This document shows positions 1-64,000 of a stretch of DNA of 64,000 bases, piece after piece. Where the stretch lies: sequence record PQ850613.1; one strand, written 5' to 3'. This DNA comes from Escherichia phage KarlSchell_Bas89. The position numbers and the translations under genes were made by a program. The notes beneath the pieces were generated by a model. The model did no database searches and was not told the origin of the DNA. It saw only the letters and a list, made by a program, of their open reading frames with translations. How positions within the stretch are numbered: position 1 is the first letter of the stretch; each line of letters opens with the position of its first letter.

Positions 1-517
1 AGAAGGAGGGTACGTAAATACTATTAGTGGAGATTGGTATGACGGAAGTTGGTTACTTGGCGGAGTCAGAAGTGGCTCGACATTATTGGACCGTGCACAG
101 CTTAACGTTTTTGATGGCGTTGGTAGTAGCGCCTCGTTTGCATTTAATTCTAATGGTGTAGCAAGCTGCCAAGAATGGAGAAGCACATCTGATGAACGGG
201 TTAAAAGCAATATTGAGCGTATCAGTGATCCACTCTCCAAGATGAGAAACATCAAGGGGGTTAAATGGGTTCTGGAAACCAATGGATCAATAGGATACGG
301 ATTCATCGCACAGGACGTAGAGAAGGATTTTCCTGAAGCTGTATCAGAAACAAAGGCTTCACCAGTCACTCTGCGAGATGGGTCAGTGTTGGATAACGTA
401 AAGTCAGTTAACACCTCGGGCGTTGCTGCTGCGTTGCACCATGAAGCTATTCTTGAACTTATGAAGCAGGTTGAAGACCTCAAGAAAGAGGTGTCAGAGC
501 TTAAGTCTAGTAAGTAA
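1..517 (+). CDS. tail fibre/tailspike protein, C-terminal fragment (gene begins upstream of window) with peptidase S74-type intramolecular chaperone domain
   Basis: Frame is open from position 2 with no stop before the listed TTG; motifs SDERVKSNIE and GFIAQDVEKDFPEAV match the self-cleaving C-terminal chaperone domain of phage fibres; coiled-coil-like tail KQVEDLKKEVSELK. Confidence 0.7.
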   Translation, partial: EGGYVNTISGDWYDGSWLLGGVRSGSTLLDRAQLNVFDGVGSSASFAFNSNGVASCQEWRSTSDERVKSNIERISDPLSKMRNIKGVKWVLETNGSIGYGFIAQDVEKDFPEAVSETKASPVTLRDGSVLDNVKSVNTSGVAAALHHEAILELMKQVEDLKKEVSELKSSK

Positions 518-523
518 TCTAGT

Positions 524-543
524 AGCCCCTTCGGGGGCTTTAG
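524..543 (+). terminator. putative rho-independent terminator
   Basis: Hairpin AGCCCC-TTCG-GGGGCT followed by short T run, just after the fibre stop codon. Confidence 0.45.
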
Positions 544-611
544 TAGTAAGTATGTTCAAGAAGTAATGAAACTACTATATCACAAAAGGAATACACATAG
601 GAGATACGAAG

Positions 612-830
612 ATGAAAATGATGAAACAAATCAGTTATGGGCTAGCTTGTGTTGCTACCGGTTTTGCTGTGTCAGTGGCTGTTCCTGTTAACGCAGTGCA
701 TCCTCTGGTAACACAACCCGCACCAATTGAGAAGTTAAGTGCATCATGTAAGCAGCGTACAATTCAAAATAATCTTGTAGTTATTTGTCCGGACTCTGAT
801 TCTAGTGCTCTGAGAAACATGCTTCAGTAA
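612..830 (+). CDS. small secreted protein (N-terminal signal peptide)
   Basis: ATG with upstream AGGAG; hydrophobic N-terminus MKMMKQISYGLACVATGFAVSVAVPVNA; sits next to the lysozyme gene. Confidence 0.4.
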   Translation: MKMMKQISYGLACVATGFAVSVAVPVNAVHPLVTQPAPIEKLSASCKQRTIQNNLVVICPDSDSSALRNMLQ

Positions 831-860
831 CTTAGGGCTAACTGGAAAGGGAGGTGAAAA

Positions 861-1352
861 ATGGATAATGTCGCATTGCCACCGATACAACTGAGCTTAA
901 GCCCAGAAGGGATGGAATTCATCATGAAGCATGAAGGTATGAGAACTCGTGCTTACCAAGATTCCGCAGGTATCTGGACGATATGTGTTGGGGCTACGCG
1001 CGATATGAATGGGTATCCAGTTAGACAGGGATTAACGTATTCTATAGAGGATTGTCTAGCTCTGCTAGATAGAGACACACAAGACTCTGTTCGTGCCACT
1101 CAGAAAAATATTAGGGTTCCTTTGTTAACCCACGAGTTTGATGCTCTCACCTCTTTCAACTTTAACGTTGGTGGTGGGGCCTTATCAACTTCTAAACTTA
1201 GGAAAGTTATTAACGGAGATGTGAAGGGTGATGTTTATTCTGAGTTCCTCCGTTGGGATAAAATTACAGTTAAAGGTAAGAAGATTAGCAGTCCGGGATT
1301 GAAGAATCGTAGAACTGCTGAAGCTGACCTTTACACTGAAGGTAAATACTAA
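861..1352 (+). CDS. lysozyme, GH24 (T4 lysozyme-like)
   Basis: E-x8-D-x5-T catalytic spacing in EGMRTRAYQDSAGIWTICVG, as in T4 lysozyme; strong RBS GGAGG. Confidence 0.75.
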   Translation: MDNVALPPIQLSLSPEGMEFIMKHEGMRTRAYQDSAGIWTICVGATRDMNGYPVRQGLTYSIEDCLALLDRDTQDSVRATQKNIRVPLLTHEFDALTSFNFNVGGGALSTSKLRKVINGDVKGDVYSEFLRWDKITVKGKKISSPGLKNRRTAEADLYTEGKY

Positions 1353-1363
1353 AAGGAGTTGTC

Positions 1364-2170
1364 ATGGCAGTAGAAACTAATGCTAACACAATTAATGACC
1401 TCAACCCCCTGTACCCTCGTGACAGGGACTATCTTTACGAAGGGGCGGCTCAGATTCGCCTCGTTAAACAAGTATTGCAGAACACTTTTCCAAATGTAAC
1501 AGAACCAGTTCAATTGGATTCAGATTCTCTCAATATTCTGGCTAGCAAAGTTACCTTCACTGGCGACTCTATGGATGTTGGTGGGTTGATGATCAAGAAT
1601 GCCACTCCGGGCACAGGTGACAGAGATGTTGTCACTAAAGGCCAGATGGAAGCTTTCATGCAGAACTGGATGGCTAACAAAGTATTCAGGATTGGTTCTT
1701 ACTATATCACTGAAGAAGATATTAACCCCGGTGATAGTTCTTCTCTTGGTTTTGGCTCTTGGGCTAAAGTGACTGGTGTTATCATGGGTTCTGGTGTAGT
1801 AAACCCTGATGGTTCTGTTCCTAATGCTCAGCGTGTTGAATTCCAAGCAGGTGGTACAGGAGGTCGTGTGTTCAATACTATCCGTGCTGATAACTTGCCA
1901 CTCACCACAATCAACGGCTCAAGCTTCCAAGTAAGTTCTTATACTCACCGACATAACATGCAATACTCTCGTGGTGATGCTAGCGGTCATAACAGCAATG
2001 ATAACTGGCTATCTCCAGATGGTGCAGAGTTTACGGATTACACCTCGGAAGATACTCACAGCCATACCATTACTGGTACAGCTTCATTTGGTCGTGATGA
2101 TATTTCTCGTCAACCAATCAACACTTTACCACCTTTCCGATCTGCACACATCTGGAGACGTATTAGCTAA
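1364..2170 (+). CDS. hypothetical virion/tail protein
   Basis: ORF with RBS, inside structural module; no recognisable motif. Confidence 0.45.
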   Translation: MAVETNANTINDLNPLYPRDRDYLYEGAAQIRLVKQVLQNTFPNVTEPVQLDSDSLNILASKVTFTGDSMDVGGLMIKNATPGTGDRDVVTKGQMEAFMQNWMANKVFRIGSYYITEEDINPGDSSSLGFGSWAKVTGVIMGSGVVNPDGSVPNAQRVEFQAGGTGGRVFNTIRADNLPLTTINGSSFQVSSYTHRHNMQYSRGDASGHNSNDNWLSPDGAEFTDYTSEDTHSHTITGTASFGRDDISRQPINTLPPFRSAHIWRRIS

Positions 2171-2179
2171 GGAGGCAAT

Positions 2180-5100
2180 ATGGCGCTGTATCCAATAAAA
2201 TCATTAGGGGCTATCGGTGTTATTGCTGATCAGGCACCAACTGATTTAGCACCTAACGCTTTCACCAACGCTATGAATGCTCGGTTTGTTGAGCAGAGAG
2301 TTTTTAAGACGGGGGGCAATGCCCCTCTTTCTTACGTGGAAGAAGACAAAGATCTGACCCCACTCTCTTTTGTCTCCATGCCTTTCGATTATTATAGCGC
2401 AGGAAATAGCTTCCTTGTAGTAGGTACAGATAAGAAGTTATATAAACTGACAGATGAAAGCTTAACCGATATCAGTCGTAAAGTTGCTACGGTAACTAAG
2501 AAAGCTTCTGCTATCATAAAAATTTATCCAGTGGTCTCAAGGATTGTTCCTAAAGAGAGCACTATCACAATGAACTTTAACCAGACAAAAGAGTTAGAAG
2601 TTCAGGTTTTTCCAGAGGATGCTAATAATGCCAATCTGACTTGGGAAGTAAGCAACCCCTCTTATGCCAGTATTGCAGTAAATCCTACAGATTCTAAAAA
2701 AGCCACCCTCACTACATTGTCTACAGAAGGAACACTATCCATTACTGTTTCTACTGAAGACGAATCTGTGACAGCTCAAATCTCTGTTAACATCGTTGAT
2801 GGTGATACCGGTATCTTCTTGAGCCAAGACACAATCACAATTCGAAGAGGTGGTACAACAACTCTTACTGCTATCTCAGGTAAGACTCCTATCACTTGGG
2901 TTAGTAGCAACGGTGGTGCTTTGTCTGTGACACCTAATGCCAATACACTAACTGCTGTTCTTAATGCTATAGGAGAAGGAACTTTTACTGTTACAGCTGA
3001 TAACGGTTCTAAGTCTGCTACATGTACGGTTAATGTGATACCTCAGATTGATTCTATTTCTTTGAGTCAGACAGATGTTCAGATGGATAGAGGAACTCAG
3101 TATGTTCTGACTGCGACAGTCAACCCTGCTGATGCTCCTAATAAAGCAATCACTTGGACTTCTTCTAATCCGAATATTGCTACAGTATCAGGGACAAGCA
3201 CAGAAGCTACAATTACTGGACTTCTGGCTGGGTTTACAGAGATTACAGCAGTAACAGAGGAAGGTAGTCGTTCAGCTGTTTGTACTGTTCGTGTCAACCT
3301 AGCAGGTAGAATGCTAAATACCAGAAGCCTAGCGATGGCTGCTAGTGCATCTCTAGTAGAAGAGTTCAAAGAGGAAGAAGAACCAGTTGTACAGAATGAA
3401 GAAATTGTTTACTTTATGTCTGACTCTATGGGAATTGATACCTCCGGAATGGCTGAAGGCAACAACTTCTTTGACTACTCTAACGTATTCGACATGGAAG
3501 GTTTTGCTCGTGCTGCGGAGAACTCAAGAGCTGCTCCTCTGACCAATGTGACACTAGATATTGTTGAAGCTTCTCTAGACGTAGGTGAAGAAATTGTCAT
3601 AACTGCTACAGCAGCTCCAGAAGGGGATTACTCCTACCAGTGGGTTGTTGATAAAAGTGGTTATGTTTCTACTACCTCTACAACTGGAAGATCTTTGAAA
3701 CTAACAGCTGTTCGTAAAGGTGAGATTAAAGTTACATGTACGGCGAGTCAGATGACTCAAAGAGACTACGACGCTTTTGATGATTACCCTTGGTATCATG
3801 CAGTAATCTCTAACTGTGCAGTAGCGACAACTCACTATGAAACTCCTCAGGTTAAAGAATTCGAATCTGAATACTTTACAGACCTTCCGGGATGGGGTGA
3901 ACAGACAGTTGTTGATGGTGACGGAAACCCTTCTGTTCGTAAGTTTAACTGGAAGTGCGAAAGAGTTAGAGCTTTTAACAACAGGCTATTTGCTCTGAAT
4001 ATGAGAGAGTCTAACGCCTCTGGTGTTACCACTCATTATCCTTTACGTCTTCGCTGGTCTAACTTTGCGAATGAGAACAAGGCTCCTACTTTGTGGGATG
4101 ATTATGCTTACGACCGACTGACAACTTCTGATCTTTCAGCGAATATTGTTGGACAGACTGAAGCTCTTGAGAATGGTTATGCAGGATATATTGATCTGGC
4201 TGACTCTAACGGAAGTTTGATTGATGTTCTCCCTTTGAAAGATTACTTATTTGTTTACACCGAGTTTGAAACCTACATTGGTTCTCCTACCAATAACACA
4301 TACCAGCCTCTGATGTTTAAGAAGCTGTTTAACGATTCAGGTATTCTTGCTCCTGAGTGTGTGGTTGAAGTGGAGGGTGGTCACTTTGTTGTAACACAGA
4401 ACGATGTGATTCTTCATAACGGTGCATCTAAGAAATCTATTGCATCTAATCGTGTCAAGAACATGCTCATTAATGAAGTGTGTTTGGTAAATCCTCTAGC
4501 TACTAGAGTTCACTTGCATCAAGATAAGAAAGAAGTTTGGGTCATGTATGTTGGGCCGGGAGAGCCGAAAGAGAGTTTTGCTTGTACAAAGGCTGCGGTC
4601 TGGAATTACGAGTTTGACACTTGGTCTTTCCGTACTATCCCTTATGCTCAATGTATTGGTCTTGTTGATCCTCCGGTTCTCGAAAGAGGTCCAGTGTGGA
4701 CTGACTTCCAAACTATCACTTGGGATGACCCTGCTATCGATAAACTGGTGTGGAGAAAAGATGCAACTAACTTCCGTCAGAGAATTACTATCGTAGGCTC
4801 TTTCTTAAGAGGTTTCTATCAAGTAGATGTTGGTGCTTTGGATTATTTCTACGATAGAGCTAATGACAGAGTAATAGAACGTCCTCTGGAAATGAGGTTA
4901 GAGAGAACGGGGATTGATTTTGATAACGTCACTAACGAATGGAATCAAAAACATATCAACCGATTCAGACCTCAGACTACAGGTTCTGGTACGTATATCT
5001 TTGAAGCTGGAGGTAGTCAATTCTCTAATGAGTATGGTCACAACCACACAACTAAGAGTTATACGATTGGAGTTGATAGGCACGTAGCTGTGAGACTGAA

Positions 5101-5200
5101 CCATCCATACCTATTCTATAATGTTATAGATAATGATGTTAACAGTAACGCAGCCATAAATGGGCTGACAATAGAGTTTAATGTTGGCGGTCGAAGATAA
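2180..5200 (+). CDS. large virion protein with several bacterial Ig-like (Big_2-type) repeats
   Basis: 1006 aa; repeated segments such as ATVNPADAPNKAITWTSSNPNIATVSG...ITAVTEEGSRSAVCTVRV typical of Big_2 domains; RBS AAGGAGG. Confidence 0.65.
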   Translation: MALYPIKSLGAIGVIADQAPTDLAPNAFTNAMNARFVEQRVFKTGGNAPLSYVEEDKDLTPLSFVSMPFDYYSAGNSFLVVGTDKKLYKLTDESLTDISRKVATVTKKASAIIKIYPVVSRIVPKESTITMNFNQTKELEVQVFPEDANNANLTWEVSNPSYASIAVNPTDSKKATLTTLSTEGTLSITVSTEDESVTAQISVNIVDGDTGIFLSQDTITIRRGGTTTLTAISGKTPITWVSSNGGALSVTPNANTLTAVLNAIGEGTFTVTADNGSKSATCTVNVIPQIDSISLSQTDVQMDRGTQYVLTATVNPADAPNKAITWTSSNPNIATVSGTSTEATITGLLAGFTEITAVTEEGSRSAVCTVRVNLAGRMLNTRSLAMAASASLVEEFKEEEEPVVQNEEIVYFMSDSMGIDTSGMAEGNNFFDYSNVFDMEGFARAAENSRAAPLTNVTLDIVEASLDVGEEIVITATAAPEGDYSYQWVVDKSGYVSTTSTTGRSLKLTAVRKGEIKVTCTASQMTQRDYDAFDDYPWYHAVISNCAVATTHYETPQVKEFESEYFTDLPGWGEQTVVDGDGNPSVRKFNWKCERVRAFNNRLFALNMRESNASGVTTHYPLRLRWSNFANENKAPTLWDDYAYDRLTTSDLSANIVGQTEALENGYAGYIDLADSNGSLIDVLPLKDYLFVYTEFETYIGSPTNNTYQPLMFKKLFNDSGILAPECVVEVEGGHFVVTQNDVILHNGASKKSIASNRVKNMLINEVCLVNPLATRVHLHQDKKEVWVMYVGPGEPKESFACTKAAVWNYEFDTWSFRTIPYAQCIGLVDPPVLERGPVWTDFQTITWDDPAIDKLVWRKDATNFRQRITIVGSFLRGFYQVDVGALDYFYDRANDRVIERPLEMRLERTGIDFDNVTNEWNQKHINRFRPQTTGSGTYIFEAGGSQFSNEYGHNHTTKSYTIGVDRHVAVRLNHPYLFYNVIDNDVNSNAAINGLTIEFNVGGRR

Positions 5201-5206
5201 CAACTA

Positions 5207-5235
5207 AGGGGCTTCGGCCCCTTTTCTTGTTTTTA
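5207..5235 (+). terminator. rho-independent terminator
   Basis: AGGGGC-TTCG-GCCCCT hairpin followed by TTTTCTTGTTTTT. Confidence 0.65.
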
Positions 5236-5251
5236 AACTTTGGAGGTACTT

Positions 5252-6220
5252 ATGGGTGCTGGAGGTTTTCGTAAGAATACTGGACGCAACAACACCACAC
5301 TTCCCTACAACGTTGGGTTTCTCAATAGGGTAGAGGATACGGAAACATATAACACTGCTGTCTATGATGAACTACAGAAAGTCAGTACAGCGACTAACCA
5401 AATGTTCCAAGCAATCGATGAGATTCATGATGAGATTGATGTTCGTATCAAAGCTCTTAACGCAATGAATCTCCAGTTCGATGAGCTTGAGAATCGAATT
5501 ACTACAGAGATTGAAACAGCTATCGCAGATATTCAAACCCAGATGGGCAACCTGTCTACGGAGGACATTTGGGATAACTCAACGAATCCTCCTACTAAGC
5601 TAGATGGTACGGTAGCTGGTATCAAGACTAGCATTGAAGGTAATGATGTAAAGATTCAAACGGTTCAGGGGATTGTTAACGAGCAGGGAGAGGAGATTGC
5701 TTTAGTTCAAACAGAACTTTCTAACATTAATAGCAGTCTTTCTCAGTATATGAAGCTCACTGACTACGAAGCTACTTGGGGTGTTAATTCTAATGTTAAT
5801 GGTCGATATGCTGGAGTTAAGTTAACTAACAACGGGACGAACAGTGCTTTCCAAGTAACTGCTCAGAAGTTTATTGTCGGTGATGGCAGCTCTGGTAACA
5901 CCCCTTTCGTCTTTGAGAATGGTAGGGCTAGAATGGAGTTCGCTGATATAAAGAACGTCAACATCACAACTGCCATGATTGCTAATGCTCGTATCCAGTT
6001 TGCTCAGATTGATAACGTATGGATTCAAGATGGTCAGATTGCTAACCTAACTGCTAACAAGATTACTGCTGGTAGTATGTCCGGCTCTAACTGGAGACTT
6101 ACTGTAGGTGGGGATTTTGTAATGGGCGGAACAGGTGGGGCACAGCTTTGGATGAATGGAAACAGAATTGATTTCTATGATGGGAGTGGTGCTTTGAGAA
6201 TTAGAATAGGGAGTTGGTGA
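5252..6220 (+). CDS. putative tail fibre / receptor-binding protein
   Basis: ATG at 5252 with GGAGG 5 nt upstream (track start 5240 is TTG); coiled-coil N-half, Gly/Asn-rich beta-type C-half. Confidence 0.45.
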   Translation: MGAGGFRKNTGRNNTTLPYNVGFLNRVEDTETYNTAVYDELQKVSTATNQMFQAIDEIHDEIDVRIKALNAMNLQFDELENRITTEIETAIADIQTQMGNLSTEDIWDNSTNPPTKLDGTVAGIKTSIEGNDVKIQTVQGIVNEQGEEIALVQTELSNINSSLSQYMKLTDYEATWGVNSNVNGRYAGVKLTNNGTNSAFQVTAQKFIVGDGSSGNTPFVFENGRARMEFADIKNVNITTAMIANARIQFAQIDNVWIQDGQIANLTANKITAGSMSGSNWRLTVGGDFVMGGTGGAQLWMNGNRIDFYDGSGALRIRIGSW

Positions 6221-6221
6221 T

Positions 6222-7253
6222 ATGGCATATGGAATTTGGGCACAACCTGTAGGGCCGGGGCCAGCTGCCCCTGCTCCTCTCTTTATAGATAGCGGGAGTA
6301 CTTTCCCTCAGATAAAGAACACCATAAGCGGCAGTTTCAACTTTAACGGCGGTGGGAGATCTTTCCCTATTAGTGGGTGGGATGGTTCAGGTCAGATTGT
6401 TATTGTCCCAACAGGATCTCTTTGTTGGCAATGGGAAGTTCCACCTAACCTAGTACCAGATGTTTATTGTGTAAACAATATCTACGTAGAGAACACCACA
6501 TCGTTTCGTGTCAACCTTAATCAGAACCCCGGAAGCAACCCTCTTTTCGATTGCGGTTTTAACGTTTACCAAATCTGGCCCAGAGCTGATAGGAACTACG
6601 GTATAACCTTTTCTAATACAGCGGATTACTTCTCTATCTCTGATGCTGGAGTTGTTGGTCAGTGTGTTTGGGCTTGGCAAGGAACAATAAACAATGCTTT
6701 ACAAATTCCAGATATCGGTGGATTCTATATGCCTAACGCTGTGGTTTTTGCTAACTGGTCTGATGGTGGTTTAGGTCTGTCTTACACTTCTGGTGACAGG
6801 GTTATACGTGTTTATCAAAACCGTCCATATATTAACGGAAACACTAACGAAGGCGGTTCTGTCTTTGCTAGAGTTGCTGTGTTTTGTAATGGTGCTGGAG
6901 TTCCTGAGCACAATGGTGGTTTGAATATTTACTCACCGGGAACTACACAGTGTGTGTTCTCGACAAATAGGACACCTTTTACCATCGACAATTTTATAGG
7001 TTCTGGTGGGGGTAACACTGGAATGGCTTACCCTATGATACCTCTTTCCTCTGGTATTGGGGCTATAAAGGGTCAAGGGAGTGGTTGGAGATATCAGCAG
7101 ATGAGATCTCATACAATGTCCGGTTCTAGTGTAGGAACGGGTTATGGGAGATATCTTTTCCAGTGGGATCAGAATTACGATTTAGGGTCTGATACTGTGG
7201 TCAATTTATCTATACCTGTAATTAATGCAGCTAAAGTTTTTGCTGGTTTATAA
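6222..7253 (+). CDS. hypothetical virion protein (Gly/Asn-rich)
   Basis: ORF with ATG overlapping upstream stop; composition typical of fibre/tip proteins. Confidence 0.45.
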   Translation: MAYGIWAQPVGPGPAAPAPLFIDSGSTFPQIKNTISGSFNFNGGGRSFPISGWDGSGQIVIVPTGSLCWQWEVPPNLVPDVYCVNNIYVENTTSFRVNLNQNPGSNPLFDCGFNVYQIWPRADRNYGITFSNTADYFSISDAGVVGQCVWAWQGTINNALQIPDIGGFYMPNAVVFANWSDGGLGLSYTSGDRVIRVYQNRPYINGNTNEGGSVFARVAVFCNGAGVPEHNGGLNIYSPGTTQCVFSTNRTPFTIDNFIGSGGGNTGMAYPMIPLSSGIGAIKGQGSGWRYQQMRSHTMSGSSVGTGYGRYLFQWDQNYDLGSDTVVNLSIPVINAAKVFAGL

Positions 7254-7265
7254 CAAGGAGAGATT

Positions 7266-8060
7266 ATGGATAAGATTTTAGGAGTTTCAGAACTAGACCC
7301 ACTGGTTCAACAAGCTGCTAAGAAGTATGGTATTCCTGCTGCTCTTGTTCATGCGGTTATTCAGAGGGAGTCTAGTGGCAAACCCTCTGCTGCTTCAGGA
7401 ACAGGTCCGGTAGGGTTAATGCAAATTAGTAAAGGCTTGGCTAAAGATTATGGTTACAAATTAGAAGATCGTCTAGACCCAGCTAAGAATATCGACATGG
7501 GTGCTAGGTATATCAGGGACAACTTAAAAGCTTTTAATGGCGATGTAAGAAAGGCAATGGTAGGTTATTCAGAAGGGACTGGTGGTGCTAAGCAAATGTT
7601 TGCTGGTAAGAGAGGGTTTACTCCTCAAGCATTAGATTCTATGAACAACAAACACTTCCTCCCTTTCTTCAACCCTAACGATGCAGCAAGACAGACAGCA
7701 AACCCTGTAGGAGCTTTACAGGAGGCTCAAGTGGCAGATCAATACAACCCATCAACAATAACTCGTGAGGGTGCTGCAAACGCTCCTACACAGGCTGAGG
7801 TGATGGCTAGTAAGACAGGTGCTCTTGGTGGGAAACCTGCTGAGTTCTACACTGAAGAAGTACAAGGTCAAGACCAACAAAGGCCTCAGAACTTTGGTAA
7901 TGCTGCTCTAGCTGCTGCTGCAATGTTAGCTGGTAAAGTTCCTAACTCACAGACTGTTCAAAGAGCGCATGCACCTACTGGAGCTTCCTCTAATTACAGT
8001 CCTCAAACTCAAGCGGTGCTCAGACGTTTAGCAAGCATCGGTACAGACATTTACAGGTAA
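7266..8060 (+). CDS. lytic transglycosylase (SLT domain), probably virion-associated
   Basis: IQRESSGKPSAAS...GLMQI matches the SLT catalytic E-S motif region. Confidence 0.7.
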   Translation: MDKILGVSELDPLVQQAAKKYGIPAALVHAVIQRESSGKPSAASGTGPVGLMQISKGLAKDYGYKLEDRLDPAKNIDMGARYIRDNLKAFNGDVRKAMVGYSEGTGGAKQMFAGKRGFTPQALDSMNNKHFLPFFNPNDAARQTANPVGALQEAQVADQYNPSTITREGAANAPTQAEVMASKTGALGGKPAEFYTEEVQGQDQQRPQNFGNAALAAAAMLAGKVPNSQTVQRAHAPTGASSNYSPQTQAVLRRLASIGTDIYR

Positions 8061-8069
8061 GGAGGTTCT

Positions 8070-9116
8070 ATGTCTCTCTTCGGTTCTTCGGCTAAATCTA
8101 AAGTTACAGTAGCGCCTTCTTCTCAAGTAGATGCTCTGTTACGTCAGATTGTTTCCAATGCTCAAGGAATGAATAACGGTCAATTTGTTGGTCGTGAAAT
8201 GGCAGGATTCAATCAGAATCAAAGTGCTGCGCTCTCAGGTTTGGCTAACTCTGATGTGCAGAAACAACTAGCTGCTCTTTATACCCCTCGTACTCAGCAA
8301 GGTTTAGACCAAATGAACACTCTGGCCCAGCGGTATCAGAGTATGGCAAACGGTGGTGGTGTTACTGGTCAAGCTGTTAATGATTACAGCAAAGCTCTTA
8401 ATAACTCAGCTCTTGCACAAGCAACAGGTAAAGCTGCTTCTAATGTATCACTTGGTAATGGCTCTGATTCTGGTTCACTCCGTCGTGCTAGTGCTCAAGG
8501 TGCTGCTCTGGCTAGTGCAAACACTAACCTCTCTCGTAGTATAGATGGTAAGAACATGGGGATTAATAACCTCCAGAACAATGAAGCTTTCCAACGTGGA
8601 ATCCTAGGTGCTCAGACAGGTCTAGCTGGTCAGAATCTTAATCTGGGTGCTCAAGGTGTTCAGGCTACTCAACAAGCTATTCAGAATCAGCTCTTGGCTG
8701 GCAATCTGCAACAACAGCAAGATCAGGCTCGAGCTAACCTTAATTGGGAGAATGCTATTGGTAATCAACAGTTCGGTTGGAATCAACTCAACAATCAGCT
8801 TAATGTACTTAACTCAGTAAGTCCTATGGCTGGGTACACAATCAAGAATGCACAGCCCGGTGTTAGCCAAGGACAGCAACTGCTTGGTGCAGGTATGACT
8901 GGACTAGGTATTGCAGGTCGCTTAGGTGCTTTCACTCCTAATACTCAAACTCAGAATGCTTGGAACTCTTACAATGCTTCTGGTGGACAATCCGGTATGG
9001 CTGGTCCTATGATTGGTGGGTCTAACCTTTCTAATCAACAGAGTCAAAACAACTGGCTATCTACCGCAGGTAATAATATTTTAGGTGGTGTTCTTGGAGC
9101 ATTCGGGGCTAACTAA
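8070..9116 (+). CDS. Q/N/G-rich low-complexity virion protein
   Basis: 348 aa rich in Gln/Asn/Gly/Ala; RBS AAGGAGG. Confidence 0.5.
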   Translation: MSLFGSSAKSKVTVAPSSQVDALLRQIVSNAQGMNNGQFVGREMAGFNQNQSAALSGLANSDVQKQLAALYTPRTQQGLDQMNTLAQRYQSMANGGGVTGQAVNDYSKALNNSALAQATGKAASNVSLGNGSDSGSLRRASAQGAALASANTNLSRSIDGKNMGINNLQNNEAFQRGILGAQTGLAGQNLNLGAQGVQATQQAIQNQLLAGNLQQQQDQARANLNWENAIGNQQFGWNQLNNQLNVLNSVSPMAGYTIKNAQPGVSQGQQLLGAGMTGLGIAGRLGAFTPNTQTQNAWNSYNASGGQSGMAGPMIGGSNLSNQQSQNNWLSTAGNNILGGVLGAFGAN

Positions 9117-9128
9117 GGAGAAAACTTT

Positions 9129-10097
9129 ATGGCTTTATTTGGCAGCGGGGGTGGTTCTACTACCTCCAAAATGACAAGACCTGACTACATTCAGAGTTAC
9201 ATTGATCAATTAGTTAATCAAGTAAACAACACTAGTTCAGGCGATTATGTTTATCGAGAGAACGTAGGATTTAATAACAACCAGAACCAAGCTCTTAATG
9301 ATCTTGCTCAATCTGGTGCCCTAGGTGCTCTCTCTTCTCAATATATGGATGCAGCTGGTCAAGGGTTAGGTTATATGGATAACGCCTACCAAGGCTTTAA
9401 TAACCTCTCAGGACAGGGGCCTATCTCAGCAGAACAGGTTGGTGCTCTTGCTGGTGAACTCTACGACGATTCCGCTGTACAAGCAGCTATCAATGCTAAC
9501 AATGAACAAACTCAACAGAGTCTGGCACGTCATGCTCTTCCTCAGCTGGCTCAGCAGTATGCTGGTCAACAAGGTTCTGGTGCTCGTATGGCTAAATCTT
9601 TTGCTCAGGGTGACGCTCTGAATCAGATGCAGAACACAGCAACCAATATTACTAATAGCGCTTATGACTCAGCTCTAGGACAAGCTCAGAACATCCTCTC
9701 TGGAAATAGACAGAACCAAGCAGCTGCTTTAAGTGGACTATCTAACATTGGTAGTAATATGGCTGGCTTAGGTCAACAAGGTGCTCAGCTATCACAACAG
9801 CAACTAGCTAATCAATGGGGTGCTGGTTTGCAGCAACAGCAACAGCAACAAGCTGGTTTGGATAATGCTTATCAGAATGCTCAGAACGCAGCTAATTGGG
9901 GATGGCAAGACATTAATAACCAACTAGGTGCAGCAGGTGTCCTCAATGGCGCTCTCGGAACAACTACAACTACTAAAACAACTGGAGGTGGTGGTGGTTT
10001 CCTTGGTGGAGCAGCAAGCGGTGCAGCAGCTGGTTCAGCGTTTGGCCCTTGGGGTGCATTAGCTGGCGGTGTTATTGGTGGCTTAGCCTCTACCTAA
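9129..10097 (+). CDS. Q/N/G-rich low-complexity virion protein (paralog-like of preceding gene)
   Basis: 322 aa, poly-Q stretch, Gly-rich C-terminus. Confidence 0.5.
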   Translation: MALFGSGGGSTTSKMTRPDYIQSYIDQLVNQVNNTSSGDYVYRENVGFNNNQNQALNDLAQSGALGALSSQYMDAAGQGLGYMDNAYQGFNNLSGQGPISAEQVGALAGELYDDSAVQAAINANNEQTQQSLARHALPQLAQQYAGQQGSGARMAKSFAQGDALNQMQNTATNITNSAYDSALGQAQNILSGNRQNQAAALSGLSNIGSNMAGLGQQGAQLSQQQLANQWGAGLQQQQQQQAGLDNAYQNAQNAANWGWQDINNQLGAAGVLNGALGTTTTTKTTGGGGGFLGGAASGAAAGSAFGPWGALAGGVIGGLAST

Positions 10098-10111
10098 CTA
10101 GGAGATTAATT

Positions 10112-11776
10112 ATGCAACAAACTTCATATGCGTACCTCCGTAGTCGAGACCCACGCAATCAGATTTATGGTGTAAATCAGGGAGGGGTGCAAGCCTCTCC
10201 TTATATTCCTCGTCCTGCTTACCCACAAGCAGATATGTCTGTTTATACCCGTCCTAGTATGGCTCCTGCTGGATTAGCTGGGCTGGTTTCTCAGGCTAAT
10301 GAAGATCAAGAAGCAATGCTTGGTCCAAACAAACAAGTTGTTCAGGGTGCTAACATCCAACCTGATATCCCCAACGAAACTCCTGTAGCAGCCTCTCAGT
10401 CAGCTTCTCCGTTTGTTAACGATGAAAGCATGGTTGCTGCTGGCCTTTCTCCAGAAACTGCTTCTCAAGAGTTCTCAGACCCTCTACCGGTAAGTGCTCC
10501 TCCTAAACCGTTGGAACCTACTGATACAGAGTTTACTCAAGACCAAGTTAAACAGGCACAACAGGTTATGTCAACCCTTTCTTCCGGTTTACCTGAAGCT
10601 GAAGGTATGGCAGGTGCTTCTCGTAGCGCTGACCAAGAACGTGTTAACAAAGATTTAATGGAAGTGGCTAAGGCTAAGAACCCGATGGAAGAGTGGGGTA
10701 AGTTACAGAAACAACCTTTCTATCAGAACTCTAGCTTCTATACAGGTTTGATGGGTGTAGGTCTTTCTATTATGTCAGGTAAGTCTCCTATTGAAGCTTT
10801 CCAGATTGGCTCTGGTATGGCTGCACAGGATGAAACTAAGAATCAGCTTGAAGCTAACCGTGAATCTCTGATTGAACAGGGTTATTCTCCAGACTCAGTT
10901 GCTGCTGCAATTGCTACTGGTGATCCTTCTGCTCTGAAGATGCGTCAGATTAGCCCTCAAGAGAAACTTGCTTTGTCTGCTATTGAAGATGAAAGAGCTA
11001 ACCGTGAATGGGACAGACGCCAACAGATTAGTGAACAGTCTATGAGTCGTAGGATGGATGCAACTCGCCAAGCTGCTGAACAACGTGTACAAGAACAGTT
11101 TGCTCGTCAGAAAGAGTTGATTGGGTATCGTGATCAAGTAAAAGCTGATCGTGCTGAGAAAGCTGCTCAGAGTTTTAATTTTAATCCGAAAGAAGTTCGT
11201 CTTGCTCAGAACACAGCTGAAGGTACAGTTGCTAAGCAGTGGGCAGAGAAAGGTGGTCTGTTTAACCAGTCTCATAAAGACTTGGATTTGGCAGATCAGG
11301 CAGTTAAAGATAAAGACTATCAGACAGCTCGTTCTGCTTACATGCAGGCTATCATGAACTCCGCAAGGGCTGAAATCGGTGCTACTCGTTCTCTGACCGA
11401 AGAAGACTTACGTCACTTTGCAGAAGACCCATCAATCTTTGTTAAGGTTGGTAATACTTGGTCTCTGAAAGGTGGGTATCGTCCTACTGATGCTGCTCTT
11501 GCTTATGCTCGTAAACAGGCAACCGTTGGTGCTACTTCAGCGATGAAGGGTGTTAAGGATGCTAAGAAAGCAACCATCGAAGCTTACGTTGGTTCTGGTA
11601 TGGATAAGAAACGTGCTACTGCACTTGTTAACCGTGCTATACCTTCTGGTGGTTTCTATGACCCATTAGGTACATTTGAATCACAAGCTGAGGAAGAGGT
11701 TGGTGGTGCTGCTACTAATCCACGTCTGAATGGTGCTCTTTCAGCTTCTGAAGACACTAGCTGGTTTACTCAATAA
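10112..11776 (+). CDS. hypothetical virion (internal/ejection?) protein
   Basis: ATG at 10112 with AGGAG upstream (track start 10049 probably too early); 555 aa. Confidence 0.5.
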   Translation: MQQTSYAYLRSRDPRNQIYGVNQGGVQASPYIPRPAYPQADMSVYTRPSMAPAGLAGLVSQANEDQEAMLGPNKQVVQGANIQPDIPNETPVAASQSASPFVNDESMVAAGLSPETASQEFSDPLPVSAPPKPLEPTDTEFTQDQVKQAQQVMSTLSSGLPEAEGMAGASRSADQERVNKDLMEVAKAKNPMEEWGKLQKQPFYQNSSFYTGLMGVGLSIMSGKSPIEAFQIGSGMAAQDETKNQLEANRESLIEQGYSPDSVAAAIATGDPSALKMRQISPQEKLALSAIEDERANREWDRRQQISEQSMSRRMDATRQAAEQRVQEQFARQKELIGYRDQVKADRAEKAAQSFNFNPKEVRLAQNTAEGTVAKQWAEKGGLFNQSHKDLDLADQAVKDKDYQTARSAYMQAIMNSARAEIGATRSLTEEDLRHFAEDPSIFVKVGNTWSLKGGYRPTDAALAYARKQATVGATSAMKGVKDAKKATIEAYVGSGMDKKRATALVNRAIPSGGFYDPLGTFESQAEEEVGGAATNPRLNGALSASEDTSWFTQ

Positions 11777-11796
11777 GACCTAAGTCCTGCCTTCTA

Positions 11797-11805
11797 TAAT
11801 GTATA
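11797..11805 (+). promoter_or_regulatory. TAATGTATA promoter-like element
   Basis: Exact 9-mer 37 nt upstream of the 11842 start codon; same 9-mer and spacing upstream of a minus-strand gene at 29201. Confidence 0.45.
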
Positions 11806-11841
11806 TAGGGGGTAGGACATTTTTATTTATAAGGAGACGTT

Positions 11842-14800
11842 ATGGCTAACATTAAATCTTGGGAAGAAGCATCGAAAAGCCCCAAGTATATGAATGCAAC
11901 TCCTGAGCAACAGGCTCAGTTGAGAGAGCAATACAAAGCGGCAGGTGGTACAATCCCTGAAGATAAGCCAGTACAACCACAACAAGAAGAGCGTGGCTTA
12001 GTTGGTGAGTTCGCTCAGGGCGTATCTAATGCTATCGAATCTGGTGGAGCTAATATTGCAGCTAGTACCGCTCGTGGTTTAGGTGGTCTGGTTGAAATGG
12101 GTGAGAACGTTCTCGGTTCCCAAACAAGCTATGGTAAAAGAATTCAAGATAACGCAAAACAAGTATTAGAAAAGCGTATGGCTGGTATCGAGGATGGCTT
12201 TGGTAAGACTGCTGGGCAGTATGCTGGAGTGGCTGCTGATATCGGTTTGACAGTTGCTAACCCTGCTTTGGCTGCTGGTGTTATTGCGGGACGTGAAGCA
12301 GGGCGTGCTTATGCAGACCAGACTCCAGAAGAGGGAGAAGATAAGTCAGTGTTAGATGCTGCTCTTGTTGGTGGTGCTAACTTTGCAGCTCAGAAGATTC
12401 TTCCGGGTTTCACAGGAACAGCTGAGTCTACTTTAGGTCGTATTGGTCAGAGTGCTGCTTCTAACGCAGTGGCTGGTGCTAAGGGTGGTGCTCTCGTAGG
12501 TGCTGCTGAAGCTCAGAATAAGTATGGTGATGACACTACACTTGCCAATGTACTAGAAGGTGCAATTGATGAAGGTGTTGCTGGTGCTGCTTACGGCGGT
12601 GCTATTGGTGGTGTTCATGGTGCGATCAGTCGTCCTAGTCCTCAAGTATTTGATAAGACTCCTGAGAACGTTAAGACTGATATCTCCGCTGAAGATGAAG
12701 CGATTCGTAATGCTAAAAATGCTGATGAACTCCGTGAAGCTTATTCTCAAGCTGATACTGCTAACACAGCTTCCGCTCTTAACCTGCTAGACCAGAATGA
12801 TTTCCGTATTACAGATGCCGTGGCTATGGATTCTCCTGCTGCTCAACGTATCCTTAATACAGACCAGACTCGTGCTGAGAAAGCTGCTTCCTCTCTTACA
12901 GAGCGTTCTAACATCCCAGGTCTCAATCCTCTTGCTTCTCCAAGTAAGGTTAAGGGTAAAGCTTTTGCAGATAACGAACATAACCAGAAGCAAGCTGTAG
13001 CAATGAAAGATGCAATGGCTGACTACACTAAAGACAACACCAAGGCTCTTAATGATGTTCTTGATAATCTAGACAGAGAGTTGAATGACCTTCGTGTCCG
13101 TGGTGACTTTACTGGTAGCGCTATTGACATTAAGAATCAGACTCGTAATGATCGTGATTTCATTGATGCTTACAAGAACTTCTACACTGAAGCAAACAGA
13201 TTCAAAGCTCGTGATGGTGAAGACTTTAATAACTTTGTAGAGAAAGCTACCGAGCTACAGAAACTTGCTGATAATGTTTCTCCAGAGATGAAGAAAGCTA
13301 TTGGTGGTTTGAAGAAACTGAAAGGTATGCCTGAAGGTTTCAACCCTATCCAAGATGCCTTTACTCTGAATAACACAGCTAAATTAATGAGTAACCAAGA
13401 CCGTGGTTGGACAACCCTGACAGATGATGGTTTCCGTGAAGCCTCTTCTCCAAGTTTTGTTATGAACACCCTTGGTGCTGCTAAGTATGCTCTGAACCGC
13501 TTCTCTTCAGAGAGGGCTAGGTCTCAACGTGCTCGACAGCAGGATTCAAACAGTGAAGCAATTCGCTCTTTGGCTCGTGGTGATTTAGAGGTTGCTCGTG
13601 CTCGAAGTGCAGCAGCAAAAGCACGCGAAGAAATGGAAGCCGAACCGGTTGTTGATGACGTTCAATTTAAGACGCAAGCTGATGACCAAAATCAGGCTGG
13701 TTCTGAACCCTCTTCTCCAGCTACTGTGACGGAAGATTTCTCTCCTTCTCCAGCTCCTTTAACTGCTCGTGATTTGGTTGCTCAAAGACGTGCTATTCGA
13801 CAGGCGGAACAACGCCGTGCAGAGGAGGAAGCACAAGCTGCTCAGAATGCTCCAGTTGAACCAGAAGCTCCAGCAGAAACTTTGCCTACGCGTAACCCTC
13901 TTGAGGAACGTAGAGTGCAAGAAGCTGAGATGGAACAACAGCGTGCAGCAGAAGAGGCTGCTAAAGCTCCTGAGACGTCCGTAGAAGAGCCTACAGCTAA
14001 AGCTGAGCCGTTACCTGCTCGTGCTCCTAAAGCTCCTAAGGAAGCTGCTCCTGAGGTTAAACCGGCTACTGGTGTAGAACGTCTTGCTGCTATGTCAACA
14101 GCTGCTCGTCAGGCTACTAAAAACCGTGCTGAACGTTTTGCTCGTTCTTTGTATACTGCTGGTGCTAAAGCCAAAGCTACTGCGGAAAACTTCTTGGCTT
14201 ATAAAGGAGACCCGAAAGAGCTGATGCGTCGTATCCGTCAGGAAGACCAAGCGAACAATGCTGCTCGTCATGAAGAGATGGCTCGTAACCAACTAGCTTC
14301 TCAGCAAGGTATTGCAGCTGCTAAATCTAACCGAGTTCGTTCTGCATTCTCCGATTGGGTTAAAGAGCGTGGATTACCTTCTGAAATCGCCTCTAAAGCC
14401 CTACGTGCTGAAGAACGTGGATTGGATGGTAACGTATCAAGCCTAGACTCTTTGAAGCGCAGAGCTGAGCGTATGTATCAGAAAGAGCGTGATGATGAGT
14501 TTGATAGGCTGTATCGTGAAGCTCTGGAAGAAAACAAAGCTTTTGATAAGAAAGATGCACCTAAGCTGAAAGATCAGAAGGCTGAGTTCCAGTCAGAGAT
14601 TGATTCTCTACTTGAGAACGAACCTCTCCGTCCTGCTCAGAAAGATGCAATGCGTAAGATGATGAGTGATTTTGTTGATGGGAAGTTTAAAGCGGCTGAG
14701 AAAGCTGGAAGGGAAGAAGCTTTAGAGGTTGGTCAAATGAAGGATTTGTGGGATGGGTTTATTAATACCTACAATCGTGAAGTTGGCATGTTCAATAAAG

Positions 14801-16263
14801 CTAACAAGAACTCTCAGTATGAGGCAGCAGCTAAACATCTACAGGCTCGTGAAGAGCGTCTTACCTCTTTACGTAACAGAGCAGAAGCTCGTGCTCAAGC
14901 GAAAGCTACAGCAGAAGCTGAACGTCAGTCACTCGAAGCTATTGCTGGTCAGAAGACTGAGATAGAGAAGATGTTTGATGAGTTACCTAAACCTGTCCGC
15001 GAGGCTCAGGAAAGCCGTACTCTGAAACAGCTTGCAGCTCACCACGATAAGAACTCCCCTGTTCCTCCAGAACGTTTCCGTAGTATTATCGAACGTATCC
15101 ATAACGCAGAGTCCGACTACCTTGATCGTAAGCGTCGTCTCACTGATGCAGAGGAAGATGCTCGTGAAGCTAAGTGGAACAAGATGTATGAACAAGCAGA
15201 GGAGATGAACCGTAAATTCGATATAGATGCTCGCGTGTCCCGTGATAAGAGCCTCAAAGAAGCTCAGGAGCGACAGAATGATCTCATGGCAGTACAACGC
15301 CAACGTGATGACATTCACAGCCGTCTGGTGCGTTCTATCGAAGATAAGGGCATCCCTAAAGCTGATGCTGAAGCATTTGCTGGTTCTTATATGGATAACC
15401 GTTATGCTCTTCTTGAAAAACCTATGACCCCTACCGAGCATCAGAATGCTCGTGCACGTATTGAGTCCGATGTAGAGAAGTTTGCTAAGAAGTATGAAAG
15501 CTTGTCTCCTATCGAGAAAGACGTGGTTAAGATTACTGGTGATGTGGAAGGTAAACTGGATGGGTTGGATGCTGAGACTATGAAGGCAGTTGAGGAAGCT
15601 AGGAAGGTTGACTCTGATATTAAGAAACTTCAGGATGAAGAGTTGGAAATGGAGAAAGTCCGTTCAGCTTTACCTGATGATGAAAAGTCTCAGGCAAATT
15701 CCGACATTCTGGAAAGCATTAAAAAGCAAGAAGATGAGTTTGCAGGAAAGGTTGAGAAGGCATTCTTGGAAGGCAAGGACTTGAAGGAATTGGCTAGTGT
15801 TGCAGAGGTTCTGGATAGGGTTCATGGTGCTGACAAGGCTGGGAACAACCGTAGATTTGTTCGTGCTCTACAGACTGCTGCTGACAACAAGAATAAGTAT
15901 GGTGATAATCCGGTAGCTTGGTTTAGTGCTGATGATTACTCTGCTATTGCTAAACTTGGTGCTGCATCAGCGGGCGGTAACAAATCGAGAGCGTTGGAGA
16001 AGATCTTTGGTTCTACAGCAGATCAAGCTAAGGCTAAGCTTTTGGGGAGAGATGATGTAGCGAAGATTAGACGTGTGATTGAAGCGAATCCTGAAGTCAA
16101 GATTCCTTCTTACAAGACTACTACTCGTCAAGAGTATTTACAGTTCTTGGAGAAGTATAATGATGAAGGAGTGTTGAAAGTCAAACGTGGTTCTCTGTCT
16201 GACAGATTAGAAAGGAATAAGCGTCAAGCTAAACTCCGTGTTAGAGTTCGCTCGAAAGAGTAA
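11842..16263 (+). CDS. large (1473 aa) coiled-coil-rich virion protein (internal core/ejection-type)
   Basis: Long ORF with RBS AAGGAG; A/E/K/R-rich helical composition; last gene of the plus-strand structural block. Confidence 0.55.
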   Translation: MANIKSWEEASKSPKYMNATPEQQAQLREQYKAAGGTIPEDKPVQPQQEERGLVGEFAQGVSNAIESGGANIAASTARGLGGLVEMGENVLGSQTSYGKRIQDNAKQVLEKRMAGIEDGFGKTAGQYAGVAADIGLTVANPALAAGVIAGREAGRAYADQTPEEGEDKSVLDAALVGGANFAAQKILPGFTGTAESTLGRIGQSAASNAVAGAKGGALVGAAEAQNKYGDDTTLANVLEGAIDEGVAGAAYGGAIGGVHGAISRPSPQVFDKTPENVKTDISAEDEAIRNAKNADELREAYSQADTANTASALNLLDQNDFRITDAVAMDSPAAQRILNTDQTRAEKAASSLTERSNIPGLNPLASPSKVKGKAFADNEHNQKQAVAMKDAMADYTKDNTKALNDVLDNLDRELNDLRVRGDFTGSAIDIKNQTRNDRDFIDAYKNFYTEANRFKARDGEDFNNFVEKATELQKLADNVSPEMKKAIGGLKKLKGMPEGFNPIQDAFTLNNTAKLMSNQDRGWTTLTDDGFREASSPSFVMNTLGAAKYALNRFSSERARSQRARQQDSNSEAIRSLARGDLEVARARSAAAKAREEMEAEPVVDDVQFKTQADDQNQAGSEPSSPATVTEDFSPSPAPLTARDLVAQRRAIRQAEQRRAEEEAQAAQNAPVEPEAPAETLPTRNPLEERRVQEAEMEQQRAAEEAAKAPETSVEEPTAKAEPLPARAPKAPKEAAPEVKPATGVERLAAMSTAARQATKNRAERFARSLYTAGAKAKATAENFLAYKGDPKELMRRIRQEDQANNAARHEEMARNQLASQQGIAAAKSNRVRSAFSDWVKERGLPSEIASKALRAEERGLDGNVSSLDSLKRRAERMYQKERDDEFDRLYREALEENKAFDKKDAPKLKDQKAEFQSEIDSLLENEPLRPAQKDAMRKMMSDFVDGKFKAAEKAGREEALEVGQMKDLWDGFINTYNREVGMFNKANKNSQYEAAAKHLQAREERLTSLRNRAEARAQAKATAEAERQSLEAIAGQKTEIEKMFDELPKPVREAQESRTLKQLAAHHDKNSPVPPERFRSIIERIHNAESDYLDRKRRLTDAEEDAREAKWNKMYEQAEEMNRKFDIDARVSRDKSLKEAQERQNDLMAVQRQRDDIHSRLVRSIEDKGIPKADAEAFAGSYMDNRYALLEKPMTPTEHQNARARIESDVEKFAKKYESLSPIEKDVVKITGDVEGKLDGLDAETMKAVEEARKVDSDIKKLQDEELEMEKVRSALPDDEKSQANSDILESIKKQEDEFAGKVEKAFLEGKDLKELASVAEVLDRVHGADKAGNNRRFVRALQTAADNKNKYGDNPVAWFSADDYSAIAKLGAASAGGNKSRALEKIFGSTADQAKAKLLGRDDVAKIRRVIEANPEVKIPSYKTTTRQEYLQFLEKYNDEGVLKVKRGSLSDRLERNKRQAKLRVRVRSKE

Positions 16264-16271
16264 ACAAGAAA

Positions 16272-16305
16272 AGCCCCAACCGAAAGGAAGGGGCTTTATT
16301 TTTAT
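16272..16305 (+). terminator. rho-independent terminator
   Basis: AGCCCC...GGGGCT hairpin followed by TTTATTTTTAT. Confidence 0.65.
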
Positions 16306-16331
16306 CTAAGTTTTAGAAACCATCAAATTCG

Positions 16332-16835
16332 TCAATCTTTTTTAAACTCTCCATGATATTCCTCTCTTTTACTCTTAAGCCATCTATGTAAATATAAGAT
16401 ATCGTATGAAGATTTCGTGTAAGATTTACCTGATATGTAAATTCGAGCCTGGTAGTATCCCGGATTCTTTCCTCCATGAGAGTTGTCATGAATACCTTTA
16501 GGTAAAGAATCTCTTTTACTGCTCCAACCTCTAGTATTCCTAGCACTTTCCTTCGCATTACAAAGTCTAAGATTTTCTATTGTATTGTTGTCTAGGTTAT
16601 TATCTATGTGGTCTACTAAAAACCCTTCTGGGATAGGTCCATTATGGTACTCCCAAACCAACCGGTGAGCTTTAATTCTTCCAGAGTTTTTGGTGTTGAT
16701 TTCCCAATAACCTTTCTTGTTTTTCGTACCTACCACGCTTCCTATTTTTACAAAAGGGGCTGGTTTACTCTTCCAGAGAAATCCAGAAGGGGATTCAGAG
16801 GAGTATAGAAAATGGGTCCACTTTTCTTCACTCAT
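16332..16835 (-). CDS. HNH homing endonuclease
   Basis: AHRLVWEYHNGPIPEGFLVDHIDNNLDNNTIENLRLCNAKESARN. Confidence 0.8.
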   Translation of the reverse strand: MSEEKWTHFLYSSESPSGFLWKSKPAPFVKIGSVVGTKNKKGYWEINTKNSGRIKAHRLVWEYHNGPIPEGFLVDHIDNNLDNNTIENLRLCNAKESARNTRGWSSKRDSLPKGIHDNSHGGKNPGYYQARIYISGKSYTKSSYDILYLHRWLKSKREEYHGEFKKD

Positions 16836-16843
16836 ACACTCTC

Positions 16844-17212
16844 CTAGATTAAGTCGTAATACTGGATAATACCTTTCAGAGCAAAGTCACGAATCTGGTC
16901 TTTCTCTGTATCATAGGCTGTCATAATCCAGCAAGGATTCCCGTCATTGTGATAAACGGAAACACCAACTGAAGTTCGGATAGGAATAACGGCGCGGTCT
17001 GCAACCTCACCTCTCCAATTACGATAGCGAAAGCGAAGAATTTGTTTCGTAGAGACTGGAGCATCAGTTGTTTCCTTTTTTAAATTGTTTTCTAGCATTA
17101 TTTTCTTCTTGAGTTTTAGTCTTGTGACAAGGTTCTTTACAAAGCACTTGGAATCCATGCTTCTCAACAAGTGCCCTCTGAATAATTTCATCCCAAGTAG
17201 CTTCATGGTCAA
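16844..17212 (-). CDS. hypothetical protein
   Basis: ORF; true start probably an internal Met near 17098; overlaps next ORF. Confidence 0.3.
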   Translation of the reverse strand: MTMKLLGMKLFRGHLLRSMDSKCFVKNLVTRLKLKKKIMLENNLKKETTDAPVSTKQILRFRYRNWRGEVADRAVIPIRTSVGVSVYHNDGNPCWIMTAYDTEKDQIRDFALKGIIQYYDLI

Positions 17213-17465
17213 TAGGAACCAGAGGCTCTATATGGTCAATAGCCATTTCTTTAACAGGGTGATCATTGCCACACATAGCACATTGATAGTGCATTGCCAG
17301 CTTCCCTGTCTTGGGGTTTATCTTTCGTTCTGTTTGAGCATCTTTAAGAGCATCGAACATAGGCTTCCACTTCCTAGTCAGAGAGCGAATCCCTGACTTG
17401 ATGAAGGAGTTATATCGAGCTTCTGTCCAAGTGCCGCTACAGCGAGTCTTCTCAACCTTCGCCAT
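17064..17465 (-). CDS. His-Me finger (HNH-type) nuclease
   Basis: CAMCGNDHPVKEMAIDHIEP ... CKEPCHKTKT. Confidence 0.5.
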   Translation of the reverse strand: MAKVEKTRCSGTWTEARYNSFIKSGIRSLTRKWKPMFDALKDAQTERKINPKTGKLAMHYQCAMCGNDHPVKEMAIDHIEPLVPIDHEATWDEIIQRALVEKHGFQVLCKEPCHKTKTQEENNARKQFKKGNN

Positions 17466-17676
17466 AACCTACATCCATATCATCCTCCTGCCAAACTCTT
17501 TTATTAACACGGTGACTAACCTTGTCAGCTTTAGGGATACGACCAGTGCGTTGATCAAACAGTTGGTGTTTAATCTTCTGATCTTTACGAGTTTCACGGT
17601 TAGGTGCAGTTTCATCATAAGTACGGTAGTTGAATTTATTACCCATTATCAATATCCTTATTCCAAATTTTATCAA
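17452..17676 (-). CDS. hypothetical small protein
   Basis: ORF between two annotated genes; no motif. Confidence 0.25.
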   Translation of the reverse strand: MIKFGIRILIMGNKFNYRTYDETAPNRETRKDQKIKHQLFDQRTGRIPKADKVSHRVNKRVWQEDDMDVGYGEG

Positions 17677-18502
17677 GCCATGACCACTCGAAGAGGTCTT
17701 CTGGTGTTTGACCTACGAATAGGAGACGAGCATTCTCAAGCATCTTTTCTTCCCATTCTGTATCAAACTTCTTATAATATTCCATTCGCACTATATGATA
17801 AAGAGTCCACTTATCACTTACACCTTGTAAAAGGTTAATAGCAGCTTTCTTTCCAATCCCTTGACGACGGAGTTGTAACTTACCTCCCCACATGACTTCT
17901 TCACGCTCGCCACAACCGGGAATGTTGTCTGTGCCATCACCAATAAGCATTTGATAAAAGAAGTTTTGCCAAGCAACCTCATCTGATACGTAGTGAGGAG
18001 GAACCTCTTTCTGCCTTTCTCCACATGCCCACCGATAATGCCATCCGGGGGTTATCAATAAATCTTTGTCTCGTGTGCAGATGATAGTGTTCTTGTCAGT
18101 TCGCTGCCTTTCTGCTAATGCATCGTCAGCCTCTCTTCCATAAACACCTACATACTCGTAGTTATTTTTAATGTAATCACCAACGTTCTGCCAGTGGAAA
18201 GGTCTTTCTCCCGGAGGTCGGTTGGCTTTGTACCCTTGCTGCTTTGCTACATCAAAACGGAAGTTACCGCCTTCGCTGAAGTAGAAGATTGTCTTTCGGC
18301 AACCAGCGCGAGCAATGATTGTATCAATTTTATTTTGAAGTCGTTCAATTAGAAATCCATAATCTACTGGTGTACGTCCTGTATCTAGGAAAGGATGCTC
18401 CTGAGTCAGAGCACCCACTTCGTATCGGAGAACATCAGCATCAACCAAAGCTACTTCAGGATACTTAACATCTTCCATAAACATCATCCCGAGTTTGAGC
18501 AA
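17639..18502 (-). CDS. 5'-3' exonuclease / flap endonuclease (T7 gp6-like)
   Basis: ALVDADVLRY, GREADDALA, TRDKDLL, IGDGTDNIPG acidic-cluster motifs. Confidence 0.75.
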   Translation of the reverse strand: MLKLGMMFMEDVKYPEVALVDADVLRYEVGALTQEHPFLDTGRTPVDYGFLIERLQNKIDTIIARAGCRKTIFYFSEGGNFRFDVAKQQGYKANRPPGERPFHWQNVGDYIKNNYEYVGVYGREADDALAERQRTDKNTIICTRDKDLLITPGWHYRWACGERQKEVPPHYVSDEVAWQNFFYQMLIGDGTDNIPGCGEREEVMWGGKLQLRRQGIGKKAAINLLQGVSDKWTLYHIVRMEYYKKFDTEWEEKMLENARLLFVGQTPEDLFEWSWLDKIWNKDIDNG

Positions 18503-19079
18503 TAATCCAATCCAAATAATATCGAGCTTCCGAAATAGTCCGATTATTATATAATGTGCAAGTTTCTAACTGATTTCCTTCAATATAATTCCTAGAATCT
18601 CCAGAAAAATCACATCCCTCTCTTTTGACTTGAACTACTACTACATTGAAAGACTTCTCTAACTCTCTTACCTCTGCTTCAAACCCACCGTCCGTAAACA
18701 GGATAACATCATTATGATTCCTCCCTTCTGCATTGATGCTGTTTACTGCTTGGATTCCCATATAGTTCTCACCAAACATAGGTTTTAAGTAATCTTCACT
18801 TGTGGAAATCATTAAATCCCTAACAGATCTCCCTCCCCATTCAGGTCTAGCCTTTTCTTTCCAGTCTCGGTCTTTATACAACTCCAGAAAATCCTCCAAC
18901 TGCAAACCTAATGCTGCGGAGGCTACTTTGTACATAGGCTCTTTAAATGATTTAGCATAACGGGAATAAGACGCAATGTGGGATTTTAGTAACCACTCCT
19001 CAGCTATCGTGTCTTTACCACAACCCGGAGGCCCATTGAGAATTACTACTAAAGGTTTAGACTTATCAGTCATTTCCAA
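18465..19079 (-). CDS. P-loop nucleotide kinase (probable dNMP kinase)
   Basis: Walker A ILNGPPGCGKDT near N-terminus, about 200 aa. Confidence 0.5.
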   Translation of the reverse strand: MEMTDKSKPLVVILNGPPGCGKDTIAEEWLLKSHIASYSRYAKSFKEPMYKVASAALGLQLEDFLELYKDRDWKEKARPEWGGRSVRDLMISTSEDYLKPMFGENYMGIQAVNSINAEGRNHNDVILFTDGGFEAEVRELEKSFNVVVVQVKREGCDFSGDSRNYIEGNQLETCTLYNNRTISEARYYLDWIIAQTRDDVYGRC

Positions 19080-19462
19080 TCTCCAATGATTTCCATATCT
19101 AGTTTGTCTCCTTTCTTTGTAAGGAGTATTGCTGGTTTATCTTTACTTTTCATGTACTCAAACATGTGCAGAGAGCCTCTTGACTCTCCATCCCAGAAGA
19201 CTATTGCTGAGTCAGCATATTCTCCCATGTCTACGTTTCTAAGGATACCAGCTTTCTTTCCTAAGGTTGTCCAAGACGGGATAAACCTTTTAATACCAAG
19301 GCCGTTATGCTTAGCAATAACCTCTCCATGAGAGTCTGGCCCTTTTGCTCCCCCTGATACAACTTCAGTGAAGAGCTTAGGTATACCTTTCGGGAGTAAA
19401 TCCCACATCTGAATAAAAGAAGGCCAGTCAATAGACCGGCTTCCTGCTATAATCACTTTCAT
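19070..19462 (-). CDS. SLOG/DUF2493-like Rossmann-fold protein
   Basis: KVIIAGSR ... GGAKGPD ... AGILRN ... VFWDGESRGS pattern. Confidence 0.45.
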   Translation of the reverse strand: MKVIIAGSRSIDWPSFIQMWDLLPKGIPKLFTEVVSGGAKGPDSHGEVIAKHNGLGIKRFIPSWTTLGKKAGILRNVDMGEYADSAIVFWDGESRGSLHMFEYMKSKDKPAILLTKKGDKLDMEIIGDWK

Positions 19463-19463
19463 A

Positions 19464-20105
19464 TTAAGACCCTTGGAATTCTTCCTTGTCGAAGTGCTTC
19501 TCTACCACATACTCATACAGATCTTTATACTCTGCATAACGACGATAGAATGTCCCATGTGAGATGCCTAATTCTTTCTGAATGGAATCGTGAGGGATAC
19601 CTAAGAAGAGCATTGAGAACATGCTTGCAAGCTTCTGTGTATCCATTGTATCACTCAAATCTTGGAAGAAGTAGAAGATACGAGACTCCATGAAAGGGTC
19701 CCCAACTGAGTCATGCTTATTAACTGCATATTCCAGAGGGCCTTCTGAGTAAATGTCAGGGTTGTTAAACATATCTGCTTCTGGAATAGCATAGATACGT
19801 CGATCACCAACTGTCTGTCGATTGGAACGGATAGACCAGATGATATTCTTCACACGATAAGTCATGTGCTCAATCTCTACTTCACCTTCTAGTAGAAGTT
19901 CTTCTTGCTTGGAGTAGATGAAACGCCAAACATTAAGCAACACCTCTTGAGCTACATCCTCTGCTTCATGATAGTCACGAATGTCGTACATAAAGAATTT
20001 GTGAACCACTTTCCAGTTCACCTTATAGAACTCATCGAAGGTTGGGAAGTATTTGATTGGAATACCGTGAATACGATACCGAGTAGGTGTTGTTTTCTTA
20101 GCCAC
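19464..20105 (-). CDS. phage-encoded sigma factor (ECF-like)
   Basis: Region-2-like [17 protein letters not shown] and region-4-like [28 protein letters not shown]. Confidence 0.7.
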
Positions 20106-20135
20106 AAGTTATCCTTAACTTTGTCGGTTTTAATT

Positions 20136-20342
20136 TTATACACTGATCAAGTAAATAGCTGTTTCAGGGTTTGGTGTGTTTTGTTGTGGTGTGCCGGAGA
20201 TACGAATCCACTCATCATTTTCTGGTTCGTAATACAACCAAGCATCTGTGAATTTGAAAGTTCTTCCAAACACTTTATTATCATGTTCCCAAATTACGTG
20301 AACATTCCTAGTATCAGGTAGAACTGATTGCGCTCTAATCAT
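20136..20342 (-). CDS. hypothetical protein
   Basis: ORF only. Confidence 0.3.
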   Translation of the reverse strand: MIRAQSVLPDTRNVHVIWEHDNKVFGRTFKFTDAWLYYEPENDEWIRISGTPQQNTPNPETAIYLISV

Positions 20343-20599
20343 TGAATACCTCTTTCTTTCAGAGCTTCTAACAACCCATTGTGGTTAGCAGCACACTCTG
20401 GGTACTGGTCTTGATACCACTCTAGTGTCGTTAATATTGCAACACCTTGTGGACTTTTTAGCATCGGCAAATCTACACGACACTTAGTTTTTAGATTTGT
20501 TGGTAATGGCATTAACTGCCTGCTGTTGTCGCTCGTTGAACAGCTTGACGTACTCATCACTAGCGCAAACATTATAAAAAACTGGCTTAGTCTTTTCAT
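20339..20599 (-). CDS. candidate o-spanin (lipoprotein) overlapping the 3' end of the next gene
   Basis: Internal Met gives MKRLSQFFIMFALVMSTSSC (signal peptide plus Cys); different frame from the overlapping gene. Confidence 0.3.
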   Translation of the reverse strand: MKRLSQFFIMFALVMSTSSCSTSDNSRQLMPLPTNLKTKCRVDLPMLKSPQGVAILTTLEWYQDQYPECAANHNGLLEALKERGIQ

Positions 20600-20858
20600 A
20601 GTGCATCTCTTTGTAAACTGTCTCAGTGTTCTTCTTCCAGTCTGATAGACCATTGAGAACTCTCATAGCAACATCATCAGCTGCTTTGTTTCTCTCTATC
20701 TCTAATTCTTGCTGATGTTTCTCTTTGTCCAGATTATTACTATCTGTTTGATATTCGTTAAACTTCATACCACCAAAGAATACAAGAGCTGAAAAGATGA
20801 TGAACCCTAAGTTATCACTTAACGTGTTTTGCATATTATCTCCAACGAAAAAAGCCAC
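20484..20858 (-). CDS. candidate i-spanin (N-terminal TM helix plus coiled coil)
   Basis: LGFIIFSALVFFGG hydrophobic helix then charged helical region. Confidence 0.35.
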   Translation of the reverse strand: MAFFVGDNMQNTLSDNLGFIIFSALVFFGGMKFNEYQTDSNNLDKEKHQQELEIERNKAADDVAMRVLNGLSDWKKNTETVYKEMHYEKTKPVFYNVCASDEYVKLFNERQQQAVNAITNKSKN

Positions 20859-20870
20859 CCGAAGGTGGCT
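20846..20870 (-). terminator. rho-independent terminator (minus strand)
   Basis: AGCCACC-CGAA-GGTGGCT hairpin with A run on plus side (T run on minus), downstream of SSB gene. Confidence 0.65.
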
Positions 20871-20892
20871 AAACTGTTACAAGGAGAGATAC

Positions 20893-21633
20893 TTAGAATG
20901 GAGATTCGTCTTCTTCAAAAGTAGACTCAGGCTCACGATCAATAGTAGGGATAGAAGCAACCGGCTCTTTCTGCTCGTTCTCAGAAGCCTTAGTGACTTC
21001 ACGACCAGCGAGAGGAATGTTCTTAGCGTCATTAGCTTGGGTAAGCAGGTTACGCTGGAATGGGAAGATTACCTGATAAGCAGCTACGTTATCATCTGTT
21101 TCAGCATACGGTTCGAAGAAGACCAGAGGACTGCGAGCAGCAGCAACAGCTTCACGATACTTGGTAGGAATCGGAGTAATCTGTTTGATAGAGTTCTTAA
21201 CTTCACCAGCTTTGTTGGTGTAAGAGTTGATTAGAACGTTTACAGGCTGACCTAACAGCATTTCTTTAAACCAAGCCAAATCACCTTTCAGTGCTTGGAT
21301 GCTAGGGTCAACCATCTTAATTAGGTTGAGAATACCAGAGTTCTTAGCTCGTGGGTTTACATCGAAGCTCTTAAACTGACATGCAGGGCGCGGGTCAAGA
21401 GCATTGCCTTCAGAGTCCTTACCGGTTGCATCAACACCAATCAGCTCAAACGCCAAGTCCATACGGAAAGCTGGGTTCTTAGGAGTAACTGCTTTAGTCT
21501 TAGGGTCAACCCAAGGGTCACGATTGTGAACACCAAGACCAACAACACGAACGATACGAGCTTCGTACTCACCATCAGGGATTACGTCGTAGTTGGATTT
21601 ACGGGAAACGGACATAGTTGGGATAGAAGACAT
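20893..21633 (-). CDS. single-stranded DNA-binding protein (T7 gp2.5-like)
   Basis: Acidic C-terminal tail ending EEDESPF; position in replication module. Confidence 0.55.
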   Translation of the reverse strand: MSSIPTMSVSRKSNYDVIPDGEYEARIVRVVGLGVHNRDPWVDPKTKAVTPKNPAFRMDLAFELIGVDATGKDSEGNALDPRPACQFKSFDVNPRAKNSGILNLIKMVDPSIQALKGDLAWFKEMLLGQPVNVLINSYTNKAGEVKNSIKQITPIPTKYREAVAAARSPLVFFEPYAETDDNVAAYQVIFPFQRNLLTQANDAKNIPLAGREVTKASENEQKEPVASIPTIDREPESTFEEDESPF

Positions 21634-21680
21634 ATTTTAATTTCCTTATTTAATTTAAGATTGTTGCTCACTTTGAGCGG

Positions 21681-21699
21681 TTATGTATAGTATACATTA
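21681..21699. promoter_or_regulatory. near-palindromic TTATGTATA-g-TATACATTA element (back-to-back promoter-like 9-mers)
   Basis: Minus-strand TAATGTATA about 58 nt upstream of SSB start; one-mismatch copy on plus strand. Confidence 0.4.
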
Positions 21700-21762
21700 C
21701 ACCTATACCGATAAGGGTGCTATATAGTATAAGCAGTAGTGGTAGTAGATATTGACTACTAG

Positions 21763-21771
21763 TAATGTATA
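21763..21771 (+). promoter_or_regulatory. TAATGTATA promoter-like element facing an ORF-less region
   Basis: Exact 9-mer; downstream 280 nt has hairpins but no plus-strand ORF. Confidence 0.35.
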
Positions 21772-22048
21772 TATTGTATAGATGATAATTCTATTGCAGG
21801 CTTGTATATTGGGCAATTCTCAGAATCCCTTGCAAGTACCGAAGGGCAGGAGACACCTGCGAGATAAAAATAGAGAATTAAGGAATCCTTGATTTAGGTT
21901 GTAGGGACTCCTAGGGACTTTGATTCTCTATTTAAAAGAAATATTAATTACTTACTACCTAAATAGTTAACTAACTTACTTAAAACCTTTTCAATAAGAA
22001 TTGCTAAAAGGATAATTCCTAAGAAAGCTAATAAGAGAAAGGCATAAG

Positions 22049-22300
22049 TTACCATTCCATCATTCCTTTTAATCTAGATTCTTCTACTATTCGCTGATAG
22101 AGTAAGTTAGACTCAGCTTGATCTTTTAACATTTTACTGTATTGATCTCTGAGACTATCTTTATAAACAACAGGTGGTTTAAATAGTGATGATACTTTGT
22201 TCTTTTCTTCTTTCATCAAAAGTCTTCCTAATCTCTTGCAGAGATACAGCTTTAAAGTTGATTTGTTCCATCGAGGTACAGAAGTATCTCCAATCATCAA
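22049..22300 (-). CDS. hypothetical protein
   Basis: ORF, overlaps 3' end of next gene in another frame. Confidence 0.25.
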   Translation of the reverse strand: MMIGDTSVPRWNKSTLKLYLCKRLGRLLMKEEKNKVSSLFKPPVVYKDSLRDQYSKMLKDQAESNLLYQRIVEESRLKGMMEW

Positions 22301-22685
22301 TCACATGATTGTGAGTATGAGCATAGATGTTGAACTTCCCTCTCATTTCATCAGCGTGAATGGGAATGTGAGTCACCCAAAACTCTTTGTACTTGAAGTC
22401 ACCTGATACAGTTCTGAACACTTTCATAATCTGTGGTAACAAATCCAGTCTGTCATGATTCCCTAAGACAAGATGCTTCTCGCCTTTAATCTCATAGATG
22501 ATATCCAGTGCATATGGTTCAAACACCCAATCACCAGTGAAGAAAGTCTTATCTCGTTTAGTCACATGGTCAAACGCTGAAAGAACTGCTTTATCGTGCT
22601 CTTCAATACTACCAAACTGTTTACGAAACTTGCAGATATTACGATGACCTAAGTGACCATCTCCTGCGAAATATACTTCAGCCAT
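22179..22685 (-). CDS. metallophosphoesterase (calcineurin-like)
   Basis: GDGHLGH, GDWV, LGNHD, AHTHNH motifs. Confidence 0.7.
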   Translation of the reverse strand: MAEVYFAGDGHLGHRNICKFRKQFGSIEEHDKAVLSAFDHVTKRDKTFFTGDWVFEPYALDIIYEIKGEKHLVLGNHDRLDLLPQIMKVFRTVSGDFKYKEFWVTHIPIHADEMRGKFNIYAHTHNHVIDDWRYFCTSMEQINFKAVSLQEIRKTFDERRKEQSIITI

Positions 22686-22694
22686 AAAGACCTC

Positions 22695-23177
22695 TTAGAT
22701 AGTTAATTTGTGATCTTCCTCCGCTCTGTTTCTGACAGAGACGGCTTCCTCTAGGGTTGAGAAAGTTCCTAGGTATTTAGTTTTACCTTTAATGTGTATG
22801 TTGGCTATGTACTTCCCTCTTGAATTGAGGTACACACCCTTAGCCCCTGAGGTGTTGTTAGAATTCAAACCCTTATTCCAAGAGTTATTCTCGTTGTTAA
22901 CCTCTCTAAGGTTGCCTATGGAATCATTGGAAGGATTTCGATCAATGTGGTCTATTTGATCTTTAGGTAAAACGCCATTAGCAAAATACCAAATGATATG
23001 GTATCTGTAAATAGCTCTTCCTTTCAATCGAATAAACACTCTTCCATCCTTTTTTGAAGTTCCTGCCTCATCACCTCGCCTGCATTTTGTTCCGTTGTGA
23101 ATTCTCCAGAACACTTTCCCAGATGATAAATCACAAACAAAGAACTCATCCAGAAGATCTTCTATCATATCATGCAA
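22695..23177 (-). CDS. HNH homing endonuclease with AP2-like DNA-binding domain
   Basis: IDHIDRNPSNDSIGNLREVNNENN plus YLGTFSTLEEAVSVRNRA. Confidence 0.75.
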   Translation of the reverse strand: MHDMIEDLLDEFFVCDLSSGKVFWRIHNGTKCRRGDEAGTSKKDGRVFIRLKGRAIYRYHIIWYFANGVLPKDQIDHIDRNPSNDSIGNLREVNNENNSWNKGLNSNNTSGAKGVYLNSRGKYIANIHIKGKTKYLGTFSTLEEAVSVRNRAEEDHKLTI

Positions 23178-23386
23178 CCATCACACACGAAATCCCCACT
23201 CAGGGATTCTTGTAATAAACGACTTTGTTCATCAGAGACTAACTGATTAACAACTTTCTGTAACTCTAACAGTTGATCAAAATCTATATATTGTCCTTCC
23301 TCAAGAACGTTAGTTTCAATCCCCCATAAAGGTGACGGCATGTTTCCACTTGCATTAAAAATCATCGTATGTTTCCTTATGTCCAA
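23165..23386 (-). CDS. hypothetical protein
   Basis: ORF only. Confidence 0.3.
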   Translation of the reverse strand: MDIRKHTMIFNASGNMPSPLWGIETNVLEEGQYIDFDQLLELQKVVNQLVSDEQSRLLQESLSGDFVCDGCMI

Positions 23387-23516
23387 GATTTAGCTTTTAC
23401 TTCAACGTAGGTTTTAACTTCACCTTTCAGAACCTCTTGAGAAGCGATAGCGCTTTCTTCAGAGTGGTGTACAACGGTAATTACTTTCTTTCCAATCTTA
23501 TAAGTATGAACCCAAA

Positions 23517-23723
23517 TCATTTAACTTCCTCAATATCAACTAATTCGAAACTCCCTATTTCTTCAAGCTGGATAATCTTTTCAACCTTCTCAACAGCTTT
23601 AATAGGGTTCTCTTCTTCTACAACCTTACACCCCGACACCACGAGACTGCCTGTCCCACGAAGGTATAGATTTAACTTATAGATCACTTTGTAATATTTC
23701 ACCTTGATAAGACCCTTCCCCAA
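23517..23723 (-). CDS. hypothetical protein
   Basis: ORF only. Confidence 0.3.
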   Translation of the reverse strand: MGKGLIKVKYYKVIYKLNLYLRGTGSLVVSGCKVVEEENPIKAVEKVEKIIQLEEIGSFELVDIEEVK

Positions 23724-23874
23724 TCTTTGATGTAACAGCGACCATCAATCCACTTGGTCTCTGATTTAAATTCTTGAGAGATTCTTGTTTCACAGTCTTC
23801 TTTACTGTAGTCACCAAGCATCTCCATAACACAAATAAACAGAGCTATACCAATGGCCCACAAGATTAACTTCT

Positions 23875-24267
23875 TCATCGAATCACCAAAGGCTCATCAG
23901 AGTACACAGGAGCGGCTATTTCTACAGGAGGTGCTGCTTTAAGGTCATTAAGTCTTACACCCTTTAGCATCCCATCTAGGTGGTCCATTTTAGGGATTCC
24001 AACAGGGAAGTCATCAATCCAGATATCTACAAAGAAACCTAGTTGACGACATACATCATCCTTCTGTACACCATTACAAAAGATAACAGGAATCTGTAAG
24101 GTCTCTGCATCATAGAGAATGTCTACGTTGTCATACCCGTTAGGCTCTGAGAATCGGAAAGTTACAAATCGAACATCGTGCCCATTTGCTTTCATTAAAC
24201 CAATCACGTCTCTCCACAAGCGTCTATCCGCTGTGTATGTATCATCATAATCTAAACCAATGTTCAT
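23875..24267 (-). CDS. HAD-like phosphatase (putative)
   Basis: N-terminal IGLDYDDTY resembles HAD motif I. Confidence 0.4.
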   Translation of the reverse strand: MNIGLDYDDTYTADRRLWRDVIGLMKANGHDVRFVTFRFSEPNGYDNVDILYDAETLQIPVIFCNGVQKDDVCRQLGFFVDIWIDDFPVGIPKMDHLDGMLKGVRLNDLKAAPPVEIAAPVYSDEPLVIR

Positions 24268-24284
24268 ATCTAATCCTTAGACAA

Positions 24285-24312
24285 GAAAAGCCGCCCGAAG
24301 GCAGCTCTTTAT
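24285..24312 (-). terminator. putative terminator hairpin (A/T runs on both sides)
   Basis: GCCGCC-CGAA-GGCAGC imperfect hairpin flanked by AAAA and TTTATTTTAT. Confidence 0.45.
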
Positions 24313-24313
24313 T

Positions 24314-24511
24314 TTATGCTTCTTGTTCTTCTGGCTCTTCAGCGTTCAACTGTTCCAGTCGATCATTCTCAATACTAAGATCAATAACTACACCAGTAAG
24401 TTCTACTACAGCCTGACGCAGTGCGTCTTTACCCATCGAGTTAACTTGGGTCAGGAAGAATGCTTTACCTTCTTCGGTGGATAGGGTTTCTTTAAGTTCA
24501 ATAGGGGTCAT
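24314..24511 (-). CDS. hypothetical protein
   Basis: ORF only. Confidence 0.3.
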   Translation of the reverse strand: MTPIELKETLSTEEGKAFFLTQVNSMGKDALRQAVVELTGVVIDLSIENDRLEQLNAEEPEEQEA

Positions 24512-24858
24512 TTATTATCTCTCATAAATTCGGGTTACTGTACCACCCGCAGCTTCTACTTGAGCTACGAATGAATCACGCTCTTCATCTGTATAAACCA
24601 GCTCATTCAGGAAGATCCCTTCAGAGTCTTGGTACAAGATGTTCCACTTAGGCAGGGGCTTACGAATCAAGTCCATCACTCTTTATCCTCCCGTTCTTTC
24701 CACAGTTGGGCTAGTTCTAAATAATACTCAGCTTCGTCAGTGCGTCCTTGTTCTTTACAGATGCTATGCTGACGGAAGCACCAATCTGAAGGTTGCTCTT
24801 CCACTTCCTTGTCTCCTTGAGAAGTAATCAATAAGACTACTTCATTTGTTTTTCCAAT

Positions 24859-25050
24859 TCACTCTGCCATTTGAGGAATCTCTAGATGCTTTATAGAGAA
24901 GTTTTTATTTGGGAAAGTCTTTATTAGCCAAGCTGCTTCTTGGATAGCTTTGTTTTCTTTCTCGTAAATACAAAGCCGAGCATCCAAGGAAACAATTCTC
25001 CCGGTTTCGCTGACGATTACCCATGTTTTATAGGTATAAGTAGGGGTCAT
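24859..25050 (-). CDS. hypothetical protein
   Basis: ORF only. Confidence 0.3.
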   Translation of the reverse strand: MTPTYTYKTWVIVSETGRIVSLDARLCIYEKENKAIQEAAWLIKTFPNKNFSIKHLEIPQMAE

Positions 25051-25066
25051 TGATAATCCTTTTGAA

Positions 25067-25552
25067 TCAATGTGTGTGATTCCAATTTAATCCAATCTGA
25101 CAGTCAGATGCCAGAGGGCATTCCATCTTGAGATACTCACCAGCTTTCTTAACACAAAGCTCTGTAAGCTCTTTTAGCTTTTGTGCATCATTACGGTGAA
25201 CAGAGAACTGCCCTTCATCGTGCATGTCAATAACCTTCGCACAACGAACACCATCACGCTCAATCCACTTGTTAAGGAAAAGCATGGCATACTTCATAAC
25301 AATCGCACCAGCACTCTGTAAGAGAGTATTCAGTGCTTTATGAACCATTACCTTGCCTGTTGCATCACGTCTCATTGTAATACGACGACCATCAACACCC
25401 AAGATATAACCTTGAGCTGCTTTCTCTGTCATACGCTCAATAAGAATTGCAATACAAGGATTCTCTGCCAAGAAACGTGCTCTCATTACTGCACCTTCTT
25501 CAGAGCCTCCACCAACGATAGAACCGAGCTTAGCATCACCTGCCCCATCAAT
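25067..25552 (-). CDS. DNA polymerase (family A, T7 gp5-like), 3' segment (after the inserted HNH element)
   Basis: Frame open upstream of the listed Met gives IDGAGDAKLGSIVGG...; contains ALNTLLQSAGA and motif C HDE; protein ends in H like T7 gp5 (from memory). Confidence 0.7.
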   Translation of the reverse strand: MDGAGDAKLGSIVGGGSEEGAVMRARFLAENPCIAILIERMTEKAAQGYILGVDGRRITMRRDATGKVMVHKALNTLLQSAGAIVMKYAMLFLNKWIERDGVRCAKVIDMHDEGQFSVHRNDAQKLKELTELCVKKAGEYLKMECPLASDCQIGLNWNHTH

Positions 25553-26332
25553 AGTTCAAGCAAAGGCGCTACTCTTTGCTCCGTTCTCTTATGAACTGCT
25601 TACAGTTTCCTGTAAGATCGGACTATATCTTCATCTCCACCTTTACGTGCTGAGAGACAGGCGCTTCCGTAACACTTGTTACGTACTCCCTTCCGGGATA
25701 GTCTCTGAACTTTCCGTGACACAAACTTTTCTACATAGATCAATGAACTGAGCATCAGATAGTTTACCTTTTGCATTATTCACTTCCCAAGTTACCCATT
25801 GGACATTTCCAATTTCGTAACCTTTCGAATTATCCTTCCTATCTAAAGAAAGTTTATTCGGGTGTCCGCTGACGAAAGATAGTGAATCCCCTGTCAAGGC
25901 ACATTTGTAGTTTTGCTGAGAAAGAAGCTCGAATAAATAGTCTTGAGTAATCGTGAACTCAAAACCCCTTTCTCTAGCTCTGTGATGGGAGTTGTGATAT
26001 CTCTCACGAACCGCTCCACCCCAAGTTTGTCGATATTGTCCCATAGCAGCAGATGCTGCACTTCTGTTTCGACGTCTCCACTCATTTGAAGCAATGCGAG
26101 CACAATTTTTACATTGACATTGCTTTCCATCTTTACTCTTAGATGAATTATGGAAACTGTCGAGTGGCTTTTCTTCGCCACAGCTTGAACATATCTTTGT
26201 CATAAACACCTCCTTGTGTTGATGTTTATGTCACGGCTTAGCTGCTGATTGGCATATCTTTCGACTTAGCTTTCCAGCAATTCACCTGTTTTGCTTCTGC
26301 ACATTTCTATGCAGTGAACCAATTATTTAGTT
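25553..26332 (-). mobile_element. candidate group I intron carrying an HNH endonuclease ORF, inserted in polymerase motif B
   Basis: Upstream piece stops right after TFIYAF, downstream frame resumes at IDGAGD; about 780 nt between, containing an ORF with its own RBS; boundaries approximate. Confidence 0.45.
25679..26209 (-). CDS. HNH homing endonuclease (insertion-encoded)
   Basis: SLDRKDNSKGYEIGNVQWVTWEVN; own RBS AAGGAGG. Confidence 0.8.
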   Translation of the reverse strand: MFMTKICSSCGEEKPLDSFHNSSKSKDGKQCQCKNCARIASNEWRRRNRSAASAAMGQYRQTWGGAVRERYHNSHHRARERGFEFTITQDYLFELLSQQNYKCALTGDSLSFVSGHPNKLSLDRKDNSKGYEIGNVQWVTWEVNNAKGKLSDAQFIDLCRKVCVTESSETIPEGST

Positions 26333-27694
26333 AAAGGCATATATAAATGTCTTCGCATTGTCACGAGTAGGAAGACCAGCAAGTCTCTGGTTGTGGGAGT
26401 GGATATCACCTTCTAATAAAATGTCACGATACATAACAGCAGAAGCTAAACCACGTTCAGCCAATGCTTTCTTACCAGCGTTACCTTCTGCAATGGCTTC
26501 AGCAAGCATGTCTCTACACTCTTTAATGAGGTAGTGAGCAAGCATACGAAGCTCTAATCCAGAACCGTCATAACCTAAGAAGAGTTCTCTACCAGCTGGT
26601 ACATAATATTTATACAGACCTACCGGTTTGTCTTTCTTTCCGGGTTTTCCACGTTCGTAGATAACGTTTGTATTTTTTCGTAAGTAACACCCATCAGGGA
26701 TATTGTTGGTAATGATGAAAGGATAGTTATGACTATCATCTGTGGAGTAGTTAGATTGAAATAAACTCCTACACTCGTGACCAAACAAACCGCGAGAAGG
26801 AATATTAACAACAATGCGATGTTTAAAACGAAATGTCGGAGTAGCGCAGCTATTAGCTTCCGCTGAGAGTTTACCATCTGGACGTTCCTTATCAATCAGT
26901 CCATTAATCAAGCCTAGTCTGTGAGCCGCTACAACACGTCTCTTAAGCAGACTTCCCACTTTACCTAGATCACCCTCAAGACCTTCTTCAAGAGTCTCTT
27001 CGAGGTTTGTAGGAGCTGTGGGCCACTTGTTTGAAGTAGCTAATGCTCTCTTAATTTCATCAAAGGTTACAGGTTTCTTCCTGTTAGGGTTCAAACCTAA
27101 ACCAAAGACATAAGCCTTCATGTAGTTGACAGTTTTGTGACGGAAGTGCTTATCCAAGAACTTCTTGATATCAGCATCAACCATCTGAGCTGTCTGTCGC
27201 TCTTTCTCATTGCCACGCATCCAAGAGTTGTACCATTCTTGATACGTTCCACACTTACGCATGGCTCGCTTAATCTCAAATGTGTTCCAAGGCTTCTTAG
27301 ATGTATTAAATTCTGGAGGAAGAAAACCTTCATCCATCAGTGCTTCTTTAACTCGTGCATCCTTTGATGGGTCAAAGTCAACATACTCAACACAAGTAAA
27401 AGCTCCACCAATATCTTCTCTCTTTAACCCTACTCTGTCGCAATATAATTGAGGCCACTTCTGAAGAGCACCAGTCTTCTTAAAGGGTTTCATGTAAGTA
27501 GAGCCATCAACCCTCATCTTAGGTAACAGAGGAATTAATTCTCTGTCGATGTTAACGATAATCTCTCTGAGAAGGTGAACATACCACCGTGCATTCCTCC
27601 GATTAAAGTTGACACCACTCTTCGCTTGCTTTGAAATTATATCAGCGACAGTCATCTCCGTTAAGAACGGAAGTACATCAGGGTTCTCCATCAC
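26333..27694 (-). CDS. DNA polymerase (family A, T7 gp5-like), 5' segment of polymerase domain
   Basis: GYDGSGLELRMLAHYL (motif A) and LPTRDNAKTFIYAF (start of motif B) closely match T7 gp5 as recalled. Confidence 0.8.
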
Positions 27695-27706
27695 CCTCTC
27701 CTTTTA

Positions 27707-28084
27707 TTATCGGTATAGTAAATCTGTAAATGCTTGATTATCTGCTATTACATCCAAAGCCTCATCCGTGCTAGGAGTTTCAGCTTCTTCTACTTGGTAC
27801 ACAACCTCACGCACACGGAAAGCTCTTGCAGGAACCCTAAAGCCAGCATGTCTCTCCATAACATCTTTCTGAACCTGTGCAAGTTTCATACCCCACACTT
27901 CTTCATAAAGCTCTGGATGTTTATTACTAATAACTACATATTGGCGATGTACGGATTTCGACTCTCTGACCTTAGCTAGTAACTCATTAAACAGGTCTAA
28001 CTCTTCTTCAGAGAGTGCATCCACAATATCTTCCCACTTCTCTACACAGAAGCGGTGGGCATGTCTGATAGGTAATGGCATCAT
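27707..28084 (-). CDS. hypothetical protein
   Basis: ORF directly upstream of polymerase gene. Confidence 0.4.
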   Translation of the reverse strand: MMPLPIRHAHRFCVEKWEDIVDALSEEELDLFNELLAKVRESKSVHRQYVVISNKHPELYEEVWGMKLAQVQKDVMERHAGFRVPARAFRVREVVYQVEEAETPSTDEALDVIADNQAFTDLLYR

Positions 28085-28339
28085 TTACCCCTTAGGGAAA
28101 GGAAGAAGATTTTCTACTGCAACACGATAAACTTTTTCTACGTTTTTGTTTTTATAGGAGATAAACTTGCCATCAGCACCACGAAGAATTACATTAGTGC
28201 GAGCAGTCTTCGGGTTCTGGGAAATCTGACCAGCAATGATAGACGCATTAATCGCATTATCAGCGAAGTTAGCAAACTTCCACTTAACCAGTTTATTGGA
28301 AATTGAATCGATGATAGTTACAGTTTTTACGATAGACAT
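28085..28339 (-). CDS. hypothetical protein
   Basis: ORF only. Confidence 0.35.
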   Translation of the reverse strand: MSIVKTVTIIDSISNKLVKWKFANFADNAINASIIAGQISQNPKTARTNVILRGADGKFISYKNKNVEKVYRVAVENLLPFPKG

Positions 28340-28363
28340 ATTTTATTACCTAAAGGGTTTGTA

Positions 28364-28393
28364 TAAAAGAAAAGGCCACCCAAGCGGGTAGCC
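28364..28393 (-). terminator. putative rho-independent terminator (minus strand)
   Basis: GGCCACCC-AAGC-GGGTAGCC hairpin with A-rich run on plus side. Confidence 0.5.
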
Positions 28394-28398
28394 TCTGA

Positions 28399-28893
28399 TT
28401 AACTAGAGCTTAAAGCGTGTCTGATAGCTGTATGGCTTACACCAAACATCCTACCTAAAGCTCTTGTTCCAAACTGAGCAGAACCTTTGACATAAAGGTT
28501 TTTAACTCTTTTAACATCCTCTGTATTAAGTTTCATTCTAGGGTTTATGTTCCTGTGATGGCCTACATTAAGACCTGTATCAAAAGAATGTTGAACATTC
28601 TCAGAAGCATCTGCCCACTCTAGATTCTCAATACGATTATCACTTTTTACACCATTCTTATGATTTATCTGAGGTTTGTTTTCAGGGTTAGGTATGAAAA
28701 AGGTTGCTATCAACCTATGAGCTTTCCATGACCTCCCTTCAAAATAAACCCTAATATAACCTTTAGTGTCTAAGTGGCCAGCCTCTTTACCCGGATGGCT
28801 CTTATTCCACTTAAAACCTTTTGAAGATGACTCTGTGTAAAACAGACGACCAGAATCTCTATCATAAGAGAGGTAGTCGGATATAGGAATCAC
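28399..28893 (-). CDS. HNH homing endonuclease
   Basis: AHRLIATFFIPNPENKPQINHKNGVKSDNRIENLEWADASEN. Confidence 0.8.
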   Translation of the reverse strand: MIPISDYLSYDRDSGRLFYTESSSKGFKWNKSHPGKEAGHLDTKGYIRVYFEGRSWKAHRLIATFFIPNPENKPQINHKNGVKSDNRIENLEWADASENVQHSFDTGLNVGHHRNINPRMKLNTEDVKRVKNLYVKGSAQFGTRALGRMFGVSHTAIRHALSSS

Positions 28894-29201
28894 TGACTCA
28901 GCGCCCCCTTCCTTCCACCATTTGATTTTCCAGCTCGATCTCCACTTTTGCCGCCAGCTGAACGATTGCTGCTGACTGTCTCAACACGTAAATTGCTTGA
29001 CGCATTAGAGCCTCCTGATTTAATGGCTCGTTTGTGTCCGACATCTTTACCTTTGAGTGCAGATTTTCCAACGCGTTTCTCAACGATGCGACGTGCACGG
29101 TGGCGCTGAGCATCTCCGCTCTTACTTCCAACTCCCGTTTCACCTCTTGCGATGGCTGTACGTCTTTCTTGTGCATAATCTCTTTTAGCCTTATCAGTCA
29201 T
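28890..29201 (-). CDS. basic K/R/G/S-rich small protein (possible nucleic-acid-binding)
   Basis: Good RBS AAGGAG 8 nt upstream; TAATGTATA 37 nt upstream; a second ORF (28898-29176) is open in another frame. Confidence 0.4.
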   Translation of the reverse strand: MTDKAKRDYAQERRTAIARGETGVGSKSGDAQRHRARRIVEKRVGKSALKGKDVGHKRAIKSGGSNASSNLRVETVSSNRSAGGKSGDRAGKSNGGRKGALSQ

Positions 29202-29237
29202 TTACAACTCCTTAATATATCAGTGTACACTAAGGAG

Positions 29238-29246
29238 TATACATTA
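29238..29246 (-). promoter_or_regulatory. TAATGTATA promoter-like element (minus strand)
   Basis: Exact 9-mer on minus strand 37 nt upstream of 29201 start. Confidence 0.45.
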
Positions 29247-29259
29247 TGAGAGGGTAGCT

Positions 29260-30000
29260 TTAGTTGCCACCCTTCTCCATAGCTTTAACGATTGCTTTAC
29301 AGAAACCAGAACGAACAATGTCATCCGAGTCGCCATCAACAATATCAGCGAACTCGTACAGATCATGCTCATCAATGAACTCGGTAGCCCAAGTAAGACC
29401 ACTCTCCCGACCTTTCATATCGTGCTGGTTAGTGTCACCCATGCAGAACAGCTGGGATGTTTCACCCAAGCGGGTCATGATAGAGAATGCTTCATCTTTG
29501 GTTGTATTCTGGAACTCATCCACAATAACAATGGCATCATTGAAAGAGCGACCACGGAGGTATTCCAGAGGCACAAACTCAATATTCCCATTACCAAGCT
29601 GGCATTCATAAAAACCTTTACCATATCGCTGAGTAATCACATCAACAATAGGCATCAGGTATGGTTCGAACTTATCACGAAGCCCACCCGGAAGTAACCC
29701 AAGAGAATTACCCATGCCAACAGAGGGTCGGCTAATGATAATCTTTTGAATCTTACCACTCTTCAGTGCATCAATGACAGTAGAGGTGATGACGAATGTC
29801 TTACCACAGCCCGCAGGAGCGTCTGTGAACACCACTTGTTTAGTCTTGATAGCATTGAGTAGCTCAGATTGAAACTGATTCTGAGGGACCACTGGCTTCG
29901 CTAAAACAACCTCTTCATACTCACGCTTACCTTTCTTGGTGACTAAGGCTTCACGACGTAAATCTTTACGAGATTCTCTACGGGACTGTCTACGGCTCAT
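29260..30000 (-). CDS. phoH: PhoH-like ATPase
   Basis: Walker A DAPAGCGKTF and PhoH-like length/architecture. Confidence 0.8.
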   Translation of the reverse strand: MSRRQSRRESRKDLRREALVTKKGKREYEEVVLAKPVVPQNQFQSELLNAIKTKQVVFTDAPAGCGKTFVITSTVIDALKSGKIQKIIISRPSVGMGNSLGLLPGGLRDKFEPYLMPIVDVITQRYGKGFYECQLGNGNIEFVPLEYLRGRSFNDAIVIVDEFQNTTKDEAFSIMTRLGETSQLFCMGDTNQHDMKGRESGLTWATEFIDEHDLYEFADIVDGDSDDIVRSGFCKAIVKAMEKGGN

Positions 30001-30182
30001 TTGCGCTCTCCTAGCTCTTCGTAATTAAATACAGAGGTTCGACAATCTTTACATATTGTTGTATAGACTCGAACATTAATGAACTTCTTGTTCTTCCCTT
30101 TGGTGGGTGAGCCTTTAGCAAGCTCACTGATAACTTTAGAACTTAAGTTTAGGTTTGTGCCTTCACATTTAGAGCACTTCAC
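29997..30182 (-). CDS. small zinc-ribbon protein
   Basis: CSKCEG ... CKDCR cysteine pairs. Confidence 0.35.
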   Translation of the reverse strand: MKCSKCEGTNLNLSSKVISELAKGSPTKGKNKKFINVRVYTTICKDCRTSVFNYEELGERK

Positions 30183-30345
30183 TCAGGCTCACCAACAGTA
30201 ACTTCCAAAACAACTTGAGAGATGATGTTGTTGATCTGTTTGATTTGCTCATAAGTCAGTTGCATACCTTTCATTTTCCGAGGGGCATTACTTCGTGCTC
30301 TTCGCTGACGATAAAAATTGTTCTTTTTGACAGAGTGTAAGCTAC

Positions 30346-30576
30346 TCATTTTAAATCCACCAACTCAAGATTCCACCAAACATCTTCCATTCTCGGCGAA
30401 CGCCCACCGAATGAGTCGTCGCAGTTCTTGTTGTTTAGGGTGTAATCGATAGAGTAACAAGGCACACCTTCATCTTCTAGCTGCTTTCGAGTCGGTTTAT
30501 CTTGGAACACAGCTTCGAAGTATGAACCATCTTGATCATATTCATTTATTTCACGAGTTAGAACCCATACTTTCAT
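30346..30576 (-). CDS. hypothetical protein
   Basis: ORF only. Confidence 0.3.
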   Translation of the reverse strand: MKVWVLTREINEYDQDGSYFEAVFQDKPTRKQLEDEGVPCYSIDYTLNNKNCDDSFGGRSPRMEDVWWNLELVDLK

Positions 30577-30794
30577 TTCACAACCTTAAACTTAAATGTT
30601 GTTGGGTGGTAGTAGTGTAACCTGTTTATTGTGTGCTTAGTCTCATGATACAGAACACAAGAGTGGCACATTGAATGGTGCAAACAGGTTACTGGATTAC
30701 GTTTGAAATTGGCAATAAGCTTCCGCTTGTTACAGAAGCTACATGTTTTGTGTAAGTCCATTAACTCTCCAGAGTTTTCCTTAGAGCTGACCAA
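30573..30794 (-). CDS. Cys/His-rich small protein
   Basis: CSFC ... CLHHSMCHSC. Confidence 0.35.
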   Translation of the reverse strand: MVSSKENSGELMDLHKTCSFCNKRKLIANFKRNPVTCLHHSMCHSCVLYHETKHTINRLHYYHPTTFKFKVVK

Positions 30795-31417
30795 GAAATT
30801 GGGTAGAGTTTAGCCATCTCTTCATCTAATGACTGAGCAAACAGTCGAACTTCATACTGAGCATGGGATGATAGTCGTTGACGACACAATTCAAACCAGC
30901 CATACAAGCTACCAGTCCAGACCCACTCAGTAATCATTCCCTGAGGAAGAACAAAGCGAGCTTGCTCTGGTGCAATAAATTCAATTAGCTTATCATACGC
31001 TGCCAGTGAAGCTTCGTATGCATTATTGATCAGCATTAATGCTTCGGCTCGTTCTCCGTTGACAAGCTGTGTCCCTGAACCTGCATGGAGGTCCGAAGGT
31101 CTCGCAAAAATCTCTTTAGGGATGAAGACTTCAACTGCTCCATCTTTATACCGCCGGGACATTTCGTTCCACGAGAACCCAATTTGGTGTTTTCCAAGCT
31201 GTCTCGCAATTGCGATAGGTGCTTTGCATCGGAAACTGACTTGTGGGTGTCGGAATGGCGTAACATGCTTCTCTCTTGCGAGAAAGTTGATGAGACGTTC
31301 ATCGCGATCATTTAAATCACCTTCGCGGGTTACGCCAAAGGAAACTCGAGCTGCGTTTACTACGCTACGATCACTTCCCATAGCTTCGATTAATGTTGCT
31401 TGTAATTGTTCATTCAT
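30761..31417 (-). CDS. thyX: flavin-dependent thymidylate synthase ThyX-like
   Basis: KAPIAIARQ ... SWNEMSRRY and LSSHAQYE match ThyX signature regions as recalled; canonical RHR appears as KHQ. Confidence 0.75.
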   Translation of the reverse strand: MNEQLQATLIEAMGSDRSVVNAARVSFGVTREGDLNDRDERLINFLAREKHVTPFRHPQVSFRCKAPIAIARQLGKHQIGFSWNEMSRRYKDGAVEVFIPKEIFARPSDLHAGSGTQLVNGERAEALMLINNAYEASLAAYDKLIEFIAPEQARFVLPQGMITEWVWTGSLYGWFELCRQRLSSHAQYEVRLFAQSLDEEMAKLYPISWSALRKTLES

Positions 31418-31436
31418 CCGTGAATTTCCTTATTTC

Positions 31437-31712
31437 TTATTTAATATCCAAAGCTGTTACTAAGAAAGCTTTCAGGTTTGCTTCAGTCTGCATACCAGAT
31501 AAGCTATAATGTGCTCCGCTGTTACGATTAGGCACAATGAAAGCAGGAATGCTTCGTACACCGTACTCGATAGCTCGCTCACGACCGTTGCCTTCGAGGA
31601 TATTAACCTCTTCAACTTCTAGGTTAAGCTCTTCAGCTAATTTGTTGAGGGTAGGAGCCATTGCTTTGCAAGGGGCACATTGATTACTATAAAACTTAAT
31701 AATTTTGTTCAT
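31437..31712 (-). CDS. thioredoxin/glutaredoxin-like protein
   Basis: CAPC active-site-like motif near N-terminus, about 90 aa. Confidence 0.55.
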   Translation of the reverse strand: MNKIIKFYSNQCAPCKAMAPTLNKLAEELNLEVEEVNILEGNGRERAIEYGVRSIPAFIVPNRNSGAHYSLSGMQTEANLKAFLVTALDIK

Positions 31713-31719
31713 AAAAACC

Positions 31720-31974
31720 TTAAGCAGTGATCAGGTGGAGGGTAAATGGGATGACCACAGAGATAATAACCCAAGCAACAGATGCGATTTGGATTTCATT
31801 CTTCTTGTCCGGTGTCTCTTCAATAAGTTTCTTGCTGCCATAATAAACACCGCCGCCAATGAGAAGTGCCCAAATACTCCAAATGGTTGCTGATAACATA
31901 TTCAATTCCTTATAAACAAGTTCGCCCCACCTCGGATTAGGAGACAGGGCGGAGGTTTTAGTATGAGACGTCAC
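31720..31974 (-). CDS. small membrane protein (two predicted TM helices; holin-like)
   Basis: Hydrophobic segments IWSIWALLIGGGVYY and VAWVIISVVIPFTLHLI. Confidence 0.3.
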   Translation of the reverse strand: MTSHTKTSALSPNPRWGELVYKELNMLSATIWSIWALLIGGGVYYGSKKLIEETPDKKNEIQIASVAWVIISVVIPFTLHLITA

Positions 31975-32545
31975 TGGAGTGTGACATGTTACTTTTAACG
32001 AAGTAGCAATACTTGCCTAACCCTTCGTTGATTTCTTGGAGCATGCTCTGGTCAACTGGATACTCGCTCAAACATCCATCGAACTCATCCATTTTGTCAA
32101 TCATGCACATTAAAGACATGCACATATCAGAGAGCATACCATCCATATCTAGGTCTGCATTTCCTTCAGAGAACCAAGAGTGTGACAAGTAGTTAGAAGC
32201 AGTTGCATCCACCTTAATACAGTGGAAACGCATACGTTCAGCTATCCGATCACCTGTCTCACGAGCATAATCTTCCAGCTCATCAAACATTCCATGAACA
32301 CCCTGAAACCCTGCACCAGATACGTTCCAGTGATAATTCTTAGCTTTGATATGCAAGAGTTCTAAGTTAGCTTGAATACCGCATAGAATGTGTTCTAGGC
32401 TGTTTCCACTAATCATCCCTTGCATACGCTCTAAACGGGAGATAGAAGAGTCTGTTTCACGTAATACATCACGGAAAGAAGTCTCTTTTGTTAGAGTTGG
32501 TAAGTCGAAAACATTGTGATTAGACATTAGGATTTTCTCCATCAA
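31958..32545 (-). CDS. Dps/ferritin-like protein
   Basis: KNYHWNVSGAGFQGVHGMFDELEDYARETGDRIAERM resembles the Dps signature region. Confidence 0.5.
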   Translation of the reverse strand: MMEKILMSNHNVFDLPTLTKETSFRDVLRETDSSISRLERMQGMISGNSLEHILCGIQANLELLHIKAKNYHWNVSGAGFQGVHGMFDELEDYARETGDRIAERMRFHCIKVDATASNYLSHSWFSEGNADLDMDGMLSDMCMSLMCMIDKMDEFDGCLSEYPVDQSMLQEINEGLGKYCYFVKSNMSHSSDVSY

Positions 32546-32849
32546 GTTCTACTGAGTTCGCAACATTGCGTTCCAGATTTGAGATTACCTGTTGGGTGAT
32601 AACGATGCAGTTCTGTGGGTCAACTGACTTAGAACGTCCCATCTCAGGGTCATACACCTTAACACGTTTTGCTGTAGAACCAGTTACCTGTAACACCTTG
32701 AGAAGATAACCCTGATTCCCGATAGACCATGCAACAACATCACGATTCTTGATGAATCGACCAAGCATATCACGATGGTAGAACTGCTGCATAACCTTTG
32801 ATTTATTAATCTCTTCGGCTGGCGGAGCCACTTTACTCAAATCTAACAT
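32520..32849 (-). CDS. hypothetical protein
   Basis: ORF; TATACATTT (one-mismatch promoter-like 9-mer on minus) about 40 nt upstream. Confidence 0.35.
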   Translation of the reverse strand: MLDLSKVAPPAEEINKSKVMQQFYHRDMLGRFIKNRDVVAWSIGNQGYLLKVLQVTGSTAKRVKVYDPEMGRSKSVDPQNCIVITQQVISNLERNVANSVELDGENPNV

Positions 32850-32921
32850 TTCACTCTCTCCTGTTTAATACAATATTCTTATACTGTATATACATTTGAG
32901 AGTGATCATATCTACTACCAA

Positions 32922-33134
32922 TTAGTAGTAAACATATCCAGAGATATATGAGCCTTTATCCCCACTAAACTCAAACCATCGATGCATGTCAGCACGTTTA
33001 ACCGTACCGACTAGAGCTTTCATATTCTTCTTAGCAATACGAGCCTCTTTACGAGTGTTAAACAGTTTGATATTATCTTTACCTAGATGGTGTCCATCTT
33101 CCCAAACAACACGAACAGCCCACATCTTTTTCAT
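32922..33134 (-). CDS. small basic protein, member of tandem paralog trio
   Basis: MKKMWAVRVVWEDG ... YISGYVYY shared pattern with two neighbours. Confidence 0.45.
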   Translation of the reverse strand: MKKMWAVRVVWEDGHHLGKDNIKLFNTRKEARIAKKNMKALVGTVKRADMHRWFEFSGDKGSYISGYVYY

Positions 33135-33349
33135 TAGTAATGCACCTTTCCGCTGATATAAATACGGCCTGAGGTATACTCATAGCCCTTGAGAATCTTG
33201 ACAGAGGTAAGATATCCAGTGTGTAATTCACTGAACGATTTCTTAAGCCTACGTGCGCCTTCTCGTGTTTTCTGGTAGGTCATGGTCACACCCCCACTTG
33301 TCCACTCTGTTCTAACTAACCAAACTCTTTTCATAAGACCTGCTCTCAT
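33134..33349 (-). CDS. small basic protein, member of tandem paralog trio
   Basis: MKRVWLVRTEW ... IYISGKVHY. Confidence 0.45.
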   Translation of the reverse strand: MRAGLMKRVWLVRTEWTSGGVTMTYQKTREGARRLKKSFSELHTGYLTSVKILKGYEYTSGRIYISGKVHY

Positions 33350-33546
33350 TAGTAGTACACCTTGCTGCCAGCCATGAAAGCCCCTGTCGAGCTTATAATA
33401 ACCTTACTGATAGTAACTTTCTTATGCCGGAAGTATGTCTTCCAGCCCTTTTTACAGATTCGAGCTTCTTGTCGAGTCTTACAAAAGTCAGCCAAAGACA
33501 GCTCTTGGGTTTTGTTATCATAAACACGAACACACCACTTTTTCAT
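33349..33546 (-). CDS. small basic protein, member of tandem paralog trio
   Basis: MKKWCVRVYDNKT ... GSKVYY. Confidence 0.45.
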   Translation of the reverse strand: MKKWCVRVYDNKTQELSLADFCKTRQEARICKKGWKTYFRHKKVTISKVIISSTGAFMAGSKVYY

Positions 33547-34071
33547 TTATCTTTCATCCACATTAAAGGAGAGATGGAGTCTGCTTCTCATAGACTTAGC
33601 TAAAAGTTTTGCCTCTTCGAGAGTTTTCACTCCATATACAGACTCACGTTTACCATCTTTTTGAACAGAGACACAGAACGTCCCACCTTTCTCTTGGTAG
33701 ACATTCTTAATCCCTAGCTTGTTATCAACTCTGGTCTTAGCATTCTGACTATTTTCAGAGTGAGAACACTTTCTCAGGTTAATTTCTTCTAGATTCCCTC
33801 TGTTACCATCAGCGTGATCTATTTGATATTCATCCGATAAATCCTCACCAGTATAAAGAACAAAAAGAATCCTATGATTATGGACACGAACTCCTCCTAA
33901 GGGAATTTGGTAATATCCATCTTTTGTGAGTTTTCCAGCAGGTTTCCCTGCTATATCATTAGCAAATTTACTAGGCTTCCTTTTCCAAGAAAGCCCTGAC
34001 GGGGATGACATGTCTATGTTAAAAAGATCAAACACTTCATCATAGCATATCAGCATGGTTTGTTCCACCAA
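33547..34071 (-). CDS. HNH homing endonuclease with AP2-like domain
   Basis: YQIDHADGNRGNLEEINLRKCSHSENSQN. Confidence 0.75.
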   Translation of the reverse strand: MVEQTMLICYDEVFDLFNIDMSSPSGLSWKRKPSKFANDIAGKPAGKLTKDGYYQIPLGGVRVHNHRILFVLYTGEDLSDEYQIDHADGNRGNLEEINLRKCSHSENSQNAKTRVDNKLGIKNVYQEKGGTFCVSVQKDGKRESVYGVKTLEEAKLLAKSMRSRLHLSFNVDER

Positions 34072-34594
34072 AAGCTTTTGTTGGCCCTTGTTGGTTATTG
34101 TATGAACCTTTAGTTGCGTAACTATCTTCTTCAGAGGAGGAGTGTTTAAAGAACTCCATTTGACCGATACGCATTCCCGGCTTAATTAGCAAAGAGTGAT
34201 GCTGTAGGACGTTCTTGAATTCCATAGTAAGTTGGCTCCCATGCCACCCACCGTCAGCATGACCAGCGTGCATGTGCTCTAAGAAGCAACGACCAACAGT
34301 GGACCGTAACATGAAGTCACAACTAATATTATCTGGCAGGTTGAATGTCTCCACTGTATGAGCCAAGAAGCACTCACCCGGTTTGATAACTAAACCTTCT
34401 TCTGGAATCATAACCTCGTTGAAGTTAGGAGACTCTTTAGCGGAGATATCAACAACCCCATTAGCTGCTCCTTCCATCAGAACACGGTCTCCAATACGAA
34501 CATCAATACTGGAGGAGTTAACAGCTGAGTGAGGTGCATCAATAACACCATCATCGATTAGTTTATGTAATTCCGGACTTCCTAATAAACTCAT
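34040..34594 (-). CDS. dcd: dCTP deaminase-like (dUTPase superfamily)
   Basis: N-terminus and length resemble Dcd; beta-rich, Gly-rich loops. Confidence 0.6.
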   Translation of the reverse strand: MSLLGSPELHKLIDDGVIDAPHSAVNSSSIDVRIGDRVLMEGAANGVVDISAKESPNFNEVMIPEEGLVIKPGECFLAHTVETFNLPDNISCDFMLRSTVGRCFLEHMHAGHADGGWHGSQLTMEFKNVLQHHSLLIKPGMRIGQMEFFKHSSSEEDSYATKGSYNNQQGPTKAFGGTNHADML

Positions 34595-34608
34595 TCTTAT
34601 TCCTTGTA

Positions 34609-35889
34609 TTAATCTGCGATACTATCGCTTTCATCAACCCAGACTGTACCATTAACCTGTCTTAGACGACGAGCTGACGCTTCGTTAATAGAGTTAACCC
34701 CTGCTGTGCGAGGGTTTGTGTACCAAGGTCGAGCTATGGTGCCCTCTCGAATCACTTGGTTCGTTTCGACATGCCATCTGTTTGATACCATGTTGGCTTC
34801 AAAGTTACCACCCGCTCCACCACTGATAGGCACAGCTTGAGCTGGTTGGTTTACTCGGTTAGTTCCTGCCCCAAAGGATGCTGCAAATTCAGACATACGT
34901 GCATCAAATGCAGAACGAACACGCTGAGTAGGTGATATATCATTTCGTGTATCTACTGCACGAGGCATAGCCCAAGTATCATCTGTTGAGATATCAGGGG
35001 TAGGCTCTTGCTCTAGAGGTTGAAGATTAGCTGTCCATTGACTGTTCAGTATACGATAGAAATCTGCACCATAACCACTTCGGATAACATCTTCTCTGAT
35101 ACCAAAAAAGCGACTAATATCTCCACCGATTCGGGCCAACTTATCGTTGTATGTAGATACAGATACCCCACTTTCTGTTACTAAGTCAGAAACACGACTT
35201 GTTGTAAGTGGTGAGTTATTCCAACAATAATAGTCAGTAATGTGGCCGTCATACCCAAAGTATGCAACCTCTGCATCAGGCCATTTCTTGTGGACATATG
35301 CCACTTCGCGAGTAGAACAAACAGGGATTGCGCCTGTTTCAGTCATTGCATAGAAGCCGTCAGAAGAGAACCAAAGTGAGTCTAGTGCTAAGAATCCACG
35401 ACACACACTTGGGAAAGTAGCAGCCAGCGCCCCAAGTGAGGTGGGTTCGTTGAACATTAACTGAACCTTTGCACCCTGATAATCAATCTCTAGGATATCT
35501 ACAAAATTCAAAGAAGACCCAGGGGCATATTGACTATTACTTCGTCCAATATCCTGCTCAACAAGAAGAGATCTTGTTTCAACACCATGAGCCTCTGCCC
35601 ACTCTTTGAAATCTTCAAGGAACAAGCGAGCCTTAGCTCGCCACATCGACCGATCAGTTACGGATTGTCTCGGCAATCCGCCCTCTGTAGTGATGAGGAA
35701 GATATCAATGTCATGGGGCTCACGCGTCTGGAAGATTGCATCCCTAACAGCACCACCTGCAATGATAGGGTACACACCATCAGGGATTAAACGGTTTGCA
35801 ATCAACTCGTTAATTAACGTAAGACCAGACATAAGCTGCGGACTGTCATCAATCCGACGACGAATTAGTGCATTAGGGATATTATACAT
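34609..35889 (-). CDS. nucleotidyltransferase with Pol-beta/CCA-adding-type head motif
   Basis: IIAGGAVRDAIFQTREPHDIDIF matches GGxVRD...DxD; start ATG directly abuts the stop of the exonuclease gene. Confidence 0.45.
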   Translation of the reverse strand: MYNIPNALIRRRIDDSPQLMSGLTLINELIANRLIPDGVYPIIAGGAVRDAIFQTREPHDIDIFLITTEGGLPRQSVTDRSMWRAKARLFLEDFKEWAEAHGVETRSLLVEQDIGRSNSQYAPGSSLNFVDILEIDYQGAKVQLMFNEPTSLGALAATFPSVCRGFLALDSLWFSSDGFYAMTETGAIPVCSTREVAYVHKKWPDAEVAYFGYDGHITDYYCWNNSPLTTSRVSDLVTESGVSVSTYNDKLARIGGDISRFFGIREDVIRSGYGADFYRILNSQWTANLQPLEQEPTPDISTDDTWAMPRAVDTRNDISPTQRVRSAFDARMSEFAASFGAGTNRVNQPAQAVPISGGAGGNFEANMVSNRWHVETNQVIREGTIARPWYTNPRTAGVNSINEASARRLRQVNGTVWVDESDSIAD

Positions 35890-36438
35890 TTACATTTTCC
35901 AATATAAAGATGGGGGGTCATTTGGGTCAAAGTTTGCAATATGACAAAGATATTTATAAACCTTAACCGTTAAGTTTACATCCTGTTCACAATAAGTAAA
36001 CATGTCCTCTGTAAAGGCATCCCATGCTTCTTCCTGTTCACCGTAATCACCCTTAAGCTCTTCTAAGAACTCACCCCATTGCTTTAAGCCATGACCTCTT
36101 GGGCCATGTCTAGGGTCGCCTTTCGGATACTCAGGACTGTCACCAATACGGTCAGGTTTAAGATACCGACTCAGACATAAAGTGTCTAGGACGTTGAATT
36201 TGTAATCAATCAAATCAGGGTACATCTTCTTCAGAGCACATAAGTCGAAGTCAATAACGTTATGACCTACAACAACATCAGCCTCTGTAAGTTTCTTGAT
36301 ACCCTCTTCAATCTGGTGAGGACGAAATCCCCACCGTTCACCAGTTGCTATATCAAAGATAAAGATACACCATACGTTTGTGATATCGTCGTACAGTGCA
36401 TCACTCTCAATATCAAATGCGTAGACTTTCTTTACCAC
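35890..36438 (-). CDS. DNA polymerase 3'-5' exonuclease domain protein (T7 gp5 N-terminal-domain-like), separate gene
   Basis: [11 protein letters not shown] (Exo I), [14 protein letters not shown] (Exo II), YCEQDVNLT (Exo III) align with the T7 gp5 N-terminus as recalled. Confidence 0.75.
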
Positions 36439-38222
36439 GGGCTTTTCTCTCCATCTTGAGCAAGAAGTGATGCTGCATCCTCTCCATTTGTCAGCGAGAA
36501 TGGATTTTCTTCATCAATTTCATGTTCTTCACGCTCAAGCAGTCGTCCCGTCTCTCCTACATATTTCGTATAGCACACCCCTGTTTGTCCATAGTTACGC
36601 TCTTTGAGGAGTCGTATAATGGAGAGGTTCTTAGCCAGACCATCTGCTTGTTTGTCACGTTCAAAACCGATGATACATTGACACCAACGCATAAGAGAAC
36701 GAGAGCCAGTAAACTGTACCTCTCGAACCTGACCACCTTCTTCATGAGGTGCACCACCTGCCGGAGCATTGAGGTGAGATAATACGAATGCTGTGAAGTT
36801 TAATTCTTGACACATACCAGCAAGCTCGGAAGCAATCTTACTGATTTCAGTGTTAATCTCTGAAGGTGTTAAATGAGACACCAGAGCGGTAATATTATCA
36901 AGGATGATAAACTTACACTGGTTTTCAACAACCCAGAAACGGATACACTGTTTAATGTCGGCCCATTCATTCTGACCAAAGTTATCATAGAGGAAGAATT
37001 TATCTGCATATCGAAGAGCTTCGTTACGCAATGTATCTTCATCATACTCAACATCAGGTCTGTGGAAAGGGATAGATGCTGACTTACCTGCAATGTTCTT
37101 AACGGACATTCCGACCTTCTCTTCCAAGAAGAATCCACCACCATTAAAACCATGCTCAAGACAAAGCCAAGCAACCAGTTCATGTGCAATCAGTGTTTTA
37201 CCAGAGCCTACACCGCCACCAATTGCTACCATCTCTCCCCAACGAATACCGTAGGTCATCTCATTAAGAGTCTTCCACGGATATGGGATACCCCACTCTG
37301 CTTTCTTCAGAGCATCATCTAAGCAATCAAAAACAGTTACAGCACCAGCTGGAGATTCACGCTTCGCTGAATATTTAAGAATGTTAAACAACTCCTGACC
37401 ACGACCAGAGAGAAGCATATCATTCGCATCTTTAAGTTCTTTCTCAACACCATTGTACTGGAAAGAACCTTTAGGAATACGAGCAAACTTCACATGTGGG
37501 AACAGAGCACGCCCTTTGGTAAGAGCAATCTCACCAGCATCATCGTTGTCCATACAGAGGACAACCTCTTCAAAACCATTCAAGAACTCACGGTTGCGAG
37601 ATAGAACGGAAGAGATTGACCCTGCACCGAATGGTAAAGAGACACACGCTGGTTTAATGTTTGTTGCATTTGTAAAAGCTGTAAGAACGTGGAAGCCAGA
37701 CATACAAGACAAGGGGTCTTCAAAGATGAAGAGCTTCTTATTGTACACATCTCCACGTTTAGCCTGTGCCATACCAAACAAATCAGCTTCTTTCACACTA
37801 CCGATGTAATAAAACTTTTTACTATCGAGCAGTTTAACCTCATAACCGACAATGTTTCCATCACGTTCACGAGGGAAGAAGTAACTATCCGGTGTCTGAC
37901 CATCAGTTTGACTGAGACCTATACGACACTCAAAACGCTCTGATACAGCTTTAGGGATTAATCGACGAGTGAGTTCTCCTTGAGGTAACTCCAAGCAATC
38001 ATCCAAGACTTCTCGAAGTTCTTCAGGGGACAGCTCTTTCTTTTCATTTGGTGTAGGTGTCGTGCCTTTCTCAAAGACTTCGTAATTACCACACCGGTTG
38101 CAACTTCCAAAAGTTTCTTCAGTTTCTTCGTTATGAAACAGAATCATATGATTGCCGGTCTTGTCCCTACCATGTGACTGGCATTCTTTACAAGCGCAAT
38201 CTCCAATAATCTTTTTAGACAT
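36432..38222 (-). CDS. DNA primase/helicase (T7 gp4-like)
   Basis: Zinc ribbon CACKEC...[23 protein letters not shown], Walker [20 protein letters not shown]; start at internal Met 38222 with GGAG upstream. Confidence 0.85.
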
Positions 38223-38706
38223 ATAATCTCCATCCGTGAGTTTGTTTATATTCTCCGCTATATAACCTGTAAAGGGCGGCAGAATCAACACCAGAAAGCC
38301 TTGAAAGCTGTCTTATACTATCACCTGAAACAATTTCCCCATTACTAGAGACGATCGACATACTCTTACCAAAAGAATATATCTGATTGTACTCAGAAGT
38401 GCACCACTCTAGATTCTCTACCAGATTATTATCTGGCTGTTCATCTATATGATTAACTTGAGGTAAGTTTTCAGGGTTAGGAAGGAAAGCTATAGCTACT
38501 AATCTGTGTACACTTCTAGTACATTTAACACCTTCAGAGTTTGTCATTCTCACGTAAAGATATTTACGACTATAATGTAGAGACTTGATAGCTGGCTCTG
38601 TGGGAGGTTTTCTCCCACGTCCAGTAATTCTCCAAGATCTTATACGTCCAAAGGATGAAACCTCATACCCCGGAAAATCTGTAATTGGTTTCCATTCTTC
38701 TGACAT
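38215..38706 (-). CDS. HNH homing endonuclease
   Basis: VHRLVAIAFLPNPENLPQVNHIDEQPDNNLVENLEW. Confidence 0.8.
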   Translation of the reverse strand: MSEEWKPITDFPGYEVSSFGRIRSWRITGRGRKPPTEPAIKSLHYSRKYLYVRMTNSEGVKCTRSVHRLVAIAFLPNPENLPQVNHIDEQPDNNLVENLEWCTSEYNQIYSFGKSMSIVSSNGEIVSGDSIRQLSRLSGVDSAALYRLYSGEYKQTHGWRLYV

Positions 38707-38743
38707 GCTCTATCCTCCTTGGATTCTCCTTGAGCAAACTACC

Positions 38744-38953
38744 TTACTTATAAAAACTTCGAATCATGTCCCAGATTTCTTCCTGCTGGACCCTAAAGAA
38801 AGCTAAACGTGTCGATGTACGTTCAATAAATTCTTCACTATGCTTTTCTCTATCTAGCATACTGACAAGCTTTTCATATTTATTGATCTTCCATCGCATT
38901 TTTAAATAGTCTGATTCTAGTGTCCTTAACCTCTGACACTCAATCAAATCCAT
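38744..38953 (-). CDS. hypothetical protein
   Basis: ORF only. Confidence 0.3.
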   Translation of the reverse strand: MDLIECQRLRTLESDYLKMRWKINKYEKLVSMLDREKHSEEFIERTSTRLAFFRVQQEEIWDMIRSFYK

Positions 38954-39372
38954 CAGTTATCCTCTGACAGATAAAGAGACCAGTCACCAGATTCAACCAG
39001 TTCATCTTGCTCTTCATCAATGTGATAAATCCAAGCAGTGACAGTTTCACCACTATCCAGAACCACTTCGATAGGTGTACGCTTATAGAAAGTGTGTGGG
39101 TTGTCATTACCACGATGCCCTTCCAGCATGTCATAAGCACCCTCAACACCGTCCATGTCAGTTTTAAACACTTCAACACGAACAGGTTTACCGTTACTGC
39201 TGTGTTCCAGAGAAACACTTGGGAAGTATGAACCACCGTAGCGGTACAGGTTGTAGTTTTCTTTAGTGAAACCTTCACCAATCGATTCAGCACCTGCACG
39301 AGCATTCACTCGGAAGTTAGCCTGACCAGTACGAAGAGAACCATAAGTTGCTACATAAATTACTTCTGACAT
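38953..39372 (-). CDS. gamma-glutamyl cyclotransferase-like (AIG2/GGCT family) protein
   Basis: N-terminal YVATYGSLRTG ... RYGGSYFPSV pattern. Confidence 0.45.
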   Translation of the reverse strand: MSEVIYVATYGSLRTGQANFRVNARAGAESIGEGFTKENYNLYRYGGSYFPSVSLEHSSNGKPVRVEVFKTDMDGVEGAYDMLEGHRGNDNPHTFYKRTPIEVVLDSGETVTAWIYHIDEEQDELVESGDWSLYLSEDN

Positions 39373-39443
39373 TTTAAATACCTTTGTTCATTGTTTAGTT
39401 AATCCGAACTAGCCTCCTCTTTCGAAGAAGCTAGAGCAGATTG

Positions 39444-39626
39444 CTATGCTGTGAAGTTTTTGATTACACCGCAAATAACATCTGTTTCAAACGTACCCAC
39501 CAGAACATCGTCTCGGTAGAAGTTAATCGCCTTACCATCTCGGTTAAAGTGATCTGCTTCAATGAGCATAGATTGTACCTGACCATCTGGAGTGGAGGTT
39601 CGAAAGATGACGTTATACTGACTCAT
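39444..39626 (-). CDS. hypothetical small protein
   Basis: ORF only. Confidence 0.25.
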   Translation of the reverse strand: MSQYNVIFRTSTPDGQVQSMLIEADHFNRDGKAINFYRDDVLVGTFETDVICGVIKNFTA

Positions 39627-39865
39627 AAAGAAGTTACTCCCTTATCTTCTTGGGCGATAGAGATGATACGACTCACACACTGCATTGAGTACTCATCACC
39701 ACGCTTTAGGAACGTTACGATAGCAGAGAATTGATTACCAATCATCCGCTCATTTGTAATACCGAACTCTTTGCAGAGTTCTTTCAGTTTGCTACGAGAA
39801 CCAATAATCAGAGGTTCTTTTTCTTCAGTCATTCCACGACTAATCAAATCTTCAATAGACAACAT
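39623..39865 (-). CDS. hypothetical small protein
   Basis: ORF only. Confidence 0.3.
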   Translation of the reverse strand: MLSIEDLISRGMTEEKEPLIIGSRSKLKELCKEFGITNERMIGNQFSAIVTFLKRGDEYSMQCVSRIISIAQEDKGVTSL

Positions 39866-39888
39866 AATTCCATTCCTTGGGGGTTTAA

Positions 39889-41106
39889 TTAAAAGTTTAC
39901 TGCTTCACCATCAACGGTAGTTACTGATGCAAGACGACGAACACGGCCAATCTGTTCACGACTGATTGGAGTATTCCAACCAGAGCGATAGAAGTTGCGA
40001 CCACAGAAGAACACAACAACATTAGAAGCAATCCGTCCGTAGTTACGATCAGGGTGATTGATGTTAGCAAGATAATAACCACGGGTCAAGTTTGCATTTT
40101 CGTTGATATGCCGAGCATTTGGTGCAGTTGTTTCAGCTTGCATCATTTCAGGAACATCTTCTACGATAGGCTCAACCGTAGGTTCATCACCAGCTAAAGC
40201 AAAGTTCTCATCAGCAGCCTCTTCTGCATCATCTTCCAGCTCCACAGTTTCCTGAATAACTGGCAGAGGGTATGCTACACGATACTCAGGGTTTTGACCA
40301 CGGAGAGATTCAACATACTGCAAGAAGTTGTGCTGGTAAGTTTCCAGAGTTGTACCAGTCAGGCCCGGAGCGGTATTAACTTCTAACACCCACGCTTCCT
40401 CACCTTTACTGATAAGATCAACAGCACCAAAGTTAAGACCGAGTGCTTGTACTGCTTTGTGCGCTTGAATTAGAACCTGATCAGGTGGTGAATCATTAAA
40501 AGAGTTGGAATAAACCCAACCAGTGTGGTGATTACGAACATCTTCACGATAGTCAGGGTTATCACGATACCCATTACGACGAATCTTCTTCTGGACGTAA
40601 GTAATAACACCTTCAAAAACATGCACACGCCATTCACGACGTGGACCAGTGATTGCTTTTGTATACAGAGGAGCCTCAGCAACACCCTCACGAGGAAGAC
40701 GAACAGTGATGCCTTCACCAGAGTGACCATTAAGTACACCACGTTCGTAAACAATACTGTTTTGGTTCCAGTTAAGTGCTTCATCTCGGTTAGTGGTATA
40801 CTCAACAGTCTTGACTTCCGCAAGACGCATGGCATTGAAAGCTGCAACCTTGTTAGCCGCACGATTCAATGCTGCTACGTTGTTCAGAACCGTTGCACCT
40901 TCGAAGAAGGATTCTTGATAACGACGGTTTCCATAGTTGATAATCACGTCACCAGAACGAGCACGGAATCGGCTGGTTCCATCAGACAGAAGAGTCATTG
41001 CGTTGGCATTGATTCGGTTGTCACGGAGATGTTGATTCAAGCTGGATACCAGAGCATTAACAGAATCAGAAGGGCCATAAGGGAGAACACGGATACGAGT
41101 AGTCAT
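39889..41106 (-). CDS. ATP-grasp family ligase
   Basis: GAVDLISKGEEAWVLEVNTAPGLTG matches the ATP-grasp E-x-N...PG signature. Confidence 0.6.
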   Translation of the reverse strand: MTTRIRVLPYGPSDSVNALVSSLNQHLRDNRINANAMTLLSDGTSRFRARSGDVIINYGNRRYQESFFEGATVLNNVAALNRAANKVAAFNAMRLAEVKTVEYTTNRDEALNWNQNSIVYERGVLNGHSGEGITVRLPREGVAEAPLYTKAITGPRREWRVHVFEGVITYVQKKIRRNGYRDNPDYREDVRNHHTGWVYSNSFNDSPPDQVLIQAHKAVQALGLNFGAVDLISKGEEAWVLEVNTAPGLTGTTLETYQHNFLQYVESLRGQNPEYRVAYPLPVIQETVELEDDAEEAADENFALAGDEPTVEPIVEDVPEMMQAETTAPNARHINENANLTRGYYLANINHPDRNYGRIASNVVVFFCGRNFYRSGWNTPISREQIGRVRRLASVTTVDGEAVNF

Positions 41107-41108
41107 TT

Positions 41109-41342
41109 TTAGATACCTTTAAGTTTAAGAATTTCGTTGCGAGTACGTTGGATACGTTCTTCAAGAGTGTGATAATCAAAGATGCACATCTCTTCTGCTT
41201 CATCAGAAGGTGCATCCATTAAACCCATAGCAATCGGATACACCTTTCGCTGTTCCGTTGTCATGCCCTGTAGCCGGAGTCGTTGATACTCCAGCAGGGT
41301 AATTTTCGGCTTGTTAGTTTCCTTGCTTGACATGAGGCTCAA
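41109..41342 (-). CDS. hypothetical small protein
   Basis: ORF only. Confidence 0.3.
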   Translation of the reverse strand: MSLMSSKETNKPKITLLEYQRLRLQGMTTEQRKVYPIAMGLMDAPSDEAEEMCIFDYHTLEERIQRTRNEILKLKGI

Positions 41343-41547
41343 CCTTGATACCTTTCAGTTTCACATAGTCAGCCAGCACGTTGTTAATAACTGTTGGGAA
41401 AGGAATCTCAACAGGTGCATTAACTAACCCACCAATACCCTCTTGCATCCACTTCTGGATTGCACGAAGGTTATCACATCCTGTGCTTGTCATTGGAATA
41501 CGGCGAGTGGTTACAACGTTATCCAACATCATCTTACGAATTTCCAA
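41314..41547 (-). CDS. hypothetical small protein
   Basis: ORF only. Confidence 0.3.
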   Translation of the reverse strand: MEIRKMMLDNVVTTRRIPMTSTGCDNLRAIQKWMQEGIGGLVNAPVEIPFPTVINNVLADYVKLKGIKVEPHVKQGN

Positions 41548-42043
41548 GGTACACCTCTACATTTTCATTTAGTTTAGCAAAAGATTTGTGATGAATAGGA
41601 GCTGCTTTATTGTAAGCATTTGCTGCATCTTCCTCGGTAGAAAACCTACCAAGATACAGAAGCTTACCATCAACTCGAATCCTCGCTTCCCATTTACCAG
41701 AATTGAAGTATATTCCTTTATACTTGGTATTTTTACCATTCATAACAGAACAGTTTCTACTATTTCCTGCTGCATCAGCTTCTCTAAGATTTTCGGGATG
41801 CTGATCATCTCGGATACCATTGATATGGTCTACATATTTAGGAAGGTATCCATTATACATAAAGAAAGCTACCCTATGTGCTAGGTATGTCTTTCTTTTG
41901 AATCCGATTTGAATATACCCGCTATCTTTGTTTAGGCTTCCAGCAAAATCTCCAACTTGTTTCATCGGGGTAGGTTGTTTCCAATAGAGACTCCCCTCTT
42001 TATGTTCCAACCTAGATGCAAGCTCTATTAGTGTTTCATCCAC
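41534..42043 (-). CDS. HNH homing endonuclease with AP2-like domain
   Basis: AHRVAFFMYNGYLPKYVDHINGIRDDQHPENLREA plus YLGRFSTEEDAANAYNKA. Confidence 0.75.
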   Translation of the reverse strand: MDETLIELASRLEHKEGSLYWKQPTPMKQVGDFAGSLNKDSGYIQIGFKRKTYLAHRVAFFMYNGYLPKYVDHINGIRDDQHPENLREADAAGNSRNCSVMNGKNTKYKGIYFNSGKWEARIRVDGKLLYLGRFSTEEDAANAYNKAAPIHHKSFAKLNENVEVYLGNS

Positions 42044-42053
42044 TCTACACCTC

Positions 42054-44072
42054 TTAATTATGACCTTTACAGTGCACTGAATCGCACACCACTTGATTGG
42101 TATTGTTTAGTGTGCAGAGTTCTGCATCACGCCACGGAATCTTTTTAAAACAGACTGCACAAAACCCAAGAGTAGACCAGAGGGCTTTTGTGAAGGTTGC
42201 TGATCGGTTTCCATCGAAGGACGCAACTGTTCTGGTAATTGAGACTTTTGACTCACGAAAGGTTTCCGCTGCTGGAGCGGGTTCCTCCTTTGGGGTAGTC
42301 ACTGCAATAGCATAAACACCACCCCAACGCTTCTCAATGTAAGCACCGAACACATCTTCCAGAGTGATTTCACTCTTACGTTTGGTTGAGGATTCCATGA
42401 CAATCATGTTGTCCAGAATCTTTTGATCAACACGAAGAGCTACTTCAGGACGTCGAGCACTTGTTGTATCAACATACTTGGTCCAAACATAACCCTCTTT
42501 CAGAGTGACTTGAGTTGCTTGCTTCTTTGCTTTATTAGCACAGATTTTACAAACATCGTCACTACGAAGTTTACTGAACTCTTCATCAAATTCAAAGTCA
42601 GACTTCACTTCGCCGCACACTGAACAAACGCCGATAGGAATCTCATCCTCTTCAACGTCTTCCACTTGCTTCTGGATAGAGTCAAAACAAGCTTTATGCC
42701 AATATGCTTGGTATGCGAAGATCGCACTTGGTGCTTCTTTCCAGTCGATGTGCTTATCACAGCCACCACAATCACCGTGGGAATGGGCTTCCCAGAACTT
42801 ACGAGTGATAGTCACCCCATTCTTGCTGACAAAACTATCCTCTGCGTCAAAAGGGATATCATCATCGAAATCAGCAGTAGTGCTTTCCGGCTCCTTTTTC
42901 GACAAATCAAAGAAGTGACCAGAGATTAACACCAGACGAATCATGCTATTAACTTCAGAGATACAGCCAACCGTACCACGGTAAACCATATGCTTGTTCT
43001 TAAGAGCAGCTTCATAATCAGTTTGCAGGATGTTATGAACATCACCCTCAATATACTCTTGAGCTTTGTCATCATAAATATAACCAACCATCTTACCGCG
43101 ATCGGTATCTTTATAACAAACAAACTCATGAGGAATAATATCAACCTGCATATCACGACGGATATCAACACCTTTGTCAGAGGCGATCTTGTTTTGTTTC
43201 AAGATTGCTTCACGACGACGTACATCACCTGCGGTTACGCCGGGCTTTCTTTGCTCGTCGCTGTTCCCGTTTAAGTAACTTTTTACTACGCTTGAGTGGT
43301 TGTTGCTGTAGCTGTTCGAGTAATAACTGCCCCAACGCGTTGCTACCGTAAAAACCGGGAGTTCATGTACGACCTCCTCTACCAAAGTCATCTTGTTGTC
43401 AGAAACATCAAAGATGTACTCTGTACCGACCTTACACTCAAAGTGCTCATCAATTCGGTTCTTGTGGCTCTTAGAACGCTGAAGAATCCACATCAACATC
43501 GCTTCTTCTGAAGCACCAAACCATGAAGTTCCCAGACGGGCCAGATGGAATGGACGCTCATCGTTGCGAATGATGTGAAGACGGTTATCACTTGCATCAT
43601 GCCAGATCAGAGTGAATGCACCATCCAACTTCTGAATAGTCTCTGCTGCACCAATCTTGTTAATAGAGTGGCAGATATTCTCACTATCAACTTCAAAAGC
43701 CTTACTGTCAGGCAGGAGGTCTTGATCAACTAGGGTTCCGTTATGAACCAGAGTGATGTTTCCGTGAGAGAATGGGTGAGCGTTACGTGAGTTAATAGCG
43801 CCTTTCGTAGCATGTCGGCTGTGACCAACAATCCATGAAGGAGGCACTGTGTAATTAGTAAGGCCAGTTGTCAGCTCGGTGTACTCTTTCTGTAACATGA
43901 AAGCATAGGAAGGCAGTGCTTCTTTATAAGAGAACACAGATCTTTCGCTTTTACGCTGACCGAAAATACCAGTTGAGTGTTGACCACGAAATACACCAGC
44001 GTAGAGAAGCTGGTTGTAAATATCTAAGTCATAACTTGAGAGGCTTCCACCTGCTAATACGATACCACAAAT
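42054..44072 (-). CDS. class II (Ntn) glutamine amidotransferase fused to a Cys-rich C-terminal domain; probable non-AUG (ATT) start
   Basis: Frame upstream of the track start reads stop-K-I-CGIVLAGGSLSSYDLDIYNQLLYAGVFRGQHSTGIF, the classic MCGIV N-terminus; GAFTLIWHDASDNRLHIIRND downstream. Confidence 0.7.
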   Translation of the reverse strand: MCGIVLAGGSLSSYDLDIYNQLLYAGVFRGQHSTGIFGQRKSERSVFSYKEALPSYAFMLQKEYTELTTGLTNYTVPPSWIVGHSRHATKGAINSRNAHPFSHGNITLVHNGTLVDQDLLPDSKAFEVDSENICHSINKIGAAETIQKLDGAFTLIWHDASDNRLHIIRNDERPFHLARLGTSWFGASEEAMLMWILQRSKSHKNRIDEHFECKVGTEYIFDVSDNKMTLVEEVVHELPVFTVATRWGSYYSNSYSNNHSSVVKSYLNGNSDEQRKPGVTAGDVRRREAILKQNKIASDKGVDIRRDMQVDIIPHEFVCYKDTDRGKMVGYIYDDKAQEYIEGDVHNILQTDYEAALKNKHMVYRGTVGCISEVNSMIRLVLISGHFFDLSKKEPESTTADFDDDIPFDAEDSFVSKNGVTITRKFWEAHSHGDCGGCDKHIDWKEAPSAIFAYQAYWHKACFDSIQKQVEDVEEDEIPIGVCSVCGEVKSDFEFDEEFSKLRSDDVCKICANKAKKQATQVTLKEGYVWTKYVDTTSARRPEVALRVDQKILDNMIVMESSTKRKSEITLEDVFGAYIEKRWGGVYAIAVTTPKEEPAPAAETFRESKVSITRTVASFDGNRSATFTKALWSTLGFCAVCFKKIPWRDAELCTLNNTNQVVCDSVHCKGHN

Positions 44073-44146
44073 TTTCTAATCCACCTGAAGGGTAAACCCT
44101 TTCATCTAATTAACCTTTAGTTGTGCCCCTTTCGAGGCACCCATTG

Positions 44147-45247
44147 TTACAGCAGTCGTTCTAACTGAATTTCCAAGTGATCTGGAATATACTCAGTGAC
44201 GTTGTTATCGGAGACGCCAGATTCACGCATCATGTTGAGCATGTTACGAATCTGCCCTTCTGTTGCTTCACGAGCTTCGCTGATCTCTGATTCATAGAGG
44301 GACATAATCTCGTCATGAACATCTGGAGCGTTACCTCGAACATATCCGAGGAAGCCGTAGAAGTCAGACATATCACGAAGAGATACAACTACGGACCCAC
44401 TATTATCAAGAGTTTGTAAACGAATACGCCCAACCTGACGTACAGAACGGTTACGACAGAACAGGATATCACGAGCCAGACGATAACCACTATCAAGATC
44501 TTCGTGTCTTGGTGAATAATCCAGAGGTAGGTGAGGTAGCATAGGTTCAAAACGAACCCTGTTAAGCATCTCAACAAACTCTTCATTGTCAAGCTCTGCA
44601 TTCTCAACTGCTAATTTCTTGAGAACCAAGAAGCGATTTACCAGATTTAACAGCTGACCTTTCTTCCACTTAGGCTCTGAGATACGGAACTCAACAGAAC
44701 CGAACTGAGCCAGAGGAAGTAGATTAAGTGATGTATACTTATCCCAACGATCAACAATATGTCGGAAGAAGTTCTCACCTTCGTAGTTAAACGCTTCAGA
44801 GGCATTCATTACTTGAGCCTGAACCACTGCAAACGCAGGACAGAAATTACTACGGTAACGGTGATAACCAGAGCACTTAAACATCAATGCTTCATAGAAA
44901 GTCCACCCAAGGATAACTTTCTTAACGATGTTGCTATCAGCATCTCGCATATCCATATGAACGTGAGTGGAACAGCGCCAAGTCCCTTCTGCTTCGGACT
45001 CCATCACTGCCTCACTCAGATTGTTGATAGCGTCAAACAGTTCTACACCATTGTAAGGGCGAGAACAGACCATTTCACATCCGTTGCGAAGCGAGCCGTC
45101 CTCTGTACATTCCCACATATCTGCTTCGATATGATCGTCACCTTCAAGCTCCAGCTCAATACCAATACCACATTGGAATGCGATACTCGGATGTTCTTCA
45201 CTCAGACGATTACTACGGTATCCAAAAGCTTGCGCTACAGTTGTCAT
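44147..45247 (-). CDS. amidoligase (glutamine-synthetase-like carboxylate-amine ligase)
   Basis: GIGIELELEG and CSTHVHMDM resemble amidoligase/GS-like metal-binding motifs. Confidence 0.55.
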   Translation of the reverse strand: MTTVAQAFGYRSNRLSEEHPSIAFQCGIGIELELEGDDHIEADMWECTEDGSLRNGCEMVCSRPYNGVELFDAINNLSEAVMESEAEGTWRCSTHVHMDMRDADSNIVKKVILGWTFYEALMFKCSGYHRYRSNFCPAFAVVQAQVMNASEAFNYEGENFFRHIVDRWDKYTSLNLLPLAQFGSVEFRISEPKWKKGQLLNLVNRFLVLKKLAVENAELDNEEFVEMLNRVRFEPMLPHLPLDYSPRHEDLDSGYRLARDILFCRNRSVRQVGRIRLQTLDNSGSVVVSLRDMSDFYGFLGYVRGNAPDVHDEIMSLYESEISEAREATEGQIRNMLNMMRESGVSDNNVTEYIPDHLEIQLERLL

Positions 45248-45858
45248 AACGACTCCACTAACTCCACAGTGTATTGGTTAAAATCACTTTCAATATGCTT
45301 GAACTTGTCAAGCAGTTGTACGGTCTGACGACCACGGCTGTCATATCCAGCCCTAAGAAGCACACGACCAACATGTGCACCTTTATAATAAATAAGACCA
45401 TCAGAAGGGTTGATGAAGATGAATCGAGTCAACAAACCTTCAAAGGATGGATTAAACAGGTTATAAACCATCTCACCGGAGATGTTACGACCCAGAGAAG
45501 TTACACCACGGAGTTTGTTACCCATTAGACCCTTAGCTCGCTGACGAACTGGATTGATATGGGTCCAACTTACCATGTTACGACCGTGTTGAAGATAACC
45601 AACATCAGGGGATTCCAGAATCAGGTTAGGGTTGAACACCCCAATCTGAACTGTTGTACGGTTAAACCCTGAGTCTGTTTTAATCCAACGCTCTGCTTCG
45701 AACATCAAAGCCATCTCTGCTTCATGAGAGAAGTCATCACGAGAGAACTCACCTTGTTGGAATACGTTCATAACAAACAGTGGGATATTTAGGTTCCCAC
45801 GTCTTTCAGCAATCCATGTCCCACAATAGTAATGAGAGAAGTCAGTTACTAAGCTCAC
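45244..45858 (-). CDS. hypothetical protein (cluster member)
   Basis: ORF with 4-nt overlap to neighbour, suggesting co-translation. Confidence 0.4.
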   Translation of the reverse strand: MSLVTDFSHYYCGTWIAERRGNLNIPLFVMNVFQQGEFSRDDFSHEAEMALMFEAERWIKTDSGFNRTTVQIGVFNPNLILESPDVGYLQHGRNMVSWTHINPVRQRAKGLMGNKLRGVTSLGRNISGEMVYNLFNPSFEGLLTRFIFINPSDGLIYYKGAHVGRVLLRAGYDSRGRQTVQLLDKFKHIESDFNQYTVELVESL

Positions 45859-45867
45859 GATAACCCC

Positions 45868-46677
45868 TTACGCTACCTGTAAACGTTTCAAGAACACACC
45901 TGCTTCACGAACATCATTGGTGTTGATGATCTGGTGCAGCTTTTCAATCGGAAGGCGAGAGTGGAGGCTCATCAAGAACTCCATGTCGCTGTTTTGTACA
46001 ACCTTGTCAACTTGATCATACACAAATTGACGATCTTCTTTCTTGCCAATCCAGAAGTTCGACAGAGATCGATACTCAATACCGTAAGGTTTGTAACGGA
46101 TTGCGGATGCTTTACCGTACAGCTCTTTACGACGAGTATCACCGTCCATCAGAACAGCAGGCAATGACAGGAAGTAATCACACAGAACGCCCAGCATCAT
46201 CTGAACCTTCTTATTCACATCCAGAGAGCCAGTGACACCAATGTGCACATGACCACCTGCTGTACGCAAGCCCTTGTTCTCTGAAGTTGGAGAAGCATTC
46301 TTTTGACCGGTGAATGCGTTGAAGTCTGGAGTACAACCAAACACGAAAGCGGACGGATGGAATGATTCCAATTCTTCTTTAGAGAAGATATGAGAGCTTA
46401 CACCCAGAGCCGCTTCCATGTCCTGTTTCTTCAGCACTTCATTGGTAAGATCAATACCGCGCTGAACGTTGTCATTAAACGCTTCAAAACCTTGTTGTGG
46501 GTTGATATCAAACTCAGCCAGCACGTTGTCTTCTTGGAGACGTACATCCTTAGCCAGATCGATTTTATTTTCTTTAGAACAACCCAGCTTGCCAGCAACA
46601 GAGGTGATGATGCCAGAAGAAGTACGAACAAACATCTCTGGGTCCGTCCCAATTAAAAATACACGTTTAGTAGTCAT
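45868..46677 (-). CDS. second glutamine-synthetase-like ligase (putative)
   Basis: LIGTDPEMF and GGHVHIGV resemble GS/GCS2-type motifs. Confidence 0.45.
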   Translation of the reverse strand: MTTKRVFLIGTDPEMFVRTSSGIITSVAGKLGCSKENKIDLAKDVRLQEDNVLAEFDINPQQGFEAFNDNVQRGIDLTNEVLKKQDMEAALGVSSHIFSKEELESFHPSAFVFGCTPDFNAFTGQKNASPTSENKGLRTAGGHVHIGVTGSLDVNKKVQMMLGVLCDYFLSLPAVLMDGDTRRKELYGKASAIRYKPYGIEYRSLSNFWIGKKEDRQFVYDQVDKVVQNSDMEFLMSLHSRLPIEKLHQIINTNDVREAGVFLKRLQVA

Positions 46678-47144
46678 GCTTTAGTCCAACCTTTATGAGA
46701 TAGATAGTTTTTAAACCTGCCACTGTGAACAGCTCCCATGTGGCCGGGATGTAAGTTGTTATTTCTACAGAAGTCTTTGAGGTTATATATTTTAACAACC
46801 CTTCCTTCTGGAGATTTAAACTTCCAAAATCTAGCATTCCCTTTCACAGCATTATCTTTGCTGGATAGAAGTTGGAAATTGGTGAGACGGTTATTAGTTT
46901 TATCACCATCTATGTGGTCAACTGTCATGCCCTCAGGTATCGGGCCTATAAACAACTCCCACAAGAGCCTGTGTACCAGAAAATTTCTTGTAATCTTTTC
47001 CGGAGCTTGAATGGCAACAAACCTTAAATAGCCATCTTTATCAGGGAATGTTTTCCTACATTTCCCTGTTTTTGCATTAATGATTCTACCGTTTTCAAAT
47101 ACCCGAAAAGTAGAAACACCAACTACTAACTCTCTGTAGTCCAT
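46674..47144 (-). CDS. HNH homing endonuclease
   Basis: VHRLLWELFIGPIPEGMTVDHIDGDKTNNRLTNFQLL. Confidence 0.8.
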   Translation of the reverse strand: MDYRELVVGVSTFRVFENGRIINAKTGKCRKTFPDKDGYLRFVAIQAPEKITRNFLVHRLLWELFIGPIPEGMTVDHIDGDKTNNRLTNFQLLSSKDNAVKGNARFWKFKSPEGRVVKIYNLKDFCRNNNLHPGHMGAVHSGRFKNYLSHKGWTKA

Positions 47145-47171
47145 AAGAAACTGCCAATTAAAAAGATGCGC

Positions 47172-48101
47172 TTAGTCATTATAGTATTCCACCAATTCTT
47201 TAAAGAGGGATATGATTGTTTCTTTGTTGCTCTCCATATTAGAGCCGCAACGACTTTCAATACGTTCTAAGAAACCATTTACATTGATGTTAGAAATCTT
47301 TTCATCAAGAGATGAACGTTTCCAACCAGTGCTCATAGACCAAACTCTCAAAAAGGTACTCATTGAAGAGTACATCTCTGCGTTTTGGTTTCGACGACGA
47401 GCAATACGACGAAGGGCTGCACGGTCATGGTTTCGGATATACCCTGATGTGTTATCACCTTCTCCGACTTTGTTTTGCAACCAAACGTCGGTTGAAAACT
47501 CATCTGTATCGCAAATGATCGGAAGAAATGCAAATGCTGGTAAATCATGCGGTAAATAGATAGATGTTGATTCGTCAGTGGAGTCATTAACTCTGTCAAA
47601 GTTAAGCTCCCCAAAGAAATCCTTACTTACCCCAGCAAGAGCTAGAGCTAATCCAACACGACGACGGAATAGCCATTCTTCTCTATCATCAACTCCCTCT
47701 GAAAGAAAATCCATAGATTCGTACTCGCAATCGAGATAACTACGGAAAGTCATTAGTCCTGTAAAAACTTTATCTGCTGCGTGTTCGCGAAGATCAACCT
47801 CTACGCTATTAGCAGAAGTGATCGTGAACATGTCTTTGTACATAGAACAAGAGTTCAGTACGTCAGCAGTATCCAACAAATGGGACTCAATCTCATCCAT
47901 GTTGCAGTGGGGCCAGTAGTTAATCTTACCCATGTGCGCTGTGAAGTTATCCAAGCTGGTTCGAGTACTTAGGCCGTTAACATCACGAGTGCTGAAGTTG
48001 TGCATAGAGTTGTGGATACCAAAACAAACTCGGCTCGTAAAACTCTGCTCACCCACCATGTCACTAACTTCTACAGGAGCTAATGTTGTGGAAATTGCCA
48101 T
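47172..48101 (-). CDS. hypothetical protein (cluster member)
   Basis: 309-aa ORF, no recognisable motif. Confidence 0.45.
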   Translation of the reverse strand: MAISTTLAPVEVSDMVGEQSFTSRVCFGIHNSMHNFSTRDVNGLSTRTSLDNFTAHMGKINYWPHCNMDEIESHLLDTADVLNSCSMYKDMFTITSANSVEVDLREHAADKVFTGLMTFRSYLDCEYESMDFLSEGVDDREEWLFRRRVGLALALAGVSKDFFGELNFDRVNDSTDESTSIYLPHDLPAFAFLPIICDTDEFSTDVWLQNKVGEGDNTSGYIRNHDRAALRRIARRRNQNAEMYSSMSTFLRVWSMSTGWKRSSLDEKISNINVNGFLERIESRCGSNMESNKETIISLFKELVEYYND

Positions 48102-48113
48102 TGTCTTTAACCT

Positions 48114-56865: not shown

Positions 56866-57086
56866 GATGCTTGATACCTTTGAATGTGTTCAATACGAGT
56901 GGATTGAGCAAAAGACGCTTTAACAGCCATTTCTTTAACTTCTTCTTTCCGCTGATTAACGTGTACAGTATCCCAATGTTTATGGTCACGACGTCGCTGT
57001 AATATCTTACTACACTTGCGATGGTTTCCAGTGCTGCGATGTTTCTCACAAATAGGACACTTGCCAAAATTATTACTAAATATCAT
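56862..57086 (-). CDS. small Cys/His-rich protein
   Basis: GKCPICEKHRSTGNHRKC. Confidence 0.35.
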   Translation of the reverse strand: MIFSNNFGKCPICEKHRSTGNHRKCSKILQRRRDHKHWDTVHVNQRKEEVKEMAVKASFAQSTRIEHIQRYQAS

Positions 57087-57310
57087 TTTCTAAATCCTAG
57101 CTTACGCAATACACGGCCTAGCGTTGTTTCTTGTGTGATAATATAGCTGATCGCCTCACGTTCCAACGTGTCAATCTTCATTGGCGACGGATACCATTCA
57201 CCAGTAAGCACACATTTACACTCGACACCATATTTTTTAGATAGGCGGTAATGTTGACCGTTGCGAAGGTTTCTATAAACCGTGGTATGTGTAGTTAACA
57301 TAATCGTCAC
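57083..57310 (-). CDS. hypothetical small protein
   Basis: ORF only. Confidence 0.3.
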   Translation of the reverse strand: MTIMLTTHTTVYRNLRNGQHYRLSKKYGVECKCVLTGEWYPSPMKIDTLEREAISYIITQETTLGRVLRKLGFRK

Positions 57311-57354
57311 CTTTGATTAGATTCTTTGATTAGCACACTGAATCAATGCACTGA

Positions 57355-57392
57355 TAAAAGAAAAGGCGCTGCCCGTTAAGATAGCGCCTTAT
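57355..57392 (-). terminator. rho-independent terminator (minus strand; hairpin flanked by A and T runs)
   Basis: AAGGCGCT...AGCGCCTT 8-bp stem. Confidence 0.55.
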
Positions 57393-57410
57393 GTTGTTTA
57401 TATTGTGGTG

Positions 57411-58322
57411 TTATGCTGCATTTTGACGTGCTGCCATAATCTCAGCCGCTTTCCGCAAGATCTCTTCTTGCTCAGCCGCCGCCGCTTGTTCTGTACGGAT
57501 TGCAACCGTTGAAGAGATACGACCGCGCAGATTATCTAACTTCTCCTGCATTTTTGCGATGGTTGATTCCATTTCATCGGCATAAGAATCCAGTGATTCC
57601 AATTCCTTGCTTGATGCGTTCATCAAGTAGTCATCAGAGATCGCTACGGTTGAAGCCGTTACTTTCTTAATCAGGGAGTCAAAGGACTTCTTAACCTTGC
57701 CCACTTCTTCACTAAGGGCAATAGTGTTATCACTGGTAGCGCCGTTACGCTCATCCGCCAACAGTTTAGCTTCAATACGGATTGCATTCAAGCGTTCAAC
57801 CAGAGCGTAAATATCTTGATTAAAATCTTCCTTTACTTTCGCCGGAATTTGCAGGTGTGCCGCTACGTTATCGTTGCAACCTTTGAAGAAGTTAGGATTA
57901 TCTACTTCGATTTCATCACCTTTGGCGAATTTTTCGAAAGAGTTAGACCAACGAGCGCGGTTTTGTTCCATTTTCGCCTTAATTTGCGCTTCTTTCGCAT
58001 CTTCTTTCGCTTTCGCTTCACCTTCTAAAGTAATCCACTTCTTACGACCATTTGCCGCCTCAGTGTTATATTTGATAGGAGTTAAGAAAGTGATCGCGGT
58101 AGCAATTACATCAAAATCGCGAAAACGTTCAGTTAACAGGAAATCAACCGCCGTCTGCAATACGTCCAACTTCTTACCGTTGCTACGGAAGTGCTGCAAA
58201 TGACCTAACAAGAAGTTAGAAACATCTTGCTTAATTGCCGCGTTGTTGCTACGGATATTGTTAGCCAGTGCATTAAAACCAGATTCGTTAACCAGATTAA
58301 AAACTTTAGCCATGATATTCAC
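57411..58322 (-). CDS. hypothetical early protein (helical)
   Basis: 303-aa ORF directly downstream (minus sense) of the large non-coding region. Confidence 0.45.
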   Translation of the reverse strand: MNIMAKVFNLVNESGFNALANNIRSNNAAIKQDVSNFLLGHLQHFRSNGKKLDVLQTAVDFLLTERFRDFDVIATAITFLTPIKYNTEAANGRKKWITLEGEAKAKEDAKEAQIKAKMEQNRARWSNSFEKFAKGDEIEVDNPNFFKGCNDNVAAHLQIPAKVKEDFNQDIYALVERLNAIRIEAKLLADERNGATSDNTIALSEEVGKVKKSFDSLIKKVTASTVAISDDYLMNASSKELESLDSYADEMESTIAKMQEKLDNLRGRISSTVAIRTEQAAAAEQEEILRKAAEIMAARQNAA

Positions 58323-59134
58323 CTTTCAATTGTAAGGGCGCTATTGCCCCGCTCTCTATGAGCTTGTTTAAGCCACTATTGACTTATCGATAACCACTCA
58401 TTTTTAAGTAGTTATTGATAAGTAAGGGAGTCTTATCAGGAATTAACCTTGCTCCCTTATTATCTGCGATGTTTCATCCGGTATCTTTAATTAGTCGCTA
58501 TAAACTAAGCCGACCTGATAGCGATGATCAATCATCACAATAAGGCAGTGTGCCCGACTCTAATTAGTTACTTTATTGTAACCGTCGGTAATATCGTTTA
58601 CTCTGTTTTCGCTCCCGCCTATCCTTTTGTACCAACTCTCAATCGCTAACCATCGCCCACTACGGGAGGTTATTGCGAAAAAGTCATTAGCCGTCTGATA
58701 CATTGACGTTTGATTATCTTTCAGCAGGTTTACTACATAAACTGATTATGTACGCCATCAATAGTGGCCTCAAATCATTCACTTCGTAAACGTTCACACT
58801 AAACCTTATTGTTAAATAGCAATTTGCTACTCTTTAACCACTCCCCGCCGCTCGCAATTGAGCGTTAATTCTTCGGATTTGCCTACCCTGATTAACTTCT
58901 TTCACCGTAGCGCCTTGTTAGCGATGACCGCCGCTACCCTTAACCGTGGGCGATTAGCTTAAGTCTTTGCGTGCACTCGATGAATCTGCTTATCAGTGGT
59001 GACGTTTCCAGTAAGGGATTGTAAGATTGTTTACTCTGATAACTTAGAGAATCTTACACCGTTTTATCTGGTATGCTATCCGATGGTTATTATCATCTAG
59101 CATATTCAACCGATATAGAAGAATGTTTAAATTG

Positions 59135-59613
59135 TTAAAGAGCGGTAAATCTATCAGTGTGCTTTCTCACACTATGCAACTGTTAGCCGTTGTTACGCTG
59201 TTCACTTCGCGGTGATTTGCTTAGTGAGTGCTCATTATGAATCATGTTGTTTTAGCTGTCAACCACTTTTTTAATCTTTTTTCGTCGTTCCCGCTGTTGG
59301 GAGGATATATCAATCAGCTTTATTTGATTGAAGATTAAGCGGTAAGGCTTAACTTATGATTCATATTTTTAAAGAGCGGTGAAGCATTTACAGCTTAACA
59401 CATCGTGTTAGCTTGTCAACTCTTTTTATCATCTTCTTTTAATTCTTTTCCCTTATCTCGCGTGAATCTTTGCGAAAGGGCAAGATGATAAATTTTTAAA
59501 GAGCGGGATGTTTCAAGTCATCGCTGACTGTGCTCATTATGTATCAGGCTTTTTCCGGTGTCAATACTCTTTTTCAAGTATTTTCACTTTCTAGCCTGAT
59601 TTTTAAAGAGCGG
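59135..59613. repeat. array of four TTTTTAAAGAGCGG repeats plus three TGTCAAnnACTnTTTTT motifs within a 1.6 kb non-coding region
   Basis: Copies at about 59135, 59366, 59493, 59600; no ORF of 60 aa or more apart from one weak 68-aa ORF. Confidence 0.55.
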
Positions 59614-59948
59614 GGCAATTTCTTGCCTTGTATGTTTTACATCGTACCCGATGAAATGAAGTATACGCTAATCGGACGGGTATGCAATAGGGATAAGCAA
59701 ATTATTTTAAACTTTTTTGAAAGGTGGGAAGTGTAAGAGAGTGCGCGCGGGATAACATACGCAAAACAGGCTGTAAATCACTTTCTAACGTCCTGTAAGC
59801 CATCCTAACGAGCTAATCAGGGATAAGGCATACAATCACCCCAGAAACGAGAAAAGCCTCACTAGGAGGCTTATAGGAAGGATTTAGAGCATCAGATAGA
59901 TTATGACCATAGGCATGACTACGGCACAATACAGGAGAAAGATTAGCC

Positions 59949-60314
59949 CTATGGATTTACACATTGACCGTTACCGGATGCTACTTCATTCATAGACTCA
60001 TCGAACAAGGTTAGGGATGAGCGTAACAGGTGATCGATCATGATTTGCTTGCCAGTGGTTTCATTTACCAACTGGATAGTTTTATCGAATGATTGTACCC
60101 GATTGAAATCACTAACGTGTAAAATAATAACCTTCGGTGACTTTTTACCAGTGTCATAATTCTCAATCAAATAGGTGCACTGTAAACCGTCAACCGTAGC
60201 AGGGGAGAACGTTACAGCCTTAACATTACCCATAGACGAGAAGAATAGCGCCACCGTAGCAACGAACAAGCCACGCCAAAAATAATCACGAATCACTATT
60301 GCTATCCTCGCCAA
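59949..60314 (-). CDS. secreted/membrane protein (N-terminal hydrophobic segment)
   Basis: FWRGLFVATVALFFSSMGNVKA. Confidence 0.35.
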   Translation of the reverse strand: MARIAIVIRDYFWRGLFVATVALFFSSMGNVKAVTFSPATVDGLQCTYLIENYDTGKKSPKVIILHVSDFNRVQSFDKTIQLVNETTGKQIMIDHLLRSSLTLFDESMNEVASGNGQCVNP

Positions 60315-60568
60315 AAAAATGCTACGCTAATCTGTTCCACTTCTTCCAGCGATAGAAGAATCCCACGTTGGGCTAAATACTTCCCAACAGTTAGATAGTC
60401 CTGCACTAAACAGACAACAGGAAAGCGGATAGTTTGTATCTCACCCTTAGAAAGAAAGGATAAATATCCAACGTCACTTGACTCATCAAAGGATAGTGTA
60501 ACTCCACCGTAATTGTGCGTATCAATTAGCGCAATAGTTTCATTTCCCATAATATTTCCAATCCTCAT
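60302..60568 (-). CDS. hypothetical small protein
   Basis: ORF only. Confidence 0.3.
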   Translation of the reverse strand: MRIGNIMGNETIALIDTHNYGGVTLSFDESSDVGYLSFLSKGEIQTIRFPVVCLVQDYLTVGKYLAQRGILLSLEEVEQISVAFFWRG

Positions 60569-61116
60569 TATTGTTTAGCACTGATACAATCAGCCAGATT
60601 AATATGAATGGTGTACATCGCATTATCTTCGCTATTGTAAACCGTGGTAGCAAGTATTGATTCATTTATCGGGCCATAGCTGACCAGATTAGTGACAGCT
60701 TTCGCATGGCTGTAACGTTGTACAGTGCCATATGTAACTAGTTCGGGATCGTTATCAGTACGCTTTAATAACAGATCTTCATTGCCCTGATTATCTAGTG
60801 TTTTGGTACTAACGACCAGACCATCACGGGAAACATTACTAAGTTTAACTTTTAAAACGACCTGATTGGTGTCACTATCCGCACCATTACAGATTAGCCA
60901 TTGCTTCGGTGCAGTCTTAACGAATAGACTAGCGGCATCATTAGCAACAGGAGCAGGACTAGCAACAGCGTTGTCAGAGATAGCACCAACGGCAGCACTG
61001 ACACCGATAGCTGCAACCAGTGCATAACTTGCAAGGTTAATAGATTGCATAACTCTGATACGTGTATTCATAATCCTACCCTTATAAAATAGATTTAATT
61101 TGATTGTATGTTTCAC
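60568..61116 (-). CDS. secreted protein (signal peptide)
   Basis: MQSINLASYALVAAIGVSAAVGAIS. Confidence 0.4.
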   Translation of the reverse strand: MKHTIKLNLFYKGRIMNTRIRVMQSINLASYALVAAIGVSAAVGAISDNAVASPAPVANDAASLFVKTAPKQWLICNGADSDTNQVVLKVKLSNVSRDGLVVSTKTLDNQGNEDLLLKRTDNDPELVTYGTVQRYSHAKAVTNLVSYGPINESILATTVYNSEDNAMYTIHINLADCISAKQ

Positions 61117-61479
61117 AAAGTAGCACGTATATCTTATTCATACGTAGGGCCATTGCTCAGTTGACCGCTTCACTGACCTGATAGTGTTCTGGCTTGCGCC
61201 AGTCAATCACGGAGTCCTTACTTTTAAACATTCTCACTTACTTAAGCTGATTAGCCTTCGGTGAGCTTACTACGTTAAGAAGCTACTTTGCATCACTGCT
61301 TTACTTCCTAACTACAAACTACACTCGCAACTATATATTAAAGGAAAAGATTGTCAACCATTTATTTTCTGACTTTCTCATAACTTATTGGATTATAAAG
61401 GAATTTAATTTACTAAACTTTCTCATTCAGGGCATAGATTACTACTTCTATTGTTACACTATCACATAACGCCAGACAT

Positions 61480-62016
61480 ACGGGGAGAACAGGCCGCATA
61501 AACAGACATACGGGGCAACGGTACAACGCAACCAGCACGGGGGAAGGATAAACGGGTAACATATAATGTATGTTGTTACATGATGCTATGGTTAGCGGCT
61601 TGCGGAAGTAATATACCAATCAAATAATTCACTCATCAAACTATCACGCACTGCGTGCAACGCTGAAAAAGAAAGAGATTAAAAGAATAACATAAAGAAA
61701 CAATTAAAAGAATAATAATAACATCAATTATCAATACCAATCTAACTATTACATACATCATTAATCCACTCATAATTATCACTCATAGAATCATTTACAT
61801 TCAAACTATGGGGCGATGTGATGGTTACTATCCTATACTATTCTACCTGCAATAATGTGCCCTTTACTAGTTCCTATACAGTGCTAGCCTCTCATACCCT
61901 CCCAATTAATGAATGAAATAAACGGGGCAAAAGTAATGCCTACTATATTACACGGGGTAACAACCTCAAGGGATAGGACACGGGGAAGACTGGAACGTTC
62001 AGGCATGTTCACGGGG
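61480..62016. repeat. eight (C)ACGGGG repeats in two clusters flanking an AT-rich spacer (iteron-like)
   Basis: Copies at 61480, 61510, 61537, 61552 (degenerate), 61922, 61952, 61980, 62011, spaced about 27-31 bp within clusters; AT-rich 61620-61900 between. Confidence 0.55.
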
Positions 62017-62150
62017 AAAGGAGGAAGCGAGGGAATAGCCATAATTTAAATGAGGACTCCCCCTTTTTAGGAAACGCGCTCGGAGGGGCTAGGTCCACTC
62101 GGTCAAATCAGAATTTTAAACTGTTATATATAAGGTTGAGAGAGGAATTA

Positions 62151-62312
62151 ATGAATCTAATTAAAGTGTTTAGACGGATGAAATGTAAACACAATTACTA
62201 CCTTCTTCGTAAAGCTTACGGGGATGAAAGAGTACACGGGCTATACCTATCAACATGGAAATGTAAGGATTGTGGTAAGCTACGGTTTAGTGAATGGATA
62301 GACAGACCGTAA
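62151..62312 (+). CDS. small zinc-ribbon protein (53 aa, below track cutoff)
   Basis: ATG with GAGAGAGG upstream; CKH...CKDCG cysteine pairs. Confidence 0.35.
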   Translation: MNLIKVFRRMKCKHNYYLLRKAYGDERVHGLYLSTWKCKDCGKLRFSEWIDRP

Positions 62313-62593
62313 TGGAATGGATATTCTGGTTAGTAATAATCTTCTGTTTGTTCATCTGCTTCTCTATAGCAAGATGTATCAAATATGACTAAGCCTTAAC
62401 ATGACATGGCCTTTATGTGAGGTCCCCTTTATATCAGAGGATATAGTAAATATGACAGAAGATGAATACGGTAGCTTCTCTGAAGAAGACTACGAAATAG
62501 AATACAGATATACTCACGGGGTGGCCTTAATATGAGTGAGTCATCAAAGATGACGACCCCTTTATGTCTTCCCTTTTTCAGAGGAGAATTAAT

Positions 62594-62851
62594 ATGGATT
62601 TTATCTTAGACTTTTTATCAGAGGTGATTCCTCGGTTTCGCACTGAAAGATGTGCATTCACATTTGAAGATATGGGTGACGGGGAGTTAATCCTCACTTG
62701 TATTGGTCGCTTAGTAGACCTAGATGATGACGAAGACTTCGATGCCACAATGGATGTAAGCTCCTTGAGTTGGCTTTACATGAGAGCTTTCCTGTCATTC
62801 AAAACAAACACATTTACTGATTATAGAAAAGAGGACACTGATAATGAATAA
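62594..62851 (+). CDS. hypothetical acidic protein
   Basis: Internal ATG with AGAGGAG upstream. Confidence 0.35.
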   Translation: MDFILDFLSEVIPRFRTERCAFTFEDMGDGELILTCIGRLVDLDDDEDFDATMDVSSLSWLYMRAFLSFKTNTFTDYRKEDTDNE

Positions 62852-63362
62852 CACAACAATCATCGCAGCACAGGCTATGGACTTAAACGATTATAACTCT
62901 GCCCTGTGTGGCTCAGGTACTACAACCAAGCTATTCAATGGAGAAGTGGTTACAATGAATGGCCTTTGCTCTCCGGATCTTTATAGTGGCTCTATCCTCA
63001 AGCCAGAACACAAGAACCCTTCTACATTGGAAGTTATTCAGTATGAATCTACCAAACACAAAAACTTGCCGGAACATGCACGACAGATGATCGAATGGAT
63101 TGAAGAAGCAGAATATGAAATGTTGTATAACTATATGAACTCAAAAGATGAGTGGACTCGATTGGTAAGCATTAACGAAGATGGCACAGAAAAGATTACG
63201 TGGATTCATAAAGACGAAGTGGTTAACGACGTGGTAGAAGATTACGAAAAATTTTTGGTCGGAGGGTTGGCTGAAGTTGAGAAGGGGTATGCAGTTCCTG
63301 TAGAATATGAAGGTGAACTTGTTGCTCTGAAGAAGATGTTTAACCTAAGCATCGATTGCTAA
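62844..63362 (+). CDS. hypothetical protein
   Basis: 172-aa ORF followed by a terminator. Confidence 0.45.
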   Translation: MNNTTIIAAQAMDLNDYNSALCGSGTTTKLFNGEVVTMNGLCSPDLYSGSILKPEHKNPSTLEVIQYESTKHKNLPEHARQMIEWIEEAEYEMLYNYMNSKDEWTRLVSINEDGTEKITWIHKDEVVNDVVEDYEKFLVGGLAEVEKGYAVPVEYEGELVALKKMFNLSIDC

Positions 63363-63371
63363 TTTTGGTAT

Positions 63372-63396
63372 GCCTCTCGTAGTGGGAGGCTTTTTG
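63372..63396 (+). terminator. rho-independent terminator
   Basis: GCCTCTC-GTAGT-GGGAGGC hairpin followed by TTTTTG. Confidence 0.6.
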
Positions 63397-63426
63397 TTAT
63401 AGTGGTAATGTAAGAAGGAGAGAAAC

Positions 63427-63897
63427 ATGTTTGGTGAAAAAGGAGAACTCACGCCTCTACAGGTAGCTGAGATTACAGGAAGATTACCCGGAGTAACGGA
63501 AGAACTTGAATCCAAGGGTATGAACCCAAGCAATGGAAAGTTTCAAAAAGGAAATAAGTTTGGTAGACCAAAAGGTAGTAGAGGTAAACTTACTCAGCTT
63601 ATGTTAGACCGAGTAGCTTCTAGTCATTTGTCTCCTGATGAAGTGTTAATTCAAATTTACGAAGACCCTAATATTCCGCCTGATCTTAGATTCAAGGCTG
63701 CATCAAAAGTCGCAGATCTAGTTTATCCTAAGGCAGCTTCTGTTGAAATTAAGATGGAGGATGAGAATGCAATTAATGAGGAAACGTTGAATGCACAAAT
63801 CAAGGACTTCTTGACCGGAGCTTTAGGTATTGATGTTATGCCTCCAGAAGACTCTGAGGACGCTGAAAAGGAGGAGGAAGCGGACGAGAGTAAATAA
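63427..63897 (+). CDS. hypothetical protein with GRPK motif and acidic C-terminus (possible small terminase/DNA-binding)
   Basis: KGNKFGRPKGSRGKLT; lies where a packaging module would be expected. Confidence 0.3.
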   Translation: MFGEKGELTPLQVAEITGRLPGVTEELESKGMNPSNGKFQKGNKFGRPKGSRGKLTQLMLDRVASSHLSPDEVLIQIYEDPNIPPDLRFKAASKVADLVYPKAASVEIKMEDENAINEETLNAQIKDFLTGALGIDVMPPEDSEDAEKEEEADESK

Positions 63898-63965
63898 AGG
63901 AAACGGGGAGCTGTCGAAGATTCTTTTACAGTGTACCTCAGTATAGAGGGGAGGGTTCTTTTCGC

Positions 63966-63986
63966 GAGGGATCTCTCCCTTTTTTA
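63966..63986 (+). terminator. rho-independent terminator
   Basis: AGGGA-TCTC-TCCCT hairpin followed by TTTTTTAATTTT. Confidence 0.55.
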
Positions 63987-64000
63987 ATTTTGGAGGAAGT

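What the first reader, a model, noticed from the sequence alone, without database searches (positions are those of the whole stretch)
31958..32545. Dps/ferritin-like protein in a virulent phage
The segment KNYHWNVSGAGFQGVHGMFDELEDYARETGDRIAERM resembles the ferroxidase-centre region of Dps proteins as I recall it. Dps-like genes are uncommon in phages and would imply iron or oxidative-stress handling, or DNA compaction, during infection.
Basis: partly seen in the sequence, partly recalled or inferred. Interest (0 to 1): 0.45.

Follow-up and report, generated by a model that had tools for sequence, protein, structure and literature searches.

The report
Phage Dps mini-ferritin, already annotated
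The gene is a genuine Dps-type iron-oxidising "mini-ferritin" with an intact active site, but it is the ortholog of phiEco32 gp67, annotated as a Dps-family protein since 2008 and a core gene of this phage group, so the identification is correct and not new.

Summary

- **Sequence:** Pfam Ferritin scores above its cut-off, PHROG 3636 gives 3e-53, and a clade profile hits solved Dps structures full-length (6.5e-20).
- **Structure:** the AlphaFold core (pLDDT >90) is a four-helix bundle with the short BC helix. All top 50 PDB fold hits are Dps (rmsd 1.2 Å to M. smegmatis Dps2).
- **Active site:** all five ferroxidase ligands and the adjacent Trp are invariant in the clade and align exactly with E. 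coli and Listeria Dps. Full-length dN/dS is about 0.03-0.06.

The window is a phiEco32-like virulent podophage. The gene is 99.5% identical to EP335 ORF69 and 82% to phiEco32 gp67, which was deposited as "member of the Dps family". The literature lists it as a core gene of C3-morphotype podophages. So it is already known, although I found no experimental characterisation.

Added here:
- The protein is strongly acidic and has no basic tail, so the common label "DNA-binding protein" is unsupported.
- Many records mislabel it "integrase".
- It is the second gene behind the validated middle promoter P68, translationally coupled to a conserved unknown partner, gp68.

The most likely role is iron sequestration and peroxide detoxification during replication.

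The parts
31958..32527 (-). Dps-family mini-ferritin CDS (189 aa plus stop). It is the ortholog of EP335 ORF69 (99.5% aa) and phiEco32 gp67 (82% aa).
32237..32332 (-). Ferroxidase-centre segment. Codons for H66 (32330-32332), W67, H78 (32294-32296), D82 (32282-32284), D93 (32249-32251) and E97 (32237-32239).
   Evidence: Codons read directly. Invariant columns. H66, H78 and D93 invariant across 176 Dps relatives, E97 in 173 of 176.
32393..32527 (-). N-terminal extension (residues 1-45), specific to the Gordonclarkvirinae clade. Net charge is -2, the conserved motifs are MHNNxFDLP and SxxRLExM, and the structure confidence is low.
   Evidence: It evolves about 3-5 times faster than the core (pN 0.27-0.30 vs 0.07-0.09) but pN stays below pS.
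32520..32849 (-). gp68 homolog (109 aa, phrog_10984, unknown function). It is translationally coupled to Dps, forms a conserved gene pair with it in distant C3 podophages, and is predicted to be a small SH3/Tudor/KOW-like beta-barrel.
32905..32932 (-). Sigma70-like promoter upstream of gp68: TTTACT-N16-TATGAT.
   Evidence: SU10 has a sigma70 promoter upstream of CDS68 (PMC4281155).
32887..32897 (-). Phage-sigma (gp36-type) promoter motif AAATGTATATA, a 10/11 match to tAATGTATAtA. It is the equivalent of the phiEco32 middle promoter P68.
   Evidence: invariant in 7 phages. P68 is experimentally validated in phiEco32 (PMC4331800; PMC12276001).
31923..31951 (-). Terminator-like hairpin (11 bp, 7 G-C) starting 7 nt after the Dps stop codon.
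   Evidence: In relative L005 the stem sequence is replaced but still pairs and is followed by a U-run.
31720..31899 (-). Small hydrophobic protein, 59 aa (phrog_9296, unknown function); looks membrane-embedded by eye, no transmembrane prediction was run. Downstream neighbour of Dps.
31437..31712 (-). Thioredoxin with a CxxC motif (CAPC). Core gene that co-occurs with Dps.
   Evidence: PMC4281155
30761..31417 (-). Flavin-dependent thymidylate synthase ThyX.
34040..34594 (-). dCTP deaminase, the upstream member of the conserved nucleotide-metabolism module.

Best explanation
The gene encodes a catalytically competent Dps-type mini-ferritin. Shown: it has the Dps fold and the complete inter-subunit ferroxidase ligand set. 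By homology (inferred), twelve subunits would assemble into a hollow cage about 9 nm across. At each two-fold interface, H66/H78/D82 of one subunit and D93/E97 of its partner would bind two Fe2+, oxidise them (preferentially with H2O2) and deposit the ferric iron inside the cage, so removing both Fenton reagents.

The gene is the second cistron, after the conserved unknown gp68, behind the promoter region equivalent to phiEco32 P68. That region carries a sigma70-like promoter and a phage-sigma gp36/gp79-activated promoter, so the protein should be made from the middle phase onward, when phage DNA replicates.

The inferred purpose is to protect replicating phage DNA and the neighbouring redox-sensitive nucleotide-metabolism enzymes (thioredoxin, ThyX) from iron/peroxide damage. 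This would matter when gp79 has shut off the sigma70- and sigmaS-dependent host transcription that would normally induce the host's own dps and OxyR regulon. The protein is very acidic and lacks a basic tail, so it probably acts as an iron/peroxide sink and does not coat DNA the way E. coli Dps does.
For: Fold and family. Ligands are invariant and in register with E. coli and Listeria Dps. K63, equivalent to E. coli K48, is also invariant in the clade. Purifying selection is strong, with full-length dN/dS of 0.03-0.06 for the three pairs where dS could be estimated.

The ortholog is expressed and abundant: SU10 CDS67 gave 6 peptides and 35.8% coverage, the highest peptide count (joint with one early protein) among the listed middle and early gene products (PMC4281155).

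Transcription: a sigma70-like promoter and an AAATGTATATA motif, almost invariant upstream of gp68. P68 is validated as gp36-dependent and gp79-activated, and gp79 blocks both sigma70 and sigmaS holoenzymes (PMC12276001; PMC4331800).

Conserved module: dCTP deaminase, Trx, gp68 and ThyX occur together with Dps in Kuravirus, 7-11 and one metagenomic contig; Privateer (no ThyX in the fetched stretch) and the LAh phage (gp68 and ThyX only) show partial sets. The gene is a core gene of the five C3 podophages compared in PMC4281155.

No basic tail: pI 4.75, net charge -15, N-tail -2. This resembles L. innocua Dps (net -12), which does not bind DNA according to my own knowledge of the Dps literature.

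Also from my own knowledge: host dps is driven by OxyR/sigma70 in growth and by sigmaS in stationary phase; Dps prefers H2O2 as oxidant; ThyX has an H2O2-producing NADPH oxidase side reaction.
Against: No experiment on any C3-podophage Dps was found, so dodecamer assembly, ferroxidase activity and the phenotype are all inferred. Phage 7-11 is reported to lack a gp79 homolog and host shut-off, yet it keeps the Dps gene (PMC8948821). 'Replacing a silenced host response' therefore cannot be the general reason the gene is retained. The acidic residues that line the iron-entry pore in E. coli and Listeria Dps are not conserved position for position (alignment). The Pfam match covers only residues 58-101, and the protein scores far below the NCBIfam Dps equivalog cut-offs (34.5 vs 114 bits), so it is a divergent member. 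Detection in CsCl-purified Privateer virions is not predicted by a purely cytoplasmic role.
Confidence: 0.6

Rival explanations
1. It is mainly a DNA-binding and DNA-condensing protein, as most database records label it. In this view it coats or compacts phage or host DNA during infection, and iron chemistry is secondary.
For: The family name and the annotations ('DNA-binding protein'). E. coli Dps and some other Dps proteins bind DNA (my own knowledge). The non-Kuravirus orthologs (Privateer-like, P0028, P0031) have short N-tails with net charge +3. The translationally coupled partner gp68 has an SH3/Tudor/KOW/PWWP-like barrel, a fold that often binds nucleic acids, and could supply DNA binding (weak).
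Against: The window protein has pI 4.75 and net charge -15 per subunit. Its 45-residue N-tail is net -2 and its C-tail is -1, with no Lys/Arg cluster. The ferroxidase ligands are invariant under strong purifying selection, which indicates that catalysis is what selection maintains. Many Dps proteins with this charge profile do not bind DNA (my own knowledge).
Confidence: 0.15
2. It is an iron store or iron donor and not a protectant. In this view it buffers and delivers iron to iron-dependent enzymes needed for dNTP synthesis and replication (for example host class I ribonucleotide reductase) during the burst of phage DNA synthesis.
For: It is embedded in a conserved nucleotide-metabolism module of dCTP deaminase, thioredoxin and ThyX. 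In Privateer an NrdD-like fragment lies directly downstream. Dps cages can store and release iron (my own knowledge).
Against: The nucleotide-metabolism genes identified in the module (dCTP deaminase, thioredoxin, ThyX) are not known iron enzymes (the rest of the window was not scanned). Dps cages hold at most about 500 Fe and are generally seen as detoxifiers, not supply depots (my own knowledge). There is no direct evidence.
Confidence: 0.15
3. It is a virion-associated component. In this view Dps cages are packaged in, or bound to, the elongated C3 capsid, for example to protect packaged DNA or to act on entry.
For: The Dps ortholog was detected by mass spectrometry in CsCl-purified Privateer virions (PMC7881722) and in concentrated SU10 preparations. 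It is a core gene restricted to the C3-morphotype podophages.
Against: The SU10 preparation also contained many clearly non-structural proteins (DNA polymerase, thioredoxin, sigma factor, PhoH), so carry-over of abundant soluble proteins is likely. The gene lies in the replication and nucleotide-metabolism middle cluster, not the late structural cluster. A stable 250-kDa cage can co-purify with virions. No quantitative data are available. By my own estimate, a 9-nm dodecamer could not pass through a podophage tail channel.
Confidence: 0.08
4. It is an integrase, as at least 14 of the 60 GenBank records listed annotate the orthologous gene.
For: Only the database labels (P0015 'integrase [Escherichia phage IME267]').
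Against: At E <= 10 the only Pfam hit is Ferritin, with no recombinase domain. P0015 itself carries PF00210. The fold is a Dps four-helix bundle. At 189 aa it is too small for a tyrosine or serine recombinase.
Confidence: 0.01

Closest known systems
phiEco32 gp67 (ABY52868.1) and EP335 ORF69 (AVZ45147.1), PHROG 3636: the C3-podophage Dps
   Same: Direct orthologs, at 82% and 99.5% aa identity, in the same position between gp68 and the small hydrophobic protein/thioredoxin/ThyX and behind the same promoter region. phiEco32 gp67 is annotated 'DNA-binding protein, member of the Dps family'.
   Different: Nothing substantive. The window's copy differs from EP335 ORF69 by one residue in 189. None of these orthologs has been characterised biochemically.
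Mycobacterium smegmatis Dps2 (PDB 2z90/4m35) and Bacillus anthracis Dlp-2 (1jig): the closest solved structures
   Same: Four-helix bundle with a BC helix, rmsd 1.2-2.1 A, 25-27% identity, and identical ferroxidase ligand positions.
   Different: The phage protein has a 45-residue net-acidic N-terminal extension, about 10% Cys+Met (6 Cys, 14 Met, against a median of 4.2% in 138 other Dps), and a more negative net charge. It is phage-encoded and was not found in the one-genome-per-species bacterial collection scanned.
E. coli Dps (host protein, PDB 1dps)
   Same: Same family and same five ligands plus Trp, in register.
   Different: Only about 20% identical, so this is not a recent capture from the host. 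It scores below the NCBIfam equivalog cut-off. It lacks the Lys-rich N-terminus that E. coli Dps uses for DNA binding (the mechanism is from my own knowledge).
Listeria innocua Dps/ferritin (PDB 1qgh)
   Same: An acidic (net -12), tail-less Dps that acts as an iron/peroxide detoxifier without binding DNA (my own knowledge). The ligands are in register. This is the best functional analogy.
   Different: About 20% identity, no long N-terminal extension, no Cys.
Dps genes of other phage lineages: Lactobacillus myophages (Kyrkou 2019), 'Gratiaviridae' and other gut phages (Benler 2021), Streptomyces, Campylobacter and Clostridium phages
   Same: Phage-borne Dps proposed to lower iron and ROS toxicity during infection, often near DNA-metabolism genes.
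   Different: These appear to be separate lineages: the reference Dps queries did not retrieve the Escherichia Kuravirus copies, and the window protein retrieved only C3-type podophages. Benler et al. wrote that Dps-like enzymes had been seen in only seven Lactobacillus phages, overlooking the C3 podophages.

Membership tests
Dps (DNA protection during starvation) mini-ferritin family, Pfam PF00210 / IPR002177 | Significant sequence or profile similarity over the Dps domain | tested here: met
   Pfam 33.7 bits against GA 24.5, though only residues 58-101 align. phmmer against PDB Dps covers residues 47-180 at 1e-10. The clade profile matches Dlp-2 at 6.5e-20 over profile positions 38-171.
Dps mini-ferritin family | Four-helix bundle with a short extra helix in the long B-C loop | tested here: met
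   AF2 model with pLDDT above 90 over residues 44-179; helices at 44-68, 74-101, 110-115 (BC), 128-153 and 157-179. The top 50 Foldseek PDB hits are all Dps, with TM (target) 0.73-0.90.
Dps mini-ferritin family | Inter-subunit ferroxidase ligands (two His plus Asp/Glu from one subunit, Asp plus Glu from the two-fold partner) and the adjacent conserved Trp | tested here: met
   H66, H78, D82, D93, E97 and W67 align with Ec H51/H63/D67/D78/E82/W52 and Li H31/H43/D47/D58/E62/W32. They are invariant in the phage clade. Across 176 relatives H66, H78 and D93 are invariant, E97 is in 173 and W67 in 174; position 82 varies between D, E and Q family-wide. The codons were verified by eye.
Dps mini-ferritin family | Assembly into a 12-subunit hollow cage with 23 symmetry | not testable with these tools
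   Only monomer prediction is available. The inference rests on monomer fold similarity alone.
Dps mini-ferritin family | Fe2+ oxidation by H2O2/O2 and formation of an iron core | not testable with these tools
   This needs biochemistry. No published assay of a C3-podophage Dps was found.
Dps mini-ferritin family | Acidic residues lining the three-fold 'ferritin-like' iron-entry pore | tested here: inconclusive
   In alignment A1, Listeria D121/D126/D130 align with C/P/S in the window protein. Nearby acidic residues (E154, D159, E165) are conserved in the clade, but alignment of this segment is uncertain.
DNA-binding Dps subclass (E. coli type) | Lys/Arg-rich flexible N- or C-terminal tail that mediates DNA binding | tested here: not met
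   N-tail (45 aa) net -2, C-tail net -1, whole protein net -15, pI 4.75. This is not a defining feature of the Dps family as a whole.
E. coli-type Dps ortholog (NCBIfam NF006975 equivalog) | Score above the curated equivalog cut-off | tested here: not met
   34.5 bits against a cut-off of 114, and about 20% identity to E. coli Dps.
DPSL / bacterioferritin-like (intra-subunit di-iron site) | E...ExxH...E...ExxH ligands within one four-helix bundle | tested here: not met
   No ExxH motif occurs in helix B or D of the sequence (read directly). The ligand pattern and the best structural matches are canonical Dps. The definition of the DPSL signature is from my own knowledge.
Phage integrase (tyrosine or serine recombinase), as many records annotate it | Recombinase catalytic domain | tested here: not met
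   At E <= 10 the only Pfam hit is Ferritin. The fold is Dps. The 'integrase' of phage IME267 (P0015) carries PF00210.

The most novel reading that the evidence does not exclude
gp68 and Dps may form a conserved two-protein module specific to C3-morphotype podophages. In this reading the small SH3/Tudor-like gp68 tethers the highly acidic Dps cage to DNA or to the procapsid/virion, so that an iron-oxidising nanocage becomes physically associated with phage DNA or particles. That would explain its detection in CsCl-purified Privateer virions. It would be a virus-adapted use of a mini-ferritin, distinct from the bacterial starvation response.
Probability: 0.1. Interest if true: 0.6.

Novelty: already known. 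Interest (0 to 1): 0.2.

Why it matters
As an identification it adds nothing new, because the gene has been labelled Dps-family in phiEco32 since 2008 and sits in PHROG 3636.

It still matters in three modest ways:
- No phage Dps of this group has been tested in the literature I could search. Yet it is a core, strongly constrained, abundantly made protein expressed from a structurally characterised promoter. That makes it a tractable model for asking why a strictly lytic phage needs its own iron/peroxide sink.
- The routine label "DNA-binding protein" is not supported by the sequence.
- A sizeable fraction of GenBank records call this gene "integrase". Such an error could wrongly flag therapeutic Kuravirus candidates as temperate.

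Tried and rejected
1. The integrase annotation is rejected.

2. A DPSL/bacterioferritin-type site is rejected: there are no ExxH motifs and the ligands are the canonical inter-subunit set.

3. Recent capture of the host dps is rejected: identity to E. coli Dps is about 20%. A pattern-based scan of 185,579 species genomes found no close cellular relative. The best hit was 39% on a 568-bp contig, followed by actinobacterial Dps at 26-31%. The scan depends on two peptide patterns, so it is not exhaustive.

4. The function of gp68 could not be determined. The AF2 model is only pLDDT 63, and Foldseek gave no hit at E <= 1e-3, only generic Tudor/PWWP/KOW/SH3-like barrels.

5. The dN/dS rows for L005 and L006 are artefacts. 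My start-codon filter failed and mis-extracted those sequences, so I discarded them.

6. An exact search for TAATGTAT missed the P68-equivalent site because the site here reads AAATGTATATA. It was found by reading and aligning the intergenic region.

7. The thermodynamic signal of the 3' hairpin is weak against shuffles (z = -1.21). Its support comes from positional conservation and the replaced stem in L005.

8. The Privateer supplements held no spectral counts for Dps, so virion stoichiometry could not be assessed.

9. A literature search for 'phiEco32' plus 'gp67' found nothing. The original 2008 phiEco32 paper did not turn up in any search and was not read.

10. Cys/Met richness as a metal site: most of the Met and Cys in helix 128-153 align with hydrophobic core positions of other Dps, so I do not read it as a binding motif.
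Full report
**The observation**

The quoted peptide is residues 63-99 of the protein.

The biologically likely start is the ATG at 32527, giving 189 aa:
- It is preceded by GGAG about 10 nt upstream.
- It overlaps the stop codon of the upstream gene (ATGTCTAA).
- It agrees with the N-termini of all homologs (MHNNVFDLP...) and with the annotation of EP335 ORF69.

**Identity of the window**

The 2.5-kb neighbourhood matches 98 phage records, 95 of them named Escherichia or Shigella phages and those listed all phiEco32-like. The protein is 99.5% identical to ORF69 of Escherichia phage EP335 (Gordonclarkvirinae, Nieuwekanaalvirus) and 82% identical to gp67 of phiEco32.

The phiEco32 GenBank record of 2008 already describes gp67 as "DNA-binding protein; member of the Dps family". 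The protein falls in PHROG 3636 at E 3e-53.

The SU10 paper lists this gene (CDS67), together with thioredoxin (CDS65) and CDS68, among the few genes shared by all five C3-morphotype podophages then sequenced (PMC4281155). The Privateer paper notes the same family in Proteus and Kuravirus phages and states that its function is unverified (PMC7881722). The identification is therefore correct but not new.

**Testing the Dps assignment**

- **Sequence.** Pfam Ferritin scores 33.7 bits against a gathering cut-off of 24.5, although only residues 58-101 align. phmmer against PDB sequences aligns residues 47-180 with M. smegmatis Dps2 at 1e-10. A profile of 21 clade members hits B. anthracis Dlp-2 at 6.5e-20, and almost all of the 60 listed matches are Dps proteins, most matched over most of their length.
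- **Structure.** An AlphaFold2 model built on that alignment has mean pLDDT 81.7, and above 90 over residues 44-179. It shows four long helices plus the short BC-loop helix typical of Dps. All 50 best Foldseek matches in the PDB are Dps proteins. MsDps2 superposes at rmsd 1.2 Å over 134 residues.
- **Ligands.** In an alignment with E. coli and L. innocua Dps, the invariant columns include H66, W67, H78, D82, D93 and E97. These coincide with E. coli H51/W52/H63/D67/D78/E82 and Listeria H31/W32/H43/D47/D58/E62. In a 176-sequence alignment of Dps relatives both His and D93 are invariant, E97 is present in 173 and W67 in 174; position 82 varies between D, E and Q across the family. I checked the codons directly in the DNA.
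- **Selection.** Full-length dN/dS is 0.034 against EP335, 0.059 against phiEco32 and 0.041 against KBNP1711; against ECBP2 synonymous sites are saturated, with pN 0.128 and pS 0.766.

**What is particular about this clade**

The clade is small and divergent. In an exhaustive HMMER scan of 1.84 billion representative proteins, only 12 clusters reach E <= 1e-10. A pattern-based scan of one genome for each of 185,579 bacterial and archaeal species found no close cellular relative. The best hit was 39% on a 568-bp contig, followed by actinobacterial Dps at 26-31%.

Identity to the host's own Dps is about 20%, and the protein scores far below the NCBIfam Dps equivalog cut-off (34.5 vs 114 bits). 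It is not a recent host capture.

Compared with 138 other Dps, the Gordonclarkvirinae proteins differ in three ways:
- They carry an N-terminal extension of about 43-45 residues that is net-acidic (-2).
- They contain about 10% Cys+Met (6 Cys and 14 Met here, against a median of 4.2%).
- They are strongly acidic overall (pI 4.75, net charge -15 per subunit).

The extension is modelled with low confidence. At the protein level it evolves about 3-5 times faster than the core (pN 0.27-0.30 vs 0.07-0.09), but pN remains below pS. The Privateer/7-11-type orthologs lack it and instead have a short N-tail with net charge +3.

By established knowledge of the family, which I did not test here, DNA binding by E. 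coli Dps depends on its Lys-rich N-terminus, and acidic tail-less Dps such as the Listeria protein do not bind DNA. The widespread label "DNA-binding protein" is thus unsupported for this protein.

**Genomic and transcriptional context**

The gene lies in a minus-strand cluster in this order:

| Coordinates | Gene |
|---|---|
| 34040-34594 | dCTP deaminase |
| 33547-34071 | HNH endonuclease |
| 32922-33546 | three small paralogs (phrog_4939) |
| 32520-32849 | gp68 homolog |
| 31958-32527 | Dps |
| 31720-31899 | 59-aa hydrophobic protein |
| 31437-31712 | thioredoxin |
| 30761-31417 | ThyX |

tblastn across the fetched loci shows dCTP deaminase, thioredoxin, gp68, ThyX and Dps together in Kuravirus, 7-11 and one metagenomic contig; Privateer has all but ThyX within the fetched stretch, and the LAh phage shows gp68, Dps and ThyX. 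gp68 is immediately upstream of Dps in all but the 7-11 type. The Privateer gp68 homolog is 37% identical (E 8e-17).

gp68 is more conserved than Dps (94% vs 82% between the window and phiEco32). Its model (pLDDT 63) shows a small five-stranded barrel with only generic Tudor/PWWP/KOW/SH3-like similarity and no significant fold hit.

Upstream of gp68 lies a sigma70-like promoter, TTTACT-N16-TATGAT (32932..32905). Eight bases downstream of its -10 element lies AAATGTATATA (32897..32887), a 10/11 match to the phiEco32 gp36-dependent motif tAATGTATAtA. The -10 element and the motif are almost invariant in seven phages.

In phiEco32 the promoter before gene 68 (P68) is experimentally established as gp36-dependent. 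It is stimulated about 3-fold by gp79 and was used for a cryo-EM open complex. The same study reports that gp79 inhibits both sigma70 and sigmaS holoenzymes (PMC4331800; PMC12276001). SU10 has a good sigma70 promoter at the same place, at the head of the middle-gene cluster.

Seven nucleotides after the Dps stop codon lies an 11-bp hairpin (31951..31923). It is conserved in position. In one relative (L005) it is replaced by a different stem followed by a U-run. Its folding energy is unremarkable against shuffles (z = -1.21).

The SU10 ortholog is clearly expressed, with 6 peptides and 35.8% coverage. That is the highest peptide count among the middle-gene products.

**Mechanism**

Shown: the protein has the Dps fold and a complete, conserved ferroxidase ligand set, is under strong constraint, is expressed in a close relative, and sits behind a validated middle promoter.

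Inferred from homology: it forms a dodecameric cage and oxidises Fe2+ at the two-fold interfaces, preferentially with H2O2, storing the Fe3+ inside.

Inferred physiological role: it removes the Fenton reagents while phage DNA replicates. At that stage, in gp79-encoding phages, the host can no longer induce dps or the OxyR regulon, because these depend on sigma70 and sigmaS (my own knowledge). The neighbouring thioredoxin points to redox maintenance. ThyX also has a known H2O2-generating oxidase side reaction (my own knowledge).

The main weakness of the shut-off argument is phage 7-11. It reportedly lacks gp79 and host shut-off but keeps the Dps gene.

**Rivals**

- A DNA-coating role is disfavoured by charge.
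- An iron-donor role is possible but has no specific support.
- Virion association is suggested by detection in CsCl-purified Privateer particles. However, the SU10 preparation contained many non-structural proteins, and no quantitative data could be found.
- "Integrase", the label on at least 14 of the 60 records listed, is refuted.

**How common Dps is in phages**

The window protein finds 131 of 50,697 phage records, all C3-type podophages or relatives. Listeria and E. coli Dps queries find another roughly 150 records, mostly Streptomyces (95), Lactobacillus, Campylobacter and Clostridium phages. Dps genes have also been discussed for Lactobacillus phages and for gut "Gratiaviridae". Dps is thus rare overall, at roughly 0.5% of records, but it recurs in several phage lineages.

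**Verdict**

The feature is already known at the annotation level. The open questions are biochemical (cage formation, activity, DNA binding) and physiological (why a lytic phage keeps it, what gp68 does, and whether it is virion-associated).

Interest is low to moderate, at 0.2. The most novel reading not excluded is a gp68-Dps module that tethers the cage to DNA or to virions (probability about 0.1).

Noticed in passing
window 32520-32849 (-): The gp68 homolog (109 aa, phrog_10984, no Pfam hit) is translationally coupled to Dps. It is more conserved than Dps (94% vs 82% to phiEco32) and lies next to Dps in distant C3 podophages (Privateer 37% identity, E 8e-17). It is predicted to be a small SH3/Tudor/KOW-like beta-barrel, and its function is unknown.
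   Followed up: partly
orthologs of window 31958-32527 in public records (e.g. IME267, IMEP8, EcoN5, ES17, DE5, EC.W2-6): At least 14 of the 60 records listed annotate this Dps gene as 'integrase' or 'putative integrase'. The proteins carry PF00210 and no recombinase domain. This propagated misannotation could wrongly mark lytic Kuravirus therapy candidates as temperate.
   Followed up: partly
window 33547-34594 (-); L005:2354-3398: The window's dCTP deaminase is only 56-58% identical to the copies in EP335, phiEco32 and KBNP1711, although flanking genes are 91-99% identical to EP335 and KBNP1711. It is 100% identical to the copy in viral contig L005. L005 is the only other locus with the adjacent HNH_3 endonuclease (96% identity). 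This looks like a homing-endonuclease-linked allele cassette.
   Followed up: partly
window 32922-33546 (-): Three tandem paralogous small genes (70, 71 and 65 aa, all phrog_4939, unknown function), each ending in a Y-rich C-terminus. Copy number and divergence vary among relatives.
   Followed up: partly
window 31923-31951 (-): A terminator-like 11-bp hairpin lies right after the Dps stop codon and is conserved in position across Kuraviruses. In L005 the stem is replaced by a different one followed by a U-run. This suggests partial termination or an RNA-stabilising 3' end after gp68-Dps.
   Followed up: partly
window 32912-32928 (-): A short inverted repeat, CTACTA-N5-TAGTAG, lies in the spacer of the sigma70-like promoter upstream of gp68. 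Its right half is invariant in 7 phages. It could be a regulator site or part of the gp36 -35 recognition element. Six-base arms are weak evidence.
   Followed up: no
L003:5398-5694 (Proteus phage Privateer): Directly downstream of the Privateer Dps is a 98-aa ORF annotated as homologous to the anaerobic ribonucleotide reductase NrdD. It may be a stand-alone glycyl-radical 'spare part' domain, which would fit an oxygen-damage theme for the module.
   Followed up: no
window 31958-32527 (-), residues 128-153: The third long helix is unusually rich in Met and Cys (MLSDMCMSLMCMIDKM), and this is conserved in the clade. Most of these positions align with hydrophobic core residues of other Dps, so it is probably core substitution and not a metal-binding site. 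The 6 Cys per subunit are still atypical for Dps.
   Followed up: partly

What the first reader, a model, noticed from the sequence alone, without database searches (positions are those of the whole stretch)
32922..33546. Tandem triplication of a small basic protein
Three adjacent ORFs of 65-71 aa abut each other with start/stop overlaps and share M-K-K/R...W-x-V-R near the N-terminus and a C-terminal YISG/K-V-Y/H-Y motif, while being otherwise diverged. Tandem diversified small genes in phages are often host-interaction or anti-defence factors.
Basis: seen in the sequence. Interest (0 to 1): 0.45.

Follow-up and report, generated by a model that had tools for sequence, protein, structure and literature searches.

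The report
Three old paralogs, unknown small phage protein
Three back-to-back genes in a phiEco32-like E. coli phage encode anciently diverged copies of one small, strongly basic protein; the family occurs almost only in this phage group, its function is unknown, and the array is real but only moderately unusual.

Summary
Three minus-strand ORFs (33349-33546, 33134-33349, 32922-33134) are joined by 1-nt TAATG stop/start overlaps. Each matches PHROG 4939 (unknown function) over its full length at E 1e-21 to 1e-23. The window is a phiEco32-like podovirus (Gordonclarkvirinae), and the genes are the orthologs of phiEco32 gp71/gp70/gp69.

This is not a recent triplication. Copies cluster by array position across phages, at about 30% identity between positions. 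The slot between dCTP deaminase and the conserved gp68 homolog holds 1, 2 or 3 copies in different relatives. All copies are under purifying selection (dN/dS about 0.2-0.36), and no 8-codon window exceeds 1.

My best guess, inferred rather than shown, is a small nucleic-acid-binding accessory factor of the replication/nucleotide-metabolism block. Interest is modest.

The parts
33349..33546 (-). Copy A, 65 aa, pI 9.97. Ortholog of phiEco32 gp71. This is the accessory position of the array, present in about two thirds of relatives.
   Evidence: ORF. PHROG 4939 at E 7e-23. AF2 pLDDT 92.3 with a beta-beta-alpha-beta-beta fold. Clusters with the position-1 copies of KBNP1711, phiEco32, O18-011 and NJ01. 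tblastn finds it in 64 phage records.
33134..33349 (-). Copy B, 71 aa from the TAATG-coupled start, or 66 aa from Met6 at 33334. The 66-aa form has pI 10.19. Ortholog of phiEco32 gp70.
   Evidence: ORF. PHROG 4939 at E 3e-21 over residues 6-71. tblastn finds it in 98 phage records. Clusters with the position-2 copies. Junction sequence.
32922..33134 (-). Copy C, 70 aa, pI 9.99. Ortholog of phiEco32 gp69 and the last gene before the gp68 promoter.
   Evidence: ORF. PHROG 4939 at E 2e-22. AF2 pLDDT 86. tblastn finds it in 93 phage records. 97% identical to the phage NC-B copy.
33346..33368 (-). A/B junction: AAGGTG (Shine-Dalgarno, within the K-V codons of A), 8 nt, then TAATG (stop of A overlapping the start of B).
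   Evidence: Sequence. One member of the 23-nt direct repeat D1.
33131..33153 (-). B/C junction with the same architecture (GGAAAGGTGCATTACTAATG).
   Evidence: Sequence. Reference copy of repeat D1, spacing 215 nt. Synonymous diversity falls to 0.16 here.
32889..32896 (-). AATGTATA, the core of the phiEco32 gp36-sigma promoter motif (tAATGTAtA). It lies in the 72-nt gap between copy C and the gp68 homolog and marks the end of the transcription unit that carries the trio.
   Evidence: Pattern match. phiEco32 gene 68 lies downstream of a gp36-dependent promoter (PMC8948821; PMC4281155). The function of this site in this phage is inferred, not shown.
32520..32849 (-). Context: gp68 homolog (109 aa, PHROG 10984, unknown function), the conserved downstream boundary of the slot.
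   Evidence: 88-96% aa identity in E. coli relatives and 82-87% in distant uncultured relatives.
34040..34594 (-). Context: dCTP deaminase, the conserved upstream boundary of the slot.
   Evidence: Annotated as dCTP deaminase in the relatives. PF22769 DCD in the uncultured relatives.
33547..34071 (-). Context: HNH homing endonuclease inserted between the dCTP deaminase gene and copy A. It is not part of the family.
   Evidence: PF13392 HNH_3 at E 2e-8 and PHROG 99 at E 5e-41. Absent at this place in phiEco32 and KBNP1711. hhalign against the family gives probability 4.8%.

Best explanation
**What it is (shown).** These are three real, co-oriented, translationally coupled genes. They are the orthologs of phiEco32 gp71, gp70 and gp69 and encode three anciently diverged paralogs of one phage-restricted family (PHROG 4939). 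Each protein is about 8 kDa with pI near 10, and the two copies modelled (A and C) have a confidently predicted beta-beta-alpha-beta-beta fold. The genes occupy a fixed slot between the dCTP deaminase gene and the gp68 homolog. This is the distal end of the leftward early/middle transcription unit that also carries primase-helicase, the DNA polymerase exonuclease subunit, a nucleotidyltransferase and dCTP deaminase. The ancestral state was probably one gene, since single-copy relatives exist. Duplications predate the radiation of the E. coli phiEco32-like phages, and copies were later lost in some lineages.

**How it most likely works (inferred).** Each copy is a small nucleic-acid-binding accessory protein. 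In a helical-wheel projection, the invariant R28, R32 and K35, with the usually basic positions 36 and 39, line up as one basic stripe on the helix, about 120 degrees from its buried face (A31, A34, M38, L41). That stripe would contact a phosphate backbone. The variable beta1-beta2 loop, helix-beta3 linker and beta3-beta4 hairpin would differentiate the paralogs. Tight TAATG coupling implies near-equimolar synthesis and allows a hetero-oligomer. A single copy suffices in some relatives. The target (DNA or RNA; replication, transcription or translation) is not determined.
For: **Identity and paralogy.**
- PHROG 4939 hits are and the family alignments.
- The NJ tree groups copies by array position.
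- phiEco32 gp69-71 occupy the same slot.

**Real genes.**
- dN/dS is 0.2-0.36 in all three orthologous groups.
- A Shine-Dalgarno sequence and a TAATG junction join the genes.
- The ORFs are intact in 64-98 phage records.

**Conserved slot.** The order dcd, then 1-3 copies, then gp68, then the Dps-like gene holds in distant uncultured relatives:
- L012 has 1 copy.
- L014 has 2 copies.
- L016 has 3 copies.
- Cultured phage Bas93 has 1 copy.

**Fold.** pLDDT is 86 for C and 92 for A, with the same topology.

**Pointers to nucleic-acid binding.**
- Every member is basic, pI 9.4-11.
- The invariant residues include three basic side chains spaced i, i+4, i+7 on the helix, conserved across all paralogs down to about 25% identity.
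- The helix region is the most constrained part (pN/pS 0.14-0.4), while the loops are nearly neutral.
- Every family member found, including the extra 'D' copies and the Aeromonas LAh_9 member, lies among replication and nucleotide-metabolism genes.
Against: - Basic charge and conserved Arg/Lys could equally serve an acidic protein partner or internal salt bridges.
- Variable copy number, a patchy A copy and a possibly disrupted C copy in XT32 show that individual copies are dispensable.
- The SU10 lysate/virion proteome listed gp67, gp68 and thioredoxin but not these proteins. Small basic proteins are poorly detected by mass spectrometry, so this says little.
Confidence: 0.4

Rival explanations
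1. Host-takeover or anti-defence inhibitors. Each paralog binds and blocks a host protein, for example a defence effector or a nucleoid or nucleotide-pool factor. Duplication and divergence broaden the range of targets.
For: - The proteins are small and phage-only. None was found in 185,579 bacterial and archaeal genomes.
- Only 28 clusters at 50% identity exist among 1.8 billion proteins.
- Copy number varies from 1 to 3 in the slot, with an occasional extra 'D' copy elsewhere.
- Distinct alleles exist at each position, and copy C has several different C-terminal hairpin sequences.
- Loops evolve at pN/pS 0.6-0.9.
- The unit is transcribed from the early end of the genome (PMC4281155).
Against: - No window has pN/pS above 1.
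- B and C are near-universal in the E. coli group (98 and 93 records, against about 95 with a close gp68 homolog).
- The position is strictly syntenic inside the replication/nucleotide block, even in relatives with 25-35% identity.
- All paralogs share the same invariant basic surface, which suggests one common ligand class.
- DNA-mimic inhibitors such as Ocr, p56 and Ugi are acidic, whereas these proteins are basic.
Confidence: 0.25
2. Protein-binding adaptor or regulatory subunit for the phage's own replication or nucleotide-metabolism enzymes. Candidates are dCTP deaminase, ThyX, thioredoxin, the DNA polymerase, primase-helicase, gp68 and the Dps-like protein. The basic helix and C-terminal Tyr-Tyr would dock onto an acidic patch.
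For: - The genes are adjacent to dcd and gp68 in all phiEco32-like phages and uncultured relatives examined.
- The extra copies sit beside thioredoxin and ThyX, and the LAh_9 member lies two genes upstream of thymidylate synthase.
- Translational coupling suggests fixed stoichiometry.
- The C-terminal aromatic residue is nearly invariant.
Against: - Synteny in phage modules is weak evidence for physical interaction.
- The neighbouring dcd and nucleotidyltransferase alleles are swapped by recombination independently of the array. The window's dcd is 100% identical to O18-011's, yet its copies A and B resemble those of KBNP1711.
- The 7-11, Privateervirus P59 and A24 phages keep dcd and gp68 but had no family member within about 4 kb of gp68.
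Confidence: 0.15
3. Chance ORFs or decaying duplicates with no function.
For: The proteins are very small and have no annotated function. A-B pairwise similarity is marginal. One relative has a truncated copy (P0048; XT32).
Against: - Profile E-values are 1e-21 or better.
- The reading frames are conserved in 64-98 genomes.
- dN/dS is well below 1.
- The fold is confidently predicted.
- Shine-Dalgarno and TAATG coupling are conserved.
Confidence: 0.02

Closest known systems
phiEco32 gp69, gp70, gp71 (phi32_69-71) / PHROG 4939
   Same: Same family, same order, same slot between dCTP deaminase (gp72) and gp68. Lengths are 64-71 aa. The window copies are 60%, 50% and 52% identical to gp69, gp70 and gp71.
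   Different: The window carries different alleles at positions A and B, closest to KBNP1711 and NC-B. It also has an HNH endonuclease inserted upstream. Neither the phiEco32 genes nor the PHROG has an assigned function, and the papers I could search do not mention the paralogy.
AP2-type DNA-binding domain at the C-terminus of HNH homing endonucleases (such as the adjacent gene)
   Same: Both have a beta-hairpin followed by a helix that starts with T-x-x-E-A and carries basic residues. By eye, the motif resembles KGGTFCVSVQKDGKRESVYGVKTLEEAKLLAK in the neighbouring HNH protein.
Phage phi29/PZA p56 (uracil-DNA glycosylase inhibitor)
   Same: A very small phage alpha/beta protein, and several p56 chains appear among the weak Foldseek hits. 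Like the family here, it concerns dU/dT metabolism.
   Different: Foldseek E is 0.84-2.1 with TM 0.37-0.45, which is not significant. From my own knowledge, p56 is an acidic DNA mimic, whereas this family has pI near 10.
Tandem arrays of diverged small ORFan genes in phage early regions (for example anti-CRISPR/anti-defence loci)
   Same: Adjacent, short, translationally coupled, diverged genes with variable copy number.
   Different: - The copies here are homologous to each other.
- They are near-universal in the clade and syntenic within the replication/nucleotide-metabolism block.
- They are under purifying selection.
- Pfam found no helix-turn-helix or any other domain in the downstream neighbour gp68, so there is no sign of an HTH regulator next to the array.

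Membership tests
PHROG 4939 (unknown function) | Significant full-length match to the family HMM | tested here: met
   E 7.3e-23 (A, residues 1-65 on profile positions 2-67), 3.3e-21 (B, residues 6-71), 2.2e-22 (C, residues 1-70).
phiEco32 gp69-gp71 orthologous groups | Same genomic slot (dCTP deaminase to gp68) and clustering with the copy at the same array position | tested here: met
   Synteny. The NJ tree groups copies by position.
phiEco32 gp69-gp71 orthologous groups | Expression in the early or middle class, as measured for phiEco32 | not testable with these tools
   Only a promoter motif is present, downstream of copy C. The papers disagree on whether genes 69-79 count as early or middle.
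AP2 / HNH-associated DNA-binding domain | Profile-level sequence similarity to the domain | tested here: not met
   hhalign probability 4.8% against the adjacent HNH-AP2-like protein. No PF00847 hit in 32 members at E up to 10.
AP2 / HNH-associated DNA-binding domain | Three-stranded sheet plus helix fold recovered by structure search | tested here: not met
Known anti-defence / anti-restriction proteins | Homology to a characterised inhibitor family | not testable with these tools
   No anti-defence library was available. Pfam, NCBIfam, PADLOC (which covers defence, not anti-defence) and PDB searches were all negative.
Known anti-defence / anti-restriction proteins | Patchy, accessory distribution and signs of diversifying selection | tested here: inconclusive
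   B and C are near-universal, whereas A and D are patchy. pN/pS is below 1 in every 8-codon window, with a maximum of 0.88.
p56-type UDG inhibitors | Significant fold match and an acidic DNA-mimic surface | tested here: not met
   Foldseek E at least 0.84. pI 9.97-10.19.
Ribosomal protein uL22-like | Significant profile match | tested here: not met
   Best PDB profile hit E 0.6 over 38 columns.

The most novel reading that the evidence does not exclude
The family is a previously undescribed, phage-restricted nucleic-acid-binding fold. Its paralogs assemble into a hetero-oligomer with a specific role in the phiEco32-type infection programme. One example would be acting at the early-to-middle boundary just upstream of the gp36-dependent gene-68 promoter; another would be acting on the replication origin or primer. 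Alternatively, the paralogs are a diversified set of basic inhibitors aimed at a host nucleotide-pool or nucleic-acid-targeting defence.
Probability: 0.12. Interest if true: 0.55.

Novelty: new member of a known kind. Interest (0 to 1): 0.3.

Why it matters
phiEco32-like (Kuravirus-group) phages are widely isolated as therapeutic candidates against pathogenic E. coli, and about two thirds of their genes have no function. This array is a compact, near-universal feature of the group. It offers an 8-kDa family with a confident predicted fold, no solved relative, a clearly defined invariant surface and natural 1-, 2- and 3-copy variants. That makes it an easy target for deletion, binding and structural experiments. 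If it proved to be a new nucleic-acid-binding module or a new inhibitor class, it would add a small entry to the phage protein repertoire. If not, it remains an ordinary lineage-specific expansion.

Tried and rejected
- **Any known domain.** Pfam at E up to 10 on 32 members, NCBIfam and PADLOC all found nothing.
- **Solved-structure relatives by sequence.** The best hits were E 0.07 (proline dipeptidase, no stretch significant on its own) and E 0.6 (uL22).
- **Positive selection.** It was absent in halves and in 8-codon windows.
- **Cellular homologs or prophage copies.** None in GTDB representative genomes. IMG/VR held only 4 loci, all known isolates. Metagenomes held only 8 close relatives.
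- **Large proteins among the representative-search hits** (P0053, P0058, P0067, P0068). P0053 is an Ig-repeat autotransporter, P0058 and P0068 have only sub-threshold hits to unrelated families, and P0067 has none. I treated them as spurious repeat matches.
- **RNA elements or inverted repeats in the region.** None.
- **Literature.** I found no mention of phi32_69-71 or of the paralogy in the searchable library.
- **Technical notes.** The first dN/dS script timed out and was replaced by my own Nei-Gojobori code. The family-wide alignment A3 was too diverse for pattern scanning, so A2 was used.

Full report
**1. What is in the sequence**

On the minus strand, the ORF listing gives three abutting ORFs:
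- A, 33349-33546, 65 aa
- B, 33134-33349, 71 aa
- C, 32922-33134, 70 aa

Each junction reads TAATG, so the stop of the upstream gene shares one base with the next ATG. An AAGGTG Shine-Dalgarno sequence sits 8 nt upstream of each downstream start, encoded by the Lys-Val codons of the conserved C-terminal K-V-(Y/H)-Y. The two junctions form a 23-nt direct repeat 215 nt apart. The 5' ends of A and C form another repeat.

B has a second in-frame ATG at 33334 (Met6). That start puts MKRVW in register with MKK(M)W of the other copies, and many database homologs are called from it. The junction architecture favours 33349, so the true start is open.

Upstream lie an HNH homing endonuclease (33547-34071) and dCTP deaminase (34040-34594). 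Downstream, after a 72-nt gap, lie a 109-aa conserved protein (32520-32849), a Dps/ferritin-like protein and thioredoxin.

**2. Is the similarity more than chance?**

Yes. All three match PHROG 4939 (unknown function) over their full length, at E 7e-23, 3e-21 and 2e-22.

| Pair | BLASTP E-value | Shuffle z | Shuffles reaching the score, of 3000 |
|---|---|---|---|
| B-C | 5e-7 | 10.5 | 0 |
| A-C | 5e-5 | 5.9 | 2 |
| A-B | no hit | 2.5 | 72 |

The pairwise A-B link is marginal, and paralogy of A and B rests on the profile.

Across 35 diverse members the invariant residues are W5, T27, R28, R32 and K35, and A31 is nearly invariant. The last residue is Tyr in 31 of the 35 members (copy C numbering). 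The proteins are basic (pI 9.97-10.19), as is every family member examined (9.4-11.0).

**3. Which phage, and what do relatives show?**

Megablast places the window among the phiEco32-like podoviruses of E. coli (Gordonclarkvirinae: Kuravirus, Nieuwekanaalvirus, Suseptimavirus). In phiEco32 itself the same slot holds phi32_71, phi32_70 and phi32_69 between dCTP deaminase (gp72) and gp68.

tblastn against 50,697 phage records finds the three copies only in Escherichia/Shigella phages of this group and in a few records named only 'phage':
- B-type copies in 98 records
- C-type copies in 93 records
- A-type copies in 64 records
- for comparison, about 95 records carry a close gp68 homolog

An HMM scan of fetched loci gives these copy numbers in the slot:
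- Three copies: the window, phiEco32, KBNP1711, O18-011, NJ01, EP335, PE006, Paul
- Two copies: 1-6af, SU7, ECBP2, EK010, NC-B, EcoN5. For pEC-N1203-2Af.1, B and C were found, but the record begins 167 nt upstream of B, so a copy A could not be checked.
- One copy: Bas93

Some phages carry a further, very divergent 'D' copy between thioredoxin and ThyX (KBNP1711, NJ01, ECBP2, NC-B). The window does not.

Three distant uncultured relatives keep the order primase-helicase, pol-exo, nucleotidyltransferase, dCTP deaminase, [family], gp68, Dps-like, thioredoxin, ThyX. Their family members are only about 25-35% identical to the window's. They hold one, two and three copies respectively (L012, L014, L016).

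Aeromonas phage LAh_9 has one member two genes upstream of thymidylate synthase. Salmonella phage 7-11, Proteus phage Vb_PmiP-P59 (genus Privateervirus) and Cronobacter phage A24 have none within about 4 kb of gp68.

**4. Age of the duplication**

A neighbour-joining tree groups copies by array position, not by phage. The duplications therefore predate the divergence of the E. coli genera. The window shows three old paralogs, not a recent triplication. DNA-level repeat signal survives only at gene ends and junctions.

**5. Selection**

Nei-Gojobori dN/dS between orthologs is 0.17-0.36 for A, has a median of 0.28 for B, and a median of 0.26 for C.

Splitting the genes into halves or sliding 8-codon windows never gives pN/pS above 1; the maximum is 0.88. 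The helix and core strands are the most constrained (0.14-0.4). The beta1-beta2 loop, the helix-beta3 linker and the beta3-beta4 hairpin are nearly neutral (0.6-0.9). Copy C exists with several quite different C-terminal hairpin sequences.

Synonymous diversity collapses at the 3' end of B and at the 5' end of A (pS 0.10-0.16). This is consistent with overlapping translation-initiation signals.

The neighbourhood as a whole is mosaic:

| Gene in the window | Closest relatives (aa identity) | Other relatives |
|---|---|---|
| dCTP deaminase | O18-011 and 1-6af, 100% | 56-59% |
| Nucleotidyltransferase | KBNP1711, 91% | 31-41% |
| gp68 homolog | 88-96% in the E. coli phages, 82-87% in the uncultured relatives | |

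**6. Structure**

AlphaFold2 with family alignments gives confident models with the same beta-beta-alpha-beta-beta order: copy C at pLDDT 86 and pTM 0.72, and copy A at pLDDT 92.3 and pTM 0.77.
- Foldseek against the PDB has nothing below E 0.48.
- BFVD returns family members plus weak hits in related phages (SE131, LAh_8, vB_CsaP_009, GAP52), all uncharacterised.
- Profile searches of PDB sequences give nothing significant.

I had no access to coordinates. From helical periodicity, A31, A34, M38 and L41 form the buried face. The basic residues at positions 28, 32, 35, 36 and 39 (R28, R32 and K35 invariant) form a continuous stripe about 120 degrees away. This is inference.

**7. Distribution outside phages**

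The family is very narrow.
- A profile search of 1.84 billion representative proteins finds 28 clusters, four of which are long proteins I treat as spurious matches.
- The 5.8-billion-protein collection yields under 50 clusters at 90% identity, on contigs whose longest examples are about 77 kb.
- No relative exists in 185,579 bacterial and archaeal species genomes.
- IMG/VR holds 4 loci and JGI metagenomes hold 8, all close relatives.

**8. Transcriptional context**

The core of the phiEco32 gp36-sigma promoter motif (tAATGTAtA) occurs at 32889-32896 on the minus strand, in the gap between copy C and the gp68 homolog. In phiEco32, gene 68 lies behind one of the six mapped gp36-dependent promoters (PMC8948821; PMC4281155).

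The trio therefore ends the upstream leftward unit. The papers disagree on its class. The SU10 paper counts CDS 25-68 as middle, which makes 69 onward early. The YF01 paper counts the whole replication block as middle. No terminator-like site separates the trio from gp68. Rfam finds nothing.

**9. Interpretation**

Shown: these are real, coupled, paralogous genes of a clade-restricted family, in a fixed slot of the replication/nucleotide-metabolism block. They are under purifying selection and have a compact, confidently predicted fold with no solved relative.

Inferred: four observations point to a common, conserved, negatively charged ligand, most simply nucleic acid.
- Every member is basic.
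- All paralogs share the Arg/Arg/Lys stripe on the helix.
- The genes stay in one place among replication and nucleotide-metabolism genes.
- There is no arms-race signature.

On this reading the variable loops differentiate the paralogs. I put about 0.4 on this mechanism; the identity part I hold at about 0.95.

It has no positive evidence.

A protein-adaptor role for neighbouring phage enzymes (0.15) is also open.

The AP2-domain resemblance I noticed by eye to the adjacent HNH endonuclease failed its test (hhalign probability 4.8%).

**10. Novelty and interest**

The genes are already deposited as hypothetical proteins, and the family is catalogued as PHROG 4939. None of the papers I could search mentions the paralogy or any function.

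It is a lineage-specific expansion of a small ORFan family, which is a familiar kind of thing in phage genomes. Its merit is that it is clean, near-universal in a therapeutically relevant phage group and easy to test. Interest is about 0.3.

Noticed in passing
window 33547-34071 (-): A free-standing HNH homing endonuclease (PF13392, PHROG 99) sits between the dCTP deaminase gene and copy A, and overlaps the 3' end of the deaminase gene by 32 nt. The same insertion is present in O18-011, EcoN5 and ES17. It is absent in phiEco32, KBNP1711 and Paul.
   Followed up: partly
window 34040-35889 (-) compared with L001-L008: The block is strongly mosaic. The window's dCTP deaminase is 100% identical (aa) to that of O18-011 and 1-6af but only 56-59% to other relatives. 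The nucleotidyltransferase is 91% identical to KBNP1711's and 31-41% to others. gp68 stays at 88-96%. Whole genes appear to be exchanged as alleles.
   Followed up: partly
L003 854-1102, L008 6004-6273, L006 5069-5296, L007 5068-5295: A fourth, very divergent family member ('D' copy, 67-71 aa) lies between thioredoxin and ThyX in KBNP1711, NJ01, ECBP2 and NC-B. The window has no such copy.
   Followed up: partly
L024 1095-1292 (PE006); the Dps-like gene in L021, L024, L025 and L036: Public annotation errors. PE006 labels the 65-aa copy A 'deoxycytidine triphosphate deaminase'. Several records call the Dps/ferritin-like gene (window 31958-32545) an 'integrase'.
   Followed up: no
L036 1301-1963 (phage XT32); protein P0048: In XT32 the copy C and gp68 region is flagged as a disrupted 'similar to hypothetical protein' feature, and tblastn covers only residues 1-36 of C. 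P0048 is a 48-aa truncated C-type protein from a metagenome. These are either real loss or sequencing error.
   Followed up: no
window 33131-33153 and 33346-33368; 3' end of copy B and 5' end of copy A: Synonymous diversity drops to 0.10-0.16 at the 3' end of copy B and the 5' end of copy A, against 0.4-0.7 elsewhere. This indicates RNA-level constraint (Shine-Dalgarno and coupling signals) superimposed on the conserved C-terminal K-V-Y-Y codons.
   Followed up: partly
window 35883-35890 (-), 29238-29245 (-), 21691-21698 (-), 21764-21771 (+), 11798-11805 (+): Five further exact AATGTATA matches (the gp36-sigma promoter core) occur in the window. One lies right at the start codon of the nucleotidyltransferase gene. 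Six matches against 2.5 expected is not significant on its own.
   Followed up: no
window 32520-32849 (-): The gp68 homolog (109 aa, PHROG 10984) is the most conserved gene of the neighbourhood. It is 82-96% identical in the phiEco32-like phages and uncultured relatives and about 35% in 7-11, Proteus and Aeromonas phages. It has no Pfam domain and no known function. It was detected in the SU10 proteome.
   Followed up: no

Follow-up and report, generated by a model that had tools for sequence, protein, structure and literature searches.

The analysed window is a stretch of 64,000 nucleotides from Escherichia phage KarlSchell_Bas89 (PQ850613.1). Megablast and tblastn searches against phage records identified the phage as a phiEco32-like E. 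coli podophage of the Gordonclarkvirinae. Its nearest relatives by megablast are KBNP1711 and EP335 (Nieuwekanaalvirus); at about 94% nucleotide identity, it is an isolate distinct from both. The gene of interest lies at 34609..35889 on the minus strand. An open reading frame had been claimed at this position in the earlier note, where the strand was missing; the reading frame was borne out, with an ATG start and 426 aa plus stop. The product is the orthologue of phiEco32 gp73 and KBNP1711 gp076 (PHROG 12715), both labelled 'nucleotidyltransferase' (NTase) in RefSeq. This annotation is already public (RefSeq, PHROGs and several genome papers).

The upstream neighbour is a DNA polymerase 3'-5' exonuclease subunit (35890..36438, minus strand), which matches Pfam DNA_pol_A_exo1 above the cut-off (E 6e-6) and is 86% identical to phiEco32 gp74. 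The downstream neighbour is a dCTP deaminase (34040..34594, minus strand; Pfam DCD, E 1.3e-31). The NTase gene was said to follow the polymerase exonuclease gene directly through an ATG-TAA-ATG junction, and this junction is seen at 35887..35895. The minus strand reads ...TGG AAA ATG TAA ATG TAT AAT..., and the exonuclease stop abuts the NTase start with a spacer of 0. At the corresponding junction the genes overlap by 4 nt in two related loci, L025 and L026, whereas those of phiEco32 are 1 nt apart. From their arrangement, the two genes are probably translationally coupled. The promoter-like and terminator-like sites around the NTase gene did not exceed the shuffled expectation, and a promoter of its own was therefore rejected.

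The NTase was modelled with AlphaFold2 (AF2) from a 38-sequence alignment, and its parts are given here with their minus-strand coordinates. The N-terminal aa 1-35 (35785..35889) were predicted to form a strand and two helices (E2-5, H6-14 and H17-31; pLDDT 95-97) before the catalytic head, and the same elements occur in a minimal relative, P0079. The predicted catalytic head of Pol-beta fold covers aa 36-150 (35440..35784); it contains motif A (aa 42-64, 35698..35766), as well as Y121 in a low-confidence loop, D131, I132 and Q143. It is followed by a lineage-specific α/β subdomain (aa 151-293, 35011..35439; pLDDT 80-96), in which P160 is invariant and which carries the motif of this family, R[DE]xxYxx[KR]KxP, here REVAYVHKKWP (aa 194-204, 35278..35310). 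The remaining aa 294-426 plus stop (34609..35010) were predicted to be disordered (pLDDT about 30).

A profile search matched the protein to PHROG 12715 ('nucleotidyltransferase') over aa 1-425 (E 1.6e-152). The Pfam profile PolyA_pol (PF01743), proposed in the earlier note as a check, did not recognize it: the score was 13.6 bits (E 0.09) over aa 43-65 only, below the gathering cut-off of 23 bits. The phiEco32 orthologue scored 18.8 bits. A profile built from 38 homologues found CCA-adding enzymes in the PDB at E 0.01 over 26 residues; in hhalign, 27 residues aligned to E. coli PcnB and 23 to Cca, and the alignment ended after motif A. Only the motif A stretch aligns by sequence to PolyA_pol or to CCA enzymes. 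The phage tRNA nucleotidyltransferase PHROG matched merely 21 residues (E 0.15). The other profile check proposed, against CD-NTase families, was also negative, with 0 families of the PADLOC defence-system profiles matching at E up to 1. NCBIfam gave one weak match to a relative, far below the cut-off. The sole return of a single-sequence PDB search, a tail-protein match, was rejected as spurious. PF26128 is listed in precomputed tables for the Kuravirus orthologues, and a Pfam search of the same proteins did not return it.

A word-indexed search returned close relatives only, whereas the distant members were reached when 1.84 billion cluster representatives were searched exhaustively with HMMER; the family comprises 30 clusters at 50% identity. 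The family alignment of 38 sequences (21-92% identity) showed 13 positions invariant throughout: G45, G46, R49, D50, D60, D62, F64, Y121, I132, Q143, P160, Y198 and K202. These include the hG[GS] turn of the Pol-beta superfamily and the [DE]x[DE] of the strand after it, represented by G45-G46 and D60-x-D62. Position 131, the candidate for the third catalytic carboxylate of this superfamily, is on the later predicted strand 129-137 and is D in 29 sequences and E in 9. The head-domain signature that had been read in the N-terminal region is exactly what 35698..35766 translates to, IIAGGAVRDAIFQTREPHDIDIF, and corresponds to motif A (GGxVRD...DxD) of the class II enzymes. Conservation of the catalytic Asp residues in homologues, on which the earlier claim had been made to depend, was also found: GG..RD and D.D are in register in all 38 sequences, down to 21% identity, and the motif A match is therefore, at the level of the alignment, no chance resemblance. 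The R[DE]xxYxx[KR]KxP pattern is present in 29 of 38 sequences (Y198 and K202 in all, P204 in 35) and is the signature of this family.

Other sequence elements of the class II enzymes are lacking. Motif B (RRD, recognition of the ribose 2'-OH) was found in one of the 38 homologues, where it lies in the tail and out of register. Motif D (EDxxR, the base-selecting protein template) showed no family-wide conservation among them. An EDVIR sequence at aa 266-270 was considered as motif D and rejected, as it is confined to seven sequences of the closest clade. With motifs B and D missing, the choice between NTP and dNTP and the choice of base are unreadable from sequence.

The AF2 model is confident over aa 1-292 (pLDDT mostly 85-97), apart from a floppy loop at aa 114-121. 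The statement that the roughly 350 aa beyond the signature are unrecognisable thus needs to be amended, since a single fold is confidently predicted for aa 1-292, and only aa 294-426 are predicted to be disordered. The modelled catalytic domain shows the α/β sandwich of the Pol-beta superfamily. The structure prediction proposed as a further check agreed with the earlier claim: the head is confidently predicted to be of class II type, and the best 40 Foldseek hits were all class II enzymes, which clearly outscored the CD-NTase and Rel folds. The structural alignments to known enzymes extend over at most about 160 residues. No helical neck, body or tail domain of the class II kind is present in the model, which has a mixed α/β subdomain followed by disorder.

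The model of P0079 (279 aa, 25% identical) is confident over its whole length (pLDDT 89.8); its strands and helices follow one another as in the NTase, and the tail is absent. The tail-less family members have 274-300 aa. The conserved folded unit, as judged from these models, is therefore about 270-290 aa, and the tail has been added in the lineages of the E. coli phages. In the present clade, the predicted disordered tail is about 130 aa long and contains short conserved stretches, namely TDDTWAMPR, NPRTAGVNSINE and the acidic C-terminus VWVDESDSIAD. The tail of the E. coli-phage NTases probably docks the enzyme to a partner.

Comparison with known proteins showed different degrees of similarity. 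The KBNP1711 and EP335 orthologues (91-93% protein identity) have the same position and the same catalytic and family motifs. The phiEco32 gp73 also shares the position and motifs, with 34% identity over aa 1-340 of the NTase; the C-terminal third cannot be aligned between genera. The orthologue in SU10 was found by mass spectrometry among the early gene products (PMC4281155). The class II tRNA nucleotidyltransferases and poly(A) polymerase I (3aql, 1ou5, 3h37 and 1miv) share the head fold and motif A (GGxVRD-x9-DxD); whereas the NTase lacks motif B, a conserved motif D and the all-helical neck, body and tail, and has the α/β subdomain and the disordered tail in their place. The claim of a CCA-adding or poly(A)-polymerase-type enzyme therefore holds for the class II-type head fold and motif A, and fails for the PolyA_pol score, motifs B and D, and the body and tail. 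As several defining tests gave negative results, the NTase is filed neither as a CCA-adding enzyme nor as a poly(A) polymerase.

Stand-alone heads of the class II type are also known. The small head-only NTases of T7-like podophages (PHROG 1614, about 200 aa) include Aeromonas phiAS7 H6UK10, Ralstonia DU_RP_I gp11 and Caulobacter Percy gp13; the 'CCA-adding enzyme head domain' protein of S. pneumoniae (2la3) is another example. These proteins have GGxxRD, DxD, G139, usually Q143, and [KR]xP near the end in common with the NTase (22-26% identity), but have no counterpart of its long inserted helix at aa 80-113, of the extension at aa 210-292 or of the tail. The PHROG 1614 members are likewise located among replication and nucleotide-metabolism genes. 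Pol X and terminal deoxynucleotidyl transferase were weaker structural matches than the RNA enzymes, and their 8-kDa, fingers and thumb domains are absent from the NTase. No functional study of the NTase or of the small NTases of T7-like phages was found in the literature.

The gene order primase/helicase, exonuclease subunit, NTase and dCTP deaminase is shared by all related loci whose flanking sequence is long enough to show it, among them those of phiEco32, of the Suseptimavirus phage TH43 and of uncultured relatives of 82-90 kb, whose NTases are only 21-28% identical. Among cultured phages, tblastn detected the NTase family in 97 records, all of them Gordonclarkvirinae. Other nucleotide-supply genes in the neighbourhood in KarlSchell_Bas89 encode thioredoxin, ThyX and PhoH, besides the dCTP deaminase, and at one related locus (L013) a ribonucleotide reductase adjoins a related small NTase. 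In Salmonella phage SE131, of the 7-11-like sister group, the NTase is absent from an otherwise identical module, which comprises helicase, exonuclease subunit (47% identity), dCTP deaminase, PhoH, ThyX and Dps. Since this module is complete without it, the NTase gene is accessory and its product is dispensable for the replisome; a core replisome role was rejected.

Between genera, the NTase is the most divergent protein of the module. It shares 34% identity with its phiEco32 orthologue, where the helicase reaches 93% and the exonuclease subunit 86%. Compared with KBNP1711, the dN/dS of the NTase is 0.20 overall, 0.12 for the core (similar to the neighbours) and 0.52 for the tail; by this measure the core is under purifying selection. 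Fast adaptive evolution, as suggested by the 34% identity to gp73, was rejected in view of this short-range core value. The dCTP deaminase next to the NTase is 56% identical to that of KBNP1711, with the flanking exonuclease subunit and primase/helicase at 98-99%, and sequence comparison clearly points to a swap of this gene. Next to the dCTP deaminase gene, a gene for an HNH homing endonuclease has been inserted. Given the low core dN/dS and the swapped deaminase, old allelic divergence with mosaic exchange is the simpler reading of the NTase pattern and explains it better than an arms race.

The phage has a single tRNA gene, tRNA-Arg(TCT), at 53287..53363 on the minus strand, about 17 kb from the NTase gene. 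Its CCA end is encoded (...GGTGC-T-CCA). No tRNA genes were found near the NTase homologues at eight related loci. In the regions of KBNP1711 that were inspected, neither an RNA ligase nor a polynucleotide kinase is annotated, and the E. coli host has its own Cca and PcnB. Together, these observations make a dedicated role of the NTase in phage tRNA maturation unlikely, and the suggestion of the earlier note that the enzyme repairs tRNA because the phage carries its own is weak. The 3' ends of tRNAs are known immune targets, and the NTase might therefore repair damaged ones.

Taken together, the NTase is almost certainly an active nucleotidyltransferase of Pol-beta fold with a predicted class II (CCA/poly(A)) head. 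The case for its catalytic competence comes from the predicted fold, the invariant GGxxRD...DxD, the acidic residue at position 131, purifying selection and the fixed position in the operon. In the mechanism envisaged, D60, D62 and D131 would bind two Mg2+ ions that activate a 3'-OH for untemplated attack on the alpha-phosphate of a nucleoside triphosphate. The α/β subdomain with its basic R[DE]xxYxx[KR]K motif might hold the nucleotide and the acceptor end, replacing the class II neck. Our preferred but tentative reading, with a probability of about 0.4, is that the NTase adds ribonucleotides to RNA 3' ends in a template-independent manner during infection. This reading is considered the most likely one by analogy, since the closest structural relatives all act on RNA 3' ends. 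In this way the NTase might mend or modify the 3' ends of tRNAs, or add A-tails to RNA and thereby promote its turnover and the recycling of nucleotides; canonical templated CCA synthesis would not be part of the activity. Several observations stand against this reading. The genomic context is one of DNA replication rather than RNA processing, no RNA-binding body or tail domain is recognisable in the NTase, and the host already supplies Cca and PcnB. The phage tRNA has an encoded CCA, and in the inspected regions of KBNP1711 the gene has no RNA ligase or polynucleotide kinase alongside.

The context might instead indicate a DNA-directed role, in which the NTase modifies, tails or marks phage DNA at the replisome, possibly together with the dCTP deaminase, and aids resistance to restriction-modification (RM). 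We regard this as rather unlikely. It is favoured by the module order kept down to 21-28% identity, with genes that abut or overlap, and by the head-only NTase of Ralstonia phage DU_RP_I, whose gene lies between those of primase and DNA polymerase. The absence of motif B also fits, since class II enzymes owe their ribose specificity to it. Humolli et al. 2025 (PMC11990801) reported that the Gordonclarkvirinae are markedly RM-resistant although neither a modification pathway nor a restriction inhibitor is known for them, and named the same pair, NTase and dCTP deaminase, as candidates behind this unexplained resistance. Restriction sites are present in the 64,000-nt window (EcoRV 24, EcoRI 10, EcoKI 6 and EcoP1 100), which is consistent with such a role; the depletion of sites was considered as the whole cause of the resistance and is insufficient, because the sites of the tested enzymes are there. 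However, 6-bp palindromes in the window are strongly avoided (611 vs 953 expected), as are CCWGG (3 vs 91 expected) and GATC (137 vs 297 expected), which implies DNA that is exposed to restriction and not globally protected. The dTMP made by ThyX speaks against dU-containing DNA, and the replication module of the 7-11-like phages works without the NTase.

A softer point in favour of the DNA-directed role concerns the protein ends. The Phe-ended tails of T7 gp4 and gp2.5 dock to the polymerase. An aromatic C-terminal residue occurs in 9 of 25 representatives of the NTase family (P about 6e-5, with kinship ignored), and the primase/helicases of this lineage all end in ...SPW or ...LPF, a T7-like docking pattern. 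In contrast, the NTase of KarlSchell_Bas89 ends in ...VWVDESDSIAD, which is acidic and has a Trp nearby, but no terminal aromatic residue. It is doubtful that the factor behind RM resistance is an NTase docked to the replisome, with phage DNA or dNTP-derived compounds from the dCTP deaminase as its substrates. To our knowledge, there is no precedent for DNA protection built on a head of the CCA-enzyme type.

It is unlikely that the NTase serves anti-defence or signalling, that is, that it makes or caps a nucleotide-derived small molecule or nucleotidylylates a protein and thereby disturbs host immunity or physiology. The chemistry envisaged would be CD-NTase-, OAS-, MNT- or RelA-SpoT-like. The high divergence of the NTase between genera (34% identity vs 86-93% for the exonuclease subunit and helicase) would be compatible with such a function, as would the invariant Tyr121, which in the model lies on a flexible loop next to the active site. 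In T7, the region of class II genes, for DNA metabolism, also holds the host-takeover and anti-defence genes gp4.5, gp5.5, gp5.7 and gp5.9; by this precedent, the location of the NTase among DNA-metabolism genes is no proof of a replication function. On the other hand, PADLOC gave no match, motif A is specifically of the class II form, the class II folds score above CD-NTase and Rel, and the core is under ordinary purifying selection in the short term (dN/dS 0.12).

It is quite improbable that the NTase is a canonical CCA-adding enzyme serving the maturation or repair of the phage-encoded tRNA, the most specific of the roles suggested in the earlier note. Motif A is a near-perfect match to that of the class II tRNA nucleotidyltransferases; however, motifs B and D are absent (EDVIR being limited to the closest clade), there is no body or tail domain, and the similarity is restricted to the 23-27 residues aligned to Cca and PcnB and the 21 residues matched by the tRNA nucleotidyltransferase PHROG at E 0.15. 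The tRNA-Arg with its encoded CCA is also remote from the gene, and the eight related loci have no tRNA nearby. A catalytically dead scaffold, whose fold would persist for a structural or regulatory partnership with the exonuclease subunit, might account for the tight predicted translational coupling to that gene and for the long predicted disordered tail with conserved short motifs, but is extremely improbable because the catalytic residues are all invariant at 21-30% overall identity, which would be unexpected for a pseudo-enzyme.

The addition of ribonucleotides to RNA 3' ends thus remains our preferred reading for this protein. The NTase belongs to a small family that has retained nothing of the CCA/poly(A) enzymes but the catalytic head, and its hosts are a poorly studied group of E. 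coli phages that are therapeutic candidates. Isolates of the E. coli Gordonclarkvirinae that infect K-12 exist (BASEL Bas86-94). The finding is of modest interest at present; it would be of greater interest if the link between the NTase and restriction resistance were true.

The dCTP deaminase gene and the adjoining HNH_3 ORF form a segment (33547..34594, minus strand) next to the NTase gene. The dCTP deaminase (34040..34594, minus strand) shares just 56-58% identity with its counterparts in the close relative KBNP1711, in phiEco32 and in one distant relative; the exonuclease subunit and the primase/helicase, which flank the segment, are 98-99% identical to those of KBNP1711. The HNH_3 homing-endonuclease ORF (33547..34071, minus strand) overlaps the 3' end of the dCTP deaminase gene, and no such ORF is annotated at the matching position in KBNP1711. 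The pattern suggests an allele swap or co-conversion tied to endonuclease invasion. A second homing endonuclease, with NUMOD4 and HNH_3 domains (38215..38706, minus strand), is inserted between the gamma-glutamyl cyclotransferase-like gene and the primase/helicase gene. The helicase ORF as listed has a GTG start, and its N-terminus is about 23 codons longer than in the relatives.

Two genes encode the family A DNA polymerase: a stand-alone protein of 182 aa (35890..36438, minus strand) carries the 3'-5' exonuclease, and the polymerase domain gene lies about 10 kb downstream, with nucleotide-metabolism and small genes in between (in KBNP1711, gp077 is the exonuclease and gp052 the polymerase). 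Three paralogous small ORFs (70, 71 and 65 aa) are arranged in tandem at 32922..33546 (minus strand); all of them start with MK(K/R).W..R and end with V(Y/H)Y, and none of the three had a Pfam match. Upstream of the replication genes is a conserved gene cluster (38953..41106 and beyond, minus strand), also found in KBNP1711 (loci L001 and L020). Its members include gamma-glutamyl cyclotransferase-like, RimK-like ATP-grasp, glutamine amidotransferase, amidoligase and COOH-NH2 ligase proteins, and it is predicted to be a peptide- or metabolite-modifying system. The sole tRNA of the window, tRNA-Arg(TCT) (53287..53363, minus strand), has a genomically encoded 3' CCA and a discriminator U.

Strong palindrome avoidance was observed across the whole window (1..64000; GC 42.3%), where 611 six-bp palindromes were found versus 953 expected. 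Fourteen six-bp palindromic sequences are missing altogether, including the BamHI, PstI, KpnI and SalI sites. CCWGG occurs 3 times (91 expected) and GATC 137 times (297 expected); the EcoRV, EcoRI, EcoKI and EcoP1 sites are still present.

The precomputed Pfam tables assign PF26128 to Kuravirus orthologues of the NTase (P0018 and others); a Pfam-A scan of these proteins did not report this family.

The 7-11-like phages (Salmonella phage SE131; locus L021, 6801..8080) retain the module of helicase, exonuclease subunit and dCTP deaminase, but a 37-aa ORF is all that stands in place of the Gordonclarkvirinae NTase. The 7-11-like locus represents a natural absence control for the NTase.

Follow-up and report, generated by a model that had tools for sequence, protein, structure and literature searches.

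To our knowledge, only two AUU starts have been experimentally confirmed in Escherichia coli, those of infC and pcnB. Of the annotated starts in bacteria, 99.95% are canonical codons; since ATT is ignored by gene callers, its background rate as a start is an underestimate. The output from AUU was about 1–2% of that from AUG in Hecht's reporters and six- to eightfold below that from AUG/GUG in Osterman's reporters. At the thrS-infC junction of E. coli, reinitiation and de novo initiation have been shown to contribute about equally (PMC3592434).

The DNA analysed here (the window) is a stretch of 64,000 nucleotides from Escherichia phage KarlSchell_Bas89 (PQ850613.1), a phiEco32-like E. coli podophage with 97% identity to EP335. 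An earlier examination of its letters and open reading frames (the sequence-only reading) had proposed that a class II glutamine amidotransferase (GATase) is started at AUU, or else that the domain is produced by another route. From sequence comparisons, a probability of roughly 0.88 is given here to initiation with fMet at AUU 44072–44070, removal of Met to expose Cys1, and a role of AUU as a gene-specific brake. The ATT start is not new as an annotation. It has stood in the phiEco32 record since 2008, where phi32_83 ('glutamine amidotransferase', GenBank EU330206) is the sole ATT-started gene among 128 CDSs. What is new here is the conservation of the ATT start and its recurrence in the phage GATase family. 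A literature search on ATT starts in phages or on this GATase family returned nothing relevant.

The start region

The gene and the elements around its start are as follows.

42054–44072, minus strand: GATase-domain coding sequence (class II, Ntn), orthologue of phiEco32 phi32_83; predicted ATT start at 44072–44070, stop at 42056–42054
43395–44069, minus strand: N-terminal class II GATase domain, about residues 1–225 (Pfam, family alignment, profile against PDB)
43935–43937, minus strand: in-frame GTG, codon 46, the first canonical start downstream and the annotated start in KBNP1711
44070–44072, minus strand: predicted initiation codon ATT (AUU)
44073–44080, minus strand: A/U-rich spacer ATTAGAAA between AGGTGG and ATT, including the in-frame TAG
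44081–44086, minus strand: Shine-Dalgarno (SD) sequence AGGTGG, 8 nt before ATT
44147–45247, minus strand: upstream gene, Amidoligase_2 family protein; stop TAA at 44149–44147, 74 nt before ATT

The frame stop-K-I-C-G-I-V with no ATG, GTG or TTG before Cys, as described in the sequence-only reading, was found again on the minus strand. In the start region, CTTCAGGTGGATTAGAAAATTTGTGGTATCGTA, which shares its frame with the ORF ending at 42054, TAG (44078–44076) is followed by AAA (44075–44073), ATT (44072–44070), TGT (44069–44067) and then GGT ATC GTA; AAA and ATT are the sole codons from the in-frame stop to Cys1. AGGTGG was also correctly placed, at 44086–44081, and its 8-nt spacer is a functional distance from AUU. 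The motif GGATTAGAAA-ATT-TGY recurs in L025 and L026, two unrelated GATase genes of metagenomic phages.

The ORF is intact, with 672 codons, and would give a mature product of 671 aa once Met is removed. AUU stands at the only possible initiation site, and a functional protein could be obtained from no canonical alternative. Starting at the nearest GTG (43937) would, as had been claimed, delete the catalytic N-terminus; Cys1 would go, and with it another 44 residues, among them the invariant R28-G29, H31 and T33-G34.

The product of the gene

Class II amidotransferases all need Cys1 as their N-terminal nucleophile, and in GlmS glutamine is bound by R73, N98-G99 (the oxyanion hole) and D123. 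Judged by its alignments, the product is a class II (Ntn, PurF-type) glutamine amidotransferase-domain protein, in agreement with the earlier assignment. It matches Pfam GATase_6 at 53.2 bits (cut-off 27) and GATase_7 at 28.6 bits (cut-off 25). A phmmer search of PDB with the single sequence gave no match, and a profile of the family was used in its place. This profile aligned query residues 1–126 with residues 1–111 of the PurF chain in 1ecb, putting Cys1 on residue 1 of mature E. coli PurF, and it aligned Cys1 with the Cys of human GFAT1, from residue 1. In three PHROG profiles, too, Cys occupies position 2.

The motifs of the domain are Cys1, GHSR85xAT, NAHPF, VH-N110-G111 and D128-S129. 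The profile motifs GHNRxAT/VHNG/vDSE aligned with HTR73WAT/HN98G99/ETD123 of GlmS, and the HMMER alignment to 1xff pairs GHSR85HAT, VH-N110-G111 and VD128SE with HTRWAT, VHNG and ETDTE. The equivalents of GlmS R73, N98-G99 and D123 are invariant in the family alignment, as are Cys1, Gly2, Ile3 and Val4, which fits Cys1 as the first mature residue. A Pfam search with the C-terminal ~445 aa gave no match, and the relatives of this part are found in phages only; PHROG 4736 covers residues 1–512. Many records name the protein GlmS. This identity was rejected: NCBIfam glmS models score 34–40 bits against cut-offs of 381–418 and match residues 27–200 only, and a Pfam match to SIS is absent.

Conservation of the probable ATT start

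In all eight of eight distant phage homologues, the homologous position reads ATG-TGY-GGN-ATY-GT (M-C-G-I-V). The ATT is homologous in position to the ATG of these relatives, and by this comparison the codon is the initiator. The sequence-only reading had held that homologues with a canonical start here would refute AUU initiation. Such an ATG is indeed present in other genera; it marks the codon as the initiator and does not refute the ATT of this lineage, and that part of the proposal needs rewording. All of the computational tests (the Pfam match, the family and PHROG profiles, the homologous ATG, and the census of the codon before Cys described below) support the proposed AUU initiation of a class II amidotransferase.

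The ATT was kept in all of the approximately 20 phiEco32-like sequences inspected, which were sequenced independently on several continents and represent three genera. The sample comprised nine GenBank phages, three IMG/VR genomes and seven independent metagenome contigs of the phiEco32 group; Aeromonas phage BUCT695 has the ATT as well. A sequencing error, which the earlier reading had suggested checking, is ruled out by this recurrence. The same conservation refutes the broader idea of an artefact or of decay, in which the start was misread or freshly inactivated in a pseudogene; nothing speaks for it apart from the rarity of ATT starts, the 672-codon frame is unbroken, and in SU10 nine peptides of the orthologue were seen by mass spectrometry (a bulk detection). 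Its probability is negligible.

Could translation begin further downstream? The true start would then be a canonical codon such as GTG 43937 (in SU7, the corresponding ATG). No translation of the preceding codons would take place, and the product, lacking Cys1, would be inactive as an amidotransferase. Most GenBank records do carry such starts, which gene callers pick in EP335 and KBNP1711 (the closest relatives of the window), SU7, EK010, O18-011, BUCT695 and Pseudomonas phage Ty, but the records disagree on which codon to use, and the GTG has no preceding SD. Between the window and phiEco32, third positions hold 27 of the 39 nucleotide differences in codons 1–45, and 20 codon changes are synonymous against nine non-synonymous. 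This third-position-biased divergence indicates that the stretch upstream of the GTG is translated. (The codon comparison with BUCT695 was ungapped and is usable for the first codons only.) Furthermore, C1-G2-I3-V4, R28-G29, H31 and T33-G34 are invariant down to 37% identity with the protein of the window. A downstream start is therefore very improbable, and the GTG start annotated in KBNP1711 is a mis-call that deletes Cys1. The SU10 RefSeq record and those of BASEL phages Bas86 and Bas94 annotate this ATT as the start. The truncated annotations drop the catalytic cysteine and leave wrong protein sequences in the databases; the correct start in the window is 44072.

Start codons across the phage family

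The codon before Cys was compared in 75 family loci, and was ATG in 53, ATT in 12, TTG in six, ATC in three and GTG in one. That only these five codons precede Cys fits a start codon, unlike a propeptide residue. ATT and ATC together account for 17–19% of clusters at 50, 70 or 90% identity (kinship ignored), and their members are scattered over at least six places in the family tree. Nearly all of these members have an in-frame stop one to six codons upstream and no canonical start. Close relatives in the phage family differ in start codon, with ATT or ATC in some and ATG or TTG in others, and the start codons of cellular homologues are ATG or GTG only. Some loci collected with loose IMG/VR patterns were discarded: L034–L041 and L151 were chance matches in dead-end ORFs, and L021 was an ordinary bacterial glmS with ATG.

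The SD is stronger in ATT/ATC genes than in ATG genes (−9.0 versus −6.7 kcal/mol, p=0.0007, kinship ignored). Lineages with the phiEco32-type leader are the sole ATT lineages with a weak SD (−5.9 versus about −9 to −10 kcal/mol). The recurrence of ATT/ATC with a strong SD suggests selection for a scarce or IF3-sensitive enzyme. Close relatives with ATG, TTG, ATT and ATC also form a natural series for start-codon tuning inside long phage operons.

The leader upstream of the gene

The segment between the upstream gene and the ATT holds further elements, among them a mini-ORF that the sequence-only reading had missed.

44065–44119, minus strand: invariant 55-nt block, identical in Nieuwekanaalvirus (window), Suseptimavirus (SU7) and Kuravirus (phiEco32)
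44076–44105, minus strand: leader mini-ORF of 9 codons, ATG AAA GGG TTT ACC CTT CAG GTG GAT TAG (MKGFTLQVD, then stop)
44086–44104, minus strand: hairpin 2, UGAA(A)GGG-UUUA-CCCUUCA, −6.1 kcal/mol, core AAGGG/CCCUU
44114–44118, minus strand: weak SD-like AAAGG, 8 nt before the mini-ORF ATG, −3.4 kcal/mol
44123–44140, minus strand: hairpin 1, GUGCCUC-GAAA-GGGGCAC, −12.7 kcal/mol, directly after the upstream gene stop

The mini-ORF (ATG 44105–44103, TAG 44078–44076) is in the GATase frame and ends 3 nt before the ATT, giving the junction UAG-AAA-AUU. The invariant block contains its SD, the mini-ORF, hairpin 2, the GATase SD, the spacer, ATT and the first five coding bases. The next longest invariant runs are of 21 and 20 nt, and flanking identity is 0.70. 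Genome-wide against phiEco32, this 55-nt exact match ranks 20th of 292, so that the block is exceptional only relative to its 70%-identical surroundings.

The stem of hairpin 1 shows compensatory changes between genera (GCGCUCU...AGGGCGC in SU7 and Bas86); it has no U-tract and is thus not a typical intrinsic terminator. Two bases of the mini-ORF AUG, its U and G, lie within hairpin 2, which adjoins the SD. The MFE fold offers an SD-sequestering hairpin, GGUUUACC/GGUGGAUU, whose pairing is broken without compensation by both BUCT695 substitutions. Hairpin 2 tolerates them, the change lying in its loop, and the GGUUUACC/GGUGGAUU alternative was therefore rejected. In locus L120 the homologue of hairpin 2 has one more A-U pair (AGGGA-UUUA-UCCCU) by sequence inspection only, and the ViennaRNA MFE structure of a longer L120 segment is a different fold. 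The whole-leader fold has a z-score of only −1.3. An Rfam search of the leader gave no match at E≤1, a promoter and terminator scan found no minus-strand promoter, and the phiEco32 sigma consensus TAATGTATA (PMC4331800) was not found in the leader.

An out-of-frame UUG (44070–44068, +2 frame) overlaps the AUU. An NUG overlapping the start is unavoidable because the second codon is TGY. As a real start it was rejected, yielding a 13-aa ORF whose length is not kept in SU7. Being a better start codon than AUU, it may capture many initiations.

The position of the mini-ORF raises the question of whether ribosomes reach the GATase through it. By one route, its UAG would be read through from the mini-ORF AUG, and a 12-residue propeptide (MKGFTLQVDxKI) would be removed autocatalytically to free Cys1. 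The shared frame is compatible with this, Ntn hydrolases can self-process, and B. subtilis PurF, with its propeptide of 11 residues, is a precedent. However, no continuous ORF runs from an upstream start into Cys1, the in-frame TAG standing two codons before it, and no suppressor tRNA was found in the window, only tRNA-Arg(UCU). In the family, L120 has tandem stops (TAG-TAA) before its ATT, six loci with ATT (L025, L026, L059, L071, L075 and L087) lack an in-frame AUG upstream, ATG homologues have no propeptide, and the codon before Cys is limited to start-capable codons. Readthrough is highly unlikely. The suggestion that the domain is produced by another route found no support.

The second route is a variant of AUU initiation, in which a ribosome starting at the mini-ORF AUG translates the nine codons across hairpin 2 and the SD, stops at UAG and, still bound to the mRNA, reinitiates at the AUU 3 nt on, de novo 30S binding being minor. 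The geometry is shared with UAA-GGU-AUU at thrS-infC (PMC3592434), the invariant block begins exactly at the mini-ORF SD, and lineages with the mini-ORF leader are those with the weak SD noted above. In L120, the corresponding stretch belongs to a genuine upstream gene (at least 73 codons), which extends across the homologous hairpin and SD and has its TAG-TAA end immediately before the ATT. Against this, the mini-ORF has only a weak SD, and none in BUCT695 (+0.9), its AUG is partly paired in hairpin 2, and L025, L026, L071 and others have ATT with no terminating ORF nearby. Both mini-ORF substitutions seen are non-synonymous, and nucleotide invariance is no proof that the mini-ORF is translated. 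Reinitiation as the main route is plausible but somewhat improbable.

A proposed mechanism

Under AUU initiation, initiator fMet-tRNA would start at 44072–44070, guided by AGGUGG 8 nt upstream, and deformylase and methionine aminopeptidase would then strip fMet and expose Cys1. AUU is a weak codon discriminated against by IF3, and for that reason would hold back this one gene, an internal cistron of the long early 'host-takeover' transcript, with GATase output probably low and IF3-sensitive. A contribution (about 40% by our estimate) may come from reinitiation 3 nt past the UAG, as at thrS-infC, by ribosomes that have translated the mini-ORF and so opened hairpin 2. A limit on the model is that the SD of the phiEco32-like lineage is only moderate (predicted anti-SD duplex −5.9 kcal/mol).

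A broader proposal is that the 55-nt leader is a dedicated translational control module, tying GATase synthesis to ribosome traffic and IF3-dependent start fidelity, and that the family is under recurrent selection for AUU/AUC, in at least six lineages with compensating strong SDs. This is tentative and, on balance, doubtful. If the first part is true, the phage meters a potentially harmful glutaminase by the translational state of the infected cell. If the second is true, this would be the first gene family known with non-canonical initiation as a repeatedly evolved trait.

Comparison with known systems

Like class II GATases of the PurF/GlmS/AsnB type, the phage protein carries the Arg, Asn-Gly and Asp motifs and has Cys1 right behind the initiator, but no SIS, PRTase or synthetase acceptor domain is present. 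Its closest counterpart here is phi32_83 of phiEco32, an orthologous gene with an identical 55-nt leader, whose ATT start is known as annotation only. The propeptide of B. subtilis PurF is another route to Cys1. The phage mini-ORF is likewise in frame, but it is cut off from Cys1 by a stop, and an upstream AUG is absent from other ATT lineages.

To the two AUU starts of E. coli, this phage gene adds a third example that is well supported, useful and part of a genetically tractable system. As in E. coli infC, the AUU is SD-dependent and an upstream stop lies 3 nt away (UAA-GGU-AUU in infC, UAG-AAA-AUU in the phage) (PMC3592434). By analogy, IF3 discrimination would be expected to limit the phage GATase in the same way (PMC3592434, PMC5472188). 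The product of infC is IF3 itself, hence its autoregulation, whereas no such feedback is evident for the phage GATase; and the upstream partner is a full gene (thrS) in E. coli but a 9-codon mini-ORF in the phage. In E. coli pcnB (AUU) and Streptomyces sigR (GTC), a weak start restrains a protein whose excess causes harm or imbalance. The weak start of sigR is offset by a strong extended SD, and most ATT/ATC members of the phage family show the same compensation. Both of these are single cellular genes, whereas the phage trait recurs in ~17–19% of lineages.

Start region of the amidotransferase gene

The start region of the class II glutamine amidotransferase (GATase) gene reads ...GATGAAAGGGTTTACCCTTCAGGTGGATTAGAAAATTTGTGGTATCGTATTAGCA... 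on the minus strand; the following features lie in and around it.

44123-44140 (-): hairpin 1, GUGCCUC-GAAA-GGGGCAC, GNRA-type, -12.7 kcal/mol, directly after the amidoligase stop
44119-44065 (-): invariant block of 55 nt, identical in the window, SU7 and phiEco32; starts at the mini-ORF Shine-Dalgarno (SD) sequence AAAGG (weak, -3.4 kcal/mol), 8 nt 5' of the mini-ORF ATG
44105-44076 (-): mini-ORF, ATG (44105-03) AAA GGG TTT ACC CTT CAG GTG GAT TAG, in frame with GATase
44104-44086 (-): hairpin 2, UGAA(A)GGG-UUUA-CCCUUCA, -6.1 kcal/mol
44086-44081 (-): GATase SD, AGGTGG, 8 nt 5' of ATT
44078-44067 (-): in-frame TAG (44078-76), AAA, ATT (44072-70), TGT (44069-67), then GGT, ATC, GTA, in the ORF ending at 42054
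43937 (-): GTG, codon 46, first canonical in-frame codon downstream

The sequence-only reading had described a stop-K-I-C-G-I-V frame behind this SD, and on re-reading it proved exact: ATG, GTG and TTG are absent between the in-frame stop and the Cys codon, and GTG 43937 is the nearest conventional start downstream. It overlooked the nine-codon mini-ORF, whose stop lies 3 nt before the ATT. Out of frame, a UUG (44068-44070, minus strand) overlaps the AUU (A-UU-UG-U) and opens a 13-codon ORF, MWYRISRWKPLKL*, whose length is not kept in SU7. Since UUG works better than AUU as a start, it may draw initiations away from the AUU; an overlapping NUG is unavoidable in any AUN-UGY start.

Evidence for initiation at AUU

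Five independent lines of evidence agree in pointing to ATT 44072-70 as the GATase start codon, as had been proposed, with a probability of about 0.88 for AUU initiation overall. The first is positional homology. In homologues of other lineages (7-11-like Grimontviridae, Lahexavirus, Bjornvirus and PJNS034), ATG-TGY-GGN-ATY-GT was found in 8 of 8, with the annotated start one codon ahead of the aligned Cys. The second is conservation: ATT stands here in all phiEco32-like sequences inspected (nine GenBank phages from three genera, three IMG/VR genomes and seven metagenome contigs) and in Aeromonas phage BUCT695. This excludes the sequencing error that the earlier reading had wished to see checked. 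The SU10 orthologue was seen by mass spectrometry (nine peptides, bulk detection; PMC4281155), so the protein is made, and a pseudogene is likewise excluded.

The third line is selection on the reading frame. Between ATT and GTG 43937, 27 of 39 differences from phiEco32 fall at third positions, and codons 1-45 carry 20 synonymous and nine non-synonymous codon changes, a divergence that is coding-like. A downstream canonical codon is taken as the start in the records of EP335, KBNP1711, SU7, EK010, O18-011, BUCT695 and Pseudomonas phage Ty, where the CDS begins at an ATG or GTG that differs in position between records and in every case removes the catalytic Cys1. Such a start is very improbable, since it contradicts both the coding-like divergence of codons 1-45 and the invariance of the catalytic residues.

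The fourth line is the set of codons used. The codon before Cys in 75 family loci was ATG (53), ATT (12), TTG (six), ATC (three) or GTG (one) and no other; the loci were gathered by protein similarity, so the start codon played no part in their retrieval. Because a propeptide residue would not be limited to initiation-competent codons, this codon is best read as the start codon. Readthrough of the UAG followed by self-processing of a propeptide would also expose Cys1, but the window holds no suppressor tRNA, the related phage-like contig L120 has tandem stops, the upstream AUG is missing in most ATT lineages and the ATG homologues lack a propeptide; this route is disfavoured as highly unlikely. 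Fifth, the original phiEco32 record starts the orthologue, phi32_83 (EU330206), at ATT, the sole case among 128 CDSs (ATG 112, GTG 13, TTG 2). Among the records compared, only SU10 RefSeq, Bas86 and Bas94 likewise annotate ATT as the start.

Cys1 and gene identity

The role of Cys1 as class II nucleophile, assumed in the sequence-only reading, is supported by an alignment of 12 N-terminal GATase domains reaching down to 37% identity with the window protein. Invariant are C1, G2, I3, V4, R28-G29, H31, T33-G34, G82-H83, R85, A87-T88, N96, H98-P99-F100, V108-H109-N110-G111 and D128-S129. Position 1 of the derived profile aligns with chain residue 1 of E. coli PurF (1ecb), the mature Cys1; human GFAT1 is matched starting at its Cys; and the profile's GHNRxAT/VHNG/vDSE pair with GlmS HTR73WAT/HN98G99/ETD123. 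As judged from these motifs, the protein is a class II (Ntn) amidotransferase in its defining sequence features. It passes both Pfam GATase_6 and GATase_7 and matches PHROG 4736 (7e-185; residues 1-512 only), its Cys being profile position 2. GlmS identity was rejected, as glmS models match residues 27-200 only, at 34-40 bits vs cut-offs near 400; as SIS domains are absent, 'glutamine-fructose-6-phosphate aminotransferase', the name used in databases, is wrong. The C-terminal ~445 aa (residues ~226-671; 42054-43394, minus strand) lack any Pfam domain and contain several zinc-ribbon-like CxxC pairs.

The window region shares 97.5% identity with Escherichia phage EP335 and 96.7% with KBNP1711 (Gordonclarkvirinae, Nieuwekanaalvirus), against ~74% with other phiEco32-like podophages. 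Next to the GATase, Pfam identifies an Amidoligase_2 protein, a phiEco32-type COOH-NH2 ligase and an ATP-grasp enzyme. The phiEco32 cluster counts among the early, host-takeover genes; its transcription comes from sigma-70 promoters located at the far end of the genome, with no gene-specific promoter reported (PMC8948821). An HNH_3 + AP2 homing-endonuclease ORF (41534-42043, minus strand) directly follows the GATase stop. The 487-nt segment at 41559-42045 is missing from EP335 and KBNP1711, where the flanks rejoin with a 9-nt overlap, and is therefore a recent mobile insertion. Another HNH-like ORF lies at 46674-47144, and one phage tRNA-Arg (53287-53363, minus strand; anticodon UCU, reading AGA) is annotated in phiEco32 too.

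Recurrence of ATT and ATC in the phage family

In 17-19% of sequence clusters (90, 70 or 50% identity), the codon before Cys1 is ATT or ATC. In a neighbour-joining tree these clusters fall at six or more separate points; in one clade, close relatives mix ATT, ATC, TTG and ATG. Two more phage-like contigs, L120 and L123, use ATT. Among cultured phages outside the phiEco32 group, ATC occurs in Pseudomonas phage Ty (its annotation is truncated), TTG in PA11, a relative of Ty, and in Citrobacter phage CVT22, and ATG in LUZ24. In almost every ATT/ATC case an in-frame stop lies 1-6 codons 5', with no canonical start between. Cellular homologues in the genome collection use ATG or GTG only. In well-curated bacterial genomes, 99.95% of annotated starts are ATG, GTG or TTG. 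Initiation from AUU or AUC reaches ~1-2% of the AUG level in E. coli reporters, and in this species only infC and pcnB are confirmed to start at AUU (bioRxiv 10.1101/063800).

Predicted SD pairing averages -9.0 kcal/mol in ATT/ATC members vs -6.7 in ATG members (Mann-Whitney p=0.0007, members treated as independent and kinship ignored), which looks like compensation for a weak start. The phiEco32-like phages and BUCT695 break this rule, with a GATase SD of -5.9 kcal/mol. ATA was not seen before Cys in the 75 loci, probably because ATA-TGY would make a strong out-of-frame ATG.

Several loci differ in detail. Two consecutive AUH codons precede Cys as ATT-ATC-TGT, ATC-ATC-TGT and ATT-ATT-TGT (Ty L081/L112, L101, L123). 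Use of the first would yield Met-Ile-Cys, a terminus that methionine aminopeptidase is not expected to process. Metagenomic loci L025 (Ga0102925_1009287) and L026 (RCUJ01000352.1) share an identical initiation region, GGAGG-ATTAGAAA-ATT-TGY, in-frame TAG included; the search pattern required GGATTAGAAA, so this likeness is partly selection, yet both have ATT, not ATG. At the protein level they are only 38-41% identical to the window GATase and to one another, and the DNA upstream of the two genes is unrelated. Of two IMG/VR loci, L058 reads ATG-TGC-TGT-GGA (M-C-C-G), with an extra Cys ahead of the canonical Cys-Gly, and L077 has an in-frame ATG seven codons 5' of ATT (MSLEDSQI-C), without its own SD; L077 is the sole ATT lineage that may have a short N-terminal extension.

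The leader and reinitiation

The hairpin and mini-ORF leader occurs only in phiEco32-like phages and BUCT695. The 55-nt block comprises, in order, AAAGG, mini-ORF, hairpin 2, GATase SD, spacer and ATT. In the 4.7 kb around it, the invariant runs that follow it in length measure 21 and 20 nt. Over the whole genome it ranks only 20th among 292 exact matches to phiEco32; its flanking identity, 0.70, is the lowest of the top 16, and longer matches lie in 78-93% identical regions. Several of these (49967-50086, 31072-31177, 21854-21940 and 54291-54455; 120, 106, 87 and 86+78 nt) have surroundings of 85-93% identity.

Comparison with relatives supports hairpin 2: in BUCT695 the change is confined to the loop, and L120, by sequence inspection, has an extra A-U pair (AGGGA-UUUA-UCCCU), the MFE fold of a longer L120 segment being another structure. 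An SD-sequestering hairpin in the leader MFE fold was rejected, as both BUCT695 substitutions break its pairing. Hairpin 1, whose stem shows compensatory changes between genera and which has no U-tract, may serve in RNA stability or processing within the early operon. An imperfect direct repeat, AGGT-TA-ATTAGA (44106-44115, before the mini-ORF ATG) and AGGT-GG-ATTAGA (44075-44086, before ATT; both minus strand), suggests that duplication of a ribosome-binding region gave rise to the leader. In ECO319P1 the repeat is present only once, as tagATGAAAGGAtttttgtATG, and there ATGAAAGGA is the SD of a normal ATG start.

Ribosomes ending the mini-ORF at UAG could reinitiate at the AUU, alongside other initiation. 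The leader's UAG-AAA-AUU is arranged exactly like the thrS-infC junction of E. coli, UAA-GGU-AUU, where in reporters about half of initiation came from reinitiating ribosomes and half from de novo binding (PMC3592434). In L120, whose protein is 61% identical to the window GATase, the mini-ORF counterpart forms the 3' end of a genuine helix-turn-helix gene located upstream; this gene continues across the hairpin and the SD and stops with TAG-TAA immediately ahead of ATT. A homologous helix-turn-helix ORF lies upstream of the BUCT695 leader. Since an ORF stops 0-3 nt before the AUU in both relatives (a full gene in L120, a mini-ORF without SD in BUCT695), termination-reinitiation is a reasonable contributor in the window. 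A functional contribution of the mini-ORF is nevertheless somewhat doubtful: its SD is weak, and missing in BUCT695, its AUG is partly paired within hairpin 2, the ATT lineages L025, L026 and L071 lack such an ORF, and both substitutions seen in it are non-synonymous.

Concluding remarks

The ATT assignment is not new, having been in GenBank since 2008; no paper discussing it was found in the literature searched, which did not include the phiEco32 genome paper. Apparently undescribed are the recurrence of ATT/ATC across the family, the compensation by SD strength, the infC-like geometry of an invariant leader, and how widely later records mis-annotate the gene. The finding is solid and helpful for annotation, and the system lends itself well to experiments on how start codons tune expression in phage operons. 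The stronger SDs of ATT/ATC members resemble the extended ribosome-binding site of the Streptomyces sigR GTC start, for which compensation has been proposed (PMC5472188). No new mechanism is involved: AUU initiation of the GATase would be of the same kind as that of E. coli infC and pcnB.

Follow-up and report, generated by a model that had tools for sequence, protein, structure and literature searches.

What does a phage keep in about 1.6 kb of DNA that holds scarcely an open reading frame? The question arises from the genome of Escherichia phage KarlSchell_Bas89 (PQ850613.1), of which a 64,000-nt stretch, here called the window, was analysed. The gap is bounded by the start codon of a 300-aa gene (58313) and the stop codon of a 121-aa ORF (59949), and everything described below is read on the minus strand unless stated. 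The first-pass annotation had called the interval ORF-poor and rightly so, since the ORF listing gives only frames of 30-68 aa within it, including one of 68 aa on the plus strand (59530-59736), and none is conserved in relatives. The source is a phiEco32-like podophage of the Gordonclarkvirinae; phiEco32 serves as a model of how phages control E. coli RNA polymerase, and the BASEL collection includes nine of its relatives (Bas86-Bas94). A nucleotide search gave matches to the region in 97 phage records from Kuravirus, Nieuwekanaalvirus and Suseptimavirus, with identities of 80-96%; in these genomes it is found 2-4 kb short of the right end. Searches of the flanking proteins against Pfam and PHROGs returned nothing beyond "unknown function" and a doubtful "terminase" label on the 121-aa protein. 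The 300-aa gene (57411-58313) is a homologue of phiEco32 gp124, falls into phrog_13018, which is annotated as of unknown function, and is preceded by the Shine-Dalgarno sequence AAAGGTGA (58326-58319). On the other side of the gap an intrinsic terminator closes the upstream right-end operon (59845-59872; hairpin AAGCCTC-CTAGT-GAGGCTT followed by a T-run). The terminator scan found it, a pattern search recovered it with a variable loop in 11 of 17 phages, and it is also present in the 4E8 annotation and in Table S2 of the SU10 description (PMC4281155). We think it probable that the interval between these landmarks is the main early transcription control region and is organized like an rRNA operon, with Nus-factor (rrn-type) antitermination protecting the sigma70-dependent transcription of a large untranslated leader RNA.

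The repeats in the right half of the gap are the most visible part of this arrangement. All three repeat families that had been noticed at first sight were recovered: a 16-nt family ATTTTTAAAGAGCGG(G/T) at 59131-59146, 59365-59380, 59492-59507 and 59599-59614, close to the approximate positions first given (59135, 59366, 59493 and 59600); TGTCAA followed by a T-run at 59257-59272, 59414-59429 and 59559-59575; and two copies of GTGCTCATTATG, at 59228 and 59530, within a 56-nt direct repeat. The start-to-start spacings of 234, 127 and 107 bp fit the degenerate units of 110-240 bp that had been described. The first-pass annotation regarded the whole set as a possible cluster of strong early promoters, and for two of the families this reading holds: TGTCAAnnACTnTTTTT is a -35 box with an upstream A-tract and TGCTCATTATG is a -10 box, which together make near-consensus sigma70 promoters on the minus strand. 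It does not hold for the commonest repeat, which is a putative boxA and not a promoter element.

The promoters were located by a promoter scan and by a separate scan over 17 phages. TTGACA-17-CATAAT occurs twice (11/12 match in the promoter scan), and TTGACA-16-TAAGCT and TTGCAT-16-TATACT once each. P1 (59536-59575) consists of the A-tract GAAAAAGAG at 59575-59567, TTGACA at 59564-59559 and CATAAT at 59541-59536, and is kept in relatives. P2 (59392-59429) has the A-tract ATAAAAAGAG, TTGACA at 59419-59414 and TAAGCT at 59397-59392, with a TG just upstream of the -10 box. P3 (59234-59272) has the A-tract AAAAAAGTG at 59272-59264, TTGACA at 59262-59257 and CATAAT at 59239-59234; it is present in 17 of 17 phages, between -940 and -959 from the gp124 start. 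The spacer of phage SU10 holds three sigma70 promoters, as does that of phiEco32 (PMC4281155, text and Table S2), and those listed for SU10 at 73996, 73668 and 73511 are identical or nearly so to P1, P2 and P3, the sequence ttgacaagctaacacgatgtgttaagctgtaaatg of P2 being identical to its SU10 counterpart. P1-P3 would thus be the early sigma70 promoters of KarlSchell_Bas89, corresponding to those already published for SU10 and phiEco32, and their activity is predicted from this likeness. The A-tracts upstream of the -35 boxes resemble UP elements. We also propose a candidate promoter, P0 (59660-59687), which appears to be the weakest of the four and was previously unreported; its TTGCAT (59687-59682) and TATACT (59665-59660) are separated by 16 nt and lie upstream of the first boxA. 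The pattern TTGCA(T/A/C)-16-TATACT is kept in the Kuravirus relatives, and the others carry a different promoter-like element before the first boxA. From the promoter sequences, the leftward starts are expected at about 59653, 59529, 59385 and 59227.

On the minus strand the commonest repeat, TTTTTAAAGAGCGG, reads CCGCTCTTTAAAAA, and in this form it matches the gamma-proteobacterial boxA consensus GYTCTTTAANA (PMC5725501) exactly, four times. The exact minus-strand cores lie at 59133-59143, 59367-59377, 59494-59504 and 59601-59611. The window contains five matches to this consensus against 0.58 expected, a number reached by none of 100 shuffles, and four of them are clustered within 480 nt of a single strand. 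In the order of transcription, boxA-A (CCGCTCTTTAAAAAT, 59599-59613) is followed by boxA-B (CCGCTCTTTAAAAATTTATCA, 59492-59506), about 25 nt past the predicted P1 start, by boxA-C (CCGCTCTTTAAAAAT, 59365-59379) and by boxA-D (CCGCTCTTTAACAAT, 59131-59145), the last boxA, which every transcript from the array would traverse. The likeness to the host reaches beyond the core: the E. coli rrnH leader reads TGCTCTTTAACAATTTATCAG, to which boxA-D (GCTCTTTAACAATTTA) is identical at 16 of 16 positions and boxA-B (GCTCTTTAAAAATTTATCA) at 18 of 19. All 16 relatives that were fetched carry 3-5 exact copies on the same strand of the same spacer. Taken over 17 phages, the 71 copies yield C-GCTCTTTAA(A/C/T)AAT as their consensus, with conservation also at positions that the search pattern did not specify; over the 53 distinct copies it extends to the flanking positions -1, +11 and +12. 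In 17 of 17 phages promoters and boxA copies strictly alternate, with a promoter-like element 8-120 nt upstream of every boxA on the same strand (the starts being predicted), and boxA-D keeps a fixed place at -828 to -836 from the gp124 ATG. Promoter-boxA modules have been gained and lost among these phages, which have 3-5 each. No boxA accompanies the right-end promoter at 61357, whose genes are translated. Taken together, these patterns suggest that the four repeats are rrn-type boxA antitermination signals which would act at the RNA level.

In most cases a short hairpin seems to precede the boxA. When the 45 nt ahead of each copy were folded as single sequences, they gave GGCAA-GAAA-TTGCC abutting boxA-A (59614-59627), likewise present in 4E8 and Bas93, and GTCA-GCGA-TGAC before boxA-B. 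Twelve nucleotides upstream of boxA-D, the alignment and RNAalifold gave AGUGUG-AGAAAG-CACACU (59156-59173), in which the three outer pairs covary (AU/GC, GC/AU, UA/CG/GC/AU) and neither the inner GUG/CAC nor the loop varies; its position is that of boxB in rrn leaders. No boxC-like GU-rich UGUGUGGG was seen downstream of the boxA copies. The spacing is not comfortable everywhere: boxA-C begins only about 8 nt past the predicted P2 start, which counts against the model. Further downstream, within helices H14/H15 of the RNA described below, there is a boxA-like sequence, GCTATTTAACAA (58809-58820), which differs from the rrn boxA in one of 12 positions (position 4, C to A) and is invariant in 18 sequences. 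It probably does not function as a boxA, C4 being among the positions changed in the suhB boxA double mutant. This mutant (C4T/T6C) lost its association with SuhB (PMC5725501).

More questions are raised by the repeat-free left half of the gap, which had been taken for an empty spacer. Covariation in an alignment of 18 sequences indicates that some 800 nt of it (58335-59131) form a structured RNA that has been conserved. On these sequences RNAalifold predicted 228 base pairs, of which 69 show compensatory changes, although the compensatory cells are not independent events because the sequences are related (75-98% identical to one another). Paired cells amount to 99.0% as against 34-49% when the partners are slid, and the 69 covarying pairs compare with 5-9 in the slid controls and 29.3±3.3 in shuffled ones. 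The pairing is specific to one strand, with 444 G·U cells (10.8%) and only 13 A·C cells (0.3%), and the z-score of the minimum free energy is -6.0. The RNA contains about 37 helices with conserved loops, laid out as a 5' domain closed by 59131-59119/58845-58833, a central domain closed by 58812-58803/58546-58537, and 3' hairpins. Compared with SU7 the leader is 92.6% identical and the flanking genes 55-76%; altogether it is at least as well conserved as the flanking genes and almost free of indels. The long-range helix H1, between the flank of boxA-D and the ribosome-binding site of gp124, showed zero covariation. A second, "anti-boxA" pairing (58822-58838/59134-59150) was rejected, being absent from most relatives, as was an internal duplication of the two halves of the RNA (local alignment score 26, shuffle maximum 29). 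None of the 4227 models of Rfam 15 matched at E≤1 over 56000-62500, and at E≤10 over 58300-59300 there were only chance-level hits (E 1.8-6.7, far under the gathering scores). The element thus seems to be an undescribed conserved structured non-coding RNA, whose expression is predicted from its place behind the promoters.

How would these parts work together? According to our model, the four tandem sigma70 promoters P0-P3 would each fire leftward, and the nascent transcript would carry, 8-85 nt from its start and usually after a short hairpin, an rrn-type boxA (GCUCUUUAA[A/C]AAU). The boxA RNA would recruit the host NusB-NusE(S10) together with NusA, NusG and SuhB, which would make the elongating E. 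coli RNA polymerase fast and resistant to Rho. The modified polymerase would make the untranslated, multi-domain RNA and then continue into the gp124 homologue, the first protein-coding gene downstream, and the remaining early genes. If boxA were lacking, so long an untranslated stretch would naturally attract Rho, a logic that holds for rRNA and CRISPR arrays too. On the other hand, the RNA is poor in C (17.5% C, 23% G) and heavily paired and may for this reason be a poor Rho substrate regardless; the boxA copies may instead serve the whole early operon of about 25 kb. We infer the transcripts, the Nus binding with its suppression of termination, and the function of the RNA. Our best guess is that the RNA is not a mere spacer but a folded leader, or a processed RNA acting in host takeover. 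A bolder version, which we put forward only tentatively, is that it belongs to a class of large functional phage RNAs not recognised before, and that the phage makes it with rRNA antitermination and folding machinery taken over from the host via boxA; it may be released by processing at the flanking complementary segments and act in trans in the first minutes of infection. Possible trans-acting roles are host takeover, the titration of Nus or ribosomal factors, or the countering of a defence system.

Could the same layout serve something other than early transcription? Besides the early promoter cluster, which stands for the right half of the gap, the first-pass annotation had thought of an origin and of a packaging or terminal region. 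A transcription-activated replication origin, in which the folded transcript forms an R-loop or primer and the 14-nt repeats are perhaps iterons, would account for the conserved direct repeats, and a conserved fold would suit a primer RNA that depends on its folding. The tandem promoters ahead of a long non-coding tract also recall the T7 primary origin (phi1.1A/B) and ColE1 RNA II, a resemblance which speaks for this idea. However, the repeats are irregularly spaced (107-234 bp) for iterons and are exact host boxA sequences including the rrn flank, no DnaA box with up to one mismatch was found in 56434-61019, the GC content of 0.40 is not unusually low, and the extreme of the cumulative GC skew falls at about 62 kb and not in the region. 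Some 37 helices with conserved loops far exceed the needs of a primer, and the strand-specific base-pairing also argues against an origin, which we consider unlikely and not supported, although a variant with an RNA primer keeps a small probability. Repeat-rich, non-coding DNA near the right end of related linear genomes could also be the genome terminus or a site of packaging (terminal repeat, pac or cos). The 206-bp direct terminal repeat annotated in 4E8, however, aligns with 89% identity to 61887-62079, about 2 kb to the right, and the SU10 read ends map to a 193-bp terminal repeat and not to the spacer (PMC4281155). We therefore reject this reading, whose chance of being right is minimal.

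The boxA likeness might also be a coincidence, the CCGCTCTTTAAAAA repeats being DNA operators for a phage or host regulator of the early promoters. They do lie between promoters, they are invariant in all relatives, and early sigma70 transcription is shut off by the phage (PMC12276001). The known shut-off factor gp79, however, targets RNA polymerase and not DNA (PMC12276001), the distance from repeat to the neighbouring promoter on either side varies from 8 to 120 nt, which is not what an operator would show, every copy of this non-palindromic motif is oriented with transcription, and the identity with the rrn leader runs past the boxA core; operators are in our opinion quite improbable. Finally, are several small proteins encoded here, conserved at the protein level and mostly missed by gene callers? 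Several GenBank records, among them CHD5UKE1, 101114UKE3 and EK5, have 5-10 tiny genes annotated over the region, which could be taken in favour of this reading and which we regard as spurious. They lie on both strands and differ between records, no ORF of at least 40 aa common to all relatives was found in the left 850-nt leader, and PAS59 and TH34 have no ORF of this length anywhere in it. The substitutions are compensatory in RNA helices, as the excess of G·U over A·C cells also reflects, and we give a set of overlooked proteins almost no credence. Conserved small genes, with repeats missing from relatives, had been named at the outset as the observation that would overturn the regulatory reading; what we found is the opposite, not one conserved ORF and the repeats in every relative.

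The closest known counterpart of antiterminated early transcription as proposed here is the E. coli rrn leader, with its tandem promoters P1/P2 with UP elements, the order boxB-boxA-boxC, in which boxB and boxC are not strictly required, and a long structured untranslated RNA. The phage region shares with it the tandem strong sigma70 promoters with A-tracts before the -35 boxes, an identical boxA sequence (GCTCTTTAACAATTTA), what looks like the rrn order of hairpin and boxA, and a predicted long, highly structured untranslated product directly downstream. Unlike in the rrn leader, this product is something other than rRNA and has no match in Rfam, it is followed by protein-coding early genes, and there is one boxA per promoter, four in total, instead of a single one, with no boxC seen. 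As at the nut sites of lambdoid phages (boxA, boxB and N protein), host Nus factors would be used via a boxA just past the early promoters, making early transcription resistant to termination. The lambda boxA, CGCUCUUA, is weaker, whereas the phage copies have the full rrn consensus, and the phage hairpins lie upstream of boxA, whereas in a nut site boxA comes before a boxB hairpin bound by an N protein. We know of no N-like protein in phiEco32-like phages; the phage is virulent and later switches to its own sigma factor, gp36. The three close, strong, host-type promoters near the genome end which drive early genes are reminiscent of the A1-A2-A3 cluster of T7, which to our knowledge has a short leader and no boxA. 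GOLLD, ROOL, OLE and HEARO, whose biochemical function is unknown and of which GOLLD and ROOL are phage-associated, are similar in their length of hundreds of nucleotides, their many covarying helices and their multi-domain form. Unlike them, the phage RNA is placed as a 5' leader behind boxA, and no covariance model matched it. An rrn-type boxA with the consensus GYTCTTTAANA also precedes long untranslated transcripts in CRISPR arrays, where it prevents Rho termination (Stringer et al. 2020, PMC7665894), and in the suhB 5' UTR (Baniulyte et al. 2017, PMC5725501). In contrast to these cases, the phage boxA copies belong to an early region, are multiple and in tandem, and lead into a single large fold and not a repeat array.

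As far as the published descriptions of SU10 and phiEco32 consulted here go, they contain only promoters and a terminator, with neither boxA nor a structured RNA mentioned there. The literature searched gave no pairing of phiEco32 with boxA, no non-coding RNA of phiEco32 and no report of boxA in the early region of a virulent phage; Savalia 2008 and Pavlova 2012, the two primary papers on phiEco32, may already remark on this stretch, a gap of 1.9 kb between genes 124 and 125. The text of the BASEL paper contains none of the words "non-coding", "noncoding", "intergenic" or "boxA". About 8,500 short viral RNA motifs have been catalogued (PMC10690425), and parts of the RNA could overlap with some of them. 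The RNA has been found so far only in about 100 phages of E. coli and Shigella and a few metagenome contigs. Blastn against phages with "distant" settings gave no relatives beyond the 97 records, a number equal to that obtained for gp124 by tblastn. IMG/VR has five loci, four of them known phages, and a scan of metagenomes with a conserved 21-mer gave seven contigs, all 87-90% identical. In E. coli genomes nothing matched the RNA region, and similarity was confined to the short boxA motif.

If our reading is true, a virulent phage without an N protein exploits Nus antitermination via an rrn-type boxA behind every early promoter. An RNA of about 800 nt with about 37 helices and 69 covarying pairs, in an E. 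coli phage that is easy to manipulate, would be a rare large RNA accessible to experiment. The boxA copies would also offer an answer to how host polymerase crosses the long early region, a question that Lavysh et al. reportedly raised in 2022 and considered open in the related phage 7-11. In the leader of phage 7-11 and its relatives we could find no boxA, and homology of this leader to the present RNA was rejected (E>1 in nhmmer with the full alignment). A covariance model, R1, built on the 123-nt arm 58881-59003 of the RNA likewise matched only itself. The leader of these phages is nevertheless an ORF-free stretch of about 1.2 kb behind tandem early promoters, which hints at a wider, unrecognised habit among prolate-headed podophages.

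The ORF-poor region of 1.6 kb (about 58330-59940, read on the minus strand) has counterparts, 80-96% identical, in 97 phage records, which all belong to phiEco32-group podophages of E. coli or Shigella (Kuravirus, Nieuwekanaalvirus and Suseptimavirus, Gordonclarkvirinae), in which it lies 2-4 kb from the right genome end. The phiEco32 equivalent comprises 1,944 bp between genes 124 and 125, with no annotation inside. Downstream of the region lies the gp124 homologue (300 aa, 57411-58313, minus strand) and upstream a 121-aa ORF (59949-60314, minus strand), commonly labelled 'terminase', which is probably an annotation artefact. A single tRNA-Arg (anticodon TCT, 53287-53363, minus strand) matches reports for phiEco32-like genomes. 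The first-pass annotation had placed the repeats correctly, with the 16-nt family starting at 59131, 59365, 59492 and 59599. The GTGCTCATTATG elements, and those of TGTCAA with a T-run, were likewise recovered; every repeat type can be interpreted on the minus, transcribed strand. When reverse-complemented, TGTCAAnnACTnTTTTT reads AAAAAnAGTnnTTGACA, where an A-tract leads into a perfect -35 hexamer, and TGCTCATTATG becomes CATAATGAGCA, with a -10 hexamer inside. The A-tracts presumably act as UP elements. A promoter scan found TTGACA-17-CATAAT twice (11/12 match each), with a third promoter, TTGACA-16-TAAGCT, between them. The same three sigma70 promoters are listed for SU10 'as in phiEco32' (PMC4281155 and Table S2), as is the terminator at 59872-59854 (PMC4281155 Table S2), and this part of the region was already known. 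A weaker candidate, P0 (TTGCAT-16-TATACT, 59687-59660, minus strand), is conserved among Kuravirus relatives.

The main repeat, TTTTTAAAGAGCGG, reads CCGCTCTTTAAAAA on the minus strand and, judged by its sequence, is a boxA. Functional boxA elements of gamma-proteobacteria follow the consensus GYTCTTTAANA (Baniulyte et al. 2017, PMC5725501); the window matches it exactly at five places, where 0.58 would be expected, and four of these lie on the minus strand inside 480 nt. When the E. coli rrnH leader was read directly (TGCTCTTTAACAATTTATCAG), copy D (59143-59133 plus flank) proved identical to it across 16 nt, and copy B matched at 18 of 19 positions. Three to five exact copies are kept on the minus-equivalent strand in all 16 relatives. 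The alternation of promoter and boxA is strict across the 17 phages despite differing module number and spacing, and the last boxA is always 828-836 nt upstream of the gp124 start codon. Among 53 distinct copies, conservation extends outside the search pattern (consensus C-GCTCTTTAA(A/C/T)AAT). Located 12 nt upstream of boxA-D is a hairpin whose AGAAAG loop is invariant and three of whose pairs covary; ahead of copies A and B stand short hairpins closed by GAAA or GCGA loops. This order of hairpin and then boxA is that of boxB and boxA in rrn leaders. An rrn-type boxA behind each early promoter of a virulent phage appears to be new. A strong promoter further right (TTGACA-16-TATAGT, 61357-61330, minus strand) drives the right-end operon of translated genes and has no boxA.

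The left half of the region is, judged by covariation, a structured RNA. From boxA-D to the gp124 start, relatives share 75-98% identity with indels nearly absent, and conservation equals or exceeds that of neighbouring genes (92.6% against SU7, compared with 55-76% for the flanking genes). RNAalifold, applied to an 18-sequence alignment, predicted 37 helices comprising 228 pairs, of which 69 show compensatory changes; slid controls yielded 5-9 such pairs and shuffles 29.3±3.3, and none of 500 shuffles attained 69. Of the 4,096 cells counted on this structure, 99.0% hold standard pairs (34-49% in slid controls) and 222 are compensatory (against 7-18). G·U accounts for 10.8% of the cells and A·C for 0.3%, and the pairing is therefore valid only for a minus-sense RNA, which matches the promoter sense. 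The window's own leader folds 6 standard deviations better than its shuffles. The predicted fold consists of a 5' domain (closing helix 59131-59119/58845-58833, minus strand), a central domain (58812-58803/58546-58537, minus strand) and then eight 3' hairpins on the same strand, the last of which stops 20 nt short of the ribosome-binding site of gp124. Since no strong terminator was found after the RNA, it is most simply an early-operon leader. It matched no Rfam family, and this large conserved structured RNA appears to be new.

We propose that host sigma70 polymerase would initiate at the four tandem promoters P0-P3, that boxA, exposed early in each transcript, would load NusB-S10 and other Nus factors, and that the modified polymerase would stay Rho-resistant across some 800 nt of untranslated RNA and further. 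The same arrangement is known from rRNA operons, and CRISPR arrays have been shown to follow the same boxA logic (Stringer et al. 2020, PMC7665894). Conservation, apparent module exchange between genera and complexity argue that the RNA itself has some specific role. Both the boxA elements and the structured RNA lend themselves to direct tests in a standard E. coli phage. Within helices H14/H15 lies an internal boxA-like GCTATTTAACAA (58809-58820, minus strand), which matches rrn boxA at 11 of 12 positions, differs by C-to-A at position 4 and is unchanged in all 18 sequences. Position 4 is one of the two mutated (C4T/T6C) in the suhB boxA double mutant, in which SuhB association was lost (PMC5725501); the internal element could be a decayed or structural copy. 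We also observed that a boxA-A segment (59604-59619) is complementary to the leader 3' end (58343-58358) at 15 of 16 positions, and that the boxA-D flank (59140-59150) is able to pair with 58317-58327, the Shine-Dalgarno region of the gp124 homologue. Either pairing might build a processing stem like that of rRNA, or might couple translation to boxA occupancy; the paired segments are invariant and so show no covariation.

Could the region serve another purpose? It had been suggested to be an origin, a packaging or terminal region, or a cluster of early promoters, and the last of these holds for the right half, through the sigma70 set published for SU10. A genome terminus is excluded, as the direct terminal repeat of 4E8 has its homologue at 61887-62079, which also places the junction of the genome ends inside the window. 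The cumulative GC skew reaches its minimum at about 62 kb of the window, and a classical replication origin is not supported by repeats, skew or DnaA-box checks; an RNA-primed origin of the ColE1 type would be a less likely alternative. DNA operators would not account for the variable distances of the repeats or for how far their identity to rrn extends. Nor do small proteins fit: the substitution pattern contradicts them, the region's ORFs are all short and none is conserved, and the leader holds no ORF of at least 40 aa common to relatives, two of which have none at all. Several GenBank records carry 5-10 tiny 'hypothetical proteins' over the RNA and promoter array, and the NJ01 record a 'cathepsin L-like' protein in the same non-coding region (L002:3195-4785, L007:2584-4254, L011:3692-3859); these are probably annotation artefacts.

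The RNA was found in 97 phage records, as was gp124, and in a handful of metagenome contigs, with no match in E. coli genomes. The RNAs of SU7 and 101114UKE3 are 92% identical to that of the window (58314-59130 against L004-L007), compared with 55-76% for their flanking genes, while the RNAs of PAS59 and TH34 reach just 75-76%, with flanking genes about as distant as SU7's. This pattern suggests that the RNA module has been exchanged between genera through recombination. The searchable literature on these phages reports the promoters and terminator and mentions neither boxA nor a structured RNA; fragments of the present RNA could overlap with entries in a large catalogue of short viral RNA motifs. 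Salmonella phage 7-11 and its relatives, which belong to a different family and also have a prolate head, carry tandem sigma70 promoters and then, before gp151, a leader of about 1.2 kb free of ORFs (L030:4865-5917, minus strand; L031:1-320). It lacks boxA and shows no detectable homology to the Kuravirus RNA. Within it, some 235 nt form a core that is nearly invariant in three otherwise diverged phages (columns 685-920 of the 7-11-group alignment), and the leader may represent a second large leader RNA, independent of the first.
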